This document shows, one piece after another, positions 1 through 36,526 of a DNA stretch of 36,526 nt. Position numbers and translations under genes: made by a program. Below the pieces are notes generated by a model. The model made no database searches. It saw only the letters and a program-made list of their open reading frames with translations, and had not been told where the DNA came from. The DNA is from a virus (Duplodnaviria; Heunggongvirae; Uroviricota; Caudoviricetes). The stretch is from IMG/VR virus record IMGVR_UViG_2531839145_000010; one strand, written 5' to 3'. How positions within the stretch are numbered: the stretch's first letter is position 1; the number at the start of each line of letters is the position of its first letter.

Positions 1-1053
1 TTACGGGGTAATGCCAACCGCTGCCGCCACTTTGTCGCCACTTGGCAATGTTGCCAGAGGATTGAAACGGAGCGCCGTTTCCAGATGATCCGGTGCCAGA
101 TGTGCGTAACGCATAGTCATTTTTATATCGTGGTGTCCGAGAATTTTTTGTAAGGCCAGGATGTTTCCACCCGACATCATGAAGTGCGCCGCAAAAGTAT
201 GGCGCAGAACGTGTGTCAGTTGACCGCGAGGGAGCACGATAGACGTTTTTTCCATCACGGATAAAAATTGAAAATAGCAGTCTGTGAAGAAATTGAACCC
301 ATCAAGCGCCATGATCTCTTCGTAAAGCTCTTTACTGATAGGGATGCTTCTGTTTTTCTTCCCCTTCGTTCTTACAAAGGTAATTCGGTATTTGGTCACC
401 TGTGAGCGGGTAAGATTTACGGCTTCTCGCCAGCGTGCGCCTGTGCTTAAGCATATCTTGACTACCAGAGCCAGAATTGGGTCCTGACGTTTGCAATCAG
501 CCAGTAATTCAACAATCTGCTCATGGGTAAGCCATGCCATCTCTTTTTCTGCGATGGTGAATTTTCGCATGTTCTCCAGTGGGTTCGGATACGACCATTC
601 GCCCAGACGGGATAGTTCGCTAAAAACACTACTTAGATAGCTTTGCTCCAGGTTAATGGTGACCGGGCTTGCTCCTTTCTTCCATTTCTCGCTGAAGTAG
701 ATCTCGCCTGTCAGGCGTTTATCTCGATAGTGGGCAAACATTTTAGAGGTGAGATCGGTTGCAAGAGGATTGCCTAGAGCGTCAACCATCAGCAGCAATT
801 TGTCATAGACATGCTGTCCAGCAGTCAGAGATTTACCATGTAGTTTGAACCATAGCTCAACCACGTCTTTCAGGGTTCGACGATCCACTGATTCGCCCAG
901 CCAGGGCTTTGATTCGGTTTCTTCCATCGTGTGACGCTCAAAAGCCAGAGCTTCGCCTTTGGTGGCGAATTGTTTACGCACACGACGCCCACTTCGTCCG
1001 GCGGGGTAACATTCGCAAAGCCATTTCCCTGTGGTGAGTTTTCGTACTGCCAT
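1..1053 (-). CDS. int: Tyrosine integrase (P2 Int-like)
   Basis: Track ORF 1..1209; N-terminus MAVRKLTTGKW... aligns from memory with P2 Int MAIKKLDDGRY..., so start placed at ATG 1051-1053; recombinase motifs LSTGARWREA, HVLRHTFAAH, MRYAHL (catalytic Tyr). Confidence 0.9.
   Translation of the reverse strand: MAVRKLTTGKWLCECYPAGRSGRRVRKQFATKGEALAFERHTMEETESKPWLGESVDRRTLKDVVELWFKLHGKSLTAGQHVYDKLLLMVDALGNPLATDLTSKMFAHYRDKRLTGEIYFSEKWKKGASPVTINLEQSYLSSVFSELSRLGEWSYPNPLENMRKFTIAEKEMAWLTHEQIVELLADCKRQDPILALVVKICLSTGARWREAVNLTRSQVTKYRITFVRTKGKKNRSIPISKELYEEIMALDGFNFFTDCYFQFLSVMEKTSIVLPRGQLTHVLRHTFAAHFMMSGGNILALQKILGHHDIKMTMRYAHLAPDHLETALRFNPLATLPSGDKVAAAVGITP
19..40. repeat. Left copy of prophage attachment-site core (attL), 22 bp, overlapping the 3' end of int
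   Basis: cgctgccgccaCtttgtcgcca at 19-40 recurs at 33672-33693 with one mismatch; the copies flank the whole phage gene set. Confidence 0.6.
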
Positions 1054-1241
1054 AAAAAATGCCCTCCAGTAGAGAGCATTTTTACTGTATGTATAACCAG
1101 TGTCAATGTATGAAATCCTACGACCATACATCTCACTGAAGCCATAATGAAGTTGGCTATTCTTTTTGCTATGTGAGCATGTAACTTTTGCGGTTAACCT
1201 GCGGCTCATTTTTATTTTAGACGCAGATATAAAAACAAAAG

Positions 1242-1433
1242 TTATCGTGAGTTTTTAGTACAGATTTTTTTGGATTTACTAATAGTTCCATCATTGCAAA
1301 CGAATTTGCCATCTGAGGTACAGTGAGAAACACCTCCCTTTTTCCCTGAGCAGGGATAATTTCTAGCATAGGTAGTTAGTGGGTTTAATAACAAAGAACA
1401 TGACAAAACCACAAAAAATACCTTACCAAGCAT
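1242..1433 (-). CDS. Small putative secreted Cys-rich protein (63 aa), possible moron
   Basis: Hydrophobic N-terminal signal-like segment followed by a 4-Cys hydrophilic tail; AT-rich; sits between int and repressor. Confidence 0.35.
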
Positions 1434-1448
1434 AGTTTCCTCCCGGTA

Positions 1449-2105
1449 CTATTTAACATACTTGACTGTTAAACTTATAATTTTACCAATTATTTCAATG
1501 TCTTCTATCTTGCATTCGAAGGCTCTGTTTCCACCCTCGACGAAGATTCTTCCACCGGGTAAACGAGTAATGTCACGGATCGTTATTTCGCCATCAATAC
1601 TTATTACCCATTTACCATCACGTATATCATCAAATTCTTTATCACAAATAAATTCAGAATTGTTATCTGTGATGACAAAAGGTTTTTTAAACGTAGAGGG
1701 TAGAAATCCCTTATCAAAAATATAAAAACCGTCTTTCTGCAATGCTCCATCAGACAATAAATATTTTTCTACTTCTATAGTATTTGTATTTGCTGATGCT
1801 TGCTTTGAACCATGCCCTGTTGTTAGCCAATTAAGCGAGGTGCCCGTTTCAAGGGCGCACTGGATTACCCAATCTGCTGGAAAAATATCACGCATATAGC
1901 GCGTTGCCATGGTGCTCTTAGAAACACCTAAATGATCACAGAGAGCCTGACGAGTACCGAACCCATATGCTTCAACTAAACGTTCTATGGCTTTCTTACC
2001 GCCGCTATTGAAATCCACAAGTCCTCCAAAGAAATCCAAAATTCGTTGACAGATTCCAAAAGCGATCTTAAAGTTGAACCAGAAGTGTTCTTTTGGAGCC
2101 TTCAC
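1449..2105 (-). CDS. cI: Phage 186 CI-type immunity repressor
   Basis: LVEAYGFGTRQALCDHLGVSKSTMATRYMRD...CALETGTSLNWLTTGHG resembles the recalled 186 CI HTH region; divergent from apl; true start may be internal to the 218-aa ORF. Confidence 0.7.
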   Translation of the reverse strand: MKAPKEHFWFNFKIAFGICQRILDFFGGLVDFNSGGKKAIERLVEAYGFGTRQALCDHLGVSKSTMATRYMRDIFPADWVIQCALETGTSLNWLTTGHGSKQASANTNTIEVEKYLLSDGALQKDGFYIFDKGFLPSTFKKPFVITDNNSEFICDKEFDDIRDGKWVISIDGEITIRDITRLPGGRIFVEGGNRAFECKIEDIEIIGKIISLTVKYVK

Positions 2106-2163
2106 TACTAATCACGACAAACAACGGCTCGCCACAAGCCATATCTAGAAGGAATGTTGCCTT
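2106..2163. promoter_or_regulatory. Divergent lysis/lysogeny switch region (expected promoters and operators)
   Basis: 58-bp intergenic gap between divergent repressor and apl/cox genes; no operator motifs were resolved. Confidence 0.35.
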
Positions 2164-2367
2164 ATGACACCTAACATTTCAATTACTCTGAATACACCAC
2201 ATGTCACAATCGAACGTTATAGCGAACTGACTGGCCTTTCTATTGATACGATTAACGACATGTTGGCTGATGGCCGACTACCTCGTCATCGTCTTCGTAA
2301 AGACAAAAAACGTGAAAAGGTAATGATTAACCTGGCTGCTCTGACTGTTGATGCTTTGTCTGCTTAA
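2164..2367 (+). CDS. Apl/Cox-like excisionase and transcriptional regulator
   Basis: 67-aa basic protein transcribed divergently from the repressor, in the position of 186 apl / P2 cox. Confidence 0.65.
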
Positions 2368-2431
2368 TAGACGTCTATTTTCGCAATAAGACGCTGAGTT
2401 CGATTTTGCGATAAGTTCGGAGTTGAAAACC

Positions 2432-2941
2432 ATGTTTGATTACCAAGTTTCCAAACATCCACATTTTGATGAAGCCTGTCGTGCATTCGCACTGCGCCAC
2501 AATCTGGTGCAACTGGCAGAACGTGCGGGCATGAATGTGCAGATTCTGCGGAACAAGCTGAACCCAGCTCAACCTCATTTATTAACCGCACCAGAAATCT
2601 GGCTGCTTACCGATCTGACTGAAGATTCAACGTTGGTAGATGGTTTTCTGGCACAGATTCATTGTCTGCCATGTGTACCGATTAATGAGGTAGCAAAAGA
2701 GAAACTGCCACATTACGTCATGAGTGCAACCGCAGAGATCGGGCGTGTTGCTGCAGGTGCGGTATCTGGCGATGTAAAAACCAGTGCAGGTCGTCGTGAT
2801 GCTATCAGCAGCATTAACTCTGTAACACGACTGATGGCGCTGGCGGCTGTTTCATTGCAGGCCCGTTTACAGGCTAATCCTGCGATGGCGAGTGCAGTTG
2901 ATACCGTGACTGGCCTCGGTGCTTCATTCGGTTTGCTGTGA
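2432..2941 (+). CDS. cII: Phage CII-family regulatory protein
   Basis: [24 protein letters not shown]... matches the recalled 186 CII N-terminus; ATG at 2432 with upstream cggag RBS preferred over the track TTG at 2423. Confidence 0.75.
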
Positions 2942-2948
2942 GGTGCTT

Positions 2949-3245
2949 ATGCTGACGAAAGAACCATCATTTGCATCGCTGCTGGTAAAACAAAGCCCGG
3001 CAATGCACTACGGTCACGGCTGGATCATGGGTGAGGATGGTAAACGCTGGCATCCGTGCCGTTCACAAGATGAATTGCTGTCTGAATTGACCACGGGGAA
3101 ACGGAGAAAGTCAAAATGTATGCAGCGGAAAGTGAAGTGGTTTATCAGTTTCGTTACAGAGGGGAGAGTTATTCAGTACCTGAAGATGATTTGCTCTGTT
3201 GTTATCCGTCGTTGTCGGGCGATGGCATTTACTTTTTCACGCTAA
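2949..3245 (+). CDS. Hypothetical early protein; 3' extent doubtful
   Basis: ATG 2949 follows a gaggtg RBS; first ~60 codons look protein-like, remainder overlaps the next ORF in another frame. Confidence 0.3.
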   Translation: MLTKEPSFASLLVKQSPAMHYGHGWIMGEDGKRWHPCRSQDELLSELTTGKRRKSKCMQRKVKWFISFVTEGRVIQYLKMICSVVIRRCRAMAFTFSR

Positions 3246-3340
3246 AGGATGGGACGTTTTTACGGGGAGAGCAGGTTAAAGAGACGATACGAAAAAATGT
3301 ATCTCCTCTTGAACGTTACCGTAAGAACAAAGAACGATAG
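3116..3340 (+). CDS. Hypothetical early protein (74 aa)
   Basis: ATG 3116 preceded by ggagaaag RBS; hydrophilic, protein-like composition. Confidence 0.45.
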   Translation: MYAAESEVVYQFRYRGESYSVPEDDLLCCYPSLSGDGIYFFTLKDGTFLRGEQVKETIRKNVSPLERYRKNKER

Positions 3341-3362
3341 TTGCGTTTTGGGGATATGAATT

Positions 3363-3704
3363 ATGGCAATTAATGGCGCTGCGGCGACTGTTCCATTAAG
3401 CCCCGGTGAACGCCTGAATGGACTTAATCACATAGCGGAATTAAGGGCGAAAGTTTTTGGCCTGAATATTGAGTCAGAGCTTGAGCGGTTTATTAAAGAT
3501 ATGCGTGATCCACGGGATATCAATAATGAACAAAATAAACGGGCACTGGCTGCCATATTCTTTATGGCAAAAATTCCAGCTGAACGTCATAGCATCAGCA
3601 TTAATGAGCTGACCACTGACGAAAAGCGGGAGTTGATTAAAGCAATGAATCATTTTCGTGCAGTGGTGAGCTTATTTCCCAGACGGCTAACCATGCCGAA
3701 TTAA
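3363..3704 (+). CDS. Hypothetical early protein (113 aa)
   Basis: Complete ORF in the early operon between cII and the replication gene. Confidence 0.55.
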   Translation: MAINGAAATVPLSPGERLNGLNHIAELRAKVFGLNIESELERFIKDMRDPRDINNEQNKRALAAIFFMAKIPAERHSISINELTTDEKRELIKAMNHFRAVVSLFPRRLTMPN

Positions 3705-3771
3705 CCAACTAATGAAATTAATGGCGTAAACCCGCCGGGTATCCCTTTATCTAAATTCAGGAGAATTGATT

Positions 3772-4005
3772 ATGCGTAATATTGAAACTCTCACGACTAA
3801 AACCGGACCGGATGATGCAGGGCTTAATATTTTACTGACAGAGGCTCGTCTGGAAGAACGCCGGGCAAGGGCTGAAGCAATGGCAGCTCGCCTTGATAGC
3901 CTGGCGTGTCATATCACATCCCGCCAGCTAAACCACGTCGAAGCGGCAGAACTGCTGCGTGTGACCGCTGAAGCAATCCAGAACGAAGCGCAGGAGATCC
4001 ACTAA
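3772..4005 (+). CDS. Hypothetical early protein (77 aa)
   Basis: ATG 3772 preceded by aggagaa RBS; stop abuts the next gene start. Confidence 0.55.
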   Translation: MRNIETLTTKTGPDDAGLNILLTEARLEERRARAEAMAARLDSLACHITSRQLNHVEAAELLRVTAEAIQNEAQEIH

Positions 4006-4232
4006 TGGCTGATGCAATGGATCTCGTACAGCAGCGCGTTGAAGAAGAACGCCAGCGCCATATCCGTGCTGCCCGTGCCAAAACACCGGGCGTGTCTCGC
4101 GTGCTTTGCATTGAATGTGAAGCGCCAATTCCGCCAGCACGCCGCCGCGCCATTCCAGGAGTGCAGCTTTGCATTACCTGTCAGGAAATCGCAGAGCTGA
4201 AAGGCAAACATTACAACGGAGGTGCTGTATGA
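4005..4232 (+). CDS. TraR/DksA-family C4 zinc-finger protein
   Basis: [26 protein letters not shown] gives a CxxC-N17-CxxC zinc finger. Confidence 0.7.
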
Positions 4233-4531
4233 CAGGGGCTGTGCGTATCCATCAATTAAAAATTGCACCTAAGTATTTCAATGCTGTGGTTGCAGGTCAA
4301 AAGACGGCTGAACTTCGTAAAGACGATCGTGGCTATAAAGTTGGTGATGTTCTTTCTCTTTGCGAATGGAAGCATGGCGTATTTACGGGTAGGGAATGGG
4401 CCGCGGTTATCTCTCATGTGCTTCCGGTTAATGACGTCATGGCAGTTTCAGAACAATGGGTGATGCTATCAATTCGCTCATTAACCCCATTAGAAGCTTT
4501 AGGATATGTTATTGCAGGAGGTGCTGTATGA
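4229..4531 (+). CDS. ASCH/DUF3850-like small protein
   Basis: 100-aa ORF; start overlaps upstream stop (ATGA); call rests on recalled family resemblance. Confidence 0.5.
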
Positions 4532-5385
4532 GCACCATCCTGAAATGGGCGGGAAATAAAACCGCAATTATGTCCGAACTGAAAAAACACCTTCCTGCTG
4601 GCCCGCGACTGGTTGAACCTTTCGCGGGTTCCTGTGCTGTGATGATGGAGACGGATTATCCAGGCTATCTGGTTGCGGATATTAATCCTGATTTAATCAA
4701 CCTCTATAAAAAGGTTGCCGCTGATTGTGAATCGTTTATATCTCGCGCCAGAGTTTTATTTAAGGAAGCAAACAGGGAGGTGGCTTATTACAACATAAGG
4801 CAGGAGTTTAATTACTCAAATGAAATTACTGATTTCATGAAAGCGGTATATTTCCTGTATCTCAATCGTCACGGTTACCGTGGTTTATGTCGCTATAACA
4901 AGAGCGGGCATTTCAACATTCCCTACGGTAATTATAAAAATCCGTATTTCCCAGAAAAAGAAATTCGCGCATTTGCAGAAAAAGCCCAGCGGGCAACGTT
5001 TATCTGCGCCAGCTTTGATGAAACGCTGGCGATGTTGAAGGCGGGGGATGTGGTGTATTGCGATCCGCCGTATGACGGCACGTTTTCCGGTTATCACACT
5101 GACGGCTTCACTGAAGATGACCAGTATCACCTGGCATCCGTTCTTGAACATCGGTCATCAGAAGGACATCCGGTCATTGTTTCTAACAGTGACACATCCC
5201 TGATCCGTTCGCTGTATCGCAATTTTACTCACCACTACATCAAGGCAAAACGCAGCATCGGCGTAGCAGCTGGTGAGAGTAAATCTGCAACAGAAATCAT
5301 CGCTGTTTCTGGGGCGCGCTGCTGGGTGGGATTTGATCCTTCGCGTGGCGTGGATAGTTCTGCCGTGTACGGAGTGCGTGCATGA
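4528..5385 (+). CDS. DNA adenine methyltransferase (Dam-like)
   Basis: N-terminal KWAGNK...EPFAGS and catalytic DPPY motifs. Confidence 0.85.
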
Positions 5386-7796
5386 GCCATGCTGATATGA
5401 ACAACTGCAGCGGCTTTAACGAGGCCGCCGCAGCATTCTCATGGAACAGCCCGAAAAAGGCTATTAACCCTTATCTGGACCCGGCGGAAGTTGCGCCGGT
5501 TTCTGCGCTTTCAAACCTGATCACTCTGTACGCTGCCGATAACGAGCAGGAACAACTGCGCCGCGAGGCACTGAGTGATCAGGTCTGGGAGCGTTATTTC
5601 TTTAATGAATCCCGTGATCCTGTCCAACGCGAAATGGAGCAGGATAAGCTCATTAGCCGGGCAAAGCTGGCGCATGAGCAGCAGCGTTTTAACCCGGACA
5701 TGGTCATTCTGGCAGACGTCAGCGCCCAGCCCTCCCATATCAGCAAGCCGCTGATGCAACGTATTGAATACTTCAGCAGCCTGGGCAGGCCAAAGGCTTA
5801 TTCCCGCTATTTGCGTGAGACGATTAAGCCATGTCTGGAACGACTGGAGCATGTACGCGACAGTCAGCTATCCACTTCTTTTCGCTTTATGGCAAGCCAT
5901 GAAGGGCTGGACGGCCTGCTGATCCTGCCTGAAATGAGTCAGGATCAGGTGAAACGCTTGTCTACCCTTGTCGCTGCGCATATGAGCATGTGCCTTGATG
6001 CAGCTTGTGGCGATTTGTATGTCACCGATGACGTTAAGCCAGAAGAAATCCGCAAGACATGGGAAAAGGTGGCAGCGGAAACCCTGCGTCTGGATGTCAT
6101 CCCGCCTGCGTTTGATCAACTCCGCCGGAAAAGAAACCGCCGTAAACCCGTGCCCTATGAACTCATTCCGGGTTCGCTGGCGCGTATGTTGTGCGCCGAC
6201 TGGTGGTACCGGAAATTATGGAAGATGCGTTGCGAATGGCGGGAAGAGCAGTTGCGTGCTGTTTGCCTGGTCAGCAAAAAAGCATCTCCCTATGTCAGCT
6301 ATGAAGCCGTGATGCATAAACGTGAGCAGCGCCGTAAGTCGCTGGAGTTTTTTCGTTCTCATGAACTGGTGAACGAAGACGGCGACACGCTGGACATGGA
6401 GGATGTGGTAAACGCCAGCAGCAGCAACCCTGCGCATCGCCGCAATGAGATGATGGCCTGTGTTAAAGGCCTGGAGCTTATCGCGGAAATGCGCGGTGAC
6501 TGCGCCGTTTTCTACACCATCACCTGTCCGTCACGTTTCCATTCCACGCTAAATAACGGCAGGCCCAACCCAACCTGGACAAATGCGACGGTAAGACAAA
6601 GTAGTGATTATCTGGTCGGCATGTTTGCTGCATTTCGTAAGGCGATGCACAAAGCCGGATTGCGCTGGTATGGCGTGCGGGTGGCTGAGCCGCATCATGA
6701 CGGTACAGTTCACTGGCACCTGTTGTGTTTTATGCGCAAAAAAGACCGCCGCGCCATCACTGCATTACTGCGTAAGTTTGCCATCCGTGAAGACCGCGAG
6801 GAGCTGGGCAATAACACTGGGCCGCGCTTTAAGTCTGAGTTGATTAACCCGCGCAAAGGTACGCCAACAAGCTACATCGCGAAATACATCAGTAAGAACA
6901 TTGACGGGCGTGGTCTGGCTGGCGAGATCAGCAAGGAAACGGGGAAATCCCTGCGTGATAATGCTGAATACGTTAATGCCTGGGCGTCTCTGCATCGTGT
7001 TCAGCAATTCCGCTTCTTTGGCATTCCGGGGCGTCAGGCTTACCGTGAACTGCGATTGCTGGCTGGTCAGGCGGCAAGGCAACAGGGGGACAAAAAAGCA
7101 GGTGCGCCGGTACTGGATAACCCGCGCCTTGATGCAATCCTGGCTGCTGCTGATGCTGGTTGTTTTGCCACCTACATTATGAAGCAGGGCGGCGTACTGG
7201 TTCCCCGCAAATATCACCTTATCAGAACAGCTTATGAAATTAACGAAGAGCCGACCGCCTATGGCGATCACGGTATTCGTATTTATGGCATCTGGTCACC
7301 CATTGCAGAGGGCAAGATTTGTACTCATGCAGTGAAGTGGAAAATGGTTCGTAAGGCCGTTGACGTTCAGGAGGCGGCAGCCGACCAGGGCGCTTGCGCC
7401 CCTTGGACTCGTGGCAATAACTGTCCCCTTGCTGAAAATTTGAACCAACAGGAGAAAGATAAATCAGCTGATGGGGACACCAGAACGGATATTACCCGCA
7501 TGGATGACAAGGAGTTGCACGATTTTCTGCACAGTATGAACAAAAAAGAGCGCCGGGAACTGGCTGCAAGGTTACGCCTGGTGAAACCGAAACGGCGTAG
7601 AGACTACAAACAGCGAATTACAGACCATCAACGACAGCAGCTCGTCTATGAACTGAAGTCCAGAGGATTTGATGGCAGCGAGAAAGAGGTAGATTTACTC
7701 TTTCGCGGTGGCAGTATTCCGTCAGGAGCAGGCCTGCGTATCTTCTATCGGAACCAGCGTTTGCAGGAAGATGATAAGTGGCGGAACCTGTATTAA
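5382..7796 (+). CDS. A: Replication initiation endonuclease (P2 gpA-like HUH rolling-circle initiator)
   Basis: 804 aa; HUH motif VHWHLLCF and catalytic-Tyr motif YIAKYISK; position downstream of the early operon. Confidence 0.9.
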
Positions 7797-7889
7797 TTAC
7801 GCTGGTTAACAATTCATGCTCTTAATAATACCAGGCATATCAGGCTGATAAGCGTAAAAAAAACGTTTTACATCAGTAAGATTATTATA

Positions 7890-7909
7890 TACTGTAAATA
7901 TAAACAGTG
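7890..7909. promoter_or_regulatory. LexA (SOS) box within the promoter region upstream of ORF62/DinI-like genes
   Basis: TACTGTAAATATAAACAGTG, a CTGT-N8-ACAG palindrome close to the LexA consensus; a TATACT -10-like hexamer overlaps it. Confidence 0.65.
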
Positions 7910-7949
7910 GTTATGTGTACAGTATTGCTTTGGTGTCATAGGAGGAAAG

Positions 7950-8138
7950 ATGCAGGACTATTTTTTGGAGTCTTTGAAGCTCCAGCGCATTGATTTTTTT
8001 CTTAAGCTTGTAGCGGCTAGTGAGTGTAGTGATGAAGAGAAGGGGCTGGCTTTGCAGTGGGTTTCTGAATTGACTGATGAACTCATGGCAAAAATCAGAA
8101 GCCACGAATACAACCGCTCAATGGATGTCATCAGCTGA
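7950..8138 (+). CDS. Hypothetical SOS-regulated protein (62 aa)
   Basis: First ORF downstream of the LexA box, ggagg RBS; Tum-like antirepressor role suggested only by position. Confidence 0.45.
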   Translation: MQDYFLESLKLQRIDFFLKLVAASECSDEEKGLALQWVSELTDELMAKIRSHEYNRSMDVIS

Positions 8139-8148
8139 GGTGACTTTT

Positions 8149-8382
8149 ATGCGCATTGAAATAATGATCGATAAAGAGCAGAAGATTAGCCAGTCTACCC
8201 TGGACGCCCTTGAATCCGAGCTTTACCGCAATCTGCGCCCCCTGTATCCCAAAACGGTAATCCGTATCCGTAAAGGTAGCTCTAACGGTGTGGAACTGAC
8301 CGGACTGCAACTGGACGAAGAAAGAAAACAAGTGATGAAAATTATGCAGAAGGTGTGGGAAGACGACAGCTGGCTGCATTAA
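8149..8382 (+). CDS. DinI-family protein
   Basis: MRIEIMIDKEQ...WEDDSWLH resembles recalled E. coli DinI (MRIEVTIAKT...WESADDWF); ATG 8149 preceded by gaggtg. Confidence 0.75.
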   Translation: MRIEIMIDKEQKISQSTLDALESELYRNLRPLYPKTVIRIRKGSSNGVELTGLQLDEERKQVMKIMQKVWEDDSWLH

Positions 8383-8389
8383 GAAATGT

Positions 8390-8422
8390 TGCTGGCGTCA
8401 GTAATTAATTCTGACGCCAGCA
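8390..8422. terminator. Hairpin between convergent DinI-like gene and cargo operon
   Basis: Perfect 12-bp inverted repeat tgctggcgtcag / ctgacgccagca around a 9-nt loop; no clear T-tract. Confidence 0.45.
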
Positions 8423-8476
8423 CGTTGAACAGCAAGTAAGTCAAGGTGTTAGTTAAAAAAACACCTTATAAGCCAT

Positions 8477-9160
8477 CTATGATTGAAGAGCAATCTTTCT
8501 CAACGTATCAAATACAATTTTTGTAAAATTATTTTCATTTTTAACGTCAATGTAAGCAAGAGCGTTATTAGTAATTTTAAGTTTACCAGAATACTCTAAT
8601 GAATTAACGGAGCAAACAAGTTTGTCAATTCTTATTTTCTTCCCCTCTAATTCTTCTTTATAATATTTTCTAAGGTCACTGCTGCCAATTATTTGCATTT
8701 TAGCTGTAGCGTAATCAGCGACTCTAACTCTAGAAATATCCAGTTGTGTTAGATTTATATTCACATTTGAAGATATTTCGTTGAGCCAGTCCATCGGATT
8801 TATATCAATCTCTTCTAGGCTAACGCCTAAGCCAAGATTTCTGACTAAGGCCTGTGAAAACGGTTTTAAAGTTCGCGGAGGGTTAGTAAGTTGCATTATA
8901 GGAAGAGTATCTAAAGATACACTGAAATTAGTAGTGCGGTATTCGACTCTTTCTACGATAGTTTCGCTTCCGTCAAAATTAGAAACTTGATCGTGATAAA
9001 TAATACGCTCAACAAAGCGTCCATGTGCAGAATCATGACGTATTTTATCAAAAATAAACCCTTTCCCCTTATCCTCGGTAAAAGAATCAAGAGAAAGACG
9101 TTTAACAGCTTTTTCAAATTCAAGCCGTATGTTTAATTTGAGCCACTTAACCTTCTTCAT
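8477..9160 (-). CDS. Cargo operon gene 3: hypothetical protein (227 aa), no recognised domain
   Basis: Start overlaps upstream gene by 14 nt; AT-rich; no motifs recognised by eye. Confidence 0.7.
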   Translation of the reverse strand: MKKVKWLKLNIRLEFEKAVKRLSLDSFTEDKGKGFIFDKIRHDSAHGRFVERIIYHDQVSNFDGSETIVERVEYRTTNFSVSLDTLPIMQLTNPPRTLKPFSQALVRNLGLGVSLEEIDINPMDWLNEISSNVNINLTQLDISRVRVADYATAKMQIIGSSDLRKYYKEELEGKKIRIDKLVCSVNSLEYSGKLKITNNALAYIDVKNENNFTKIVFDTLRKIALQS

Positions 9161-10226
9161 GTTCGTTTACCTCTGGTCCTATTATTATATTATAGGCATT
9201 TTCAGCGGCTGACTCAATTAATTCACTAATATGTCTTTTCTCTTGTGCCGTTGCCGCACGAATTGTCACATTGAATCCGTCTTCTTTTTGATTATTTATC
9301 CCTTTAATTTGATAGGCAAAGTCACAGCAATTTTCAGAGTCTTTGAAAAATGCTTCAACGTTAATTCTGTCACCAACTCCACTTGTCGGTTTTGAAGACC
9401 ATGCGATACGGCCTATATAATAACCTTTCTCGTGTAGTTGAGAAAATATAGGCGAACTATTAACACCTTCACCATTCAAAACAGCTTTCTTGACGAATCC
9501 GGTATCGATTGTTTCTTCTTTGTCTTCATCTTCACTTGCGTCAATACTGCGATTTAATTCTACTTTCGTTACATCATCAGTCTCATAACCATGTAGTCCA
9601 TTCATTAACTCTTGAAAGAACTGGCTTCGCAATGTAGGGTCAGTGATTGCCATTAAAGAAATTTCAAAACGTTCAATAGGCTCAGATTTGATTTTAGACA
9701 GCTCGTTTTGCAGACCCTCAATAACTTTTTTTGCCTCAGGATTCTGTGGCATACGTACTTCAACCTTGTCAACACCAGGGCGAAGTTCTATTATGACATT
9801 CCGTTTATCTATTTGACGCAGAGCGGTTTTAGATAAGTCTATTTCTTCATAGTTATATTCTACTGTCAGAGAACCATCTTTTTTCGCTACGATATTCAAG
9901 CTTTGCCCTTTACTGGGTGAACATGTTTTTTTCAATGCTTCAGCTGCGCTCTTTAATTCGGCCTGATTTGTTGTGGTCTGAAAACTCACACTGGTAATGC
10001 TTTCTCTTGGATCATATGTTTTGACCATCTTTTTTATATGCTCTAATTCATTAAAGCCATGGGGGAGTTTTGATATTTCCTCGATAAGTATTTCCTTGTC
10101 GAGTTCTGGTGATAAAAAAACACCTCTATTTAGCAATAATTCATGTAATTTTGCAGGGGTTATTCTTTTATGATGCAAAGCATCATAAATATTCTTGTCA
10201 GTCGCAAAGTATAATTTTTTAGCCAT
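9147..10226 (-). CDS. Cargo operon gene 2: hypothetical protein (359 aa), highly charged
   Basis: ATG overlaps upstream stop by 1 nt (TAATG); acidic stretch DASEDEDKEETID; no catalytic motif recognised. Confidence 0.7.
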   Translation of the reverse strand: MAKKLYFATDKNIYDALHHKRITPAKLHELLLNRGVFLSPELDKEILIEEISKLPHGFNELEHIKKMVKTYDPRESITSVSFQTTTNQAELKSAAEALKKTCSPSKGQSLNIVAKKDGSLTVEYNYEEIDLSKTALRQIDKRNVIIELRPGVDKVEVRMPQNPEAKKVIEGLQNELSKIKSEPIERFEISLMAITDPTLRSQFFQELMNGLHGYETDDVTKVELNRSIDASEDEDKEETIDTGFVKKAVLNGEGVNSSPIFSQLHEKGYYIGRIAWSSKPTSGVGDRINVEAFFKDSENCCDFAYQIKGINNQKEDGFNVTIRAATAQEKRHISELIESAAENAYNIIIGPEVNEHEEG

Positions 10227-11227
10227 TATCGTTGCTCCATCCCAATTTTTTCAAGATTATATTCAACTACAACTTTGTCTGTCTTTTCGAAGTCAAATTT
10301 AAGAAAAAGTCTTTCATCCTCACCTAACAGCCAGTCTGTACTGTATTTCTTTTTAGCTTTTTCAAAATGATGAATAGCATTTTCATTTGGATGGATATGA
10401 CAATGACGTAATAAAATTGGTTTGCCTTCAGTGAGTATCTGATAAGTTGATAGCATGTCAAAAAAGTACACAAATTCATCTAATGAATCACCGGGTTGAT
10501 TGTAATAAACAACATACCCTTCTGGGATATCTTTTTTAAGCCAGCTAAAAGCCTCATGTTTAATTATGATGTATGGCGATGTTAATAATTCAATTGTCGC
10601 AGGTGTTGTTTGGTTGATGGGGTGTTTTATTCTTGTTAAAGAAAGATCTGGGTAATAGTAAGTAAACTTATCAGGCTGTGGAAGTTTTCCAGAGCCTATT
10701 AATTTGGTTATGTCAGAGGATATATTTATTAAATCAGATATTTTATAGGGGTCAAGTAAGTGTAGTTTTATGTTTGGAGGACAATTTATAACGGAATGAT
10801 CTAATTTTTTTGTAATATTTTCATAGAAATCTTTATCATATAGATTATCATGATTATACAAAAATAACAAACCTCTTACATTATAACCTAAAGAATCATC
10901 ATGAACGTATTTCAATCGCCACTCTTCACTTACATTCGCACACTCGGTAGCTAAAGCAAGTGAGGTTAAGGCACCTTCGACCATTTTTTTACCAATAGAT
11001 CCCACCGCATAGCTCTTTAGATCTGTATTGAGATAGACCATTTCCTCTTCATAAGGGTCTGTGTAGAAAAATACAACATCACTTGGATGGGTTTTCTTGG
11101 AATGTACCTCTTGGCAACATTCCCAATTCATGTCCGCTCTAGCGGCGCGATCCCATTTGAATACAGAGAAAATATCATCAGAAATTTTACCTGCGACTCG
11201 TTGTATAGCCGAAGTTTCTCCACCCAT
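10226..11227 (-). CDS. Cargo operon gene 1: hypothetical protein (333 aa), His-rich C-terminal motif
   Basis: GGAG RBS about 10 nt upstream of ATG 11225-11227; His cluster HCHIHPNENAIHH; AT-rich; occupies the P2 old/tin position. Confidence 0.7.
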   Translation of the reverse strand: MGGETSAIQRVAGKISDDIFSVFKWDRAARADMNWECCQEVHSKKTHPSDVVFFYTDPYEEEMVYLNTDLKSYAVGSIGKKMVEGALTSLALATECANVSEEWRLKYVHDDSLGYNVRGLLFLYNHDNLYDKDFYENITKKLDHSVINCPPNIKLHLLDPYKISDLINISSDITKLIGSGKLPQPDKFTYYYPDLSLTRIKHPINQTTPATIELLTSPYIIIKHEAFSWLKKDIPEGYVVYYNQPGDSLDEFVYFFDMLSTYQILTEGKPILLRHCHIHPNENAIHHFEKAKKKYSTDWLLGEDERLFLKFDFEKTDKVVVEYNLEKIGMEQR

Positions 11228-11445
11228 TTTATAATCGCTCCTTTAAAATTGCTGTGGCAATCCGCCATTAAATCCATCTGATTTGATGTGTAATCTAACC
11301 GTATGGTTTGTATGTGTTTGTTGCATGACTATAGCGCATGAAAATGCATGATCGCAAAGGGATCGTTTATGTCTAGGCACTCCAGTTCTGGAGAGGCTTT
11401 GAAGAGTTCATGCGATTGCATGAAAACCACTATGTGAAGTGAGCA

Positions 11446-11464
11446 GGCGTGGCGGGGATACGAG
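11446..11464. other. Candidate cos site (cohesive-end region)
   Basis: GGCGTGGCGGGGATACGAG; first 13 nt match the P2/186 cos 19-mers as I recall them; lies upstream of the portal gene. Confidence 0.4.
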
Positions 11465-11643
11465 CGCGCGTAACGGGGCGAAAAAGTAATAATCCCGCGT
11501 ATTGGAGAGATTGATTTGAAGTTTTCGGGATCGTGTTGCAATATATTGGCACACATTAAATGATGTTGATTTCATTGACTTAATGTGGAAATGGAACTGT
11601 GAAACAACATACGTCAGCGATGTTACTTTCAAAAGGATAGACA

Positions 11644-11937
11644 ATGAAAACCATATACAACTATGACTTTCAATACTTACGTAAAGGGGATACGCGACCT
11701 CTTGATGATGGAGAGATTGTAGGATGTTCTTCGGAAGACAATCCACTCCTGATGCTTCCGAATGTTGGGGATTATGTCGACATTACCAACAATAAAGACC
11801 GTGAGTCGTTTGGTGGGAAAGTGAAATCAAGGTTATTCAGATATACTCGAGTAAGTGAAGACCATGTTATTTGCAACATCAATATTGTTGTTGAAGAGGT
11901 TGAAGACTCGGTATGGGGCACACTTGTTAAAGAGTAA
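11644..11937 (+). CDS. Hypothetical protein (97 aa), AT-rich cargo ORF
   Basis: aaggatag RBS before ATG; followed by a strong terminator; between candidate cos and portal gene. Confidence 0.55.
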   Translation: MKTIYNYDFQYLRKGDTRPLDDGEIVGCSSEDNPLLMLPNVGDYVDITNNKDRESFGGKVKSRLFRYTRVSEDHVICNINIVVEEVEDSVWGTLVKE

Positions 11938-11939
11938 AC

Positions 11940-11970
11940 AAAGCGCCTGCAGTAGCAGGCGCTTTCTGAG
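11940..11970. terminator. Bidirectional rho-independent terminator
   Basis: aagcgcctgc-agta-gcaggcgctt stem-loop followed by tct on plus strand and a T-rich run on minus strand; between convergent genes. Confidence 0.7.
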
Positions 11971-11982
11971 CCTAATCTATAT

Positions 11983-13011
11983 CTAATACATATAAGGTTC
12001 GAAGCGAATTATTTCTTCGCCCAGCCAGTCGTTAAGCTCCTGCAGTCGCTTCTGTAACGGCATCAGTTCGTTGCGGACAAAGACGCGGCTGGCTTTTTCA
12101 ACATCACCAAATCCCCCAACATTACTCGGCATGATCCCCATCATTTGTGGCGGTACACGGTGCGCAGCCATCATGTCATCGCGGCTGACATTTTTGATAT
12201 TCAGAAACTCATCCTTCGCCGCGACTTCTGACAACGGGATGATCTGAAGCCCGTCCTTTTTGCCGTTAGGCGAGTACATAAACAGGTTGCGGAAGTTGCC
12301 AGGGCCTTTGGCGCTTTTCATCGCATTGCGGAGGTTGTTCACATCCTCTTGGTTCTGCGCGGCATCGGTCATGTACATGATGAAGCCTGCATGGCTGCCG
12401 TTGATGTAATACTTACGGCGGAACAGCGTGGCAGACTCGTTGAGCAGGGCGGATGGAATGGCAGAAAGATAGCCTGGCAGGCCGTAGATCTCCTGGTTGA
12501 TGTCCGGTTCCATCAGATGAAAAATGCTGCCTTTCGTGAACTGATACGGCTGGGTTGTCATACCGTATTGCACAAACCAGTAGGTATCCAGGTCTAACCC
12601 ACGTCGGGTGTATTTTGCCAGCGCAGGCTCAAGGGCGATAACTTCACCGAATCGGTTCGTGCGTTTCTCCAGGTAGGCGTTACCAAATACCAGATAGTCC
12701 TGCACAAAACGCGAAAAAGCCTGTTGGCTGAGCAGCGGGTGAGGGATGTAGGTGCTGGTCAAAATGTTGCATTTCACCGCAATCGGTGAGCTGTGATGCA
12801 CGGCGGCGCGGAAGGTTCGTGCCAGTCCGTCAAAGCTGACGGGCGGCTCATACCAGCGATCCATCTGTACGCATTCCACATAGTCCAGCAGTTCGCGGCG
12901 GTCCAGAACAGGAACGGGATCACCGAAGCTGAATGCTTCGGCTGAAGTCTGGCTTTTATGCTGGTTCTGGTTCGTCGACGCAGCGCGGTTCTTCTTACTC
13001 TTTCCCATCAA
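11983..13011 (-). CDS. Q: Portal protein (P2 gpQ-like)
   Basis: 342 aa; size and position next to terminase in the leftward Q-P operon; recalled similarity to P2 Q. Confidence 0.85.
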   Translation of the reverse strand: MMGKSKKNRAASTNQNQHKSQTSAEAFSFGDPVPVLDRRELLDYVECVQMDRWYEPPVSFDGLARTFRAAVHHSSPIAVKCNILTSTYIPHPLLSQQAFSRFVQDYLVFGNAYLEKRTNRFGEVIALEPALAKYTRRGLDLDTYWFVQYGMTTQPYQFTKGSIFHLMEPDINQEIYGLPGYLSAIPSALLNESATLFRRKYYINGSHAGFIMYMTDAAQNQEDVNNLRNAMKSAKGPGNFRNLFMYSPNGKKDGLQIIPLSEVAAKDEFLNIKNVSRDDMMAAHRVPPQMMGIMPSNVGGFGDVEKASRVFVRNELMPLQKRLQELNDWLGEEIIRFEPYMY

Positions 13012-14774
13012 AAAATCTCCACAATATTGCTGGCATTGGCGGACTCGCCCTGCAGCGGTTCGTTAAACAGTGCGTGCATTGTTGCCCAGGCCAGATCGGC
13101 ATGGCTGGCTTCTTCGCTGCGGCTGGCTTCATAGGTCGGGCGGTTGCCGCTGGCGGTGGTGGCGCGACGGATTGCCATGAATGACTGCGCAATGTCGGTG
13201 TGTCCGGCGTCAAATTCCAGGCGGCGGTGACTGATAATGTCGTAGGCCTTGAGTACCAGGGCGTTTTTAACGTTGGGGTTGTAGACAAACTCCCGGACGG
13301 CAGGAAAAAACGCTTTCACGTTCTCGTAAACCCCGTGACCGACGCCGGTCGAGTCGATGCCGATATAGGTCACGTTATACTGTTCGGTCAGTTTTTTGAT
13401 GGCGTCAGCCTGGGCGCGGAAGTCCATTCCGCGCCACTGGTGACGCTCAAGAATGCGGAACTTACCGCCCGGCACGGCTGGCGGTGCCACCACCACGCAT
13501 CCGGCGCTGTCGCCGTTCTGCGTACCTTTTGCCGGGTCATAACCGATCCACACTTCGCGCCAGCCAAACGGGCGCAGGGCCAGTGCATGAAAGTCGGTCC
13601 AGACTTCCCAACTGTCCACCATGCACGCCTGCAGCTCGCTGAGCGGGAACACGGACGCGAGATCGTCCACGAACTCACACATCAGCAGGTTCTGGTATTC
13701 GTCCGGGCTGTATTCCATGCGCAACTGGTCAAGGTCGAACAGGTTACAGCCGCCGCGCACCGCATCTTCTACGGTGACTATCTGGCGGTATTGCCCGTCT
13801 GCGCACAGCAGGCCGGGGGCCAGATTGCTGTGGGACAGGTCGATGTCCACCTTGTCGGCTTTGTTGCGTCCACGGTTGAACAGCGCACCGGACCAGAACG
13901 GATAAGCACTGTGGGTCAGGCTGGATGGCGTGGAAAAATAGGTTTGTCGCCATTTTTTGTGAATAGCCATACCGGAAGCCACTTTGCGCAGCTCCTGGAA
14001 TTTCGGTATCCAGAAATATTCATCCAGATACAGGTTGCCGTGGTAACTCTGGGCAGTGCGGGCATTGGTGCCGAGGAAATACAGTGTGGCCCCGTTGGGA
14101 AGCACCATCGGATCGCCTTTCAGCTCCACTTCCACTTCTTTGGCGAAGTCGATGATGTACTGCTTAAAGACGTGCGCCTGTGCCTTACTGGCAGAAAGGA
14201 AAATCTGGTTACGTCCGGTTAGCAGGGCGTCAATCAGGGCTTCACGGGCAAAATAGAAGGTCGCGCCGATCTGGCGTGACTTCAGCAGGTTGCGGATGCG
14301 GTTGGTTTTTCCGGCTTCCCACCAGTGACGCTGGTAGTTGAACATGGAGGAATGGAAGATTTCTTCCAGCTTCTCAATCTGTTCATCGGTGAAAACATTC
14401 TTTTCAGGCTGACGGCGCGGGCCTTTGTTGCGGTTGGCGACGTTAGGGTTTAAATCGGCTTCGTTGCCGCCATTGTTAAACTTGCCGATCCGCGCGTGGC
14501 GCTCCGACTGGCGCGCCAGCAGATCAATTTCTTTGAAATCTTTCCCTTCTTTGTGCTCCTTCATAATGAGCTGGCAGTAACGTGCGGCGGTGGTGAGCTG
14601 CATCTGATCCAGCGGCCCATAGTCACCCCACTTGTCGCGTTTTTTCCAGCTGTGAACGGTTGCAACTTTCTCGCCCAGCATTTCAGCAATGCGGGCTACG
14701 CGGTATCCCTGAAAGTACAGCAGCATGGCCTGCCGACGGGGATCGAGATCTGCGGGTGTCAGTGTGGTGTTCAT
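13008..14774 (-). CDS. P: Terminase large (ATPase) subunit (P2 gpP-like)
   Basis: 588 aa; divergent from the O-N-M-L operon; recalled similarity to P2 P. Confidence 0.85.
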   Translation of the reverse strand: MNTTLTPADLDPRRQAMLLYFQGYRVARIAEMLGEKVATVHSWKKRDKWGDYGPLDQMQLTTAARYCQLIMKEHKEGKDFKEIDLLARQSERHARIGKFNNGGNEADLNPNVANRNKGPRRQPEKNVFTDEQIEKLEEIFHSSMFNYQRHWWEAGKTNRIRNLLKSRQIGATFYFAREALIDALLTGRNQIFLSASKAQAHVFKQYIIDFAKEVEVELKGDPMVLPNGATLYFLGTNARTAQSYHGNLYLDEYFWIPKFQELRKVASGMAIHKKWRQTYFSTPSSLTHSAYPFWSGALFNRGRNKADKVDIDLSHSNLAPGLLCADGQYRQIVTVEDAVRGGCNLFDLDQLRMEYSPDEYQNLLMCEFVDDLASVFPLSELQACMVDSWEVWTDFHALALRPFGWREVWIGYDPAKGTQNGDSAGCVVVAPPAVPGGKFRILERHQWRGMDFRAQADAIKKLTEQYNVTYIGIDSTGVGHGVYENVKAFFPAVREFVYNPNVKNALVLKAYDIISHRRLEFDAGHTDIAQSFMAIRRATTASGNRPTYEASRSEEASHADLAWATMHALFNEPLQGESANASNIVEIF

Positions 14775-14820
14775 GGCACAAACCTACAGCCTTGAATGAA
14801 GGCTTTCCCCGCCTGCGGTT

Positions 14821-14838
14821 TGTGTGGTTGTCGGTACA
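14821..14838. promoter_or_regulatory. Ogr/Delta-type late-activator site (TGT-N12-ACA) in the P/O divergent promoter region
   Basis: TGTgtggttgtcggtACA, centred about 88 bp upstream of the O start codon. Confidence 0.5.
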
Positions 14839-14916
14839 AATACCGCGCATTGTTTCACTGCCCCTATCACCGCAACCATAAGGCTCCAGTAAGTTTTTTC
14901 TAACGGAGCACGGCTC

Positions 14917-15749
14917 ATGACAGTGAAAGCAAAGCGTTTTCGCATCGGGGTGGAAGGTGCCACCACCGACGGACGCGAAATCCAGCGTGAATGGCTGGAA
15001 CAGATGGCAGCCAGCTACAACCCGGCGGTGTATACCGCGCTGATTAACCTTGAGCACATCAAGTCTTATCTGCCGGACAGCACCTTTAACCGCTACGGCA
15101 AGGTGACGGCGCTGTTTGCTGAAGAAATCACGGAAGGTCCGCTGGCAGGCAAGATGGCGCTGTATGCCGACGTTGAGCCAACAGAGTCCCTGGTGGAGCT
15201 GGTGAAAAAAGCCAGAAATTATTCACCTCTATGGAAGTCAGCCCAAAGTTTGCTGATACGGGCAAAGCCTACCTGGTCGGGCTGGCTGCCACTGATGACC
15301 CTGCCAGTCTGGGCACTGAAATGCTGACATTCAGCGCCAGTGCAGCCCATAACCCGCTGGCAAACCGCAAGCAGAATCCCGCCAATCTCTTTACCGCCGC
15401 AGAGGAAACGGTGATCGAACTGGAAGAAATCCAGGAGGACAAGCCGTCCCTGTTTGCCCGCGTCACGGCGCTGTTCACCAAAAAAGAGCAGTCCGACGAT
15501 GCCCGGTTCTCTGATGTGCATAAGGCCGTGGAGCTGGTCGCCACTGAGCAGCAGAACCTGAGCGCACGGACCGAAAAATCCCTGTCTGAGCAGGAAGAAC
15601 GTCTGTCTGAGCTGGAGACTGCCCTGCAGGCACAGCAGACCGCCTTTAACGAACTGGTGAATAAGCTGAGTCATGAAGACAGCCGCCAGGACTACCGCCA
15701 GTGTGCAACAGGCGGTAACGCCCCCGCTGACACTCTGACCAATTGCTGA
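14917..15749 (+). pseudogene. O: Capsid scaffolding protein (P2 gpO-like), split by a 1-nt frameshift in an A6 run
   Basis: Track ORFs 14917..15327 and 15231..15749 match the N- and C-terminal halves of P2 gpO in two frames; one extra A at 15205-15210 would restore a gapless alignment. Confidence 0.7.
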
Positions 15750-15765
15750 TGGAGCACAAAACCCG

Positions 15766-16824
15766 ATGAAGAAGAATACCCGCTTTGCTTTTAACGCTTA
15801 CCTGCAGCAGCTGGCGCGTCTGAACGGTGTGGCAGTTGAAGAACTGTCCAGCAAGTTCACCGTAGAGCCGTCCGTGCAGCAGACATTGGAAGACCAGATC
15901 CAGCAGTCCGCCGCTTTCCTGACGCTGATTAACGTCACGCCAGTGACTGAGCAGTCCGGTCAGCTGCTGGGGTTGGGAGTTGGCAGCACCATTGCCGGAA
16001 CCACTGATACCACCGCGAAAGAGCGTGAACCTGTCGATCCGACGCTGATGGTCGATGTGGAATATAAATGCGAGCAGACCAACTTTGACACGGTGCTGAC
16101 CTACGCGAAGCTGGACCTGTGGGCGAAGTTTCAGGATTTTCAGGTGCGTATCCGTGACGCCATCGTGAAACGTCAGGCACTGGACCGCATCATGATCGGC
16201 TTTAACGGCGTGAAGCGTGCGAAAACCTCCAACCGTAGCGAAAACCCGCTACTGCAGGATGTGAATAAAGGCTGGCTGCAGAAAATCCGTGAGGATGCAC
16301 CGGATCACGTCATGGGCAGCACCACCACGGGCGGTGAAACCACACCGGGCGCAGTGAAAGTCGGGAAAGGTGGCGAATATGCCAACCTGGACGCCGTGGT
16401 GATGGATGCCGTCAATGAGCTTATCGACGTGGTCTACCAGGACGATGACGATCTGGTGGTGATTTGCGGTCGTGAACTGCTGTCTGACAAGTATTTCCCG
16501 CTGGTCAACAAAGAGCAGGAAAACAGTGAAAAACTGGCTGCCGATATGATCATCAGCCAGAAACGCATGGGGGGCCTGCAGGCCGTGCGTGCGCCGTTCT
16601 TCCCGCCGAATGCACTGCTGATTACCCGTCTGGATAACCTGTCCATCTACTGGCAGGAAGACACCCGCCGCCGTTCAGTTATCGACAACCCGAAACGTGA
16701 CCGGATTGAAAACTTTGAATCCGTTAACGAAGCCTATGTGGTTGAGGACTACCGCTGTGCCGCACTGGTGGAAAACATCCAGATTGGCGACTTCAGCGCC
16801 GCCGCAGCAGAAACCGGAGCGTAA
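15766..16824 (+). CDS. N: Major capsid protein (P2 gpN-like)
   Basis: 352 aa; FNAYL...ELNG, GFNGVKRA, GKGG, VEDY and GDFS motifs match recalled P2 gpN. Confidence 0.9.
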   Translation: MKKNTRFAFNAYLQQLARLNGVAVEELSSKFTVEPSVQQTLEDQIQQSAAFLTLINVTPVTEQSGQLLGLGVGSTIAGTTDTTAKEREPVDPTLMVDVEYKCEQTNFDTVLTYAKLDLWAKFQDFQVRIRDAIVKRQALDRIMIGFNGVKRAKTSNRSENPLLQDVNKGWLQKIREDAPDHVMGSTTTGGETTPGAVKVGKGGEYANLDAVVMDAVNELIDVVYQDDDDLVVICGRELLSDKYFPLVNKEQENSEKLAADMIISQKRMGGLQAVRAPFFPPNALLITRLDNLSIYWQEDTRRRSVIDNPKRDRIENFESVNEAYVVEDYRCAALVENIQIGDFSAAAAETGA

Positions 16825-16827
16825 TTC

Positions 16828-17478
16828 ATGAGCCTGAGTCCCGCACGGCAGCATCGCCTGCGCGTTCAGGCTGAACAGGCCGCCCGCGAGGGCGGCAGTG
16901 TTCGCCACGCGTCGGGCTATGACCTGATGCTGCTGCAACTGGCGGAAGACCGCCGCCGTCTCAAGGGCGTTCAGTCCACGGTCAAAAAAGCGGAAATCAA
17001 GGTGGAGCTGCTGCCGAAATACGCTGCCTGGGCAGAGGGTGTCCTGGCTGCCGGAGGCACTCAACAGGATGACGTGCTGATGTACGTGATGCTGTGGCGC
17101 ATTGATGCCGGAGATTATGCCGGGGCGCTGGAGATCGGGCGTCATGCCCTGCGTCATGGCTGGGTGATGCCACTGGGTAACCGCAATGTGCAGACCGTGC
17201 TGGCAGAGGAAATGGCAGACGCCGCGCAGAGCGCAATGCTTGCCGCCACCGGCTTTGATGCCGATCTGTTGTTGCAGACGCTGGAGCTGACAGACGGTCT
17301 GGATATGCCGGACCAGTCACGGGCGCGTCTGCATAAAGCGATTGGCGCTGTCCTGAGTGAAAGCAATCCGGCTTCCGCCCTTAATCATCTCAACCATGCG
17401 TTGCAGCTCGATCCCCGCTGTGGCGTGAAAAAAGACAAACAGCAGCTGGAGCGCAGACTGCGCAATGACAGCCGCTGA
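16828..17478 (+). CDS. M: Terminase small/endonuclease subunit (P2 gpM-like)
   Basis: 216 aa; QDD..M..MLWR.D.GD.AGALEI and GVKK motifs match recalled P2 gpM. Confidence 0.8.
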   Translation: MSLSPARQHRLRVQAEQAAREGGSVRHASGYDLMLLQLAEDRRRLKGVQSTVKKAEIKVELLPKYAAWAEGVLAAGGTQQDDVLMYVMLWRIDAGDYAGALEIGRHALRHGWVMPLGNRNVQTVLAEEMADAAQSAMLAATGFDADLLLQTLELTDGLDMPDQSRARLHKAIGAVLSESNPASALNHLNHALQLDPRCGVKKDKQQLERRLRNDSR

Positions 17479-17573
17479 CAGAACGTGCCCCCGCGCACGG
17501 GCGGCACGGGGTGGCGAAAGGCACTGCCACATCAAAACCCCGTCCACCGCCCTCTATTTCAGGAGAAAGCAGC

Positions 17574-18038
17574 ATGAAGTTTGTTGCGCCAGAACAGGCA
17601 CCGGAACAGGCGGAAATCATCAGAAATACGCCGTTCTGGCCTGATGTGGACCTGTCGGAGTTTCGCAGTGTGATGCGCACTGACGGCACGGTGACGCAGC
17701 CGCGTTTAAAGCAGGTTGCGCTGTCGGCAATTTCGGAGGTCAACGCAGAGCTGTATGAGTTTCGCAGACGCCAGCAGATGCTGGGATATGCCTCGCTGGC
17801 AGAGGTTCCGGCGGAACAGCTGGACGGGAAAAGCGAGCGAATTCAGCACTATTTCAACGCGGTTTACTGCTGGGCTCGCGCCATGCTCAACGAACGTTAC
17901 CAGGACTATGACGCCACGGCATCCGGTGTGAAGCGGGGCGAGGAACTGGCAGAAGCCAGCGGTGATTTGTGGCGTGACGCCCGCTGGGCCATCTGCCGGG
18001 TACAGGATGCGCCGCACTGCACAGTGGAGCTTATCTGA
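17574..18038 (+). CDS. L: Head completion protein (P2 gpL-like)
   Basis: ATG 17574 after aggagaaagcagc RBS; position after M. Confidence 0.75.
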   Translation: MKFVAPEQAPEQAEIIRNTPFWPDVDLSEFRSVMRTDGTVTQPRLKQVALSAISEVNAELYEFRRRQQMLGYASLAEVPAEQLDGKSERIQHYFNAVYCWARAMLNERYQDYDATASGVKRGEELAEASGDLWRDARWAICRVQDAPHCTVELI

Positions 18039-18241
18039 TGAAAGTGCGTGCGCATCAGTATGACACGGTGGACGCGCTTTGCTGGCGTCATTACGGGCGC
18101 ACGCAGGGTGTCACGGAGCAGGTACTGAAGGCAAATCCGGGGCTTGCCGAATTTGGCCCTTTTTTACCTCACGGGCTGCAGGTGGAGCTGCCGGACATTC
18201 CGACCACCACCACCGTGCAGACCGTCCAGCTATGGGACTGA
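18038..18241 (+). CDS. X: Tail protein X (P2 gpX-like)
   Basis: 67 aa; position between L and the lysis genes. Confidence 0.7.
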   Translation: MKVRAHQYDTVDALCWRHYGRTQGVTEQVLKANPGLAEFGPFLPHGLQVELPDIPTTTTVQTVQLWD

Positions 18242-18244
18242 ATT

Positions 18245-18460
18245 ATGACGCTTGAGCGAATCAGCGCCTTTATCACGTATTGCATCGCCGTTGTGCTGGC
18301 CTGGCTGGGCGATTTGTCCATCAAGGATGCCTCAACGCTGGGTGGCCTGATGATTGGTGTGCTGATGCTGGCTATCAACTGGTACTACAAACACAAAGCC
18401 TACCAGCTTCTGCGCGACGGGCAGATCTCGCGGGAGGACTATGAATCCATCAATCGTTAA
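18245..18460 (+). CDS. Holin, two-TMD class (pinholin-like)
   Basis: 71 aa, two hydrophobic segments and a charged C-terminus; immediately upstream of a SAR-type endolysin. Confidence 0.7.
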   Translation: MTLERISAFITYCIAVVLAWLGDLSIKDASTLGGLMIGVLMLAINWYYKHKAYQLLRDGQISREDYESINR

Positions 18461-18953
18461 ACGCTGCCTTGTCGGGGCCGTGCTGGCTATTGCTGCCACG
18501 CTGCCGGGGTTTCAGCAACTTCACACCTCCGTGGAGGGGCTGAAACTGATTGCCGATTACGAAGGCTGTCGTCTGCAGCCGTATCAGTGCAGCGCGGGTG
18601 TCTGGACCGACGGCATTGGTAATACGTCGGGCGTCATTCCCGGCAAAACTATTACGGAACGACAGGCAGCAGAAGGGCTGATCTCCAACGTGCTACGTGT
18701 GGAGCGGGCGCTGGAAAGGTGTGTGAAGCAACAGCCGCCGCAGAAGGTGTATGACGCTACGGTGTCGTTTGCCTTCAACGTGGGGACGGGCAATGCCTGC
18801 AGTTCCACGCTGGTGAAATTACTCAATCAGCGGCGCTGGGCGGATGCGTGCCGACAGTTGCCGCGCTGGGTTTATGTGAAAGGTGTGTTTAATCAGGGGC
18901 TGGATAACCGCCGTGCGCGGGAGATGGCCTGGTGTTTACAGGGAGCAAACTGA
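18441..18953 (+). CDS. SAR endolysin (T4-lysozyme-type fold, P21 R-like)
   Basis: Hydrophobic N-terminus LVGAVLAIAATL; FNVGTGNACSSTLVKLLN and RRAREMAWCLQG resemble recalled P21 R. Confidence 0.8.
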   Translation: MNPSIVKRCLVGAVLAIAATLPGFQQLHTSVEGLKLIADYEGCRLQPYQCSAGVWTDGIGNTSGVIPGKTITERQAAEGLISNVLRVERALERCVKQQPPQKVYDATVSFAFNVGTGNACSSTLVKLLNQRRWADACRQLPRWVYVKGVFNQGLDNRRAREMAWCLQGAN

Positions 18954-18954
18954 A

Positions 18955-19332
18955 ATGAAAAAGAAATTAATCAGCGGACTGTTTCTGATGTTATGGATGG
19001 CGCTGTTAATCGCAGCAATGGTGTATCCGCAGGGGATCTTTCCGGTACTGGCAGCGTCCGGCGTTTGGGTAGCCTGTTTGCTGACATGGGCGGTAATTCC
19101 GGTAGCACTGGCTGCGTTAATTCAGAATGGCCCGCTCTGGCAGGAGTTAAGGGCATCTTTGCTGAAGACAATTACCCGAAAAGAAAACGTATTTATCAGT
19201 TGGGTGATGCGATTGCTGATTGTTGTAAGTCTCGCATGGACGGGGTGGGCTATTACCCTGGTCTTTTATCTACTGACCGTTATTGCCTTCTGGATCACCC
19301 GTAATCAGATGGCGCAACAGGTAGCCGCATGA
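18955..19332 (+). CDS. lysA: LysA-like membrane protein (putative lysis timing/antiholin)
   Basis: Multiple hydrophobic helices; position between endolysin and spanin genes. Confidence 0.6.
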   Translation: MKKKLISGLFLMLWMALLIAAMVYPQGIFPVLAASGVWVACLLTWAVIPVALAALIQNGPLWQELRASLLKTITRKENVFISWVMRLLIVVSLAWTGWAITLVFYLLTVIAFWITRNQMAQQVAA

Positions 19333-19757
19333 ACCGGTTGCTGCTGGTTGTGCTGGCGTTATTACTGGCGGCGCTGGGCTGGCAGACGTGGCGGCTGGCT
19401 GATGCCAGCCAGACCATCAGCACGCAGGCAAACGAGCTGCAGAGCAAAAGCCAGGCACTGGCAAAGAGCAACAGCCAGCTTATCAGCCTGTCCATTCTGA
19501 CTGAAACCAATAACCGGGAGCAGGCGCGGCTCTATGCCGAAGCAGAACAGACCAGCGCACAGCTGAGACAACGACAACGCCGGATCGAGGAACTGAAACG
19601 TGAGAACGAGGATTTACGCCACTGGGCTGATACTCCTTTGCCTGCTGACATTATCCGGCTGCGGGAACGTCCGGCACTCACCGGAGGTGCAGCTTACCGT
19701 CAGTGGTTGTCCGCGAGTGACGCCGTGTCGGCTGGAGCAGGCAGCACCGCGCACTAA
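19329..19757 (+). CDS. lysB: Inner-membrane spanin subunit (LysB/Rz-like)
   Basis: N-terminal TMD followed by a charged helical region. Confidence 0.7.
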   Translation: MNRLLLVVLALLLAALGWQTWRLADASQTISTQANELQSKSQALAKSNSQLISLSILTETNNREQARLYAEAEQTSAQLRQRQRRIEELKRENEDLRHWADTPLPADIIRLRERPALTGGAAYRQWLSASDAVSAGAGSTAH

Positions 19758-19890
19758 CGGTGATCTGAATGCGTTGCTGGATGAAACGGAGGCCGCCTGG
19801 GCGGTCTGTGCAGACAAAGTGGACATGATTATTGCGTGTCAGGAGCGAAACAGTGAACAAACCACAATCCCTGCGCCACGCCCTCAATAA
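19600..19890 (+). CDS. lysC: Outer-membrane lipoprotein spanin subunit (LysC/Rz1-like)
   Basis: GTG start; lipobox LTLSGC after signal peptide; overlaps the 3' end of lysB in another frame. Confidence 0.65.
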   Translation: MRTRIYATGLILLCLLTLSGCGNVRHSPEVQLTVSGCPRVTPCRLEQAAPRTNGDLNALLDETEAAWAVCADKVDMIIACQERNSEQTTIPAPRPQ

Positions 19891-20284
19891 AGCGGTGCCT
19901 TATGTCCGCAATAACCCGGACAAACTGCATCTGTTTGTGGATAACGGTTCGCTGGTTGCCACGGGGGCCAGCTCCATGTCATGGGAGTACCGCTATACAC
20001 TGAACGTGGTGATAGAGGATTTCAGCGGCGACCAGAATCTGCTGATGGCCCCGGTTTTACTGTGGCTTCGGGATAACCAGCCCGATGCCATCAATAACCC
20101 GGCGTTACGGGAAAAGCTATTCACCTTTGATGTGGATATTTTGCGCAACGATGTCTGTGATATCAGCCTTAATCTGCAACTGACGGAACGTGTGCTGGTC
20201 AGCACTGACGGCAGTGTGTCGAGCGTTGAAGCTGTAGCAGAACCCGATGAACCTGAAGAAATGTGGACGGTGAAACGTGGCTGA
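19853..20284 (+). CDS. R: Tail completion protein (P2 gpR-like)
   Basis: GTG 19853 after aggagcgaaaca; NKPQSLRHALNKA... matches recalled P2 R N-terminus. Confidence 0.8.
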   Translation: MNKPQSLRHALNKAVPYVRNNPDKLHLFVDNGSLVATGASSMSWEYRYTLNVVIEDFSGDQNLLMAPVLLWLRDNQPDAINNPALREKLFTFDVDILRNDVCDISLNLQLTERVLVSTDGSVSSVEAVAEPDEPEEMWTVKRG

Positions 20285-20723
20285 ACTGCAGAAGGTGGAC
20301 GACTGGCTGAGTGCCTTGCTGGCGAATCTGGAACCAGCCACGAGAAGCCGCATGATGCGCCAGCTGGCGCAGGAACTGCGCCGGACACAGCAGCAGAATA
20401 TCAGGATGCAGCGCAATCCAGATGGCAGCAGTTATGAACCGCGACGGGTAACAGCACGCAGTAAAAAGGGGCGCATAAAACGTCAGATGTTTACAAAGCT
20501 GCGCACCACAAAATACCTGAAAACTGCCGCCAGCGCCGATTCTGCCAGCGTGCAGTTTGAAGGTAAGGTGCAGCGCATTGCCCGCGTTCATCACTACGGC
20601 CTGCGTGATCGCATCAGTCGAAGAGGACCGGAGGTCCGTTACGCAGAGCGTCGTCTCCTAGGCGTAAATGATGATGTGGAAACTGTCATTCAGGATGCTT
20701 TGCTAAATTGGTTACAGAGATAA
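20277..20723 (+). CDS. S: Tail completion protein (P2 gpS-like)
   Basis: 148 aa; GTG start overlapping R stop. Confidence 0.8.
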   Translation: MAELQKVDDWLSALLANLEPATRSRMMRQLAQELRRTQQQNIRMQRNPDGSSYEPRRVTARSKKGRIKRQMFTKLRTTKYLKTAASADSASVQFEGKVQRIARVHHYGLRDRISRRGPEVRYAERRLLGVNDDVETVIQDALLNWLQR

Positions 20724-20749
20724 ATAAAACCACATTTATAAAATTTAGT

Positions 20750-21616
20750 TTACTTTTTACTGATAAATGGATTCCTATCAATCCATGAGTCCCAGTTTAT
20801 ATAATTGTCATCAAATCCTATGAATTTCATTAGTACAAGTGGCACCAGTAAATTCAAATTTGATGAGTAATCTTGAATTTCAATTTTGCCATCTGAGTTT
20901 TTTTCATCAAGATAGGCAATGTATTTACCATTGTGGAACAGCGAGTGACGGAGTTTGCAGTAATGCATAATGTTTCTTTGAGCTAATGTATGTCCTGTTT
21001 TTTCGACATTAAAACCATATTCTTTTAAAACCTGAGTGATTATTTGTGGCGTTTTGGCAGGGGAGTAGTCATTTTTAATAAATCTGCAAAGTGCTTCTAG
21101 TGCCGAGAATAATAAATAATATCTGACGTCGATATAATTTATTGAGTCGCGGAAAGCTAGCATTGATTTAAAAAATGATGTTCTAAAGGCATCTTGTTTT
21201 AGCATGGCTTTACTATTTAGTTTTTCCATGGCTAAGCAAATAAAATTTTCTCGGCTGTTTGGTGCAAAATAATCTTCCATGATGATAATGCCAGCACCCT
21301 TATCTCTTTTTTTGTCAAGCTTTTTGGGTAGGGATGGTTTGAAATTGAAAGGGGTTTCATCATTTTCAAGTTCTCCTGAAATGATTACATTTTTTTGTTC
21401 AATAAAACTAAGAACTGCTTGTAAATCAAAAATAAGCTGCTGTTGAGTGGCGTAGTTATTCGAGTTTGGTTTGAAAAAACCAGTGAGGATGTACCTATCA
21501 TTAGCCCAGCCATTTTTTTTTAACTCACTCCATGAACTGAAAATAGGAGTTAACTCACCACCGTCAAATGTGATTTTTTTAGTGAAATTAAATCCATAAA
21601 TTGCGATTTGTGTCAT
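20750..21616 (-). CDS. AT-rich cargo protein (289 aa) with possible HEPN-like R-x4-H motif
   Basis: ATG 21614-21616 with taagg RBS preferred over the track start at 21664; motif KLRHSLFHNG; sits in the S-V variable locus (P2 orf30 position) on the opposite strand. Confidence 0.65.
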   Translation of the reverse strand: MTQIAIYGFNFTKKITFDGGELTPIFSSWSELKKNGWANDRYILTGFFKPNSNNYATQQQLIFDLQAVLSFIEQKNVIISGELENDETPFNFKPSLPKKLDKKRDKGAGIIIMEDYFAPNSRENFICLAMEKLNSKAMLKQDAFRTSFFKSMLAFRDSINYIDVRYYLLFSALEALCRFIKNDYSPAKTPQIITQVLKEYGFNVEKTGHTLAQRNIMHYCKLRHSLFHNGKYIAYLDEKNSDGKIEIQDYSSNLNLLVPLVLMKFIGFDDNYINWDSWIDRNPFISKK

Positions 21617-21645
21617 CTTAAATACCTTAGAAATTGTTTCTCTTT

Positions 21646-21663
21646 TGTGTGGTTCTCCATACA
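21646..21663. promoter_or_regulatory. Ogr/Delta-type late-activator site (TGT-N12-ACA) upstream of V
   Basis: TGTgtggttctccatACA, sharing TGTGTGGTT with the site at 14821; spacing to the V start codon is shorter than at the other two sites. Confidence 0.4.
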
Positions 21664-21711
21664 TACGCTCTGTATTACATCACTCTACCCGGTTGTGCAA
21701 GGATCGCTCTC

Positions 21712-22290
21712 ATGAATGCACAACTGACTGAAATCATGCGCCTTATCACCAATCTGATCCGCACTGGTGTAGTCACCGAAGTGGACCGGGAACACTGGCT
21801 TTGTCGGGTGAAAACGGGCGACCTTGAAACCAACTGGATTAACTGGCTGACGCTGCGCGCGGGTAATGCCCGCACATGGTGGAAACCATCGGAAGGTGAG
21901 CAGGTGGTGCTACTGAGTCTGGGCGGCAATCTGGAAACTGCCTTTGCGCTGCCCGCTGTCTATTCGAATCAGTTCGCACCACCGTCGACGTCGGCAGACG
22001 CCTGCGTGACAGAACATCCTGACGGTGGCTGGTTTGAATACGAACCCGCCACCGGGCGCTGGTATGTCAGGGGCATCAAATCAATGGTCATTGAGGCCGC
22101 TGACAACATCACCATGAAAACCAGTGAGTTTGTACTGGAGGCTGACCGCACGCGCATTAACAGCGAAGTGGTGATCAATGGTGGCGTTACCCAGGGCGGC
22201 GGAGCGATGAGTTCTAACGGGATCGTGGTTGATGCGCATCAGCATACTGGCGTCCTGAAAGGCGGCGATACAACCGGAGGCCCGGTATGA
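21712..22290 (+). CDS. V: Baseplate spike/assembly protein (P2 gpV-like)
   Basis: ATG 21712; MNAQLTEIMRLITNLIRTG... matches recalled P2 V; C-terminal HQHTGVLKGGDTTGGPV. Confidence 0.85.
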   Translation: MNAQLTEIMRLITNLIRTGVVTEVDREHWLCRVKTGDLETNWINWLTLRAGNARTWWKPSEGEQVVLLSLGGNLETAFALPAVYSNQFAPPSTSADACVTEHPDGGWFEYEPATGRWYVRGIKSMVIEAADNITMKTSEFVLEADRTRINSEVVINGGVTQGGGAMSSNGIVVDAHQHTGVLKGGDTTGGPV

Positions 22291-22646
22291 CGCTTTATAG
22301 CGGGATGAACAATACCAGCGGCAAAGTCATTACTGATATTGACCATCTGCGCCAGTCGGTGCGGGACATTCTGCTGACGCCGCAGGGTAGCCGCATTGCT
22401 CGTCGTGAATATGGTTCCCTGCTGTCGTCGCTAATAGACCAGCCACAAAATCCGGCATTACGCTTGCAGGTCATGTCGGCAGTGTATGTGGCGCTGAGTC
22501 GCTGGGAGCCACGGCTGACGCTGGATTCCATCACCATCAACAGCCATTTTGACGGTTCAATGGTGGTGGAGCTGACCGGGCGGCGTAATAACGGTGTACC
22601 TGTTTCCCTTTCCGTATCAACAGGAGCAGAGAATGGCAGTGATTGA
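22287..22646 (+). CDS. W: Baseplate protein W (gp25-like)
   Basis: 119 aa; ATGA overlap with V stop. Confidence 0.85.
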   Translation: MTLYSGMNNTSGKVITDIDHLRQSVRDILLTPQGSRIARREYGSLLSSLIDQPQNPALRLQVMSAVYVALSRWEPRLTLDSITINSHFDGSMVVELTGRRNNGVPVSLSVSTGAENGSD

Positions 22647-23541
22647 CCTTTCGCAGTTGCCTGCGCCGCAGATTGTGGATGTGCCGGACTTTGATACGTT
22701 GCTTGCCGAACGCAAGGCAGAATTTGTGGCGCTTCATCCGAAAGATGAGCAGGAAGCAGTGAGCCGCACACTGGAACTGGAATCTGAACCCGTCACCAAA
22801 TTGTTGCAGGAGAACGCTTATCGTGAGTTGCTTCTGCGCCAGCGCATTAACGAAGCCGCGCAGGCGGTGATGGCGGCTTATGCCATAGGGAGCGATCTGG
22901 ACCAGCTCGCTGCCAATTACAACGTGAAACGCCTGACGGTGACGCCTGCTGATAATGACGCTGTGCCGCCCGTCGCGGCTGTGATGGAAAGTGATGAAGC
23001 GTTACGCCTGCGTGTGCCTGCGGCTTTTGAAGGGCTTTCGGTTGCGGGGCCAACTGCCGCTTATGAATTTCATGCCCGAAGCGCCGACGGTCGGGTGGCG
23101 GATGCCAGTGCAACCAGTCCGGCACCTGCAGAGGTGGTGCTGACTGTCCTGAGCCGCGAAGGCGATGGAACAGCAGAAAAAGACCTGCTGGACGTGGTGG
23201 AAAAAGCTCTGAACAGTGAGAACGTCCGCCCGGTGGCTGACCGTCTTACGGTTCGCAGCGCAGAAATCATCCCGTACCGGGTGGAAGCCACTATTTTTCT
23301 CTATCCGGGACCGGAAGCAGAGCCGGTAATGGCAGCGGCAAAAGCCAGCCTGCAGAAGTACATCGCCAGTCAGACGCGTCTTGGTCGGGATATTCGCCGT
23401 AGCGCCATCTTTGCCGCCCTGCATGTTGAGGGTGTGCAGCGTGTGGAGCTGGCTTCTCCTCTGGCGGATATGGTCCTGAACAAAACACAGGCGGCATCAT
23501 GTACGCAGTGGAGCGTAACCAACGGAGGAACGGATGAATAG
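22633..23541 (+). CDS. J: Baseplate protein J
   Basis: ATG 22633 after caggagcagaga RBS; position after W. Confidence 0.85.
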   Translation: MAVIDLSQLPAPQIVDVPDFDTLLAERKAEFVALHPKDEQEAVSRTLELESEPVTKLLQENAYRELLLRQRINEAAQAVMAAYAIGSDLDQLAANYNVKRLTVTPADNDAVPPVAAVMESDEALRLRVPAAFEGLSVAGPTAAYEFHARSADGRVADASATSPAPAEVVLTVLSREGDGTAEKDLLDVVEKALNSENVRPVADRLTVRSAEIIPYRVEATIFLYPGPEAEPVMAAAKASLQKYIASQTRLGRDIRRSAIFAALHVEGVQRVELASPLADMVLNKTQAASCTQWSVTNGGTDE

Positions 23542-24139
23542 TCTGCTGCCACCGGGTTCAACACCACTGGAGCGCCGACTGGCGCAAACCTGCAGCGGGA
23601 TTTCTGATCTGCAGGTGCCGCTTCGTGACTTGTGGAATCCGGCAACCTGTCCGGTCAGTTTCCTGCCTTATCTCGCCTGGGCGTTCTCTGTGGATCGCTG
23701 GGACGAGGGCTGGACAGAAAGCGTCAAGCGCCAGGTGGTGAAGGATGCTTTTTATATTCATCAGCATAAAGGGACCACCAGTGCCGTGCGGCGGGTGGTG
23801 GAGCCGTTCGGCTTTTTGATCCGCATTATTGAGTGGTGGCAGACCGGAGAGGCACCGGGCACGTTTCGCCTGGATATCGGCGTGCAGGACCAGGGCATCA
23901 CTGAAGATACCTATCTGGAACTTGAGCGACTGATAAGCGATGCCAAACCATGTAGCCGCCACATGATCGGCATGTCCATCAATCTGCAGACCAGCGGCCC
24001 GCATTGGGTGGGAGCCGCCAGCTATCTTGGCGAAGAAATCACGATCTATCCGTATATCAACGAAACGATTATTTCCGGTGGCACCGCGCATGAAGGCGGG
24101 GCGGTCCATGTTATTGACACAATGAGAGTGAATCCATGA
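23534..24139 (+). CDS. I: Baseplate/tail protein I
   Basis: 201 aa; position between J and H. Confidence 0.8.
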   Translation: MNSLLPPGSTPLERRLAQTCSGISDLQVPLRDLWNPATCPVSFLPYLAWAFSVDRWDEGWTESVKRQVVKDAFYIHQHKGTTSAVRRVVEPFGFLIRIIEWWQTGEAPGTFRLDIGVQDQGITEDTYLELERLISDAKPCSRHMIGMSINLQTSGPHWVGAASYLGEEITIYPYINETIISGGTAHEGGAVHVIDTMRVNP

Positions 24140-25788
24140 GCACAAAATTTTATACCCTGCTGACGGATATTGGCGCGGCAAAACTTGCCAGTGCCGCCGC
24201 GCTCGGTGTGCCGCTAAAAATTACCCATATGGCGGTGGGCGATGGCGGCGGAGTATTGCCAACGCCGGACGCAAAGCAGACGGCACTGGTAAATGAGAAA
24301 CGCCGGGCTGCGCTGAATATGCTTTATATCGACCCGCAGAACAGTAGCCAGATTATTGCTGAACAGGTGATCCCTGAAAACGAGGGCGGTTGGTGGATAC
24401 GTGAAGTGGGCCTGTTTGATGAGTCCGGGGCATTGATTGCCGTGGGAAACTGCCCGGAAAGCTATAAGCCGCAACTGGCTGAAGGCAGCGGGCGTACCCA
24501 GACCGTGCGCATGGTGCTGATTACCAGCTGCACGGACAATATCACCCTGAAAATCGACCCTGCCGTAGTGCTGGCAACCCGCAAGTATGTGGATGATAAG
24601 GTACTGGAGCTGAAGGTGTACGTGGATGACCTGATGGCAAAACATCTTGCCGCACCGGACCCGCATTCACAGTATGCACAGAAAGAAAGTCCTACGTTTA
24701 CCGGGACACCCAAAGCGCCAACGCCAGCGGCGGGGAATAACACCACGCAGGTTGCGACCACCGCGTTTGTTCAGGCTGCACTGACGGCTATTATTAATGG
24801 TGCGCCAGCTACGCTGGACACGCTGAAAGAAATAGCCGTAGCCATTAACAATGATCCGAAATTCAGTACCACCATTAATAATGCGCTGGCACTGAAAGCG
24901 CCGCTGTTGAGTCCGGCACTCACCGGAACGCCAACAGCCCCCACGGCGGCGCAGTCGGTCAACAATACACAGATTGCCACTACGGCTTTTGTGAAATCGG
25001 CGATTGCGGCAATGGTGGGTTCTGCACCTGCGGCACTGGATACACTGAACGAACTGGCGGCGGCGCTGGGGAATGACCCGAACTTTGCCACGACAATAAC
25101 TAACTCCCTTGCGGGGAAGCAGCCAAAGGATGCTACTTTAACGGCGTTGGCAGGGCTTTCTACATCAAAAGATAAACTCCCTTATTTTACAGGGGAAGAT
25201 CGGGCTGCCTTAACTGCACTGACAAGTGTTGGGCGTGCCATTCTTAGCAAGCCCAGCGCACAGGGCGTTCTTGATTATCTTGGTTTAGGGGATGGCTCTG
25301 CATTACCTGTTGGTGTCCCTGTTCCGTGGCCTTCTGCCACTCCACCGACAGGCTGGCTGAAATGCAACGGAGCGGCTTTTTCGGCTGAAGAATATCCCAA
25401 ACTGGCAAAGGTTTATCCGACAAATAAATTGCCTGATTTACGTGGTGAGTTTATTCGTGGCTGGGATGATTCTAGAGGGATTGATACGGGGCGTTCATTG
25501 CTAAGTGGTCAGGCTGCAACATTTATTCGTACAGCTTTGCAGGATTATTACGGTTACGATCTGAATACTAATGTCAAAGTAGGTATCGCTTTTGCTACTG
25601 CTGATTCTGTTATAACTGTTGGAAACCCAGCTAATCCTAAAGCAGGAAATAATAGCGATTATGTTCCTGCATCAGCAGATAACTCCATAACGGGTACTCA
25701 AAGGACAGCGGAGGATAATTTTACCGGGGCATGGATATCAATGCGCCCTCGTAACCTTTCATTTAATTACATCGTGAGGGCTGCATAA
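24136..25788 (+). CDS. H: Tail fiber protein (P2 gpH-like) with collar-type C-terminal motifs
   Basis: Conserved N-terminus MSTKFYTLLTDIGAAKLA; GWLKCNGAAFSAEEYPKLAKVY...LPDLRGEFIRG motif; AT-richer 3' part. Confidence 0.85.
   Translation: MSTKFYTLLTDIGAAKLASAAALGVPLKITHMAVGDGGGVLPTPDAKQTALVNEKRRAALNMLYIDPQNSSQIIAEQVIPENEGGWWIREVGLFDESGALIAVGNCPESYKPQLAEGSGRTQTVRMVLITSCTDNITLKIDPAVVLATRKYVDDKVLELKVYVDDLMAKHLAAPDPHSQYAQKESPTFTGTPKAPTPAAGNNTTQVATTAFVQAALTAIINGAPATLDTLKEIAVAINNDPKFSTTINNALALKAPLLSPALTGTPTAPTAAQSVNNTQIATTAFVKSAIAAMVGSAPAALDTLNELAAALGNDPNFATTITNSLAGKQPKDATLTALAGLSTSKDKLPYFTGEDRAALTALTSVGRAILSKPSAQGVLDYLGLGDGSALPVGVPVPWPSATPPTGWLKCNGAAFSAEEYPKLAKVYPTNKLPDLRGEFIRGWDDSRGIDTGRSLLSGQAATFIRTALQDYYGYDLNTNVKVGIAFATADSVITVGNPANPKAGNNSDYVPASADNSITGTQRTAEDNFTGAWISMRPRNLSFNYIVRAA
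24697..25143 (+). repeat. Tandem duplication of a ~225-nt (~75 aa) segment inside the tail fiber gene
   Basis: TGTPKAPTPAAGNNTTQVATTAFVQAAL...NDPKFSTTINNALA repeated as TGTPTAPTAAQSVNNTQIATTAFVKSAI...NDPNFATTITNSLA; coordinates approximate. Confidence 0.65.
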
Positions 25789-26390
25789 TGGATAATGCCG
25801 TATTAAATAGCGAGTTTATTGCCACGAAGGCGGGGGATATTACTGTCTATAATTATAATGGTGAAACACGAGAATATATTTCCACATCAACTGAATATCT
25901 TGCTGTTGGTGTCGGTATTCCGGCATGTTCCTGTTTAGATGCACCAGGAACATATAAAGCTGGTTATGCCATCTGCCGCTCTGCGGATTTAAACTCATGG
26001 GAATATGTGCCAGACCATCGCGGTGAAATCGTCTATAACACCGAAACGGGGGACTCAAAAGAAATCACAGTGCCGGGAGATTACCCTGAAAAGACAACCA
26101 CTATTGCTCCGTTAACACCATACGATAAGTGGGATGGTGAGAAATGGGTGACGGATACCAAAGCGCAACATAACGCAGCAGTGGATGCGGCTGAACTGCA
26201 ACGCCAGTCACTGATTGATGATGCCATGTCTTCCATTGTTCTGATTCAACTAAAATTGCAGGCCGGAAGAAAATTAACTGCGGAAGAAACAGTAAAGCTC
26301 GATTCCGTTCTTGACTATATCGACGTGGTAGCAGCAATAGATATCAGCACAGCCCCTGATATTAACTGGCCCAAACTACCAGAAATTTAA
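25788..26390 (+). CDS. G: Tail fiber assembly chaperone (gpG/Tfa-like)
   Basis: 200 aa directly downstream of the fiber gene, start overlapping its stop. Confidence 0.75.
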   Translation: MDNAVLNSEFIATKAGDITVYNYNGETREYISTSTEYLAVGVGIPACSCLDAPGTYKAGYAICRSADLNSWEYVPDHRGEIVYNTETGDSKEITVPGDYPEKTTTIAPLTPYDKWDGEKWVTDTKAQHNAAVDAAELQRQSLIDDAMSSIVLIQLKLQAGRKLTAEETVKLDSVLDYIDVVAAIDISTAPDINWPKLPEI

Positions 26391-26396
26391 ATTCCT

Positions 26397-26421
26397 GCCC
26401 CGCGCCTGCGGGGATTTTTTC
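26397..26421 (+). terminator. Rho-independent terminator after the V-G operon
   Basis: ccccgc-gcct-gcgggg stem-loop followed by a T6 tract. Confidence 0.75.
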
Positions 26422-26431
26422 ACCCCGTCGT

Positions 26432-26449
26432 TGTGCCATTTTCCATACA
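26432..26449. promoter_or_regulatory. Ogr/Delta-type late-activator site (TGT-N12-ACA) upstream of the sheath operon
   Basis: TGTgccattttccatACA, centred about 85 bp upstream of the FI start codon. Confidence 0.5.
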
Positions 26450-26524
26450 ACCCCCATCGCGTGCACCCTGCGCGTATCAACCAGAACATAGGCAGACCCC
26501 CTCTACAACCGGAGAGACTGCCTT

Positions 26525-27685
26525 ATGGCTCAGGATTACCACCACGGAGTGCGCGTTGTTGAAGTCAACGAAGGCACCCGATCCATTACCACGGTGAGCA
26601 CCGCCATCGTGGGCATGGTCTGCACGGGCGATGATGCCGATGCAAAAATGTTTCCTTTTAATAAACCCGTTCTGATCACTGACGTGCTGACCGCCAGTGG
26701 TAAAGCGGGTGAGTCCGGTACGCTGGCCCGTTCGCTGGACGCCATCGCTGATCAGGCAAAACCCGTGACCGTTGTTGTGCGAGTGCCGCAGGGTGAAACG
26801 GAAGAAGAAACTACGACCAATATCATCGGCGCAGTGACCGCTGAAGGTAAAAAAACAGGCATGAAAGCCCTGTTATCTGCTCAGACACAGCTCGGCGTTA
26901 AACCGCGCATTCTCGGCGTGCCAGGTCACGATAACAAAGCCGTTGCGACTGAGCTGCTGAGTGTGGCGCAAAGCCTGCGTGGGTTTGCCTACCTGTCAGC
27001 ATATGGCTGCAAGACGGTGCAGGAGGCGATCACTTACCGTGAAAACTTCAGCCAGCGTGAAGGGATGCTGATCTGGCCGGATTTTATCAGCTGGGACACG
27101 GTGCTGAATGCCGAAGCAACGGCATACGCCACCGCGCGTGCGCTTGGCCTGCGCGCCAAAATTGACGAGCAGACCGGATGGCACAAAAGCCTGTCCAACG
27201 TGGGCGTGAACGGTGTCACCGGAATTTCTGCTGATGTGTTCTGGGATCTGCAGGACCCGGCAACCGATGCAGGTCTGCTTAACCAGAACGACGTCACCAC
27301 CCTTATCCGCAAGGACGGTTTCCGCTTCTGGGGTTCCCGCTGTCTGAGTGATGATCCGCTCTTTGCCTTCGAAAACTACACCCGCACGGCGCAGGTGCTG
27401 ACGGACACGATGGCAGAAGCGCACATGTGGGCGGTGGACAAACCGCTTAACCCGTCGCTGGCCCGCGACATTATCGAAGGTATCCGCGCCAAAATGCGCA
27501 GTCTGGTCAGCCAGGGCTATCTCATTGGTGGTGATTGCTGGCTGGATGAGTCGGTGAACGACAAAGACACGCTGAAAGCCGGAAAACTCACCATCGACTA
27601 TGACTACACGCCAGTGCCGCCACTTGAAAACCTGATGCTGCGTCAGCGCATCACCGATCAGTACCTGGTGAATTTCGCCAGCTAG
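26525..27685 (+). CDS. FI: Tail sheath protein (FI)
   Basis: 386 aa; first gene of the FI-FII-E-T-U-D operon. Confidence 0.85.
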
Positions 27686-27706
27686 GTCAGCGCGTAAGGG
27701 GACAAC

Positions 27707-28222
27707 ATGGCTTTACCACGCAAATTAAAACACCTGAACCTGTTTAACGACGGGAACAACTGGCAGGGGATCGTTGAATCGCTGACGCTGCCGAAATTCA
27801 CCCGCAAATATGAGAAGTATCGCGGCGGCGGAATGCCGGGGGCAGTGGATGTGGATCTGGGGCTTGATGACAGTGCGCTGGACACAGAATTTTCCATTGG
27901 TGGTACTGAACTGCTGCTGTTTAAGCAGATGGGCAAAGCCACGGTGGATGGCATCCAGTTGCGCTTTACCGGCTCTATCCAGCGTGACGATACCGGGGAA
28001 GTGCAGGCCGTGGAGCTTGTGGTGCGTGGACGTCACAAAGAAGTGGATTCCGGTGAGTGGAAGACGGGCGAAAGCAACACCACCAAAGTGACCAGTACCA
28101 ACAGCTACGCGAAGCTGACCATCAATGGTGAGGTGCTCTATGAAGTGGACCTTATCAACATGGTGGAAATTGTGGACGGTGTGGACCTGATGGAAGCACA
28201 CCGCAACGCCCTCGGCCTCTGA
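27707..28222 (+). CDS. FII: Tail tube protein (FII)
   Basis: 171 aa; follows the sheath gene. Confidence 0.85.
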   Translation: MALPRKLKHLNLFNDGNNWQGIVESLTLPKFTRKYEKYRGGGMPGAVDVDLGLDDSALDTEFSIGGTELLLFKQMGKATVDGIQLRFTGSIQRDDTGEVQAVELVVRGRHKEVDSGEWKTGESNTTKVTSTNSYAKLTINGEVLYEVDLINMVEIVDGVDLMEAHRNALGL

Positions 28223-28276
28223 TGTATCTGAACGGCGCGGGATTCCGCGCCAGAACCAAATTTACAGGACAACAAA

Positions 28277-28579
28277 ATGAGCGATAAGCAGACTGAAAAG
28301 ACCATTCAACTGGATACCCCTATCAAGCGCGGTAAAACAGAAATTACCGAAATTGTGCTGCGTAAACCGCAGTCCGGTGCGCTGCGCGGTACACGCCTGC
28401 AGGCCATTATGGATATGGATGTGAACGCGATGATGACCGTGATCCCCCGCATCTCCAGTCCGGCACTGACTGCACAGGAAATTGCAGAGATGGACCCGGC
28501 AGATCTCACTGCCATGTCGGTTGAGGTTGTCACTTTTTTGTTGAAGAAGTCGGTGCTTGCCGGTTTACCGACAGCCTGA
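28277..28579 (+). CDS. E: Tail assembly chaperone E
   Basis: 100 aa immediately upstream of the tape-measure gene; contains the slippery site near its 3' end. Confidence 0.8.
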   Translation: MSDKQTEKTIQLDTPIKRGKTEITEIVLRKPQSGALRGTRLQAIMDMDVNAMMTVIPRISSPALTAQEIAEMDPADLTAMSVEVVTFLLKKSVLAGLPTA

Positions 28580-28713
28580 CGGTTGACGATCTGGTGGCTG
28601 ATATCGCCACCATCTTTCACTGGCCGCCATCCGTTACTGACGTTATGCCGCTGACCGAAGTGCTGGAATGGCGGTATAAAGCGATTCAGAGAAGCGGGGC
28701 CAACGATGAGTGA
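28277..28713 (+). CDS. E': Tail assembly chaperone E+E' (-1 programmed frameshift product)
   Basis: Slippery heptamer T_TTT_TTG at 28534-28540 in the correct register; the -1 frame stays open to TGA 28711-28713. Confidence 0.65.
28534..28540 (+). promoter_or_regulatory. -1 ribosomal frameshift slippery heptamer TTTTTTG
   Basis: Read directly from sequence; same heptamer as I recall for the P2 E/E' site. Confidence 0.65.
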
Positions 28714-31700
28714 TAATAACCTGCGCCTGCAGGTCATTCTTAATGCGGTTGACAAACTCACCCGCCCATTCCGTGCTGCACAGGCCAGTTCGAAAGAGCT
28801 GGCTGGCGCAATTCAGAATACCCGAAACAGCCTCAAAGAACTGAATAAGCAGGCTGGCAGAATTGATGAATTTCGCAAGACGCGCTCGCAACTAGCCATA
28901 ACAGCCAACAACCTGAACGCAGCCCGCGAAGAGGCGGCAAAACTCGCCACACAATTTGCTGCCACTAACAGGCCAACCGCCGCGCAGGCAAAGTTATTCA
29001 GTCAGGCCAAAACACGAGTACAGGAACTTCAGCAGACCTATAACGGCTTGTTGGGGGCGGTCCAGAGACAACGTCAGGCACTTAAAGAATCAGGGATTGA
29101 TACCAGACAACTCAGTAGTGCCCAGCGAGAACTTAAGAAAAATGCTGAAGAAACAAGGCAGGCACTGGAGGGCCAGCAAAAAGCACTTAAACGTCTGGGT
29201 GAACAACAGGCACGGATGAACGCTGCCAGAGAACAATACTCAAGACGGCTTGAAGTGCGCGATCGCATCGCAGGAGCCGGAGCCACTACCACGGCTGCAG
29301 GGCTGGCAATGGGTGCGCCAGTGATGGCGGCGGTAAAAAGCTATACCAGCATGGAAGATGCCATGAAAGGTGTGGCAAAGCAGGTCAATGGTCTGCGTGA
29401 CGATAATGGCAACCGCACTGCGCGTTTTTACGAAATGCAGGATGCCATCAAAGCTGCCAGTGAACAGCTGCCAATGGAAAACGGTGCTGTGGACTTCGCC
29501 GCACTGGTTGAAGGTGGTGCGCGCATGAATGTGGCAAACCCTGACGACAGCTGGGAGGACCAGAAACGTGACCTGCTGGCCTTCGCCAGTACGGCAGCAA
29601 AGGCGGCAACAGCCTTTGAGCTGCCAGCGGATGAACTGTCAGAAAGTCTGGGGAAAATCGCCCAGCTCTACAAAATACCAACCCGCAATATTGAACAGCT
29701 CGGTGATGCGCTGAACTATCTGGATGATAACGCTATGTCGAAAGGGGCAGACATCATTGATGTCATGCAACGCCTGGGCGGTGTGGCTGATCGTCTGGAT
29801 TATCGTAAAGCGGCGGCGCTGGGTTCCACCTTCCTGACACTGGGGGCTGCGCCGGAGGTCGCTGCCAGTGCTGCCAACGCGATGGTGCGTGAATTGTCCA
29901 TTGCGACCATGCAAAGCAAGAGTTTCTTTGAAGGAATGAATCTGCTGAAACTCAATCCTGAAGTGATTGAAAAGCAGATGACGAAGGATGCGATGGGAAC
30001 TATCCAGCGCGTACTGGAGAAGGTGAACGCACTGCCGCAGGATAAGCGCCTGTCTGCCATGACCATGTTGTTTGGTAAAGAGTTTGGCGATGATGCGGCG
30101 AAACTGGCAAACAACCTGCCGGAACTGCAGCGCCAGCTAAAACTGACAGCGGGCAATGATGCGCTCGGTTCGATGCAGAAAGAATCCGACATTAACAAGG
30201 ACTCACTTTCTGCGCAGTGGTTGCTGGTCAAAACCGGAGCGCAGAACACCTTCAGCAGCCTGGGCGAAACGCTGCGCCAGCCGCTGATGGATATTCTGTA
30301 CACGGTGAAAAGCATCACGGGGGCGTTGCGTCGCTGGGTGGAAGCTAACCCTGAACTGACGGGCACACTGATGAAAGTAGCCGCGGTTGTGGCTGCTGTT
30401 ACTGTGGGCCTCGGCACCCTGGCTGTGGTGTTGGCTGCTGTGCTGGGGCCGCTGGCAGTCATCCGTCTGGGATTCTCTGTGCTGGGTATCAAAACGTTAC
30501 CTTCCGTTACGGCAGCAGTAACTCGAACCAGCAACGCGTTGTCCTGGCTGGCTGGCGCACCACTGGCACTGCTGCGACGCGGGCTTGCTTCATCGGGCAA
30601 TGCTGCGGGTTTACTTACTGCGCCGTTGTCGTCTTTGCGCCGCACGGCATCACTGACGGGAAATGTCCTGAAAACTGTAGCAGGTGCGCCGGTTGCACTT
30701 TTGCGTTCTGGATTATCCGGTTTACGTGCTGTTGCTGTGATGTTTATGAATCCTCTGGCGGTACTGCGCGGTGGACTGACCGCCGCAGGCACGGTGCTGC
30801 GAGTACTGGCATCTGGTCCACTGGCGATGCTGCGCGTTGCCCTGTATGCCATATCTGGTCTGTTAGGTGCTCTGCTCAGTCCGATAGGTCTTGTGGTTAC
30901 TGTACTGGCAGGCGTGGCGCTGGTTGTCTGGAAATACTGGCAACCCATCACCGCATTTCTCGGTGGCGTGGTGGAGGGATTCAAAGCGGCGGCAGGTCCC
31001 ATCAGTGCTGCATTCGAACCACTTAAGCCTGTGTTTCAGTGGATTGGCGACAAAGTACAGGCGCTGTGGGGCTGGTTTACTGATCTGCTGACGCCCGTTA
31101 AGTCGACCTCTGCCGAACTGCAGAGTGCAGCGGCAATGGGGCGACGATTCGGGGAGGCTCTGGCGGAAGGGCTGAATATGGTCATGCATCCGCTGGACTC
31201 CCTGAAATCCGGCGTTTCCTGGTTGCTGGAGAAACTTGGCATTGTCAGTAAAGAGGCCGCAAAGGCGAAACTGCCGGAAAGCGTGACGCGTCAGCAACCT
31301 GCGACGGTGAATGCAGACGGTAAAGTGATGATGCCATCGGGTGGTTTTCCGTCATGGGGATATGGCTTTGCGGGGATGTATGACAGCGGCGGGTATATCC
31401 CGCGCGGGCAGTTTGGCATCGTCGGTGAAAACGGGCCGGAAATTGTTAACGGCCCGGCAAATGTGACCAGCCGGAGAAATACAGCTGCACTGGCTGCCGT
31501 TGTTGCCGGAATGATGGGTGTTGCTGCTACGCCAGCAGAGCTTCCACCGTTGCACCCTTTGGCACTTCCCGCGAAAGGCGGTGAAGCGATGGTGAGTCGT
31601 GCAGCCACTGTGCCGCCCGTTCAACGGATTGAGGCACCGATGCAGATCATCATTCAGACGCAGCCAGGACAAAGTGCGCAGGATATTGCGCGGGAGGTGG

Positions 31701-31783
31701 CCCGCCAGCTTGATGAACGTGAACGCAGGCTGAAGGCAAAAGCCAGGAGTAACTACAGCGATCAGGGGGGATACGACGCATGA
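28706..31783 (+). CDS. T: Tail tape measure protein (gpT)
   Basis: 1025 aa, helical Ala/Gln-rich N-terminal part and hydrophobic central region; follows E/E'. Confidence 0.9.
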   Translation: MSDNNLRLQVILNAVDKLTRPFRAAQASSKELAGAIQNTRNSLKELNKQAGRIDEFRKTRSQLAITANNLNAAREEAAKLATQFAATNRPTAAQAKLFSQAKTRVQELQQTYNGLLGAVQRQRQALKESGIDTRQLSSAQRELKKNAEETRQALEGQQKALKRLGEQQARMNAAREQYSRRLEVRDRIAGAGATTTAAGLAMGAPVMAAVKSYTSMEDAMKGVAKQVNGLRDDNGNRTARFYEMQDAIKAASEQLPMENGAVDFAALVEGGARMNVANPDDSWEDQKRDLLAFASTAAKAATAFELPADELSESLGKIAQLYKIPTRNIEQLGDALNYLDDNAMSKGADIIDVMQRLGGVADRLDYRKAAALGSTFLTLGAAPEVAASAANAMVRELSIATMQSKSFFEGMNLLKLNPEVIEKQMTKDAMGTIQRVLEKVNALPQDKRLSAMTMLFGKEFGDDAAKLANNLPELQRQLKLTAGNDALGSMQKESDINKDSLSAQWLLVKTGAQNTFSSLGETLRQPLMDILYTVKSITGALRRWVEANPELTGTLMKVAAVVAAVTVGLGTLAVVLAAVLGPLAVIRLGFSVLGIKTLPSVTAAVTRTSNALSWLAGAPLALLRRGLASSGNAAGLLTAPLSSLRRTASLTGNVLKTVAGAPVALLRSGLSGLRAVAVMFMNPLAVLRGGLTAAGTVLRVLASGPLAMLRVALYAISGLLGALLSPIGLVVTVLAGVALVVWKYWQPITAFLGGVVEGFKAAAGPISAAFEPLKPVFQWIGDKVQALWGWFTDLLTPVKSTSAELQSAAAMGRRFGEALAEGLNMVMHPLDSLKSGVSWLLEKLGIVSKEAAKAKLPESVTRQQPATVNADGKVMMPSGGFPSWGYGFAGMYDSGGYIPRGQFGIVGENGPEIVNGPANVTSRRNTAALAAVVAGMMGVAATPAELPPLHPLALPAKGGEAMVSRAATVPPVQRIEAPMQIIIQTQPGQSAQDIAREVARQLDERERRLKAKARSNYSDQGGYDA

Positions 31784-32265
31784 TGATGGTGCTGGGATTG
31801 TACGTGTTTATGCTGCGCACCGTGCCGTATCAGGAGCTGCAGTATCAACGCAGCTGGCGACATGCGGCAAACAGCCGGGTAAACCGACGCCCGTCAACGC
31901 AGTTTCTGGGACCGGACAACGACATGCTGACGCTTTCTGGTGTTCTTATGCCGGAGGTAACGGGCGGCAGGCTGTCGTTGCTGGCTCTGGAGCAGATGGC
32001 AGAACAGGGAAAAGCATGGCCCCTGATTGAAGGCAGCGGCACGATTTACGGCATGTATGTGATTGAGGGACTGAATCAGACTAAAACGGAGTTTTTCCGC
32101 GACGGTATGCCGCGCCGGATTGAGTTCACCCTGTCGCTAAAACGCGTGGATGAATCCCTGTCCGATATGTTCGGTGATCTCAGTGCGCAACTGAATAATC
32201 TGCAGGGAACGGCAACATCTGCCTTAAGCGATATCAGTAAAACGGTGGGAGGGCTGCTGTCGTGA
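31780..32265 (+). CDS. U: Tail protein U
   Basis: 161 aa; position after T, overlapping stop/start. Confidence 0.8.
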   Translation: MMMVLGLYVFMLRTVPYQELQYQRSWRHAANSRVNRRPSTQFLGPDNDMLTLSGVLMPEVTGGRLSLLALEQMAEQGKAWPLIEGSGTIYGMYVIEGLNQTKTEFFRDGMPRRIEFTLSLKRVDESLSDMFGDLSAQLNNLQGTATSALSDISKTVGGLLS

Positions 32266-33362
32266 ATTTCAGCTCTGAACTGCTTAACAAAGGCAACAAA
32301 ACTCCGGCATTCAGCATCAGTATTGAAGGCAGGGATATCACCACTGTGCTGGACAACCGCCTGATGGGGCTGACGCTGACGGATAACCGGGGCTTTGAAG
32401 CGGACCAGCTTGATCTGGAGCTGGACGACGCCGATGGAAAAATCGTGCTGCCGCGCCGTGGGGCTGTCATTACGCTGGCGCTGGGCTGGAAGGGACAGCC
32501 GCTTTTCCCGAAAGGGGCATTCACGGTGGACGAGATTGAACACACTGGCGCACCGGATCGCCTGACTATCCGGGCGCGAAGTGCTGATTTTCGTGAAACG
32601 CTGAATACCCGCCGTGAAAAGTCGTGGCACAAGACCACCGTTGGGGAAGTGGTGAAGGAAATAGCTGCGCGGCACAAACTGAAGATGGCATTGGGTGAAG
32701 ACTTGTCGGATAAACTCGTGGAGCATATAGACCAGACTAATGAGAGTGACGGCAGTTTTTTGATGCGGCTGGCGCGCCAGTACGGTGCTATTGCGTCGGT
32801 GAAAAATGGCAATCTGTTATTCATCCGGCAGGGGCAGGGTAAAAGCGCCAGCGGTAAACCACTACCGGTGATCACTATCACACGCAAGGACGGCGACAGT
32901 CACCGCTTTACCCTGGCAGATCGCGGAGCTTACACGGGCGTCATTGCCAGCTGGTTGCATACCCGCGAACCCGCGAAGAAAGAAAGCACCACGGTGAAGC
33001 GTAAGCGCAGGACTAAGAAGCAGAAGAAAGAGCCGGAAGCGAAGCAGGGCGATTACCTGGTGGGTACGGATGAAAACGTGCTGGTACTTAATCGCACTTA
33101 TGCCAACCGGAGCAACGCCGAACGGGCAGCGAAAATGCAGTGGGAACGCCTGCAACGCGGCGTTGCATCATTCTCGCTACAACTGGCGGAAGGGCGGGCA
33201 GATCTCTACACAGAAATGCCTGTGAAGGTCAGTGGCTTTAAACAGCCGATAGATGATGCGGAATGGACCATTACGACTCTGACGCATACCGTCAGCCCGG
33301 ATAACGGTTTTACGACCAGTCTGGAGCTTGAAGTGAGGATTGATGATTTCGAAATGGAATGA
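32262..33362 (+). CDS. D: Tail protein D (late control D family)
   Basis: 366 aa; GTG start overlapping U stop; last structural gene before ogr. Confidence 0.85.
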   Translation: MNFSSELLNKGNKTPAFSISIEGRDITTVLDNRLMGLTLTDNRGFEADQLDLELDDADGKIVLPRRGAVITLALGWKGQPLFPKGAFTVDEIEHTGAPDRLTIRARSADFRETLNTRREKSWHKTTVGEVVKEIAARHKLKMALGEDLSDKLVEHIDQTNESDGSFLMRLARQYGAIASVKNGNLLFIRQGQGKSASGKPLPVITITRKDGDSHRFTLADRGAYTGVIASWLHTREPAKKESTTVKRKRRTKKQKKEPEAKQGDYLVGTDENVLVLNRTYANRSNAERAAKMQWERLQRGVASFSLQLAEGRADLYTEMPVKVSGFKQPIDDAEWTITTLTHTVSPDNGFTTSLELEVRIDDFEME

Positions 33363-33452
33363 CTCTTCGCAATGGAGAACTTTTAAGTTTGCAAAATGGA
33401 ATAATGCGGTATCATTATTGTGAATTTAGCAAAAATGGGGAGAACTCGAAAA

Positions 33453-33671
33453 ATGATGATTTGCCCACTGTGTGGAAGTGCCGCCCATACTCGCAGCAGT
33501 TTTCAGGTATCTTCATTGACCAAAGAGCGTTACAACCAGTGCCAGAACATTAACTGCAGCCATACTTTTGTTACCCATGAAACTTTTGTTCGTTCGATTG
33601 CAACGCCAAAAGAGTCAAATCCGGTTCAGCCGCATCCAATGAAATCAGGACAGGTGGCGCTCTCTCTTTGA
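33453..33671 (+). CDS. ogr: Ogr/Delta-family zinc-finger late transcription activator
   Basis: CPLCGSAAHTRSS...KERYNQCQNINCSHTF matches recalled P2 Ogr (CPLCQHAAHARTS...KERYHQCQNVNCSATF). Confidence 0.85.
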   Translation: MMICPLCGSAAHTRSSFQVSSLTKERYNQCQNINCSHTFVTHETFVRSIATPKESNPVQPHPMKSGQVALSL

Positions 33672-33693
33672 CGCTGCCGCCATTTTGTCGCCA
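33672..33693. repeat. Right copy of prophage attachment-site core (attR)
   Basis: cgctgccgccaTtttgtcgcca, 21/22 identical to 19-40; immediately after the ogr stop. Confidence 0.6.
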
Positions 33694-33906
33694 TCGTTAA
33701 AAAACAGTGCTTCTAACATCATGATTTTAATAGGCATAAATTTCAGGCAACAAAAAACCCATCAACCTTGAACCGAAATGGCGGGGTTGATGGGCTCCAC
33801 AAAATGGGGACATCAAAGAAAAGCAGTGGCACTAATTAAGACTGATGCCCTGCGGAAAAGTTCTGCGGTTGTGCAAAAAAATTTCATTTTCAGGGCAACT
33901 TCAGTT

Positions 33907-35592
33907 TTATCCTAATCCTGGCCATACCATGACGATGATTGTCCCTGCCAGCGTCAGCAGGACGTTGGCGATTGCATAGGTGCCCGCATAGCCCAGCGCC
34001 GGGATGTTACTGCGAGCTGTATCACTGATGATCTCCATTGCCGGCGCGCAGGTGCGTGCGCCCATCATTGCGCCGAACAACAGTGCGCGGTTCATTCGCA
34101 ATACATAAGCACCGAACAAGAAACAGATAACCACTGGCACAAGACTGACAATCAATCCGGCAATCAACATCTGACCGCCAATCGCGCCCAGGCCGTTATT
34201 AATACCGCTACCGGCGCTCAGACCAACGCCTGCCATAAACACCATTAAGCCGAACTCTTTCACCATGCTTAATGCACCCTGCGGAATGTAACCGAAGGTC
34301 GGGTGGTTAGCGCGCATAAATCCCAGCATAATTCCGGCGAATAACAACCCGGCAGCGTTCCCCATGCCGAAACTGAATGTGCTGAACTGGAAGGTGATCA
34401 TCCCGATCATCAGCCCAATAACAAAGAAGGCGCAGAATGCCAGCAAGTCAGTGACCTGGCTGTGAATCGAGATAAAGCCGATGCGATCGGCGATGGTTTT
34501 TACGCGACGGGCATCGCCGCTGACTTGTAAAACGTCACCTTTGTTAAGCACGACGTTGTCATCTATCGGCATCTCAATCTGGCTACGAATGACGCGGTTA
34601 AGGAAGCAACCGTGATCGGTCAACTTCAGTTGTGCGAGACGTTTGCCAACGGCGTTATGGTTTTTAACGACCACTTCTTCAGTGACAATACGCATGTCGA
34701 GAAGGTCACGATCGAAAACTTCTTTGCCGTTACGGAAGCTGGGATCGAGTCGGGCGTGGGCGTCGGGATAGCCTACCAACGCTATTTCATCGCCCATTTG
34801 TAGCACAGCATCACCGTCTGGATTCGCCAGAATCCCGTTACGTCGAATACGTTCAATGTAGCAGCCAGTTTGTCGATAAATACCCAGTTCACGCAGATTT
34901 TTGCCGTCGGTCCAGGCCACCAGCTCCGGGCCGACGCGGTAGGCTCGGATCACCGGTAAATAAACCTTACGGTTGGCATCAGTGTCCAGGCCACGTTCGC
35001 GGGCGATTTGCTGGGCGCTGGTCTGTAAGTCCTGATGCTGCAATTTCGGCAAGTAACGCGCACCAACAATCAAACTCACCAGACCGATTAAATAGGTTAA
35101 GGCATACCCGAGGCTCAGATTATCCAGTGCCAGTGAGAGCTGCCTGCTTTCCATGCCGGAATGACGCAGTGTATCGCCAGCACCGACCAGAACCGGTGTT
35201 GACGTCATAGAGCCAGCTAACATACCGGCCGTCAGGCCAATATCCCAGCCAAACAGCTTACCTAACCCTAAGGCGATCACCAGCGCACTGCCAACCATCA
35301 CCAGTGCTAACATTAGGTAATTTTTCCCATCGCGAAAAAAAATGGAAAAAAAGTTCGGTCCGGCTTCGACCCCGACGCAGAAAATAAACAGCATAAAGCC
35401 AAGATTAAGCGCGTCGGTGTTAATGCTGAAATGTTGTTGGCCTAATAACAGCGATACGACTAAAACGCCAATGGAATTACCCAGTTGGATCGAACCAAGT
35501 CGTAATTTCCCGAGACATAGCCCAAGCGCGAGGACCACAAATAATAACAGAATGTAATTCCCATTTAACAATTCGGCGACGTTTATATTCAC
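33907..35592 (-). CDS. ybjL: AAE-family putative transporter YbjL (host gene)
   Basis: 561-aa polytopic membrane protein; recognised from memory as E. coli YbjL; outside the att repeats. Confidence 0.8.
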
Positions 35593-35861
35593 GGAGGCTA
35601 ACTTCTTGTTTACTAGTAAGCTGTTGAAAGAAATGGTAATTTACGATAATGTTTTTTACCAGAATTCAGGGCGCAGATTCATTCAGCGCACCTAAACGAT
35701 AGTAAAGTAACAATATATTTTACTAGTGTAATCACATTAGGTATCAACGGCTATATGAATTGCGTTGGCCTATATTAGCATGGAATGCGAAGCGGCTTTA
35801 TCTTACTGAACGCCACACTGGCGAAAAATGTGTTCGATAGACGCAGTGTCAGGAGGAACGA

Positions 35862-36239
35862 GTGAAACATAAACAACGTTGGGCGGGGGCAATCTGCTGT
35901 TTTGTCCTCTTCATTGTGGTGTGTCTTTTTCTGGCGACGCACATGAAAGGCGCTTTTCGGGCTGCCGGGCATCCTGAAATCGGTTTGCTATTTTTCATTC
36001 TTCCTGGTGCAGTTGCCAGCTTCTTTTCACATCGTAGAGAAGTCCTGAAACCTCTGTTTGGCGCAATGCTGGCGGCACCCTGTTCGATGCTCATTATGCG
36101 GCTGTTTTTTTCACCGACGCGCTCATTCTGGCAAGAGCTGGCATGGTTATTAAGTGCGGTGTTCTGGTGTGCGCTGGGGGCATTGTGTTTCTTATTTATC
36201 AGTAGTTTGTTTAAACCACAGCACAGAAAAAATCAATAA
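35862..36239 (+). CDS. ybjM: Inner membrane protein YbjM (host gene)
   Basis: 125-aa hydrophobic protein between ybjL and grxA, as in the E. coli chromosome. Confidence 0.7.
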   Translation: MKHKQRWAGAICCFVLFIVVCLFLATHMKGAFRAAGHPEIGLLFFILPGAVASFFSHRREVLKPLFGAMLAAPCSMLIMRLFFSPTRSFWQELAWLLSAVFWCALGALCFLFISSLFKPQHRKNQ

Positions 36240-36260
36240 AGCCCTCAATGCGAGGGCTTG
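36238..36260. terminator. Bidirectional terminator between ybjM and grxA
   Basis: gccctc-aatgc-gagggc hairpin; T-rich run on the minus strand. Confidence 0.5.
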
Positions 36261-36268
36261 TCAGACGA

Positions 36269-36526
36269 TCAGGCGTCCAGATTCTCTTTCACCCATGCAG
36301 CAAAATCGGTATAGCCGCCGATATGTTGCTGATCGACAAAAATCTGCGGCACGGTTTCTACGGGTTTACCTGCCTTTTGTTGTAGATCTTCTTTAGTGAT
36401 CCCTTCCGCACGAATATCTACATACTGATACTGGAAATCATCGCGTTCATTGCTCAATTTCTCAGCCAGATCTTTTGCACGCACACAGTAAGGGCAACCC
36501 GGACGACCAAAAATAACGGTTTGCAT
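36269..36526 (-). CDS. grxA: Glutaredoxin 1 (host gene)
   Basis: 85 aa with CPYC active site; start codon is the last three bases of the window. Confidence 0.9.
   Translation of the reverse strand: MQTVIFGRPGCPYCVRAKDLAEKLSNERDDFQYQYVDIRAEGITKEDLQQKAGKPVETVPQIFVDQQHIGGYTDFAAWVKENLDA

Follow-up and report, generated by a model that had tools for sequence, protein, structure and literature searches.

A predicted split tumA–tumB SOS operon with a putative second LexA box in a P2-like prophage of the 186/Fels-2 type

Introduction

In phage 186, Tum is a LexA-controlled anti-CI factor expressed from the promoter p95 (PMC7708051). Tum binds CI reversibly, blocks operator binding, and is needed for UV/SOS induction (PMC7708051; PMC3121763). 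The p95–tum operon lies after gene A, and orf97 is the next gene in it. The promoter is annotated as TTCACA-18-TACTGT, the –10 hexamer being the left half of the one LexA box of this operon. Tum (146 aa) combines its N-terminal and DinI-like parts in a single polypeptide. Internal starts also give DinI-only forms, which are annotated in the 186 record as merely modulating the induction.

According to Lemire 2011, which cites Bunny 2002, a stop codon divides tum in Fels-2 and PSP3, and the antirepressor activity belongs to the upstream gene (PMC3121763). The assignment for PSP3 is given there as a personal communication and is known second-hand (PMC3121763). In GenBank, the tumA gene of PSP3 carries the description "similar to 5' end 186 tum; UV induction of prophage", and its tumB gene is described as "similar to dinI and 3' end of 186 tum". 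As summarised in PMC12626290, the lexA-null survivors of Salmonella LT2 in Bunny 2002 had lost Fels-2 in every case, and this is genetic evidence for LexA holding the prophage quiescent.

The Salmonella prophages Gifsy-1, -2, and -3 likewise have a LexA-repressed operon (dinI–gfoA/gftA), encoding a small antirepressor and a DinI homologue, together with an uncleaved repressor. These operons differ from the split tum in that dinI comes first and the repressors belong to another family. The antirepressors of Gifsy prophages are also able to affect other prophages in trans, and deletions of dinI in Gifsy prophages left the induction unaffected (PMC3121763). In colicin promoters, two overlapping SOS boxes are bound by two LexA dimers, which prevents lethal expression at the wrong time (PMC2994835).

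The window analysed here is a stretch of 36,526 nucleotides (IMG/VR record IMGVR_UViG_2531839145_000010), which is a P2-like prophage of the 186/Fels-2 type. A sequence-only reading had proposed that a 62-aa ORF (ORF62) and/or a DinI-like gene, following the replication gene and a LexA box, form an SOS-inducible antirepressor, possibly as a two-protein arrangement. We report on the sequence elements, homologies, conservation, and purifying selection of this locus. The module turned out to be a known and ordinary one, namely the split tum SOS operon of the Fels-2/PSP3-type phages. With high confidence, we regard it as a split tumA–tumB operon in which LexA would keep the promoter shut, TumA would be the antirepressor of CI, and TumB would be an accessory protein. 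To the known description, we add a second LexA-like box, the apparent dispensability of tumB, and the purifying selection on TumA, which is found without covariation with CI.

Results

The prophage and the genes around the operon

The features of the locus are collected in Table 1. As had been read from the sequence, ORF62 and the DinI-like gene stand 3' of the LexA box, which lies inside the 153-bp gap between gene A and ORF62. ORF62 is thus the gene directly 3' of gene A and is transcribed rightward, as are its counterparts in 186, PSP3, Fels-2, and the genome loci. The gene order in PSP3 and Fels-2 is the same as here, i.e., gene A, LexA box, small upstream gene, and DinI gene. The parallel with 186 also held, since its tum occupies the same place after gene A with the same LexA box/–10 layout, and its target belongs to the same 186-type CI family. 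Among 5426 complete genomes of E. coli, 1125 contain the module, and its genes there are annotated "DinI-like family protein" and "hypothetical protein". On the upstream side, ORF 4456–5385(+) overlaps the start of gene A. Its translation contains a DPPY motif and by eye resembles a Dam-type adenine methyltransferase; it shows 68–74% identity in some relatives.

Table 1. Features of the tum-type operon and its surroundings in the window.
Feature	Position	Strand	Basis or remark
Integrase	1–1209	–	window
CI immunity repressor, 186-type	1449–2105	–	Pfam Phage_CI_repr (3.3e-31) and Phage_CI_C (4.7e-29)
Replication gene A	5382–7796	+	Phage_GPA match, 1.3e-127
Putative –35 hexamer TTTACA, p95-type promoter	7867–7872	+	17 nt 5' of TACTGT
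Putative –10 hexamer TACTGT, left half of LexA box 1	7890–7895	+	likeness to 186 p95; invariant among aligned relatives
LexA (SOS) box 1, TACTGTAAATATAAACAGTG	7890–7909		17/20 vs. 20-bp consensus
LexA-like box 2, GTGGTTATGTGTACAG	7907–7922		11/16 vs. CTGTATATATATACAG in the window
Shine–Dalgarno AGGAGG, tumA	7940–7945	+	4 nt 5' of ATG 7950; (A)GGAG kept in relatives
tumA-type gene (ORF62), 62 aa, putative CI antirepressor	7950–8138	+	profile match to the N-terminal part of 186 Tum
Shine–Dalgarno GAGGTG, tumB	8137–8142	+	overlaps the tumA stop; 6 nt 5' of ATG 8149
tumB, DinI-family gene, 77 aa	8149–8382	+	Pfam DinI, E 6.6e-23
Hairpin 3' of the operon	8385–8426		dG –25.5 kcal/mol, z –5.9 vs. shuffles
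Three low-GC ORFs (227, 359, and 333 aa)	8477–11227	–	full-length PADLOC matches to Hp3, Hp2, and Hp1 (E 5e-144, 1.5e-245, and 2.6e-233)

The prophage carries the 186-type CI that had been claimed for it, with both Pfam CI domains. Its match to Peptidase_S24 was below the Pfam cut-off, and it belongs with the non-cleavable repressors. Homologues align only from about residue 30 of the ORF; the true start of CI therefore probably lies downstream of the GTG at 2105. Among 50,697 phage records, the best match of the window CI was that of vB_EcoM-813R9 (57%). The identity to the CI of 186 is 33%, and to that of RE2010, a different immunity type, it is 43.5%. The TumA and TumB of RE2010 are 96.8% and 100% identical to those of the window, as are those of Fels-2. 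Among the loci examined, an identical CI occurred only in Escherichia sp. MOD1-EC7003. The window CI is therefore a rare immunity type.

Downstream of the operon, other phages remain similar to the window only as far as 8380 or ~8431; therefore, the tum operon is one border of a variable hotspot. The hairpin at this border has no T-run on the + strand, and it may serve as a bidirectional terminator. Directly past it, three ORFs run convergently to the tum operon; they are of 'unknown function' in PHROGs. These Hp3/Hp2/Hp1 genes are probably the "3HP" anti-phage system of P2-like phage hotspots, which DefenseFinder lists as Rst_3HP. The system name Rst_3HP occurs in the literature. In the window, this convergent three-gene defence cargo stands in place of a + strand gene, which is orf97 after tum in 186 and STM2726, of the same length as orf97, after tumB in Fels-2. 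In the Klebsiella phage ST437-OXA245phi4.1, the first two of the three ORFs (684 and 1080 nt, same strand) come after tumB.

The promoter and the LexA boxes

The near-consensus LexA box that had been noticed over a promoter-like region is well founded. TACTGTAAATATAAACAGTG is the sole CTGT-N8-ACAG in the window. This loose pattern alone is not significant, since 0.45 occurrences are expected in the window and at least one was obtained in 38 of 100 shuffles. With the full consensus TACTGTATATATATACAGTA and up to three mismatches, box 1 was again the sole match in the window, and none of the 100 shuffles contained one. At the same position 5' of the tumA-like genes, the box was found in 31 of 33 genome loci; one of the other two is short of upstream sequence, and the box of the other is degenerate. 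It is also found at this place in Fels-2, PSP3, 186, ESSI-2, ESSI2_ev015, and ST437-OXA245phi4.1. In an alignment of the sequences upstream of the gene in 24 relatives, which come from different genera of Enterobacterales, the –35 hexamer (TTTACA/TTCACA), the LexA box, and the ribosome-binding site proved to be fixed, while the spacer and the flanks drifted. Box 1 is far from a chance occurrence, because it persists in the 31 loci and the six phages while its spacer and flanks diverge. Box and –35 together form a phylogenetic footprint.

A generic sigma-70 scan called no promoter at the start of the operon. The arrangement TTTACA-17-TACTGT mirrors that of 186 p95, in which the –10 hexamer also forms the left half of the box. 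Since the box covers the putative –10 element, the region has the layout of a LexA-repressed promoter, as expected at the sequence level for the Tum/TumA class.

A LexA-like box 2 shares exactly one base pair with box 1. It is weak in the window; 16-mers with no more than five mismatches to CTGTATATATATACAG make up just 2.7e-4 of those in the window. The same register is strong in relatives; 20 of 32 have at most three mismatches (13–15/16), e.g., GTGTATATATATACAG in one of them (L008). The 186, PSP3, and ESSI-2 types have a single LexA box and a short leader, and in PSP3 this box lies 20 nt from the start codon. As in colicin promoters, two LexA-box-like 16-mers share one base pair, the second opening with GTG, not CTG. 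Unlike there, other genes are controlled, and box 2 is degenerate here (11/16) and putative. As a candidate element, the second overlapping box is an addition to the known description of the split tum.

The tumA-type gene

The alignment to 186 Tum that the sequence-only reading had suggested placed the two proteins on different parts of Tum. A profile of the ORF62 family, built from 24 representatives, matched residues 5–44 of 186 Tum in hhalign (probability 95.6%, E 1.3e-8), and the DinI-like protein matched residues 71–145. ORF62 matches the N-terminal part and the DinI-like protein the C-terminal part; therefore, the two genes together are a split tum. Pairwise BLASTP gave no alignment of ORF62 with 186 Tum, nor of PSP3 TumA with 186 Tum, and the relationship of ORF62 to Tum (~20% identity in the N-terminal part) was detectable by the family profile alone. 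PSP3 TumA is a different, barely alignable sequence type, to which the ORF62 profile gave a weak match (E 0.0033, probability 9.8%). ORF62, 186 Tum, and PSP3 TumA all have a Cys residue in the turn between the helices, which stands in register with Tum. The conserved positions of the ORF62 family include E7, R13, C26, and W37.

A phmmer search of 1.8 billion representative sequences yielded a family of 55–72 residues, with 67 representatives after clustering at 50%. These 67 matches are small proteins, and a TumA–DinI fusion was absent among them. In a tblastn search of phages, ORF62 retrieved only Fels-2-type and ESSI-2-type genes, and neither 186 nor PSP3. ORF62 is 96.8% identical to Fels-2 STM2728. 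In the Cronobacter phage ESSI-2 (L004:1501–1680) and in ESSI2_ev015 (L005:1501–1713), the TumA-like gene is 41–49% identical to ORF62. The genes next to it are on the opposite strand, leading to the portal gene, and the ORF in ESSI-2 is without annotation.

ORF62 had no match in Pfam, and in PHROGs it belongs to PHROG 698 ('unknown function'). In RefSeq E. coli it is labelled 'hypothetical protein', and occasionally 'levan regulatory (domain) protein' is seen among its public labels. Database entries often carry spurious N-terminal extensions (84–106 aa); in the window, there is no ATG, GTG, or TTG 5' of 7950 in the frame of ORF62. The AlphaFold2 model is a two-helix hairpin with a pLDDT of 90, and Foldseek against the PDB returned generic helical hairpins alone, none of them at E ≤ 0.001. 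The TumA proteins are under strong purifying selection, with a median dN/dS of 0.07 at a dS of 0.95 (236 pairs).

The DinI-family gene

The DinI-like protein matched PF06183 over the complete profile (positions 1–63 of 63) with 81.3 bits, the cut-off being 24.2, and it matched the structure of E. coli DinI (1GHH) over residues 1–75 (E 2.7e-6). It is 41% identical to residues 71–145 of 186 Tum (3e-24), 100% identical to Fels-2 STM2726.1, and 78% identical to PSP3 TumB. From its family membership, TumB would be expected to bind RecA filaments and to modulate the co-protease activity.

The tumA–tumB pair is kept in 21 of 34 loci, and in the other 13 tumB is missing while the LexA box and tumA are retained. 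ESSI-2 and ESSI2_ev015 likewise have the LexA box and the tumA-like gene with no DinI gene. Because of the 13 loci, tumB appears to be dispensable.

These counts bear on the question of which protein acts on CI. The proposal of ORF62 and/or the DinI-like protein as the antirepressor, in a two-protein form, is supported by the split-Tum homology, by PSP3 tumA/tumB, and by the statement of Lemire 2011 cited above (PMC3121763). It is possible in principle that TumA and TumB form a heterodimer that reconstitutes Tum, and that only this complex, or TumB itself, inactivates CI. Such an arrangement would suit the single polypeptide of 186, the retention of the pair in 21 loci, and the short distance between the genes, since tumB starts 10 nt past the tumA stop and has its Shine–Dalgarno sequence over this stop, which fits a coupled, equimolar synthesis. 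However, it is difficult to reconcile with the 13 loci and the two ESSI-2-type phages that have the box and tumA without a DinI gene. The PSP3 activity is assigned to the upstream gene in Lemire 2011 (PMC3121763), the DinI-only forms of 186 are annotated as modulators, and the Gifsy dinI deletions were without effect (PMC3121763). We consider the heterodimer unlikely. The proposal can thus be refined: ORF62 most likely acts as the antirepressor by itself, since many relatives lack tumB, the DinI-only forms of 186 are annotated as modulators, and the loss of dinI in Gifsy prophages had no consequence for induction.

TumA and the CI repressor

The 186-type CI (1449–2105, –), the presumed target of TumA, has counterparts in each of the 27 loci whose early region is intact. 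We compared the pairwise identities of TumA with those of CI and of the neighbouring gpA. For TumA and CI, the Spearman coefficient was 0.016 over 253 locus pairs, vs. 0.65 for TumA and gpA over the same set; the locus pairs are not phylogenetically independent, and both values are descriptive and not tests. The covariation that one would expect, which is an expectation and not a formal condition for the class, was therefore absent, and this is unexpected for a repressor-specific binder. Individual pairs gave the same picture. L011 and L012, as well as L012 and L015, have identical TumA proteins despite 19–21 synonymous differences (dS 0.72–0.96), whereas the CIs of these pairs share only 45% and 41% identity, respectively. 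Overall, identical TumA proteins accompany CIs that are 36–51% identical, and the phages with a TumA 97–98% identical to that of the window have CIs that are 38–57% identical to the window CI. The mosaic prophage L028 (chromosome of Pantoea stewartii ATCC 8199) combines a CI (3204–3725) that is 64% identical to the 186 CI with an antirepressor gene (10001–10186) of the Fels-2/ORF62 type, 84% identical to that of the window, and not of the fused 186 type.

Our literature search found no paper naming the CI domain that is bound by Tum. Within the CI family, the N-terminal HTH domain has a mean pairwise identity of 64%, as compared with 24% for the linker and the first half of the C-terminal domain. 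A conserved N-terminal domain offers a target common to many repressors, which explains the missing covariation. The simplest reading is that TumA would recognise a conserved surface of CI, probably on this domain, and may serve many immunity types. The pattern suggests that TumA is a generalist antirepressor.

The same observations could be read differently, with ORF62 being SOS-induced and acting on a conserved target other than CI (such as a factor of the host or a further protein of the phage) or having an unrelated function. The near-zero correlation with CI, the tracking of gpA, the identical TumA proteins beside CIs of 41–45% identity, and the 186-like CI of L028 paired with a Fels-2-type TumA are all compatible with this, as is the generic helical hairpin, which has no informative structural neighbour. 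Nevertheless, ORF62 shares homology with the N-terminal part of Tum, whose anti-CI action has been shown biochemically (PMC7708051), and all intact prophages examined have a 186-type CI along with it, while a shared target on the conserved N-terminal domain could account for the absent covariation. On the strength of the Tum homology and the strict co-occurrence, an action of TumA that is not directly on CI is less likely than recognition of a conserved surface, and we judge a non-CI target very unlikely. We therefore retain CI as the presumed target of TumA.

A further observation concerns five loci (L010, L020, L034, L037, and L038; match at ~10001–10186), in which tumA stands beside a truncated or frameshifted gene A. 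The LexA box is present 5' of tumA in four of them and was not detected in L037. The 10 kb upstream contain neither an integrase nor CI or cII, and these loci look like prophage remnants in which tumA is still under SOS control.

The tumA–tumB junction

Among the relatives, the gap between tumA and tumB is 8, 9, 10, 11, or 12 nt, so that the frame relation varies; the G-rich Shine–Dalgarno sequence is kept. The tumA stop codon is TGA, TAA, or TAG. In the window, the frame of tumB stays open as far upstream as 8077, which makes it overlap with the last part of ORF62, and a +1 shift would give a product of ~140 aa, about the size of Tum; a fused Tum-like protein made by programmed frameshifting or stop-codon read-through is nevertheless excluded in practice, since neither the frame relation nor the stop codon is constant among relatives, each tumB has its own Shine–Dalgarno sequence and ATG, and no conserved slippery motif is present.

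The terminator scan flagged a stem-loop at 8127–8144(+), GTCATC/GGTGAC, which spans the tumA stop and the tumB Shine–Dalgarno sequence and is followed by TTTTAT. It was rejected as a terminator or other feature because it is absent as a conserved element in 15 relatives, and it is probably incidental.

Discussion

The operon is best understood as the split tumA–tumB form of the 186 system. By analogy with 186, PSP3, and Fels-2, the host LexA protein would bind the box over the –10 hexamer in the undamaged cell and keep the promoter shut. LexA may also occupy the second, overlapping, and weaker box. DNA damage would activate RecA, which would lead to the self-cleavage of LexA and to the firing of the promoter. 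TumA, a predicted helical hairpin of 62 aa, would then bind the 186-type CI reversibly and keep it from binding its operators, and with CI blocked, the lytic promoter would be derepressed and the prophage induced. TumB, a DinI homologue with its own ribosome-binding site, would be an accessory protein, which probably modulates the RecA filaments and the SOS signal and would not itself be an antirepressor.

Several findings count against this account. BLASTP did not align ORF62 with 186 Tum, the family profile matched PSP3 TumA only weakly, and the covariation between TumA and CI is absent. Moreover, the promoter scan was negative, and box 2 of the window agrees with the consensus at no more than 11 of 16 positions.

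The missing covariation also allows a wider conjecture, which we put forward as a tentative and rather doubtful one. A Fels-2-type TumA might inactivate 186-type CIs of many immunity types (36–57% identical) through a conserved surface, most likely the N-terminal HTH domain, and the SOS induction of one prophage might thereby trigger the induction of heteroimmune P2-like relatives that share its cell. The double LexA box might, in addition, make the firing late and all-or-none.

The homology to the N-terminal part of Tum and the annotation of PSP3 tumA would justify naming ORF62 a TumA-like antirepressor, where more than 1000 complete E. coli genomes say "hypothetical protein". The module predicts that DNA-damaging antibiotics would mobilise the prophage together with the adjoining 3HP defence cargo. 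If TumA is a generalist, the prophage remnants that keep tumA could still influence resident P2-like prophages. If one antirepressor serves many immunity types, cross-induction among P2-like prophages may be possible, as for the Gifsy prophages (PMC3121763).

Follow-up and report, generated by a model that had tools for sequence, protein, structure and literature searches.

Assignment of a P2-like Prophage Operon to the Three-Gene Anti-phage System 3HP and Its Probable Remote Relationship to GAPS4

Introduction

3HP is an anti-phage system reported under the designation "hp + hp + hp". The operon of E. coli E1114, cloned as pFR109, confers protection against P1 on E. coli (Rousset et al. 2022, Cell Host Microbe, PMC9122126). 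The clone originates from the P2 gpA-gpQ hotspot (PMC9122126, section 10, Table S2A), and the published range of the system is P1 only, out of 8 phages (PMC9122126). In the literature that we searched, 3HP is listed as unclassifiable, and we found there neither an experiment on 3HP other than the P1 plaque assay nor a paper linking 3HP to GAPS4 or RdgC.

GAPS4 is a DNA-break-triggered, non-selective, abortive DNase (bioRxiv 10.1101/2023.03.28.534373, 10.1101/2025.09.07.674715). It was purified as a 2:2 complex, an a2b2 heterotetramer, in which a ring is predicted for GAPS4b. Dataset S1 of the preprint lists 1,639 GAPS4 loci, and phage escapers of GAPS4 were not obtained. The conserved Asp in the HGxD-SxK motif of GAPS4a is essential, both host and phage DNA are degraded, cells die at high MOI, and control works without a third protein (Mahata et al. 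preprints). A second point of reference is the RdgC fold: DNA is bound by RdgC as a ring and by Iml3-Chl4 as a heterodimer, and RdgC inhibits RecA functions.

Here, we describe a three-gene operon in a stretch of 36,526 nucleotides of viral DNA, referred to as the window. A first-pass annotation had called the operon unassigned and a candidate novel system, and had proposed a defense role from its position and composition.

Results

The operon can be securely assigned, from its sequence, to the known three-gene anti-phage system 3HP. It is an intact allele that forms the cargo of the cos-proximal gpA-gpQ hotspot in a P2-like prophage. Each of the three proteins aligns with its PADLOC profile from end to end on both sides (Hp1, PDLC03004, E 2.6e-233; Hp2, PDLC03005, E 1.5e-245; Hp3, PDLC03006, E 5.3e-144), the genes are adjacent, co-oriented, and in the order Hp1-Hp2-Hp3, and the system is called Rst_3HP in DefenseFinder. 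All three proteins also match PHROG families, and homologues of Hp1 and, weakly, of Hp2 have Pfam matches. The operon is thus neither unassigned nor novel, and the earlier statement that no protein matched a known family gave way in the same searches; RefSeq already labels Hp1 a 'PD-(D/E)XK nuclease domain-containing protein'.

Compared with pFR109, the window has the same gene order, gene lengths (333, 359, and 227 aa), and gpA-gpQ hotspot, together with a homologous upstream region, and it differs only as an allelic variant. The identities of Hp1, Hp2, and Hp3 to the pFR109 proteins are 94.6%, 95.3%, and 87.7%, which makes Hp3 the most diverged component. E. coli has two allele groups, and the window falls in the less common one, represented by 5 complete genomes at ∼99.7% nucleotide identity; the commoner group comprises 11-12 genomes at ∼87%. 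The proposal of a defense role proved right, in that a close allele from the same hotspot has been validated experimentally against P1. That protection was demonstrated with the pFR109 allele (88-95% identical), and the same activity is predicted for the allele in the window.

Table 1. Coordinates of the operon, its motifs, and its borders in the window
Feature	Position	Strand	Description
gpA replication endonuclease (left border)	5382-7796	-> (+)	Pfam PF05840, E 1e-127
Small ORF between gpA and DinI (left border)	within 5382..8382		RefSeq annotation, 99.6% identical relative (whole left border)
DinI (left border)	8077-8382	(+)	Pfam PF06183, E 1e-22
hp3, 227 aa	8477..9160	(-)	stand-alone RdgC-fold protein; predicted DNA-binding sensor or regulator
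hp2, 359 aa	9147..10226	(-)	N-terminal helical domain plus RdgC-fold body, GAPS4b-like; predicted scaffold/ring subunit
hp1, 333 aa	10226..11227	(-)	PD-(D/E)xK nuclease, GAPS4a-like; predicted effector
His cluster HCHIHPNENAIHH, Hp1 residues 275-287	codons 10367..10405	(-)	not a conserved feature
Hp1 catalytic motif, residues 46-73, THPSD(50)...TD(69)LK(71)SY	codons 11009..11092	(-)	from alignment
Leader before hp1	11228..11375	(-)	promoter-like sites and Shine-Dalgarno
cos-type core GGCGTGGCGGGGA	11446..11458		∼220 bp upstream of hp1; 1 exact match, 0 expected
97-aa ORF (right border)	11644-11937	(+)	no Pfam or PADLOC match
Portal gene gpQ (right border)	11983-13011	(-)	Pfam PF04860

The layout given by the first-pass annotation stands (Table 1). 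The three translationally coupled minus-strand ORFs were recovered with the same lengths, positions, and overlaps: Hp1 and Hp2 share 1 nt at a TAATG junction, and Hp2 and Hp3 overlap by 14 nt (ATGAAGAAGGTTAA). The region is AT-rich, with a GC content of 0.32-0.39 across 8501-11000 compared with 0.53-0.59 in the structural-gene backbone. Its slot between gpA/DinI and cos/portal was likewise borne out, the flanking genes by Pfam and the cos-type core by a motif match. DinI is part of the conserved prophage backbone and lies outside the cargo. On the right side, the 97-aa ORF matches no family in Pfam or PADLOC. The three ORFs are, by comparison with their relatives, real genes and not chance ORFs, because the homologues of each number in the hundreds and the trio keeps its order and size across phyla.

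The leader matches the native upstream region carried in the functional pFR109 clone. A consensus scan places candidate promoter-like sites at 11375-11348, 11357-11328, and 11260-11231, and a putative Shine-Dalgarno sequence, AAAGGAG, can be read at 11237-11243, ahead of hp1. No convincing terminator was found on the 3' side of hp3. The cos-type core resembles GGCGAGGCGGGGAAAGCAC, the P2/P4 cos sequence (P4 clones in Rousset Table S2A). No site lies within 3 mismatches of the exact P2 cos 19-mer; the core that does occur is a 186-like variant.

Hp1 had been described as lacking a nuclease motif, but it contains a PD-(D/E)xK site, T46-H47-P48-x-D50 ... D69-L70-K71-S72-Y73. The pattern THPxD...DLKSY is invariant among 21 sequences of 37-76% identity and at least 90% conserved among 197 sequences. 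Residues D50, D69, and K71 supply the conserved D...(D/E)xK of the superfamily, and together with H47 they are the conserved catalytic candidates in Hp1. The His cluster, put forward earlier as the target for mutagenesis, falls where the family alignment is variable and gapped; it is not conserved among the 21 sequences and was ruled out as the active site.

Several comparisons indicate that Hp1 is probably a remote homologue of GAPS4a. The Pfam family PF26115 (PDDEXK_GAPS4) matches Hp1 homologues in precomputed results, among them a protein that shares 95% identity with Hp1 of the window. The NCBIfam GapS4a model (NF047933) matches 6 of the 21 Hp1 family members, with a best E of 1.2e-10 and an alignment that is colinear from the N-terminus. 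These members score 30-41 bits on a model with a cut-off of 270 bits, on which a true GapS4a scores 290.6 bits; Hp1 of the window does not pass this cut-off and has no match at E up to 1. When Hp1 was compared with bona fide GapS4a by hhalign, the probability was 96.6% (E 5.8e-10), and a broad Hp1 profile scored 44 bits (E 7e-15) against bona fide GapS4a, which reciprocally matches PADLOC Hp1. The hhalign alignment places HPSD of Hp1 on HGID of the GapS4a motif KKTHGID (HGxD). The second half of the Hp1 site is a canonical DLK and not SxK, and hhalign sets this DLK two residues out of register. Against the local Pfam and NCBIfam collections, Hp1 and Hp3 of the window gave no match; this Pfam copy apparently predates PF26110 and PF26115.

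Hp2 likewise appears to be a remote homologue, in this case of GAPS4b. The NCBIfam model GapS4b (NF047934) covers nearly the whole of Hp2 in the window at 22.6 bits (E 4e-5), a score that does not pass the cut-off of 300 bits (a true GapS4b scores 319 bits). The model matches 13 of 41 diverse Hp2 members, with a best E of 2.4e-9, and PF26110 (GAPS4b_N) matches Hp2 homologues weakly in precomputed Pfam results. Hp2 profiles gave nothing significant when compared directly with GapS4b of Ewingella and Pantoea. What links Hp2 to GapS4b is the family models of NCBIfam and Pfam, together with synteny. In the predicted structure, the body of Hp2 has the base plus centre domains of the RdgC fold. Pfam RdgC models did not match Hp2, for which Pfam returned only sub-threshold matches to unrelated families.

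The predicted structure of Hp3 also contains the base plus centre domains of RdgC. By sequence, Hp3 has no match in Pfam at E up to 1, RdgC included, and a PDB sequence search with Hp1, Hp2, and Hp3 returned nothing useful. Hp3 was rejected as a sequence paralogue of Hp2 (hhalign probability 0.3%), and no relation to GapS4b was found. It is the fastest-evolving of the three subunits. In the window, its pI is 9.1, and Hp1 and Hp2 are acidic; the median pI of the Hp3 family is 7.8. DNA binding by Hp3 is not assured, because only about half of its relatives have a pI above 8 and the family has almost no conserved residues. The divergent third protein of system 32 in Rousset Table S5B is a true homologue (22% identical to Hp3 of the window, E 3e-44). 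Viral contigs did not contain it, and plasmids yielded distant relatives only; on these grounds, we abandoned the view that Hp3 alleles are exchanged while Hp1 and Hp2 stay constant.

The first-pass annotation would have counted it against the proposed anti-phage system if the trio always occurred apart. Instead, Hp1-Hp2-Hp3 stand together and in order, with tight or overlapping junctions, in all 76 informative loci, that is, genome loci with enough downstream sequence. Among viral loci found through Hp3, all three genes were detected in 28 of 29, and the contig of the last one ends inside Hp2. The trio is kept around distant Hp3 relatives, and an archaeal copy on a Halobacterium plasmid has all three genes in a permuted order. 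Beyond prophages, the trio was seen on plasmids and next to OLD-family and restriction-modification genes. From this conservation only, we infer that Hp3 is needed in defense. Mirror-tree partial correlations are 0.70 for Hp1-Hp2, 0.57 for Hp2-Hp3, and 0.13 for Hp1-Hp3, a pattern that vanishes among close pairs, and the chain that they describe may be an ordering of evolutionary rates only.

Discussion

The overall explanation that we favor, with modest confidence, is a 3HP allele in which the Hp1 DNase is licensed by Hp2 and Hp3 as RdgC-fold DNA sensors. Hp1, the GAPS4a homologue, would be the PD-(D/E)xK DNase effector. Hp2, the counterpart of GAPS4b, would dock Hp1 through its N-terminal helical domain, and its RdgC-fold body would form a DNA-encircling ring or horseshoe, which Hp3, as the second RdgC-fold protein, would join, adding a further DNA-binding sensor or gate. 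If GAPS4 is a guide, such a complex would be inactive as long as the DNA is intact. It would be licensed by DNA ends, by breaks, or by replication/recombination intermediates made during infection (by P1 in the published test), and the licensed complex would degrade DNA non-selectively, so that the infection is aborted. Because Hp3 evolves fastest, it is the most likely determinant of the trigger of the system. A more specific version is possible but doubtful: 3HP would be a three-subunit elaboration of the GAPS4 DNase, in which the sequence-unrelated Hp2 and Hp3 jointly build a sensor that encircles DNA, such as an Iml3-Chl4-like, pseudo-symmetric hetero-ring, and in which the rapidly evolving Hp3 sets which DNA structure or phage factor licenses Hp1. 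Such a role of Hp3 would account for the narrow range.

The tight translational coupling of the genes and the opposite charges of Hp3 and its two partners in the window would also suit a toxin-antitoxin-like arrangement, which we think unlikely. Here, Hp1 would be constitutively dangerous and inhibited by Hp3 (or by Hp2 and Hp3) until a phage product or a shut-off of host expression removes or titrates the inhibitor, with no sensing of DNA structure. Rapid evolution is expected of a subunit targeted by phage proteins, and in each of the two decayed E. coli copies hp1 is gone through IS insertions and hp3 is retained, as expected if the inhibitor cannot go first; two IS events are, however, too few to define a loss order. 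The homologous core in GAPS4 is controlled without a third protein and responds to DNA breaks, and the predicted fold of Hp3 is that of a DNA-binding ring protein and not of a known antitoxin, both of which argue against this arrangement.

The loss of hp1 through IS insertion suggests a cost of the effector to the host, and this cost fits the explanation that we favor and weighs against a further reading that we consider quite improbable, direct and non-abortive interference. The complex would load on phage DNA during its entry or replication, for instance at ends that are still free prior to circularisation, and cut phage DNA only, so that the cell survives in a restriction-like or RecBCD-like manner. 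A PD-(D/E)xK effector with ring-type DNA binders suits loading at ends, P1 enters the cell as linear, terminally redundant DNA, and phage DNA is among the substrates degraded in GAPS4. Yet GAPS4 degrades host DNA as well and kills cells at high MOI, and the trio has no methyltransferase or other self-marking partner. It is very improbable that the trio is not primarily a defense system but an accessory module of the prophage, tuning host recombination/SOS for P2 with RdgC-like RecA antagonists and a nuclease beside DinI, for although two RdgC-fold proteins do adjoin the DinI gene and RdgC does act on RecA, the pFR109 allele protects against P1 when cloned alone, the trio is also found away from prophages, and DinI belongs to the backbone.

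As a discovery, the operon has small value: 3HP was found, cloned, and validated in 2022, both standard defense-annotation tools, PADLOC and DefenseFinder, detect it, and routine use of either would have settled its identity. What we infer beyond this is the remote homology of Hp1 and Hp2 to GAPS4a and GAPS4b and the place of Hp3 as a constant third partner. The licensed-DNase reading offers a testable model, a GAPS4-like DNase core with a second, obligatory RdgC-fold subunit that is kept across bacteria as well as in at least one archaeon. If it is true, 3HP would join the nuclease systems that sense DNA ends or damage (GAPS4, Shedu, Hachiman), and RdgC-fold rings, already seen in lambda RexA, would be a recurrent sensor module in phage exclusion.

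With RdgC itself (E. coli, PDB 2OWL), Hp2 and Hp3 share the predicted fold, whereas no sequence similarity was detected, and Hp3 is ∼75 residues shorter. Other DNA binders with the RdgC fold are lambda RexA and Iml3-Chl4 / CENP-L-N. Lambda RexAB pairs the RdgC-like sensor RexA with a membrane effector, RexB; in 3HP the partner is a nuclease, so 3HP is not a system of the RexAB type.

The closest described system is GAPS4. Both systems begin with a protein bearing an N-terminal PD-(D/E)xK nuclease with a His-x-x-Asp element (HPSD in 3HP, HGxD in GAPS4a), followed by a second protein of ∼360 aa (a ring in GAPS4, a predicted RdgC ring fold in 3HP), and they share the gene order and the overlapping junction. 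Unlike GAPS4, 3HP always has a third gene, hp3, and does not show the two-gene (or fused) architecture of GAPS4; an Hp3-like ORF was absent from both true GAPS4 loci examined (n = 2). 3HP proteins score only about one-tenth of the GapS4a and GapS4b NCBIfam cut-offs, and the second catalytic motif is a canonical DLK in 3HP compared with SxK in GAPS4. The published range of 3HP is also much narrower than that of GAPS4-RiKo, and the trigger of 3HP may therefore differ from that of GAPS4.

Architecture and Setting of the Operon

The first-pass annotation described three minus-strand ORFs in an AT-rich region between gpA/DinI and cos/portal, and this sequence-level description of the operon is confirmed. 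The coordinates of all three ORFs are exact; the stop of hp1 overlaps the start of hp2 in TAATG, and the overlap between hp2 and hp3 is 14 nt. The GC content is 0.32-0.39 over 8501-11000 vs 0.53-0.59 for the structural genes, and the flanking genes are of the P2 type: gpA (PF05840, E 1e-127) and DinI border the operon at one end, the portal gene (PF04860) at the other. A cos-type core lies ∼220 bp upstream of hp1, the leader of which carries a strong Shine-Dalgarno sequence, AAAGGAG, and several promoter-like sites.

Features of the operon and of other regions of the window
Feature	Description	Position	Strand
hp1	ORF, Hp1, 333 aa	10226-11227	-
hp2	ORF, Hp2, 359 aa	9147-10226	-
hp3	ORF, Hp3, 227 aa	8477-9160	-
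cos-type core	GGCGTGGCGGGGA	11446-11458	
97-aa ORF	between cos and portal gene	11644-11937	+
218-aa ORF	AT-rich, near left end	1449-2105	-
Methyltransferase	Dam-like orphan DNA adenine methyltransferase	4456-5385	+
Second AT-rich island	304-aa ORF, GC 0.34-0.41	20750-21664	-

The Operon Is the Known System 3HP

The trio had been called unassigned and a candidate novel system. Hp1, Hp2, and Hp3 match the PADLOC models of 3HP (Rst_3HP), a three-gene anti-phage system, from end to end (E 2.6e-233, 1.5e-245, and 5.3e-144, respectively), and PHROGs holds one family for each protein. Rousset et al. 2022 (PMC9122126) surveyed the same gpA-gpQ hotspot as in the window, and their clone pFR109 from E. 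coli E1114 is listed as "hp + hp + hp" (Table S2A). The window proteins are 94.6% (Hp1), 95.3% (Hp2), and 87.7% (Hp3) identical to those of pFR109, in which the cloned upstream region is homologous to window 11228-11650. These matches show that the window operon is 3HP, a system already known and catalogued, to which the window contributes an allele only. The operon is rare in E. coli (16-17 of 5,426 complete genomes), where its copies form two allele groups with ∼99.7% and ∼87% nucleotide identity to the window; it is found in P2-like phages of Klebsiella as well.

System 32 in Table S5B of the same study has an Hp2 that is seemingly identical to that of the window, a near-identical Hp1, and a third protein that shares just 22% identity with the window Hp3. 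This third protein is a true homologue of Hp3 (E 3e-44), and its locus was not found in viral contigs or plasmids. The pairing may be a true exchange of modules or an artefact of cluster-representative choice.

The Three Genes Strictly Co-occur

An Hp1-seeded survey at one genome per species yielded 80 loci from Proteobacteria, Cyanobacteria, Verrucomicrobia, Clostridia, Myxococcus, Caldiserica, and others, to which that of the E. coli relative L001 was added; 5 of these loci were left out as their contigs end early. The order Hp1-Hp2-Hp3 is found in 76/76 loci with enough downstream sequence, with near-constant gene sizes and tight or overlapping junctions. When seeded with Hp3, Hp2 is directly upstream in 29/29 viral contigs and Hp1 is present too in 28, the remaining contig ending inside Hp2. 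The Hp3 family comprises 684 representative clusters (50% identity, E up to 1e-3), the best 150 of which contain no fusions: all are stand-alone proteins of ∼200-236 aa, bar a few fragments. Two of the most distant Hp3 members among the matches listed still lie behind PDDEXK_GAPS4 genes, and one of these sets adjoins OLD-family and restriction-modification genes.

A permuted archaeal trio, Hp3-Hp1-Hp2 (233, 322, and 433 aa; E 3e-16, 2e-24, and 1e-17), occupies 3286-6252 of the Halobacterium sp. DL1 plasmid CP007061.1; its genes are closely spaced or overlap, and an integrase gene is adjacent. A distant subfamily is found on the Enterobacter roggenkampii IncR plasmid NZ_CP122402.1 (3992-6985) and on ∼15 more plasmids of Enterobacter, Citrobacter, and Klebsiella. 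These are clinical-type plasmids with IS26 alongside; their trio measures 363, 415, and 215 aa, with ∼35% identity between the nuclease and the Hp1-family query P0028, and PADLOC detects Hp2 and Hp3 only weakly (E ∼1e-11). Taken together, these surveys show strict co-occurrence of the three genes.

Other Features of the Window

The 97-aa ORF has no family in Pfam or PADLOC. In two relatives with the same 3HP operon, its slot holds ParA and a hypothetical gene (L001) or a HIRAN-domain protein and a 304-aa protein (L122), so that several modules are stacked in the hotspot. The second AT-rich island separates the virion-morphogenesis gene from the baseplate V gene; of 5,426 complete genomes of E. 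coli, only 24 contain at least 80% of it vs ∼1,000 for its flanks, so that it resembles a further slot for variable cargo. Its 304-aa ORF has no PADLOC match and is hypothetical in RefSeq, and two relatives carry IS1 at this position. The methyltransferase gene (PADLOC oMTase, E 2e-111), just upstream of gpA, is conserved backbone in relatives. RefSeq annotates 100% identical relatives of the 218-aa ORF as the CI-type phage repressor; the gene is an ordinary one and no cargo.

Hp1 Is a Predicted Nuclease Related to GAPS4a

No nuclease motif had been seen in Hp1 at first. However, T46-H47-P48-x-D50 and D69-L70-K71-S72-Y73 are invariant in 21 homologues (37-76% identity), and the motif residues are at least 90% conserved across 197 sequences; the alignments show these to be the PD-(D/E)xK signature of a predicted nuclease. 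The His cluster pointed out in the first-pass annotation (residues 275-287) falls in a variable, gapped stretch. Every Hp1 homologue among the matches listed contains PF26115 (PDDEXK_GAPS4), and RefSeq names the E. coli Hp1 a PD-(D/E)XK nuclease domain-containing protein. The NCBIfam model antiphage_GapS4a is matched by 6/21 family members, colinear from the N-terminus (best E 1.2e-10). Against Ewingella GapS4a, the Hp1 profile gives an hhalign probability of 96.6% (E 5.8e-10, 246 columns), pairing KKTHPSD with KKTHGID, and a broad Hp1 HMM scores 44 bits (E 7e-15); reciprocally, Ewingella GapS4a matches PADLOC Hp1. The GAPS4a active site is HGxD-SxK, with an essential Asp (GAPS4 preprint). At the level of sequence profiles, remote homology of Hp1 to GAPS4a is shown.

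Hp2 and Hp3 Have RdgC-like Predicted Folds

GapS4b is the sole recurrent family among 41 diverse Hp2 proteins, 13 of which match the NCBIfam model (best E 2.4e-9). In the window, residues 14-311 of Hp2 align with positions 8-326 of 355 (E 4e-5), and Pfam GAPS4b_N matches weakly. Because profile comparisons with two individual GapS4b sequences are not significant, we regard the homology of Hp2 to GAPS4b as probable, not proven.

Hp3 has no relative by sequence in Pfam, NCBIfam, or PDB, and no detectable similarity in sequence to Hp2. Its structure prediction is confident (pLDDT 93.3, pTM 0.85), and the models show RdgC-like predicted folds for both Hp2 and Hp3. A Foldseek search of Hp3 against viral models independently returned phage "recombination-associated" proteins. 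RdgC forms a dimeric ring with a basic pore, in which DNA is bound non-specifically; RexA and the Iml3-Chl4 heterodimer share the fold in variant form and likewise bind DNA (PMC11077077). The window Hp3 is basic, with a pI of 9.1, as are only about half of its relatives. Mean pairwise identity over 75 loci is 44% for Hp1, 33% for Hp2, and 23% for Hp3, by which measure Hp3 is the fastest-evolving of the three. Its only positions with at least 90% conservation are two glycines, which, when taken with the fast evolution, argues against an enzymatic role.

Proposed Mechanism and Comparison with GAPS4

GAPS4 was purified as a 2:2 complex and is a non-selective DNase that degrades host and phage DNA, is triggered by DNA breaks from nalidixic acid or a T6SS DNase, and kills cells at high MOI; no escape phages were obtainable (bioRxiv 10.1101/2025.09.07.674715). 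By homology of the Hp1-Hp2 core, 3HP would act like GAPS4, with Hp3 as an extra RdgC-fold DNA-binding subunit that might gate or tune activation. We infer complex assembly, DNA binding, trigger, and abortive outcome for 3HP, as well as this role of Hp3. In two decayed E. coli copies, hp3 is intact: hp1 is split by two IS1 in M9682-C1, and in LT883142.1 ISKpn26 (IS5-family) has taken the place of hp1 together with the 5' end of hp2. The loss of hp1 by IS insertions in both fits a costly effector.

The main caveat to a shared mechanism is range, as 3HP protects against P1 only, of eight phages (Rousset et al. 2022, PMC9122126), which is far narrower than GAPS4-RiKo. The rivals to a GAPS4-like mechanism are an inhibitor-release (toxin-antitoxin-like) scheme, direct, non-abortive cleavage of phage DNA by 3HP, and a role of the trio in recombination rather than defense.

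In the literature searched, we found no paper naming 3HP together with GAPS4 or RdgC, and neither term occurs in the GAPS4 preprint. The computational view that 3HP would be a GAPS4 core with a second RdgC-fold subunit may therefore be new, although the reach of the Pfam GAPS4 models already implies part of it. Two-gene loci of true GAPS4 were located on an Ewingella plasmid (GapS4a 290.6 bits, cut-off 270; GapS4b 319 bits, cut-off 300) and on a Pantoea plasmid, which has the same layout and an 88% identical GapS4b, the family-model scores being those of the Ewingella pair. Neither locus has a third co-oriented gene or an Hp3-like ORF (best E 0.77). GAPS4 at these two loci thus comprises two genes without Hp3, whereas hp3 is always present in 3HP.

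Follow-up and report, generated by a model that had tools for sequence, protein, structure and literature searches.

The 36,526-nucleotide stretch of DNA analyzed here (the window) constitutes an entire P2/186-like prophage (Peduoviridae), and the sequence at 11446–11464, which a first-pass annotation had proposed as its probable cos site, is supported as the P2-family cos by homology of both the cohesive end and the flanking core (11417–11471). Two independent cargo slots abut a 150-bp cos module: a left slot (8393–11321), holding the known Rst_3HP defense operon, and a right slot (11471 to ∼11982), which holds a one-gene moron encoding a protein of 97 amino acids (ORF97). We consider this joint arrangement of a cos site, two slots, and an independent moron likely to be correct. 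The finding is largely an ordinary one: the flagged sequence is a P2-family cos, and ORF97 is a conserved passenger in a cargo slot known from the literature.

The 19-mer GGCGTGGCGGGGATACGAG is found on the plus strand at 11446–11464, and the resemblance to the P2 and 186 cohesive ends that had been noted for it is borne out by alignment: 15 of its 19 bases match the annotated end of 186 (GGCGTGGCGGGGAAAGCAT; NC_001317), and 14 of 19 match that of P2 (GGCGAGGCGGGGAAAGCAC; NC_001895). Its first 13 bases are identical to 186; positions 14, 16, 17, and 19 differ (ATACGAG here, AAAGCAT in 186), as does position 5 in the comparison with P2. This base-for-base alignment places the predicted 19-nt 5′ cohesive end, the overlap of cosL and cosR, at 11446–11464. 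An end of the P2-family type, GGCG(A/T)GGCGGGG..., occurs at this one place in the window, and no other site on either strand is within four mismatches of the 186 end (the chance expectation for such sites is 0.09 per window, from mononucleotide shuffles). The exact 19-mer is present in 38 of 121 IMG/VR matches (P2-like viral contigs), where it is the commonest cos variant, and the window's ATACGAG form represents a separate and common lineage. The record of Salmonella phage SEN8 opens at position 1 with the exact 19-mer, annotated as a “putative cos site,” and the same region is likewise annotated as cos (“putative”) in the record of phage Cartapus; both of these isolated phages, and Citrobacter prophages as well, have a 19-mer and flanks identical to those of the window.

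The cohesive end lies within a 55-bp P2-family cos core on the plus strand (11417–11471; TGCATGAAAACC...GGCGTGGCGGGGATACGAGCGCGCGT), a concept that passages of PMC5694545 and PMC9122126 credit to Ziermann and Calendar (1990). The window core is identical to P2 at 40 of 55 positions and to 186 at 40 of 55, and the cores of P2 and 186 agree with each other at 48 of 55. Across 117 unique viral cos loci, the near-invariant columns lie from −29 to +26 (counted from the nick), and the window core agrees with them; some of these columns are fixed by the search pattern, but TGCAT at −29 and GCGCG at +20 to +25 are not. The cores of P2, 186, and P4 share this conservation, which spans TGCAT (−29) through GCGCG (+25), and their cos sites occupy the same place, between the A-side cargo and Q. 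The window site, too, lies between the gene A side and Q, in an element that has the cognate terminase genes.

The core is the right-hand part of a larger block, the cos module (11322–11470), which is common to P2-like prophages with any cargo on either side and is delimited by both homology and conservation. Homology to prophages with different cargo begins at 11322 and ends at 11469–11495, the cargo homology breakpoints (11322 and 11470) coincide with the module edges, and the conservation signal across the 117 loci extends from −124 to +26, with none further right. Two upstream TGCAT boxes occur on the plus strand (11322–11326 and 11345–11349), and a third (11417–11421) opens the core. Among the 117 loci, TGCAT is found at −124 in 69, at −111 in 70, at −101 in 44, and at −29 in 114; the boxes are visible too in P2, in 186, and in the cloned sequence of P4. 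Their role may be, for example, terminase small-subunit binding. To the left of the core there is also a dyad (CTCCAG-TT-CTGGAG, 11380–11393) corresponding to a consensus CGCCAGnnCTGGCG at −67 to −53, and the window preserves it through a change on both arms relative to the consensus; as an RNA hairpin it is unremarkable (z = −1.3). Two minus-strand ORFs that span cos (11329–11556 and 11408–11746) are without family matches and were treated as spurious. A match to Alfamo_CPB from an Rfam scan of 11150–12050 (20.8 bits, against a gathering score of 70) was also rejected, as it is caused by the AUGC/TGCAT repeats.

The core genes that flank the region are A (5382–7796) and the portal gene Q (11983–13011, minus strand; Pfam Phage_portal, E = 3.4e-18), the first core gene past the left end, which is positioned as Q in P2 and W in 186. 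ORFs are present at the places that match the P2 head, terminase, and tail genes; within the window itself Pfam confirms the portal, tail-fiber, and tail-fiber-assembly genes, and the remaining assignments derive from near-identical loci. One of these loci (L165) has P (Pfam Terminase_6N/6C) and a small terminase gene (Phage_term_smal), for which the window has ORFs of the same size. The late region is 96% identical to that of isolated Klebsiella phages. On a map drawn as for P2, with cos at position 1 and Q following, the final cargo before the right end is the three-gene operon, and ORF97 is the first gene past the left end, before Q, an order that the first-pass annotation had anticipated correctly. 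Judging from homology, the large terminase subunit gpP (13008–14774) and the small subunit gpM (encoded further right) would recognize the cos region after replication and nick the two strands at staggered positions, producing the 19-nt 5′ end. A linear virion genome made in this way would start at 11446 and continue through ORF97, Q, P, and the genes beyond, with gene A, a DinI-like gene, and the 3HP operon at its far end.

The left cargo is a three-gene operon on the minus strand (8477–11227), with full-length PADLOC matches for Hp1 (10226–11227; E = 2.6e-233), Hp2 (9147–10226; E = 1.5e-245), and Hp3 (8477–9160; E = 5.3e-144). This is the already published Rst_3HP anti-phage system; Rousset et al. 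(2022; PMC9122126) showed protection against P1 from pFR109, their “hp + hp + hp” clone. The A-to-Q interval in the window corresponds to the published P2 defense hotspot (old/tin in P2), and its resident operon is Rst_3HP itself (PMC9122126). Two sigma-70-like sites on the minus strand, within the cos-left region (11328–11375), are candidate promoters for the operon as consensus matches only (TAGACA-16-GATCAT with a TG, and TTGCGA-18-TATAGT). Their position is analogous to that of the P2 old-tin mRNA, which starts ∼150 bp to the left of cos.

The right slot is variable. Across 89 contigs, the distance from cos to Q is 164–193 bp in 39 and 260–4330 bp in 50; P2 and 186 have no ORF in this interval. 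Other E. coli carry the same 3HP allele (99.7% identity) followed by ParA and a 131-aa gene in place of ORF97, and unrelated genes (e.g., ParA, DUF4145, HNH protein) occupy the right slot of other P2-like phages. The ctx toxin gene of phiCTX is likewise cargo between cosL and the Q homolog. The cosL–Q interval is presented as a cargo hotspot (phiRSY1 ORF1-4) in a passage of PMC5694545, which attributes it to Dodd and Egan (1996) and Nakayama (1999). In phiRSY1, SEN8, and Cartapus, as here, a foreign gene lies a few bases right of the cos core and before Q, with the core genes intact, although ORF97 as a passenger is unrelated to the ctx, Vgr-like, DUF4145, HNH, or ParA cargo of other phages. 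Papers from 2022 (PMC9122126) and 2026 describe a single gpA–gpQ hotspot near cos, whereas the window has two slots split by a 150-bp conserved module. Compared with Rst_3HP at the old/tin hotspot, ORF97 is on the opposite side of cos, is without a PADLOC model, and is outside the validated clone.

ORF97 (11644–11937, plus strand) is a genuine gene. Its ribosome-binding site is good (AAGGA, six bases ahead of the ATG), and its base composition is AT-rich (39.8% G+C, compared with 50.4% for the window and 53–57% for genes A, Q, and P). The ORF, which might have proved to be unconserved, has 91 homologs, and the family comprises 219 clusters at 50% identity, almost all 90–100 aa in length. Identity is 50–60% across the alpha-, beta-, gamma-, and deltaproteobacteria, and dN/dS is 0.09–0.16, with dS saturated. 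The strong terminator ascribed to the ORF was real as a hairpin (11940–11965; 11-bp stem, −20 to −22 kcal/mol; z = −3.9 and −4.2) and slightly generous as a description for the ORF strand, where the U-tract is just UUUCU. It is a bidirectional terminator common to the ORF and the convergent P–Q operon, with the better U-tract on the minus strand, where it ends that operon. A GCCTGC....GCAGGC hairpin is found 3′ of the ORF in all alleles examined, including that of Kosakonia, where Q is not adjacent. The leader (11471–11643), in which a promoter would be expected, is non-conserved: in comparisons with prophages that have the other ORF allele, homology fails in the stretch separating the cos module from the ATG (11644). 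No plus-strand sigma-70 consensus promoter was detected in 11471–11643 or in two other alleles, and inspection by eye found no Ogr-type late promoter (TGT-N12-ACA) with the right spacing upstream of the ORF; in Kosakonia, a plausible promoter (TTGACT-17-CATATT) is located upstream.

Lambdoid morons, as Juhala et al. in 2000 are said to have described them, are units of promoter, gene, and terminator inserted between core genes. ORF97 shares with them a single gene of deviant G+C content, its own terminator, presence or absence among close relatives (it is absent from P2, 186, and the 39 of 89 contigs without a gene in the slot), and occurrence in unrelated phage backbones. As to the promoter that lambdoid morons also have, no sigma-70 consensus is seen for ORF97 in the window or the two other alleles, and one plausible site is seen in Kosakonia. 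The moron in the window is made up of the AT-rich gene of 97 codons together with a Shine-Dalgarno sequence and a terminator hairpin of its own.

The product is predicted to be an 11-kDa, soluble, cytoplasmic protein that is acidic (pI 4.7) and mostly beta; its sequence contains a GD-box-like motif (LPNVGDYV) and lacks any catalytic signature. Searches of Pfam, NCBIfam, and PADLOC yielded no match, and PHROGs yielded phrog_12676 alone (E = 8.5e-50), the function of which is uncharacterized. The AlphaFold2 model is confident (pLDDT 88.5, pTM 0.79), yet Foldseek found nothing in the PDB below E = 0.4, barrels included, and in BFVD only uncharacterized phage proteins of 60–100 aa at a TM of ∼0.5. 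When 88 family members were compared with Pfam at E ≤ 1, the matches were scattered beta-barrel noise (HAS-barrel, OB, Phage_base_V) and none was recurrent. A PilZ label on one UniRef homolog was rejected: none of the 88 members matches Pfam PilZ at E ≤ 1, and the RxxxR and D/NxSxxG motifs are missing from the family alignment. A short, borderline profile match (residues 14–50, E = 8e-4) links the protein to GD-box/cradle-loop barrels, namely the designed double-psi beta-barrels 7DI0, 7DI1, and 7DVH, through the 37-residue pattern ARP.D.G..V ... L..VGDYVE; the PDB search returned no barrel fold at E < 0.4, and ORF97 is not filed as a member of this group. The few longer family members contain no informative domains, and a TetR_N N-terminus on one of them is probably a gene-call artifact. 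No deposited isolated phage in a set of 50,697 phage GenBank records carries the ORF (tblastn, no match), and a literature search for WP_032344223 returned no papers.

The family occurs in many genomic settings. An allele with 68% identity to that of the window is present in phages whose A, Q, and P are 96–100% identical to the window's, and homologs occupy the same slot without 3HP in Citrobacter, Kosakonia, and other P2-like contigs. The left cargo beside the ORF may otherwise be a KAP NTPase, M78/HTH, DUF6236, an HNH-like protein, HipA_C/HIRAN, or none; elsewhere the family gene adjoins TIR, AbiTii, GmrSD, HEPN, and DUF4238 genes. It is also retained where a prophage has lost its late genes. 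Four Kushneria genomes have it amid housekeeping genes in conserved synteny, a setting as compatible with a general cellular function as with one in conflict. Beyond such within-genus synteny, no conserved neighbor was found across 25 loci. The AT-rich composition, the 68%-identical allele in near-identical phages, the defense-gene neighbors, and the retention in prophages without late genes have the flavor of genetic conflict, while for an arms-race gene the protein is unusually well conserved.

Tentatively, and at somewhat less than even probability, we take ORF97 to be a binding protein that acts alone on a conserved macromolecular target and, as an accessory factor of the prophage, has its role in conflict between phage and host or between phages. 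Its mechanism is a guess, there being no relative of known function by structure or sequence. A further possibility, which we hold with greater doubt, is that ORF97 founds a new family of stand-alone proteins of ∼95 aa with a fold absent from the PDB, acting as a one-protein exclusion or counter-defense factor, and that its gene-plus-terminator cassette moves between the packaging-module boundaries of unrelated phages (P2-like, P22-like, Mu-F-type) and bacterial defense islands. A bolder form of this idea is that ORF97 may tune or shield nuclease or NTPase defense cargo such as 3HP and PDC-S49, which would account for the occurrence of both its alleles with exactly these two cargos in E. coli.

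The conservation of the family could also indicate a modulator of a conserved host process (transcription, translation, or stress response) that serves as a phage fitness factor without a direct role in phage conflict. The 50–60% identity across four proteobacterial classes under strong purifying selection, the conserved synteny with housekeeping genes in the four Kushneria genomes, and the lack of a PADLOC match are consistent with such a role. However, approximately half of the contexts examined are prophages or defense-rich islands, and the acidic protein has neither homology to known regulators nor a DNA-binding signature; we consider a host modulator unlikely.

The first-pass annotation had left open whether the ORF is an independent moron or an accessory to the operon, and it is the independent moron that is favored. 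As a functional partner of the left-arm defense cargo, ORF97 might be a regulator, or it might provide self-immunity, protecting the DNA of the induced prophage from the PD-(D/E)XK nuclease of 3HP or from the KAP NTPase. The association in E. coli is marked: of the 62 contigs tallied, 51 have the allele-1 ORF next to 3HP, and among complete genomes 3HP is present in 6 of the 12 that are ORF-positive (Fisher p = 4e-9 relative to all 1178 genomes matching window positions 8400–12100, which were taken as bearing P2-like prophages, and p = 8e-4 against an assumed sublineage of ∼150). Moreover, the ORF was likewise adjacent to 3HP in the strain behind the published clone, and there are instances of each of the two ORF alleles (68% identical) with 3HP and of each with the KAP NTPase PDC-S49. 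Against this, the reverse complement of ATGAAAACC opens pFR109, which starts at the initial 9 bases of the ORF and so leaves the gene out; the plasmid nevertheless protects against P1, and ORF97 is accordingly not required for 3HP defense. The ORF is missing from 12 of the 18 complete E. coli genomes that bear 3HP, 3HP is missing from 10 of the 11 other P2-like viral contigs that bear the ORF, and the family is present in unrelated phages and chromosomes with no conserved neighbor. The PADLOC models for Hp1, Hp2, and Hp3, which describe the three upstream genes, do not match ORF97. The enriched co-occurrence is probably linkage: the two slots are 150 bp apart and most E. coli copies are in one prophage lineage at ybjL, so an association is predicted from linkage by descent. 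Because the ORF occurs without 3HP in other genera and 3HP is active from a clone that lacks the ORF, an independent moron is favored over a fourth 3HP component, and a functional partnership appears very unlikely.

The location of the gene could instead reflect a role in packaging or head assembly (e.g., binding terminase, portal, or the DNA end) rather than lysogenic conversion. In P2-like phages it lies between cos and the portal gene; in a Comamonas prophage it is flanked by the large terminase and portal genes, which share its strand and are separated from it by gaps of 15–20 nt; in a P22-like contig it is divergent from an Sf6-type small terminase gene; in another locus (L190) it is near a large terminase gene; and in a distant P2-like contig it is downstream of P and Q. 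Yet P2, 186, and 39 of 89 P2-like contigs package without a gene in the slot, other phages hold unrelated genes there (ParA, DUF4145, HNH protein), and the ORF is kept in prophages without Q, P, or head genes and in non-phage chromosomal settings. The terminase boundary is moreover a generic moron site, and a packaging function is, in our estimation, highly improbable.

That the cos-like sequence is a non-functional relic, from which the prophage is no longer packaged, is least probable of all: toward its 3′ end the 19-mer departs from P2 or 186 at six positions, and many related E. coli prophages at the same locus are degraded, but the exact 19-mer with its flanks is the commonest variant in viral contigs and recurs in Citrobacter prophages, SEN8, and Cartapus, the window has ORFs where the P2 head, terminase, and tail genes sit (with portal, tail-fiber, and tail-fiber-assembly genes confirmed by Pfam), and its late region is 96% identical to those of isolated Klebsiella phages.

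Beyond annotation, these observations confirm known P2 biology and do not alter it. For annotation, the predicted cos would fix the packaged genome ends of a prophage lineage that is widespread in E. coli, Klebsiella, and Salmonella. The published gpA–gpQ “hotspot” is really two slots split by the 150-bp cos module, and this affects how cargo is delimited, as a right-slot gene is easily lumped with, or cut from, the system in the left slot. Finally, the 97-aa family is a cheap and well-defined candidate for defense and anti-defense screens.

Open reading frame (ORF) calling and family searches identify the window as a complete P2/186-like prophage. An integrase gene cut by the window edge (1-1209, minus strand) is followed by genes assigned by family search to a 186-type CI repressor (1449-2105), a CII-like protein, a Dam methylase (4456-5385), replication protein A (5382-7796), and a DinI/Tum-like protein (8077-8382). 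Next come a three-gene operon (8477-11227, minus strand), the cos region with a 97-aa ORF (ORF97; 11644-11937, plus strand), the portal gene Q (11983-13011, minus strand), the large terminase gene P (13008-14774, minus strand), head, lysis, and tail genes, and, from ∼33.9 kb, the host genes ybjL and ybjM. The late region has 96% identity to isolated Klebsiella Peduoviridae. Within the late (tail/lysis) block, an ORF of 304 aa is encoded on the opposite strand (20750-21664, minus); it matches phrog_4373 (unknown function), and neither Pfam nor PADLOC gives a match. Because the closest isolated phages cover just 89% of 11983-22000, as two pieces, this ORF may be another moron missing from those phages. 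Many copies of the prophage at the ybjL locus of E. coli are degraded, with late genes deleted (loci L205-L208, L212, and L213), which places gpU, gpD, or ogr immediately after the portal gene or ORF97; two of these copies have an IS1 insertion in the first operon gene, Hp1. ORF97 is intact in all of the degraded copies, a look-up made by exact protein sequence and hence biased toward intact copies.

The window contains a cos module of the P2 family (11322-11470). The 19-mer that the first-pass annotation had likened to the P2 and 186 cohesive ends lies exactly where it was placed, at 11446-11464, and the likeness holds: it matches the ends annotated in the RefSeq records of P2 (GGCGAGGCGGGGAAAGCAC) and 186 (GGCGTGGCGGGGAAAGCAT) at 14/19 and 15/19 positions, respectively. 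When the circularized P2 and 186 junctions are aligned with the window, similarity extends beyond the overhang, with the stretch TGCAT.AAAACC........AAG.G.GC.GGCG.GGCGGGG.......GCGCG common to all three; the window core is 40/55 identical to P2 and 40/55 to 186, as compared to 48/55 between P2 and 186. No second site within four mismatches of the 186 end occurs elsewhere in the window, and shuffled sequences yield 0.09 such sites. A search of IMG/VR with a degenerate pattern derived from the core found 120 P2-like contigs (121 matches), among which the exact 19-mer of the window is the commonest cos variant (38/121). It is also identical in Citrobacter prophages, opens the record of Salmonella phage SEN8 (annotated there as "putative cos site"), and lies within the cos that is annotated for E. 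coli phage Cartapus. When 117 unique loci are profiled column by column, near-invariant columns span -29 to +26 around the nick, some of them fixed by the search pattern, although TGCAT at -29 and GCGCG at +20 to +25 were free to vary; to the right of +26 this profile has no conservation whatever. The 55-bp block matches the core that PMC5694545 cites from Ziermann and Calendar. From what is known of the family, terminase would cut at 11446 and 11464, leaving 19-nt ends, and the linear genome would then have ORF97 as its first gene and the operon as its last. Under the P2 convention the layout originally proposed is correct: the operon lies at the right end, and ORF97 is found at the far left.

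Left of the core, the 117-locus profile also revealed conserved TGCAT boxes near -124, -111, and -101 (window copies at 11322-11326 and 11345-11349), a CCAGnnCTGG dyad at -67 to -53, and TCATGC at -38. In the window version (CTCCAGTTCTGGAG, 11380-11393), a change on both arms preserves the dyad. The TGCAT(G) boxes and dyad are kept left of the nick in P2-like phages regardless of cargo, and the same boxes are seen in the satellite P4 (sequence in Table S2A of PMC9122126). Because cos is the only homology of P4 with P2, the boxes are more likely to be packaging signals than cargo promoters, and together with the dyad they are candidate recognition elements for the terminase small subunit. The repeats of the boxes also produced a spurious, sub-threshold Rfam match to the alfalfa mosaic virus coat-protein-binding RNA, whose sequence contains AUGC repeats.

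The cos module is flanked by two cargo slots rather than one. Homology to related prophages ends at ∼8392 (the end of the DinI-like gene), restarts exactly at 11322, ends again at 11469-11495, and restarts at 11644 or within Q; with breakpoints at both edges, cargo is swapped independently on each side of the 150-bp module. Among 89 viral contigs in which Q follows cos, 39 have 164-193 bp between cos and the Q stop codon, as do P2 and 186, in which this interval contains no gene; in the other 50 the distance is 260-4330 bp (518 bp in the window). Right-slot cargo elsewhere includes ParA with a 131-aa gene (beside an operon 99.7% identical to that of the window), a DUF4145 protein in Cartapus, and a 332-aa protein with an HNH protein in SEN8. 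The cosL-Q interval has already been described as a site of foreign-gene acquisition for phiRSY1 and the phiCTX group (PMC5694545), and two hotspot papers describe a single hotspot, gpA-gpQ, near cos.

The left-slot operon is the anti-phage system Rst_3HP of Rousset et al. (hereafter 3HP): each of its proteins has a full-length match to one of the PADLOC models Hp1, Hp2, and Hp3. Precomputed Pfam matches (loci L165 and L195) link Hp1 to GAPS4a (PDDEXK_GAPS4) and Hp2 to GAPS4b (GAPS4b_N, weak), and Hp2 has a weak match to NCBIfam GapS4b; these suggest that 3HP and the two-gene GAPS4 system are related, 3HP having an additional third gene. An 86%-identical operon occurs on ∼55-kb non-chromosomal E. 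coli records (NZ_CP148585.1 and NZ_CP148400.1). These may be P2-like phage-plasmids, a reading that fits the ParA partition genes in the cos-Q slot of other copies.

In the right slot, ORF97 is a real gene: conserved, under selection, and mobile as a single unit with its own terminator. The protein (11.2 kDa, pI 4.7) matches phrog_12676 (unknown function), with 91 homologs in a search of 5.8 billion proteins and 219 clusters at 50% identity in an exhaustive search; nearly all members are single-domain proteins of 90-100 aa. Invariant or near-invariant residues include P39, V41, G42, D43, G58, V60, F65, C77, NIVVEE at 80-85, and K96. Pairwise dN/dS against 10 homologs is 0.09-0.16, with dS saturated between alleles. 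In an AlphaFold2 model built on the family alignment (pLDDT 88.5, pTM 0.79), a long strand at the N terminus is followed by two short strands, a long beta-hairpin, and a helix at the C terminus. Inspection by eye shows neither a signal peptide nor a membrane segment.

As the first gene after cos, toward Q, the family occurs in E. coli, Citrobacter, Kosakonia, and further P2-like contigs (12 of 25 IMG/VR loci), and among Enterobacteriaceae alleles the hairpin terminator moves together with the gene. Elsewhere, homologs lie between the large terminase and portal genes of a Comamonas prophage, beside an Sf6-type small terminase gene in a P22-like contig, near a large terminase gene in another contig, near the integrase end of Serratia and Agrobacterium prophages, beside DUF4238 in an inovirus-like contig, beside GmrSD and a C5 methylase, near TIR and AbiTii genes, and, in Kushneria, among housekeeping genes with conserved synteny. 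No neighbor is conserved across genera. This distribution is that of an autonomous passenger gene, and favors the earlier suggestion of an independent moron. In one distant P2-like contig (L187, 3027-6285; P and Q 58-59% identical), the homolog is encoded downstream of both of these genes and on their strand, opposite to the window, where ORF97 converges on Q. In three viral contigs of 40-56 kb that are not P2-like (L174, at 6445-6528, L175, and L176), a remnant of the Q 3′ end, 28-33 aa long (48-89% identity), comes after the homolog, which adjoins a GmrSD-type restriction gene and C5 methylase in L174 and L176 and a DDE transposase in L175. The cassette seems to have been carried out of a P2-like phage along with a piece of Q.

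The association of ORF97 with 3HP in E. coli is strong, and its pattern is unexplained. The three commonest protein variants of allele 1 adjoin 3HP in 51 of 62 tallied long contigs, and among 5426 complete genomes ORF97 occurs in 12, 3HP in 18 (one partial, a 43% match), and both in 6 (Fisher p 4e-9 with the 1178 genomes matching window 8400-12100 as background, and 8e-4 when the background is an assumed sublineage of ∼150 genomes). Each of the two E. coli alleles (68% identical in protein) is found at least once with 3HP and at least once with the same KAP P-loop NTPase, a left-slot cargo matching the PADLOC candidate PDC-S49. All four combinations of allele and left cargo exist (HCM-26C-1, LR-50, 2014C-3011, and G5; L215, L216, L005, and L007), which shows that the slots do recombine, but the range of partners is narrow. 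It is nonetheless improbable that ORF97 is a functional partner of 3HP: 12 of the 18 3HP-positive genomes are without it, 10 of 11 other P2-like viral contigs carrying it are without 3HP, it also occurs with other left cargos, and for slots 150 bp apart, largely within one ybjL prophage lineage, linkage by descent predicts co-occurrence. Furthermore, the insert of the active 3HP plasmid pFR109 begins GGTTTTCATTGTCTATCC (supplementary table, Rousset et al., PMC9122126), the reverse complement of window 11634-11651, and so starts at the first three codons of ORF97 and omits the rest. The source strain therefore had the window's ORF-cos-3HP arrangement, and 3HP works without ORF97; this and the 12 genomes speak against the first-pass alternative of an accessory to the operon.

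The function of ORF97 is beyond the reach of homology. There is no Pfam, NCBIfam, or PADLOC match, no fold match to its model in the PDB below E = 0.4, and the BFVD matches are only to uncharacterized small phage proteins. The one signal at the sequence level comes from residues 14-50, which give a borderline profile match (E = 8e-4) to designed double-psi beta-barrels, in both halves. This match rests on a "GD-box"-like element, ARP.D.G...VGDYVE, and hints at fold ancestry rather than family membership. The unusually high conservation, the Kushneria housekeeping context, and the lack of a recognizable promoter in the window and two other alleles count against a role in conflict. Such a role is weakly favored, however, by the hotspot location and AT-rich composition, the replacement of alleles between phages with A, Q, and P 96-100% identical, the defense-rich neighborhoods of homologs elsewhere, and the retention of ORF97 in prophages without late genes. 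The cos site and operon are of known kinds, and the cosL-Q slot was noted before. For the 97-aa family, we tentatively suggest that the product may be a binding protein without enzymatic activity, which the prophage would express and which would act in phage-host or phage-phage conflict.

Follow-up and report, generated by a model that had tools for sequence, protein, structure and literature searches.

The window, by which we mean the whole stretch of 36,526 nt that was analysed, holds a complete P2-like prophage, with an integrase gene at the left end, the ogr gene at 33453-33668 and then the host genes ybjL and ybjM, the prophage being integrated beside ybjL in the E. coli chromosome. Because its first base already lies within the prophage, the window includes neither the left attachment site nor the host flank on that side; the integrase frame (1-1053, minus strand) has its stop codon at bases 1-3 and ends ...ATLPSGDKVAAAVGITP, where a relative at the same locus ends ...ATLEV. 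The subject of this report is the stretch 14917-15749 (plus strand, 833 nt), a homologue of gpO, the capsid scaffold and maturation serine protease of P2. Searching the window with the proteins of an intact relative (L008; tblastn), we found gpO between divergent terminase large subunit and major capsid genes, the same slot that P2 gpO occupies in the divergent Q-P / O-N-M-L head cluster. The features of the locus are as follows.

13011-14774, minus strand: gene P (tblastn, L008 proteins)
14917-15749, plus strand: gpO homologue, a predicted pseudogene through a 1-nt deletion (834-nt relatives, single gap column, split PF05929 match)
14917-15327, plus strand: 5' ORF of 136 aa, residues 1-98 being authentic N-terminal protease domain and 99-136 out-of-frame junk (Pfam profile positions 2-96)
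15055-15057, plus strand: His codon of the conserved NLEH motif, aligned with His48 of P2 gpO, in frame 0 and upstream of the break
15205-15210, plus strand: A6 run, of the same length as in intact relatives (alignment)
15211, plus strand: surviving G of the ancestral GG, the deletion point (six relatives; intact sister L021 has the extra G)
15210-15749, plus strand: remainder of gpO, in the -1 frame only, to TLTNC* (Pfam profile positions 102-268)
15228-15230, plus strand: catalytic Ser codon of the TSME motif, equivalent to Ser107 of P2 gpO, in the -1 frame and downstream of the break (invariant alignment column)
15231-15749, plus strand: longest ATG-started ORF in the -1 remainder, 172 aa
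15321-15749, plus strand: 142-aa C-terminal ORF as called in public assemblies, a putative product; its ATG (15321-15323) precedes and its frame overlaps the frame-0 stop (15325-15327)
15702-15704, plus strand: TGT, encoding Cys, in place of the CGT (Arg) of relatives; it marks the lineage (alignment column 787)
15766-16821, plus strand: gene N (tblastn, L008 proteins)

Reading from the ATG at 14917, frame 0 encodes genuine gpO residues up to ...LVELVKK, followed by 38 unrelated residues and a TGA at 15325-15327, and the -1 frame carries gpO onward to its usual C-terminus (...TLTNC*, stop at 15749). A first-pass annotation of this DNA had put gpO out of frame at the A6 run, and that is what we find there. 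In all 40 phage and all 40 E. coli relatives listed the gene is 834 nt long, one more than the 833 nt of the window, and one inserted base yields a single gpO ORF of 277 aa. The 5' piece matches Pfam family PF05929 over profile positions 2-96 (E 1e-44) and the 3' piece over positions 102-268 (E 1.5e-55), while the repaired protein gives one unbroken, full-length match (positions 2-268 of 268, 378 bits). Because the two pieces match consecutive parts of the profile and repair turns them into one match, the frame break is real and lies far beyond a chance pattern of ORFs. Members of the family carry protease and scaffold on one chain, in an uninterrupted ORF of about 277-284 codons; the frame of the window gene is split after codon 98. 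From these comparisons we class it as a pseudogene of the GPO family rather than a functional member. It is also the sole prophage gene for which the tblastn search with the L008 proteins needed two reading frames.

The gpO of intact relatives, to which the window's gene as repaired is equivalent, shares 49% identity with its P2 counterpart; the alignment has no gap at the junction (NKAAQKVYTSMEI in P2), and both the NLEH and the TSME motifs are conserved. The codons for the catalytic serine (Ser107 in P2) and the conserved histidine (His48 in P2) are thus both present and aligned in the window; we take the NLEH histidine to be catalytic, as in the S73 peptidase family. Unlike P2 gpO, the window's gene has its frame broken after residue 98 and carries an Arg to Cys change at a basic position near the C-terminus.

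We aligned the junction of the window with those of six relatives (97-99.8% identical) and observed exactly one gap column in gpO. The relatives read AAAAAAGGCCAG (KKGQK) where the window reads AAAAAAGCCAG, one G of a GG doublet being gone; in wider context the relatives have GTGAAAAAAGGCCAG (V K K G Q) and the window GTGAAAAAAGCCAG. Since the A6 run is common to six of six relatives and the window, the alignment identifies the missing base as one G of the GG immediately 3' of an unchanged A run, not as an A. The earlier proposal that one added A gives a gapless alignment with P2 gpO is correct in that the frame is restored and no gap is needed; it misplaces the lost base, however, as the A run is unchanged and an added A yields KKSQK where the family has KKGQK. 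In the collection of 15 billion proteins that we searched, no KKSQK (A7) protein occurs on either allele background. Reads with seven A had been named as the state in which the gene would be intact; that premise was wrong, the ancestral state being A6 followed by GG. Reversible phase variation through the A run, which we also considered, was rejected on the same absence of an A7 protein from the collection on either background.

The exact 136-aa product, including its out-of-frame tail, is found on 423 contigs and in 725 index blocks (NCBI, JGI/IMG, ENA, Logan), contig counts that are partly redundant because the same runs can recur in several sources; named carriers include E. coli KTE150 and KTE18. 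A protein look-up is blind to the event in the DNA, and carriers were therefore checked at the nucleotide level. The records L007 and L009/L023/L024 (GCA_902708975.2) are 100% identical to the window, the latter two loci over 20.4 kb (L023) and 21.7 kb (L024); L007, a single IMG/VR match identical over 1,048 nt, probably comes from the same genome and was not counted as independent evidence. By contrast with these carriers, 5,426 complete RefSeq E. coli genomes contain the homologous stretch at 1,022 places, none of them with the deletion and all with best 60-nt matches of 60/61, and an exact-pattern scan of the GTDB species-representative genomes for the deleted junction returned nothing.

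As a linkage control we used the rare C to T change at 15702 (Arg to Cys), 490 nt downstream of the deletion. We counted contigs for the exact 142-aa fragment, which gene callers report when the gene is broken, and for intact 277-aa gpO. On the Cys background the fragment has 411 contigs and the intact protein 51; on the Arg background the figures are 5 and at least 1000, although the sequence around the junction is identical on the two backgrounds. Because of that identity, an error driven by local context cannot explain the linkage to Cys. The deletion is inherited by descent within a Cys-marked prophage lineage.

A 90% cluster of the 136-aa products has 97 members. We had considered this cluster as proof of one widespread allele and dropped it, since at least one other background (the P0005 group) reaches the same protein by A6 to A5. 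This second route is seen in P2-like prophages with GmrSD cargo (L010-L019), whose O allele has 28 mismatches, reads GTGAAAAAGGCCAG and has the same KKARNYS… tail; several of these assemblies contain many split genes and extra homopolymer contractions, but no such signs are seen in L012 and L013. In P2-like O genes generally, the A6GG spot may repeatedly attract indels, artefacts or both.

The deletion can be placed in time by comparison with intact sisters (for example CP163666.1, here L021; Cys O allele P0047), which share with the window the cargo genes, the tail fibre, a truncated sheath allele and the Cys marker, and which differ in having kept GG, in encoding the full 277-aa gpO and in being about 8 times rarer in the collection. 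Over 20.8 kb, L021 differs from the window only by the G, one SNP (at 11004) and two homopolymer lengths. A further locus, L025 (CP164262.1), retains GG at the junction and is free of SNPs over 19.5 kb of prophage, though it shows six homopolymer contractions typical of long-read error; its ybjL-ybjM flank (19700-21653 of L025, against 34648-35697 of the window) differs by six SNPs and hence represents a different host background. Essentially the same phage, with its O junction unbroken, is thus present in a second host lineage, and the near-identity of the intact sister shows that the O deletion is very recent. They also suggest that the still-intact form of the phage recently entered at least two host backgrounds.

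When we aligned about 45 prophage proteins, together with ybjL and ybjM, of an intact relative at the same site to the window, all genes other than gpO were full-length, ungapped and in a single frame; the window has 62 homopolymer runs of at least 6 bases, yet no other matched gene is frame-broken. The statement that every other structural gene looks intact is nearly right and needs one amendment. The tail sheath gene FI (26525-27685) has a CAG to TAG change at 27683, four codons before the normal stop, so that the protein has 386 aa instead of 390 and lacks the last residues QVSA. The change lies in the context CCAGG to CTAGG, the classical Dcm 5-methylcytosine hotspot. This amber is absent from 946 complete-genome records; it occurs on 425 contigs, among them intact-O assemblies (with accession numbers adjacent to those of P0047), and the 390-aa version is found on the same background on 3 contigs. 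Since the amber is also present in intact-O members, it predates the O deletion, and the order of events is sheath amber and Arg to Cys first, O deletion last.

The position of the break matters for what the gene can still make. In P2, residues 1-141 of gpO are a serine protease whose substrates are gpN, gpO and probably gpQ, the S107A variant being protease-deficient; residues 195-284 are an internal scaffold needed for large procapsids; and gpO is essential to viable P2 and P4 virions (PMC7552001). In the window, the break separates the NLEH histidine, upstream, from the Ser107 equivalent and all of the scaffold domain, which follow it in the -1 frame. With the histidine in one frame and the serine and scaffold in another, protease activity and a scaffold domain cannot be combined in any one product. 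The Arg to Cys change at 15702 falls in the scaffold domain, 16 residues from the gpO C-terminus, at a position that is basic (Lys) in P2.

These observations show that the window carries a genuine, heritable one-base gpO deletion; in the explanation that we favour, and hold to be very probable, the P2-like E. coli prophage has thereby lost head function, a loss that we infer from P2 genetics. One G of the GG after the A6 run was lost recently, in one lineage that already carried Arg to Cys and the sheath amber, and the deleted allele has been passed on to the several hundred isolates in which it is now sequenced. From the start codon of O, translation would give 98 authentic and 38 junk residues, and full-length scaffold or protease would not be made in useful amounts, although traces of full-length gpO may arise through low-level compensatory frameshifting. 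Judged by the genetics of P2, the prophage could then neither build nor mature heads, nor help P4-type satellites. The first-pass annotation had listed a genuine inactivating deletion among its readings; recurrence, linkage and the alignment of the lost G strongly support the deletion, while inactivation is what P2 genetics would predict. The other prophage genes are intact because the lesion is recent, and, given that explanation, the intactness of the rest no longer argues for retained gpO function.

Three other readings that accept the deletion have to be weighed. The first, which we consider quite improbable, is that inactivation was selected because it tames the prophage, for example because headless tails and lysis act in the manner of a tailocin or because piracy by P4-like elements is blocked, or else that the 142-aa fragment, translated by reinitiation, serves as a protease-free scaffold. 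The deleted form outnumbers the intact sister by about 8 to 1 (411 against 51 contigs; 702-725 against 93 index blocks) and the tail and lysis genes are intact, but hitch-hiking in a single successful host clone, or biased sampling, would be equally expected to produce such a ratio, the prematurely stopped sheath gene of this lineage speaks against selection for tail function, and neutral loss is the default for a prophage that is not induced. As to the fragment, its ATG and the frame-0 stop overlap (ATGCTGA). The 142-aa ORF would start 4 residues short of the position that corresponds to residue 141, where the protease domain of P2 gpO ends; it contains the scaffold domain and corresponds closely to what follows the protease in P2 gpO. 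Against a role for it, there is no Shine-Dalgarno sequence before 15321.

The second reading, very improbable in our estimation, is that recoding during expression restores the protein: a -1 ribosomal slip on G_AAA_AAA, or an extra A added by RNA polymerase, would give a functional gpO(G99S), and heads would still be made. The product would be gapless against the family whether the A-site Lys-tRNA shifted by -1 on A_AAA or the transcript carried A7, P2 has Ala at the G99 position so that the substitution might be tolerated, and all the other prophage genes are intact, an intactness for which recency accounts. The local sequence, however, offers little for such an event. Frame 0 reads GUG_AAA_AAA_GCC, which contains no X_XXY_YYZ heptamer in the incoming frame, only an A_AAA tetramer. 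Nothing structured lies 5-9 nt downstream, and the nearest strong helix is more than 20 nt away; our search for a stimulator downstream of the A run found none, the best fold having z = -1.7, within the range of shuffled sequences. A GGAG is present at 15195-15198, only 5 nt before the motif, and the spacing of the SD-like element of dnaX is longer, at about 10 nt. The two-frame arrangement is not conserved either: it occurs at 0 of the 1,022 homologous places in complete E. coli genomes, and all the phage and E. coli relatives listed are in frame.

Published frequencies agree with a weak site. Tetramers in E. coli without a stimulator give 0.147% frameshifting against a background of 0.112%, and with the IS3 pseudoknot A_AAA is the weakest of the six tetramers clearly above background, in a range of 0.26-5.6% (PMC4066793). 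Selection against transcriptional slippage becomes evident from about nine A/T (PMC1088944), and the run here has six A. Many bacterial pseudogenes with 1-nt deletions are reported to undergo compensatory frameshifting at a low level, which proteomics detected in Salmonella (PMC9122581), but a scaffold protein is required stoichiometrically, not catalytically. Slippage had been ranked the least likely reading from the start, and the weak tetramer, the lack of a stimulator and the short A run bear out its low standing.

The third reading combines parts of the other two in a 'pseudo-pseudogene', in which leaky -1 slippage or rare A7 transcripts give some gpO(G99S), reinitiation gives the C-terminal scaffold, and a few particles or headless tails result. 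Were it true, it would help to explain why the deleted form is the commoner one; we hold it to be highly improbable.

The weakest reading, that of a sequencing or assembly error over a true GG (or A7) and an intact gpO, as the first-pass annotation had allowed, starts from a break that adjoins a homopolymer, from the similar A6 to A5 frameshift on another O background in partly error-prone long-read assemblies (L010, L011, L015-L019) and from the six contractions of long-read-error kind in L025, but it is effectively excluded, without raw reads, by a lost base that is a G outside a homopolymer run of constant length, by an allele that recurs on 411-423 contigs of several sources in linkage with a SNP at a distance of 490 nt, by the lack of any A7 protein in the collection, by a local context that on the Arg background is intact on at least 1000 contigs and broken on 5, by three records (L007 and L009/L023/L024) identical to the window and by the lack of a second frame break among the matched genes of the 36.5 kb, and we give it a negligible probability.

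We therefore return to loss of gpO by a heritable deletion, and see it as ordinary early prophage decay, neither a sequencing error nor a programmed frameshift. Frameshift-inactivated morphogenesis genes in resident prophages are already well known, and both gpO fragments have been deposited as hypothetical proteins. Like the cryptic prophages of Enterobacteriaceae, the window's prophage has a single-base deletion in an essential morphogenesis gene that is inherited vertically with the host. Compared with decaying prophages it is at a very early stage: we saw only the gpO lesion, the loss of 4 codons from the sheath gene and a single missense change, and no IS insertions or large deletions. 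The G-run of HSV thymidine kinase (PMC5009743) and the pseudo-pseudogenes of Salmonella (PMC9122581) resemble the O break in that a 1-nt deletion lies by a homopolymer and a -1 shift restores the product. Unlike those cases, gpO is a structural protein needed in bulk, and its motif is weak and without a stimulator.

The useful outcomes are that a G and not an A was lost, that error is excluded by linkage, that the prophage is probably head-defective and that it has a minor second lesion in the sheath gene. For annotation, O should be recorded as a pseudogene and the prophage as probably defective in heads and in help to P4-type elements, even though predictors see a complete element. The question of homopolymer error or mutation can be solved without reads, through the linkage of an indel to a nearby rare SNP across public assemblies. 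The case also shows prophage decay at its outset: apart from a frameshift, an amber codon in a Dcm context and a missense change, the element is pristine.

The same prophage contains a frameshift site of the programmed kind. P2 makes its E/E+E' tail-chaperone products by a -1 shift, also on a homopolymeric motif in a late gene; E/E' has a canonical heptamer in the correct frame that is conserved in all P2-like phages, whereas the O break has neither. At the end of gene E (28277-28579) the window has the heptamer T_TTT_TTG in the E frame (28534-28540), and E' (28594-28710) is open in the -1 frame. This programmed frameshift is intact in the window.

Two sets of cargo genes deserve mention. An orphan ORF of 304 aa lies between the tail genes S and V (20750-21664, minus strand) and matches nothing in Pfam or PADLOC; it contains T9 at 21513-21521, that is, an A9 run in the sense strand (…ELKKNG…). 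In L021 and L025 this run has 8 bases instead of 9 and the ORF is split, and both assemblies show other homopolymer contractions. We considered phase variation of cargo genes (T9 to T8 and T7 to T6 in L021) and rejected it, long-read error being likelier given the six contractions found together in L025. Between DinI and the portal gene, at a P2 variable hotspot, lies a cargo of three genes (8480-11227, minus strand; 227, 359 and 333 aa). Scanned against Pfam, the cargo genes gave nothing at the gathering level, whereas precomputed Pfam labels on identical proteins in related loci read GAPS4b_N (weak) and PDDEXK_GAPS4. The trio matches the PADLOC candidate defence proteins Hp3, Hp2 and Hp1 over their full length (E 1e-144 to 1e-245), and on these comparisons it is this match to Hp1-3, rather than the GAPS4-type labels, that is solid.

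Follow-up and report, generated by a model that had tools for sequence, protein, structure and literature searches.

A probable Fels-2-type lysis cassette with a predicted P1 Lyz-like SAR endolysin in the late operon of a P2-like prophage

Introduction

Which lysis system does a P2-like prophage use when the holin and endolysin genes in its late operon are not those of P2? This question is raised by the 36,526-nucleotide stretch of viral DNA analysed here (IMG/VR record IMGVR_UViG_2531839145_000010, hereafter the window), for which an earlier reading of the sequence (the original prediction) had proposed a pinholin and a SAR endolysin resembling R of phage 21, brought by a module swap into an otherwise P2-like late region. 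Our analysis indicates that the window probably carries a lysis cassette of the Fels-2 type, lying within the late capsid/tail operon of a P2-like (Peduoviridae) prophage, with a lysin that would act by the P1 Lyz mechanism, as judged by homology. For the catalytic triad (Glu-x8-Cys/Asp-x5-Thr) and the role of the regulatory Cys we follow PMC3556154, and for the P1 Lyz mechanism and the definitions of pinholins PMC3556154, PMC9025707 and PMC9239132.

Results and Discussion

Organization of the cassette

The genes follow one another in the order tail gene X, holin, lysin, LysA-like gene, LysB/LysC and tail gene R, and all the described open reading frames are found on the + strand at the coordinates given in Table 1. 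The family matches of the holin, the lysin, the LysA-like protein and the spanins lie far above chance level. By blastp, identity to the corresponding P2 proteins is 38-61% for the neighbouring L, X, R and S, and a gpX homologue lies upstream of the holin family in 32 of 32 species-representative loci. At the other border, the true start of gpR is probably GTG 19853, as in the annotation of relatives (a 432-nt gene).

Table 1. Lysis cassette of the window, with the tail genes that border it and the elements within the lysin
Feature	Coordinates	Strand	Basis
gpX, tail/baseplate protein (upstream P2-like boundary)	18038..18241	+	PF05489, 4.9e-34; 61% identity to P2 X
Class II holin, HP1 holin family, 71 aa	18245..18460	+	PF16080, 36.7 bits (cut-off 28.8); phrog_20 holin, 1.9e-26
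Predicted SAR endolysin, P1 Lyz type, GH24 lysozyme, 170 aa, 18.6 kDa	18441..18953	+	PF00959, 4.4e-40
Predicted SAR segment, lysin codons 9-24, CLVGAVLAIAATLPGF	18465..18512	+	Follows Lys7-Arg8, begins with Cys9
Catalytic motif, lysin codons 41-56: Glu41-x8-Cys50-x5-Thr56, with caging partner Cys43	18561..18608	+	Direct reading of the sequence
LysA-like four-TMD membrane protein, 125 aa	18955..19332	+	phrog_162, 1e-43; NF038378, 123 bits (cut-off 40)
LysB, Rz-like inner-membrane spanin	19329..19757	+	TIGR03495, 174 bits (cut-off 92.75); phrog_89, 5.6e-46
LysC, Rz1-like outer-membrane lipoprotein spanin	19600..19890	+	NF038368, 124 bits (cut-off 27); PF23793, 1.5e-15
gpR, tail completion protein (downstream P2-like boundary)	19832..20284	+	PF06891, 4.9e-47; 54% identity to P2 R

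In P2 itself the lysis cassette of the late operon is likewise flanked by X and R, with homologous, overlapped LysB and LysC and a LysA of the same PHROG, and LysA, LysB and LysC of the window stand in the P2 order, as had been stated. The holin and the lysin are not P2 Y and K, which the original prediction had also recognized. P2 Y, a holin of 93 aa with three TMDs (PF04550), has no detectable kinship to the window holin (blastp E = 0.002; hhalign 2%); P2 K, a soluble enzyme without a Pfam match that some RefSeq genomes label GH24 and others GH104, shows no detectable relationship to the window lysin (blastp E = 0.1).

The same order, X-holin-lysin-(LysA)-LysB/LysC-R, is found in Salmonella phage Fels-2, in SopEPhi and RE2010, in the Escherichia phages Cartapus and 500465-1, and in the Klebsiella phages 4LV2017, KP12 and those of the Kp48xx series (all Felsduovirus or allied Peduoviridae). 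The holins of this group are 80-100% and the lysins 83-99% identical to those of the window, and in its Klebsiella and E. coli phages the nucleotide identity of the module is 96-97%. No substantial difference from the window was found within the group; the LysA slot varies, holding two small ORFs in Fels-2 and none in some relatives.

No compositional break was found at the holin-lysin pair, where GC is 0.55-0.59 and flank-like; a recent transfer of the pair was considered and rejected. Only lysA falls slightly below this range (0.50-0.53), while the gene in the orf30 slot, at 0.31-0.34, is clearly foreign. A promoter and terminator scan across the operon returned nothing that exceeded the expectation from shuffled sequence.

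Distribution and prior knowledge

The frequency of the cassette was assessed by counts in phage and E. coli collections and by a scan of species representatives with the holin profile. It is present in 1031 of 5426 complete E. coli genomes, as compared with 1498 for P2 Y/K, and is common to Fels-2, SopEPhi, Midge, KP12 and many Klebsiella prophages. A scan of IMG/VR with gpX recovered near-identical relatives only (gpX identity of at least 94%), in which the module is conserved and lysA is lost in some; because these relatives are all so close, the scan speaks to conservation and lysA loss, not to the diversity of the module.

The cassette is already known, being annotated in Fels-2 and many relatives, and since about every fifth complete E. 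coli genome contains it, it is an ordinary one. Thus, of the proposed module swap, the presence of a non-P2 holin and lysin in a P2-like late region holds good, while nothing about it is special to the window: a large annotated group shares the cassette, and the swap is an old lineage trait. The Fels-2 record itself notes the similarity to P1 Lyz, and the Midge record lists a class II holin, a SAR endolysin, a putative antiholin and spanins. The KP12 lysin has been modelled on 1XJT in a study that reports lytic spots with the purified protein (PMC9902359). We do not count these spots as functional evidence, because the KP12 forward primer as printed is the KP1 forward primer and the study's own discussion calls the activity unverified (PMC9902359). 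The value of the present analysis as discovery is accordingly small, and its practical value lies in annotation.

Among other P2-like phages, Midge (Escherichia), RCIP0057 (Klebsiella) and vB_YenM_56.17 (Yersinia) have an annotated class II holin and SAR endolysin in the same place; their lysins are 62-63% identical to that of the window and share its Cys pattern, whereas their holins are only 28-37% identical and have the candidate dual starts MGLSMEK and MGLKMEK. Midge has a LysA; RCIP0057 and vB_YenM_56.17 do not. Haemophilus phage HP1 (Peduoviridae, Hpunavirus) has a holin, Hol, of the same Pfam family as the window holin (PF16080), although pairwise similarity between the two is undetectable (hhalign 5.7%, against a single sequence). 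HP1 Lys, like the window lysin, is a P1-type SAR lysozyme with the SAR Cys and an E-x-C-x6-C-x5-T motif. The HP1 cassette follows the tail sheath/tube genes, whereas that of the window follows X.

The holin

Proteins identical to the window holin are named 'HP1 family phage holin' in RefSeq; a literature search for a functional study of the HP1-type holin family found none. Hydropathy analysis gives two hydrophobic segments in the holin, TMD1 at residues 6-22 and TMD2 at residues 29-48, and four in the LysA-like protein. The holin loop is DLSIKD and the C-terminal tail is rich in charged residues (net +1), consistent with a two-TMD N-in/C-in layout. Phage 21 likewise has a 71-aa, two-TMD holin, followed by a SAR GH24 lysin and then by spanins. 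The match of the window holin to the Pfam P21 S family (PF04971) reaches 23.2 bits (E = 7e-5), below the cut-off of 26, and a profile comparison of the two holin families by hhalign gives a probability of 90.6% (E = 1.3e-6 over 51 columns). From these comparisons the families are probably homologous, and the window holin is a probable distant relative of S21. No similarity was found between the window holin and P1 LydD, the pinholin that adjoins lyz in P1.

Two features of S21, a Gly/Ser/Ala-rich TMD1 of the SAR type and an M-K-S-M dual start, are absent from the window holin. The Gly/Ser/Ala-rich stretch falls into a 6-residue gap of the hhalign alignment, being absent from the window holin, and judged by composition no weakly hydrophobic, SAR-type TMD1 is present. 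On the Hessa hydrophobicity scale, TMD1 sums to -0.56 in the window holin (17 aa, 35% G/A/S/T) versus +8.55 in S21 (22 aa, 55%), or -0.03 versus +0.39 per residue, so that the window TMD1 is close to an ordinary anchor. As for the dual start, the only ATG of the holin lies two codons downstream of a TGA stop, and the position of S21 Met4 is occupied by Leu (CTT). Double-Met starts do occur in the holins of several relatives (MGLKMEK, MGLSMEK, MNITMER), and the single-start form reads MTLER.

At all 32 loci, and throughout the phage lineages examined, the lysin adjoining the holin is of the SAR kind and never a soluble one. Because of this constant pairing and the probable distant relationship to S21, we somewhat favor the reading that the holin is a small-hole, depolarising, pinholin-like protein. 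The anchor-like TMD1 and the absence of a dual start make the pinholin label only plausible, and therefore we recommend annotation as class II/HP1 family rather than as "pinholin". The pinholin-like character that had been predicted for the 71-aa holin has its basis in the size, the two TMDs and the SAR-lysin partner.

The strongest competitor, to which we assign distinctly less weight, is a canonical large-hole class II holin, with a SAR lysin that merely answers the depolarisation that any holin causes. A TMD1 as hydrophobic as ordinary anchors and a single start would suit such a holin, and large-hole holins are known to serve SAR endolysins, as in P1 LydA/LydC and in the combination of lambda S with R21 (PMC9025707). 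Moreover, holin function is not assignable from sequence alone (bioRxiv 10.1101/2025.11.12.688109), and pinholins are defined by a complementation assay (PMC9025707; bioRxiv 10.1101/2025.11.12.688109). Against a large-hole holin stand the probable homology to S21, the invariable SAR lysin partner, the S21-like double-Met starts (MGLKMEK) of several relatives, and the observation that most SAR-lysin phages encode pinholins (PMC9239132).

Under the favored pinholin-like reading, the S21 route of triggering, in which TMD1 exits from the membrane, may not apply to the window holin, because its TMD1 is far more hydrophobic and the dual start is absent. One could go further and suppose that the holin of the window and of Fels-2 is akin to the S21 pinholin but has given up both the TMD1 of SAR type and the dual-start antiholin, and is hence triggered by another route; we consider this speculative and rather doubtful. 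If it were true, either pinholes would form without TMD1 leaving the membrane, or a large-hole holin would still be serving a SAR lysin. This one holin family of P2-like phages would then offer a natural series for the evolution of timing control, running from a Lys-containing dual start (MGLKMEK) through uncharged dual starts (MGLSMEK, MNITMER) to a single start (MTLER). Each of these start forms is found with or without a separate LysA gene; a trade-off between a dual-start holin and a separate lysA was considered and rejected, as no correlation was seen: holins with either type of start are found both beside a lysA gene and in its absence.

The lysin

The lysin gene begins 20 nt inside the 3' end of the holin gene, and its product is a GH24 lysozyme by a Pfam score far above threshold (137 bits; cut-off 22.3). 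Of the characterised lysins, P1 Lyz rather than P21 R is the nearest to it in both sequence and modelled structure. In blastp it is 37% identical to P1 Lyz (E = 4e-33), followed by HP1 Lys (1.6e-26) and P21 R (34%, 4.9e-23), and a phmmer search of the PDB places P1 Lyz (1XJT) at the top (2e-26, with the alignment starting at lysin residue 13) and R21 (3HDE) at 1e-17. The AlphaFold2 model of the lysin (pLDDT 92.7) has as its best Foldseek match the active full-length structure 1XJT (TM 0.85 over 173 columns), as compared with TM 0.78-0.81 for 3HDE, and in the model the N-terminal helix, with pLDDT above 90, is folded onto the body as in 1XJT. Like P1 Lyz (PDB 1XJT/1XJU), the window lysin combines the GH24 fold with Glu-x8-Cys-x5-Thr, a caging Cys at Glu+2, a SAR Cys and seven cysteines. 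It is 15 residues shorter, lacks an 11-residue insertion after the NVG motif, and has a hydrophobic segment of 16 rather than 20 residues. The setting of the gene also differs: in the window it directly follows the holin in a P2-type late operon, while P1 lyz stands with lydD in an operon separate from lydA/lydB.

The N-terminal segment reads Lys-Arg-Cys9-LVGAVLAIAATLPGF, and residues 10-21, LVGAVLAIAATL, are identical to the stretch quoted in the original prediction, which had assigned the lysin to the SAR kind. That assignment is upheld here as a prediction: CLVGAVLAIAATLPGF is a weakly hydrophobic segment after basic residues, with 44% G/A/S/T, and its hydrophobicity of +0.08 per residue (Hessa scale) is at the level of P1 Lyz (+0.06) and R21 (+0.08), as compared with -0.24 for LysB and -0.17 for LysA TMD1. 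The segment is short, at 13-16 residues, and contains an A-I-A that might in theory serve as a signal-peptidase site. In the sequence alignment of relatives no variation is seen at E41 and T56 and almost none at C43 and C50, with Val and Asp in the Cys columns in P21 R; among the 36 E-C-C-T representatives with a hydrophobic segment, 34 have a Cys in it or next to it. The three-cysteine pattern (C9, C43, C50) was found downstream of the holin in 32 of 32 species-representative loci.

Because the lysin has the P1 pattern of Cys triad, Cys43 and SAR Cys, its activation is predicted, by analogy, to proceed by disulfide isomerisation, a mode that R21 does not have. For P1 Lyz, Xu et al. in 2005 reportedly described the attack of Cys13 on Cys44-Cys51, and Sun et al. 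in 2009 are said to have found that R21 is activated by refolding only. By homology to P1 Lyz, the Sec system would export the window lysozyme and the weakly hydrophobic SAR segment would tether it to the inner membrane, where it would be inactive because a disulfide with Cys43 locks the catalytic Cys50. Upon triggering of the holin and collapse of the membrane potential, this segment would exit the bilayer, and Cys9 would attack the Cys43-Cys50 bond and free Cys50, so that the enzyme becomes active all around the cell. We infer that the N-terminus stays uncleaved and that the protein is membrane-tethered and disulfide-switched.

These features bear directly on whether the window has a phage-21-type system, in which an S21-like pinholin, with its SAR TMD1 and dual-start antiholin, would be joined to an R21-like endolysin activated purely by refolding. 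The equal length and layout of the holins, the weak Pfam match and profile similarity to S21, and the 34% identity and related fold of R21 are what such a system would show, but every measure puts the lysin nearer to P1 Lyz. R21 has the Asp triad (Glu-Asp-Thr) without regulatory cysteines: Cys50 stands where R21 has Asp, and Cys43 and Cys9 are absent from R21. The holin departs from S21 in its far more hydrophobic TMD1 without the Gly/Ser/Ala-rich stretch, in the upstream stop, single ATG and Leu at the Met4 position, and in a P21 S score below the Pfam cut-off. We therefore judge a phage-21-type system very unlikely. The predicted resemblance of the lysin to P21 R gives way to one with P1 Lyz, which is closer by identity and E value and shares the Cys triad and SAR Cys, and the lysin is best labeled P1-Lyz-like and disulfide-caged, not R21-like.

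Still less probable is an ordinary, cleavable Sec signal peptide at the lysin N-terminus, from which the lysozyme would be secreted and active without tethering. The n-region MNPSIVKR, the short hydrophobic core and the A-I-A fit one superficially, but cleavage would discard Cys9, whereas 34 of 36 distant relatives and all 32 loci keep a Cys at this place. The segment can be aligned to the SAR domain of P1 Lyz and is part of the modelled fold, with pLDDT above 90 and matching full-length 1XJT; the same A-I-A motif occurs in P1 Lyz and R21, both of which are uncleaved; and a free secreted lysozyme would cause premature lysis of the host.

Least credible of all is a start at GTG 18480, giving a soluble cytoplasmic endolysin of about 158 aa that needs a large-hole holin: this shorter ORF is annotated in two public records (ON470620 and Fels-2), but GGGAGGA precedes ATG 18441, the upstream peptide M-N/S-x-S-I-V-K-R-C is kept in the 62-63% identical lysins of Midge and the Yersinia phage and at all 32 genome loci, the long form is used in KP12, Midge, RCIP0057 and RefSeq, and the GTG would fall in the middle of the hydrophobic helix. 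Annotation of the P1 Lyz-like lysin should accordingly start at ATG 18441, which keeps the SAR segment and Cys9.

LysA-like protein and spanins

The LysA-like protein is only weakly similar to P2 LysA (29% over 35 aa, E = 0.019). It is a putative antiholin or lysis-timing factor and probably modulates timing. Its gene accompanies the holin family in only 19 of 37 loci, and since it is thus missing from about half of the related cassettes, it is a dispensable, optional accessory. In one variant of the cassette, a 1-nt deletion joins lysin and LysA into a fusion of 296 aa.

LysB has an N-terminal TMD and is 33% identical to P2 LysB. The lysC gene starts within lysB, at a GTG in the +1 frame, and extends into gene R, where it ends, an overlapped architecture that identifies the pair as a two-component spanin. 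The predicted lipobox LTLSGC is found at LysC residues 16-21 (nt 19645-19662), and annotation of the start at GTG 19600 keeps it; the similarity to P2 LysC, 41% identity over 92 aa, includes the signal peptide.

A P2-like late operon with replaced holin and lysin genes

Every open reading frame of the original prediction was found on the plus strand between tail genes X and R, with lysin residues 10-21 (LVGAVLAIAATL) and LysC residues 16-21 (LTLSGC) reading as it had quoted them, and its observation on cassette content is confirmed. Judged by profile matches, the family assignments across the cassette are unambiguous: the Pfam scan gave PF00959 for the lysin (4.4e-40), PF16080, the HP1 holin family, for the holin (36.7 bits; cut-off 28.8) and PF23793 for LysC; the PHROGs scan recovered families for holin, endolysin and Rz-like spanin; and the NCBIfam scan identified LysB as TIGR03495, LysC as NF038368 and the LysA-like protein as NF038378.

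Lysis cassette and other features of the window
Feature	Position	Strand	Remarks
tyrosine integrase	1-1209	-	PF24624 + PF00589; left edge
three adjacent genes (227, 359, 333 aa)	8477-11227	-	PADLOC candidate-defence models Hp3, Hp2, Hp1
gpX	18038-18241	+	upstream boundary; PF05489 match
holin	18245-18460	+	71 aa
lysozyme (lysin)	18441-18953	+	170 aa; GGGAGGA before ATG; overlaps holin 3' end by 20 nt
LysA-like protein	18955-19332	+	125 aa
LysB	19329-19757	+	i-spanin
LysC	19600-19890	+	96 aa; GTG start; begins inside lysB in a different frame, ends within gene R
gpR	from 19832/19853	+	downstream boundary; PF06891 match
gpS	20277-20723	+	downstream boundary
304-aa ORF	20750-21664	-	GC 0.31-0.34 vs about 0.57 in flanks
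561-aa Asp-Al_Ex/TrkA_C transporter	33907-35592	-	right side; presumably host gene

When each window protein was compared with its counterpart in the P2 record, identities were 40% for L, 61% for X, 33% for LysB, 41% for LysC, 54% for R and 38% for S, and the LysA-like protein showed marginal similarity to P2 LysA (29% over 35 aa, E = 0.019; same PHROG). The P2 order proposed for LysA, LysB and LysC is right. No significant match was found between the window holin and the P2 holin Y (E = 0.002) or between the window lysin and the P2 endolysin K (E = 0.1), and profile comparison of the window holin family with Y gave 2% probability, so the earlier claim that the pair is not P2 Y/K is correct. 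Y belongs to PF04550, a family of holins with three transmembrane domains (TMDs), whereas the window holin belongs to PF16080 and has two segments; K lacks a PF00959 match, and its RefSeq label is GH24 or GH104 depending on the genome. The window holin and lysin are replacements of Y and K in an otherwise P2-like late operon, non-homologous to them or at best unrecognisably distant.

A predicted SAR endolysin of the P1 Lyz type

The lysin had been likened to R21, the signal-anchor-release (SAR) endolysin of phage 21, but it is nearer to Lyz of phage P1. By blastp it is 37% identical to P1 Lyz (E = 4e-33), 33% to HP1 Lys (E = 1.6e-26) and 34% to P21 R (E = 4.9e-23), with no significant alignment to P2 K. 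In a search of all PDB sequences the best match is P1 Lyz (1XJT, 2e-26), in an alignment that starts at residue 13 and so takes in the N-terminal segment, and R21 (3HDE) gives 1e-17. The AlphaFold2 model (mean pLDDT 92.7; 26 homologues) has residues 11-26 helical at pLDDT above 90, and Foldseek against the PDB places 1XJT, the full-length active P1 Lyz, at the top (TM 0.85/0.82 over 173 columns), ahead of DLP12 RrrD and R21 (TM about 0.8); the SAR-less inactive 1XJU gives TM 0.58.

The cysteine pattern also separates the two models. The catalytic region reads E41-G-C43-RLQPYQ-C50-SAGVW-T56, that is Glu-x8-Cys-x5-Thr with an extra cysteine, C43, two residues past the catalytic Glu, and Cys9 stands at the head of the hydrophobic segment. 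All three cysteines have counterparts in P1 Lyz (C13, C44 and C51), whereas in R21 the columns aligned with C9, C43 and C50 hold Gly, Val and Asp. In P1 Lyz the SAR cysteine is reported to carry out the disulfide isomerisation (Xu et al. 2005, a study cited in PMC9025707). The triad cysteine of P1 Lyz is critical to regulation, being locked in a disulfide until activation (PMC3556154). When 1.84 billion representative proteins were searched and the matches tabulated, the E-C-C-T pattern of the P1-type lysin (catalytic Glu, caging Cys, catalytic Cys, Thr) was present in 66 representatives, 36 of them with a hydrophobic N-terminal segment; a Cys lies in or adjoins that segment in 34 of the 36, and the other two appear N-terminally truncated.

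The N-terminal segment of the lysin (16 residues, 44% Gly/Ala/Ser/Thr) scores +0.08 kcal/mol per residue on the Hessa scale, matching P1 Lyz (+0.06) and R21 (+0.08), both with proven SAR domains, and far from the stable anchors of the same cassette (LysB, -0.24; LysA TMD1, -0.17). The proposal of a SAR endolysin is upheld. That the N-terminus is instead a cleavable signal peptide is, on indirect grounds, very improbable: its A-I-A motif is present in P1 Lyz and R21 too, cleavage would discard the conserved Cys9, and the predicted fold includes the segment. By its sequence, then, the lysin is best described as a SAR endolysin of P1 Lyz rather than R21 type; its model phage should be P1, not 21, and the predicted activation chemistry differs. 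Public records disagree in how they annotate the lysis genes: two of them (ON470620.1, NC_010463.1) call the lysin from an internal GTG, giving about 158 aa with the SAR segment cut off.

A holin probably related to S21

The two TMDs proposed for the holin were recovered as hydrophobic segments at residues 6-22 and 29-48, joined by an acidic/basic loop, DLSIKD, and followed by a charged C-terminal tail, a predicted layout that fits an N-in/C-in class II holin. The match to Pfam P21 holin S, at 23.2 bits, is under the cut-off of 26. When a profile built from 19 sequences of the window holin family, as little as 28% identical, was aligned by hhalign with one of the family of S21, the phage 21 pinholin (22 sequences), the probability was 90.6% (E = 1.3e-6, 51 columns). 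The aligned part takes in E-[RK]-I-S at the N-terminus, the two TMDs and the junction motif N-x-Y-[YF]-K. The protein is a class II holin of the HP1 family and a probable relative of S21.

Relative to the window holin family, S21 TMD1 has a 6-residue insertion that is precisely its Gly/Ser/Ala-rich stretch. TMD1 of the window holin (ISAFITYCIAVVLAWLG) sums to -0.56 on the Hessa scale, with 35% small residues, against +8.55 and 55% in S21 TMD1, and the feature that lets S21 TMD1 exit the membrane is not evident in it. A dual start was sought at the window holin and is absent: the only ATG has a TGA two codons upstream, and the position of S21 Met4 is Leu (CTT). Double-Met starts occur in more distant relatives (MGLKMEK in a Yersinia phage, MGLSMEK in Midge, MNITMER in Pantoea/Enterobacter prophages). 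At distant loci (L088-L090, L113-L115, L118-L120) two in-frame Met codons lie four codons apart, an arrangement resembling the S21 dual start, and in several distant relatives the upstream ATG of MGL-type starts falls within the final codons of gene X; the single start is the window/Fels-2 type.

Gene X precedes the holin in all 32 species-representative genomes with enough sequence, and in 32 of 32 a lysozyme with K-R-C, a hydrophobic segment and E-C-C-T follows with an overlap of 4-46 nt; the pairing with a SAR lysin holds equally in Fels-2, Midge, RCIP0057, the Yersinia phage and HP1. This constancy does not settle the hole type, because the holin partners of P1 Lyz include both a pinholin, LydD, and the large-hole LydA and LydC (PMC9025707). 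Recent work holds that a complementation assay is needed for holin type (bioRxiv 10.1101/2025.11.12.688109; PMC9239132), and our literature search found no study of the function of the window holin family. We lean modestly towards a pinholin-like protein and regard a large-hole holin, of the kind P1 Lyz also works with, as rather unlikely; the label "pinholin" is premature.

LysA and the spanins

LysB and LysC are clearly overlapped spanins of the P2 type. Read from its GTG, which should be the annotated start, LysC has, like P2 LysC, both a signal peptide and a lipobox; ON470620.1 and OM835953.1 carry it as a 56-57-aa fragment with neither. Four hydrophobic segments were found in the LysA-like protein. 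Its gene is absent, with lysB right after the lysin, in 18 of about 75 near-identical IMG/VR relatives (L008, L011, L026 and 15 more); among 37 loci with the window holin family it is present in 19 and absent from 18, showing no correlation with holin start type, and in Fels-2 its slot holds two small, unrelated-looking ORFs. LysA is an optional, exchangeable accessory of the cassette. It is also missing at loci L089 and L090, and in the P2 record (NC_001895.1) lysA bears the product name "endolysin", with PHROG 162 as source.

Many database proteins of 296 aa (e.g. P0013 and P0028) are the lysin joined to LysA. A single G lost from "gcc tgg tgt" at the lysin 3' end/lysA start (window 18925-18960) shifts translation into the reading frame of lysA, itself open upstream (window ORF 18883-19332), and the conserved C-terminal Cys165 is lost. 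These fusions make up dozens of separate entries among the best 120 matches, several in complete genomes of 4.6-5.3 Mb. A successful lineage with an inactivating mutation is the probable explanation.

A known and widespread cassette

In the phage collection, nucleotide identity to the module is 96-97% in Escherichia phage 500465-1 and Klebsiella phages KP12, 4LV2017 and the Kp48xx series, and 80-90% in Fels-2-group Salmonella phages. The window holin type was found in 83 records (all P2-like among the matches listed), the P2 Y type in 129 and gpX in 507; by these counts P2-like phages have several alternatives, of which P2 Y/K is only one, and lysis-gene diversity was previously noted in Burkholderia P2-like phages (PMC3091744). 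Complete E. coli genomes carry the window holin and lysin pair in 1031 of 5426 cases and P2 Y plus K in 1498. Two such genomes contain the 1646-bp module at 100% identity, labelled by RefSeq as HP1 family phage holin, lysozyme, DNZ54_00345 family protein, LysB and LysC.

In the Fels-2 record the holin is already given as a putative holin with two TMDs, and a remark points out that the lysin resembles P1 Lyz; the Midge announcement describes a class II holin, signal-arrest-release endolysin and spanins (PMC12697156), and the Midge record adds a putative antiholin. In the KP12 paper (PMC9902359) a near-identical lysin, whose model was aligned to 1XJT at TM 0.83, is classed as a SAR endolysin. 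The functional claim of that paper calls for caution. The printed KP12 lysin forward primer is that of the unrelated KP1 lysin, and the results describe spot tests while the discussion states that no experiment verified lytic activity (PMC9902359).

GC content across holin and lysin (0.55-0.59) equals that of the flanks and so gives no sign of a recent swap. The module swap of the original prediction stands as a replacement of Y/K within a P2-like late operon but is not special to this window, given its occurrence in 1031 of 5426 E. coli genomes and the Fels-2 group: the cassette is already known and widespread. Overall, that reading is partly supported: its exclusion of Y/K, its SAR endolysin and its LysA/B/C order stand, whereas its model phage is imprecise and it makes too much of the swap as a trait of this one prophage.

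Other features of the window

The 304-aa ORF lies between gpS and gpV, the P2 orf30 slot, and matches phrog_4373 (unknown function) at full length, with no match in Pfam or PADLOC scans; the slot is known to vary among P2-like phages, and the ORF seems to be cargo gained recently. The three genes matching Hp3, Hp2 and Hp1 do so end to end (E = 5e-144 to 1.5e-245), lack a Pfam domain, and sit between a replication gene and the portal gene, the P2 tin plus old slot. No tRNA gene was found in the window. With the integrase at the left edge and the presumed host transporter on the right, the window holds essentially a whole integrated P2-like prophage.
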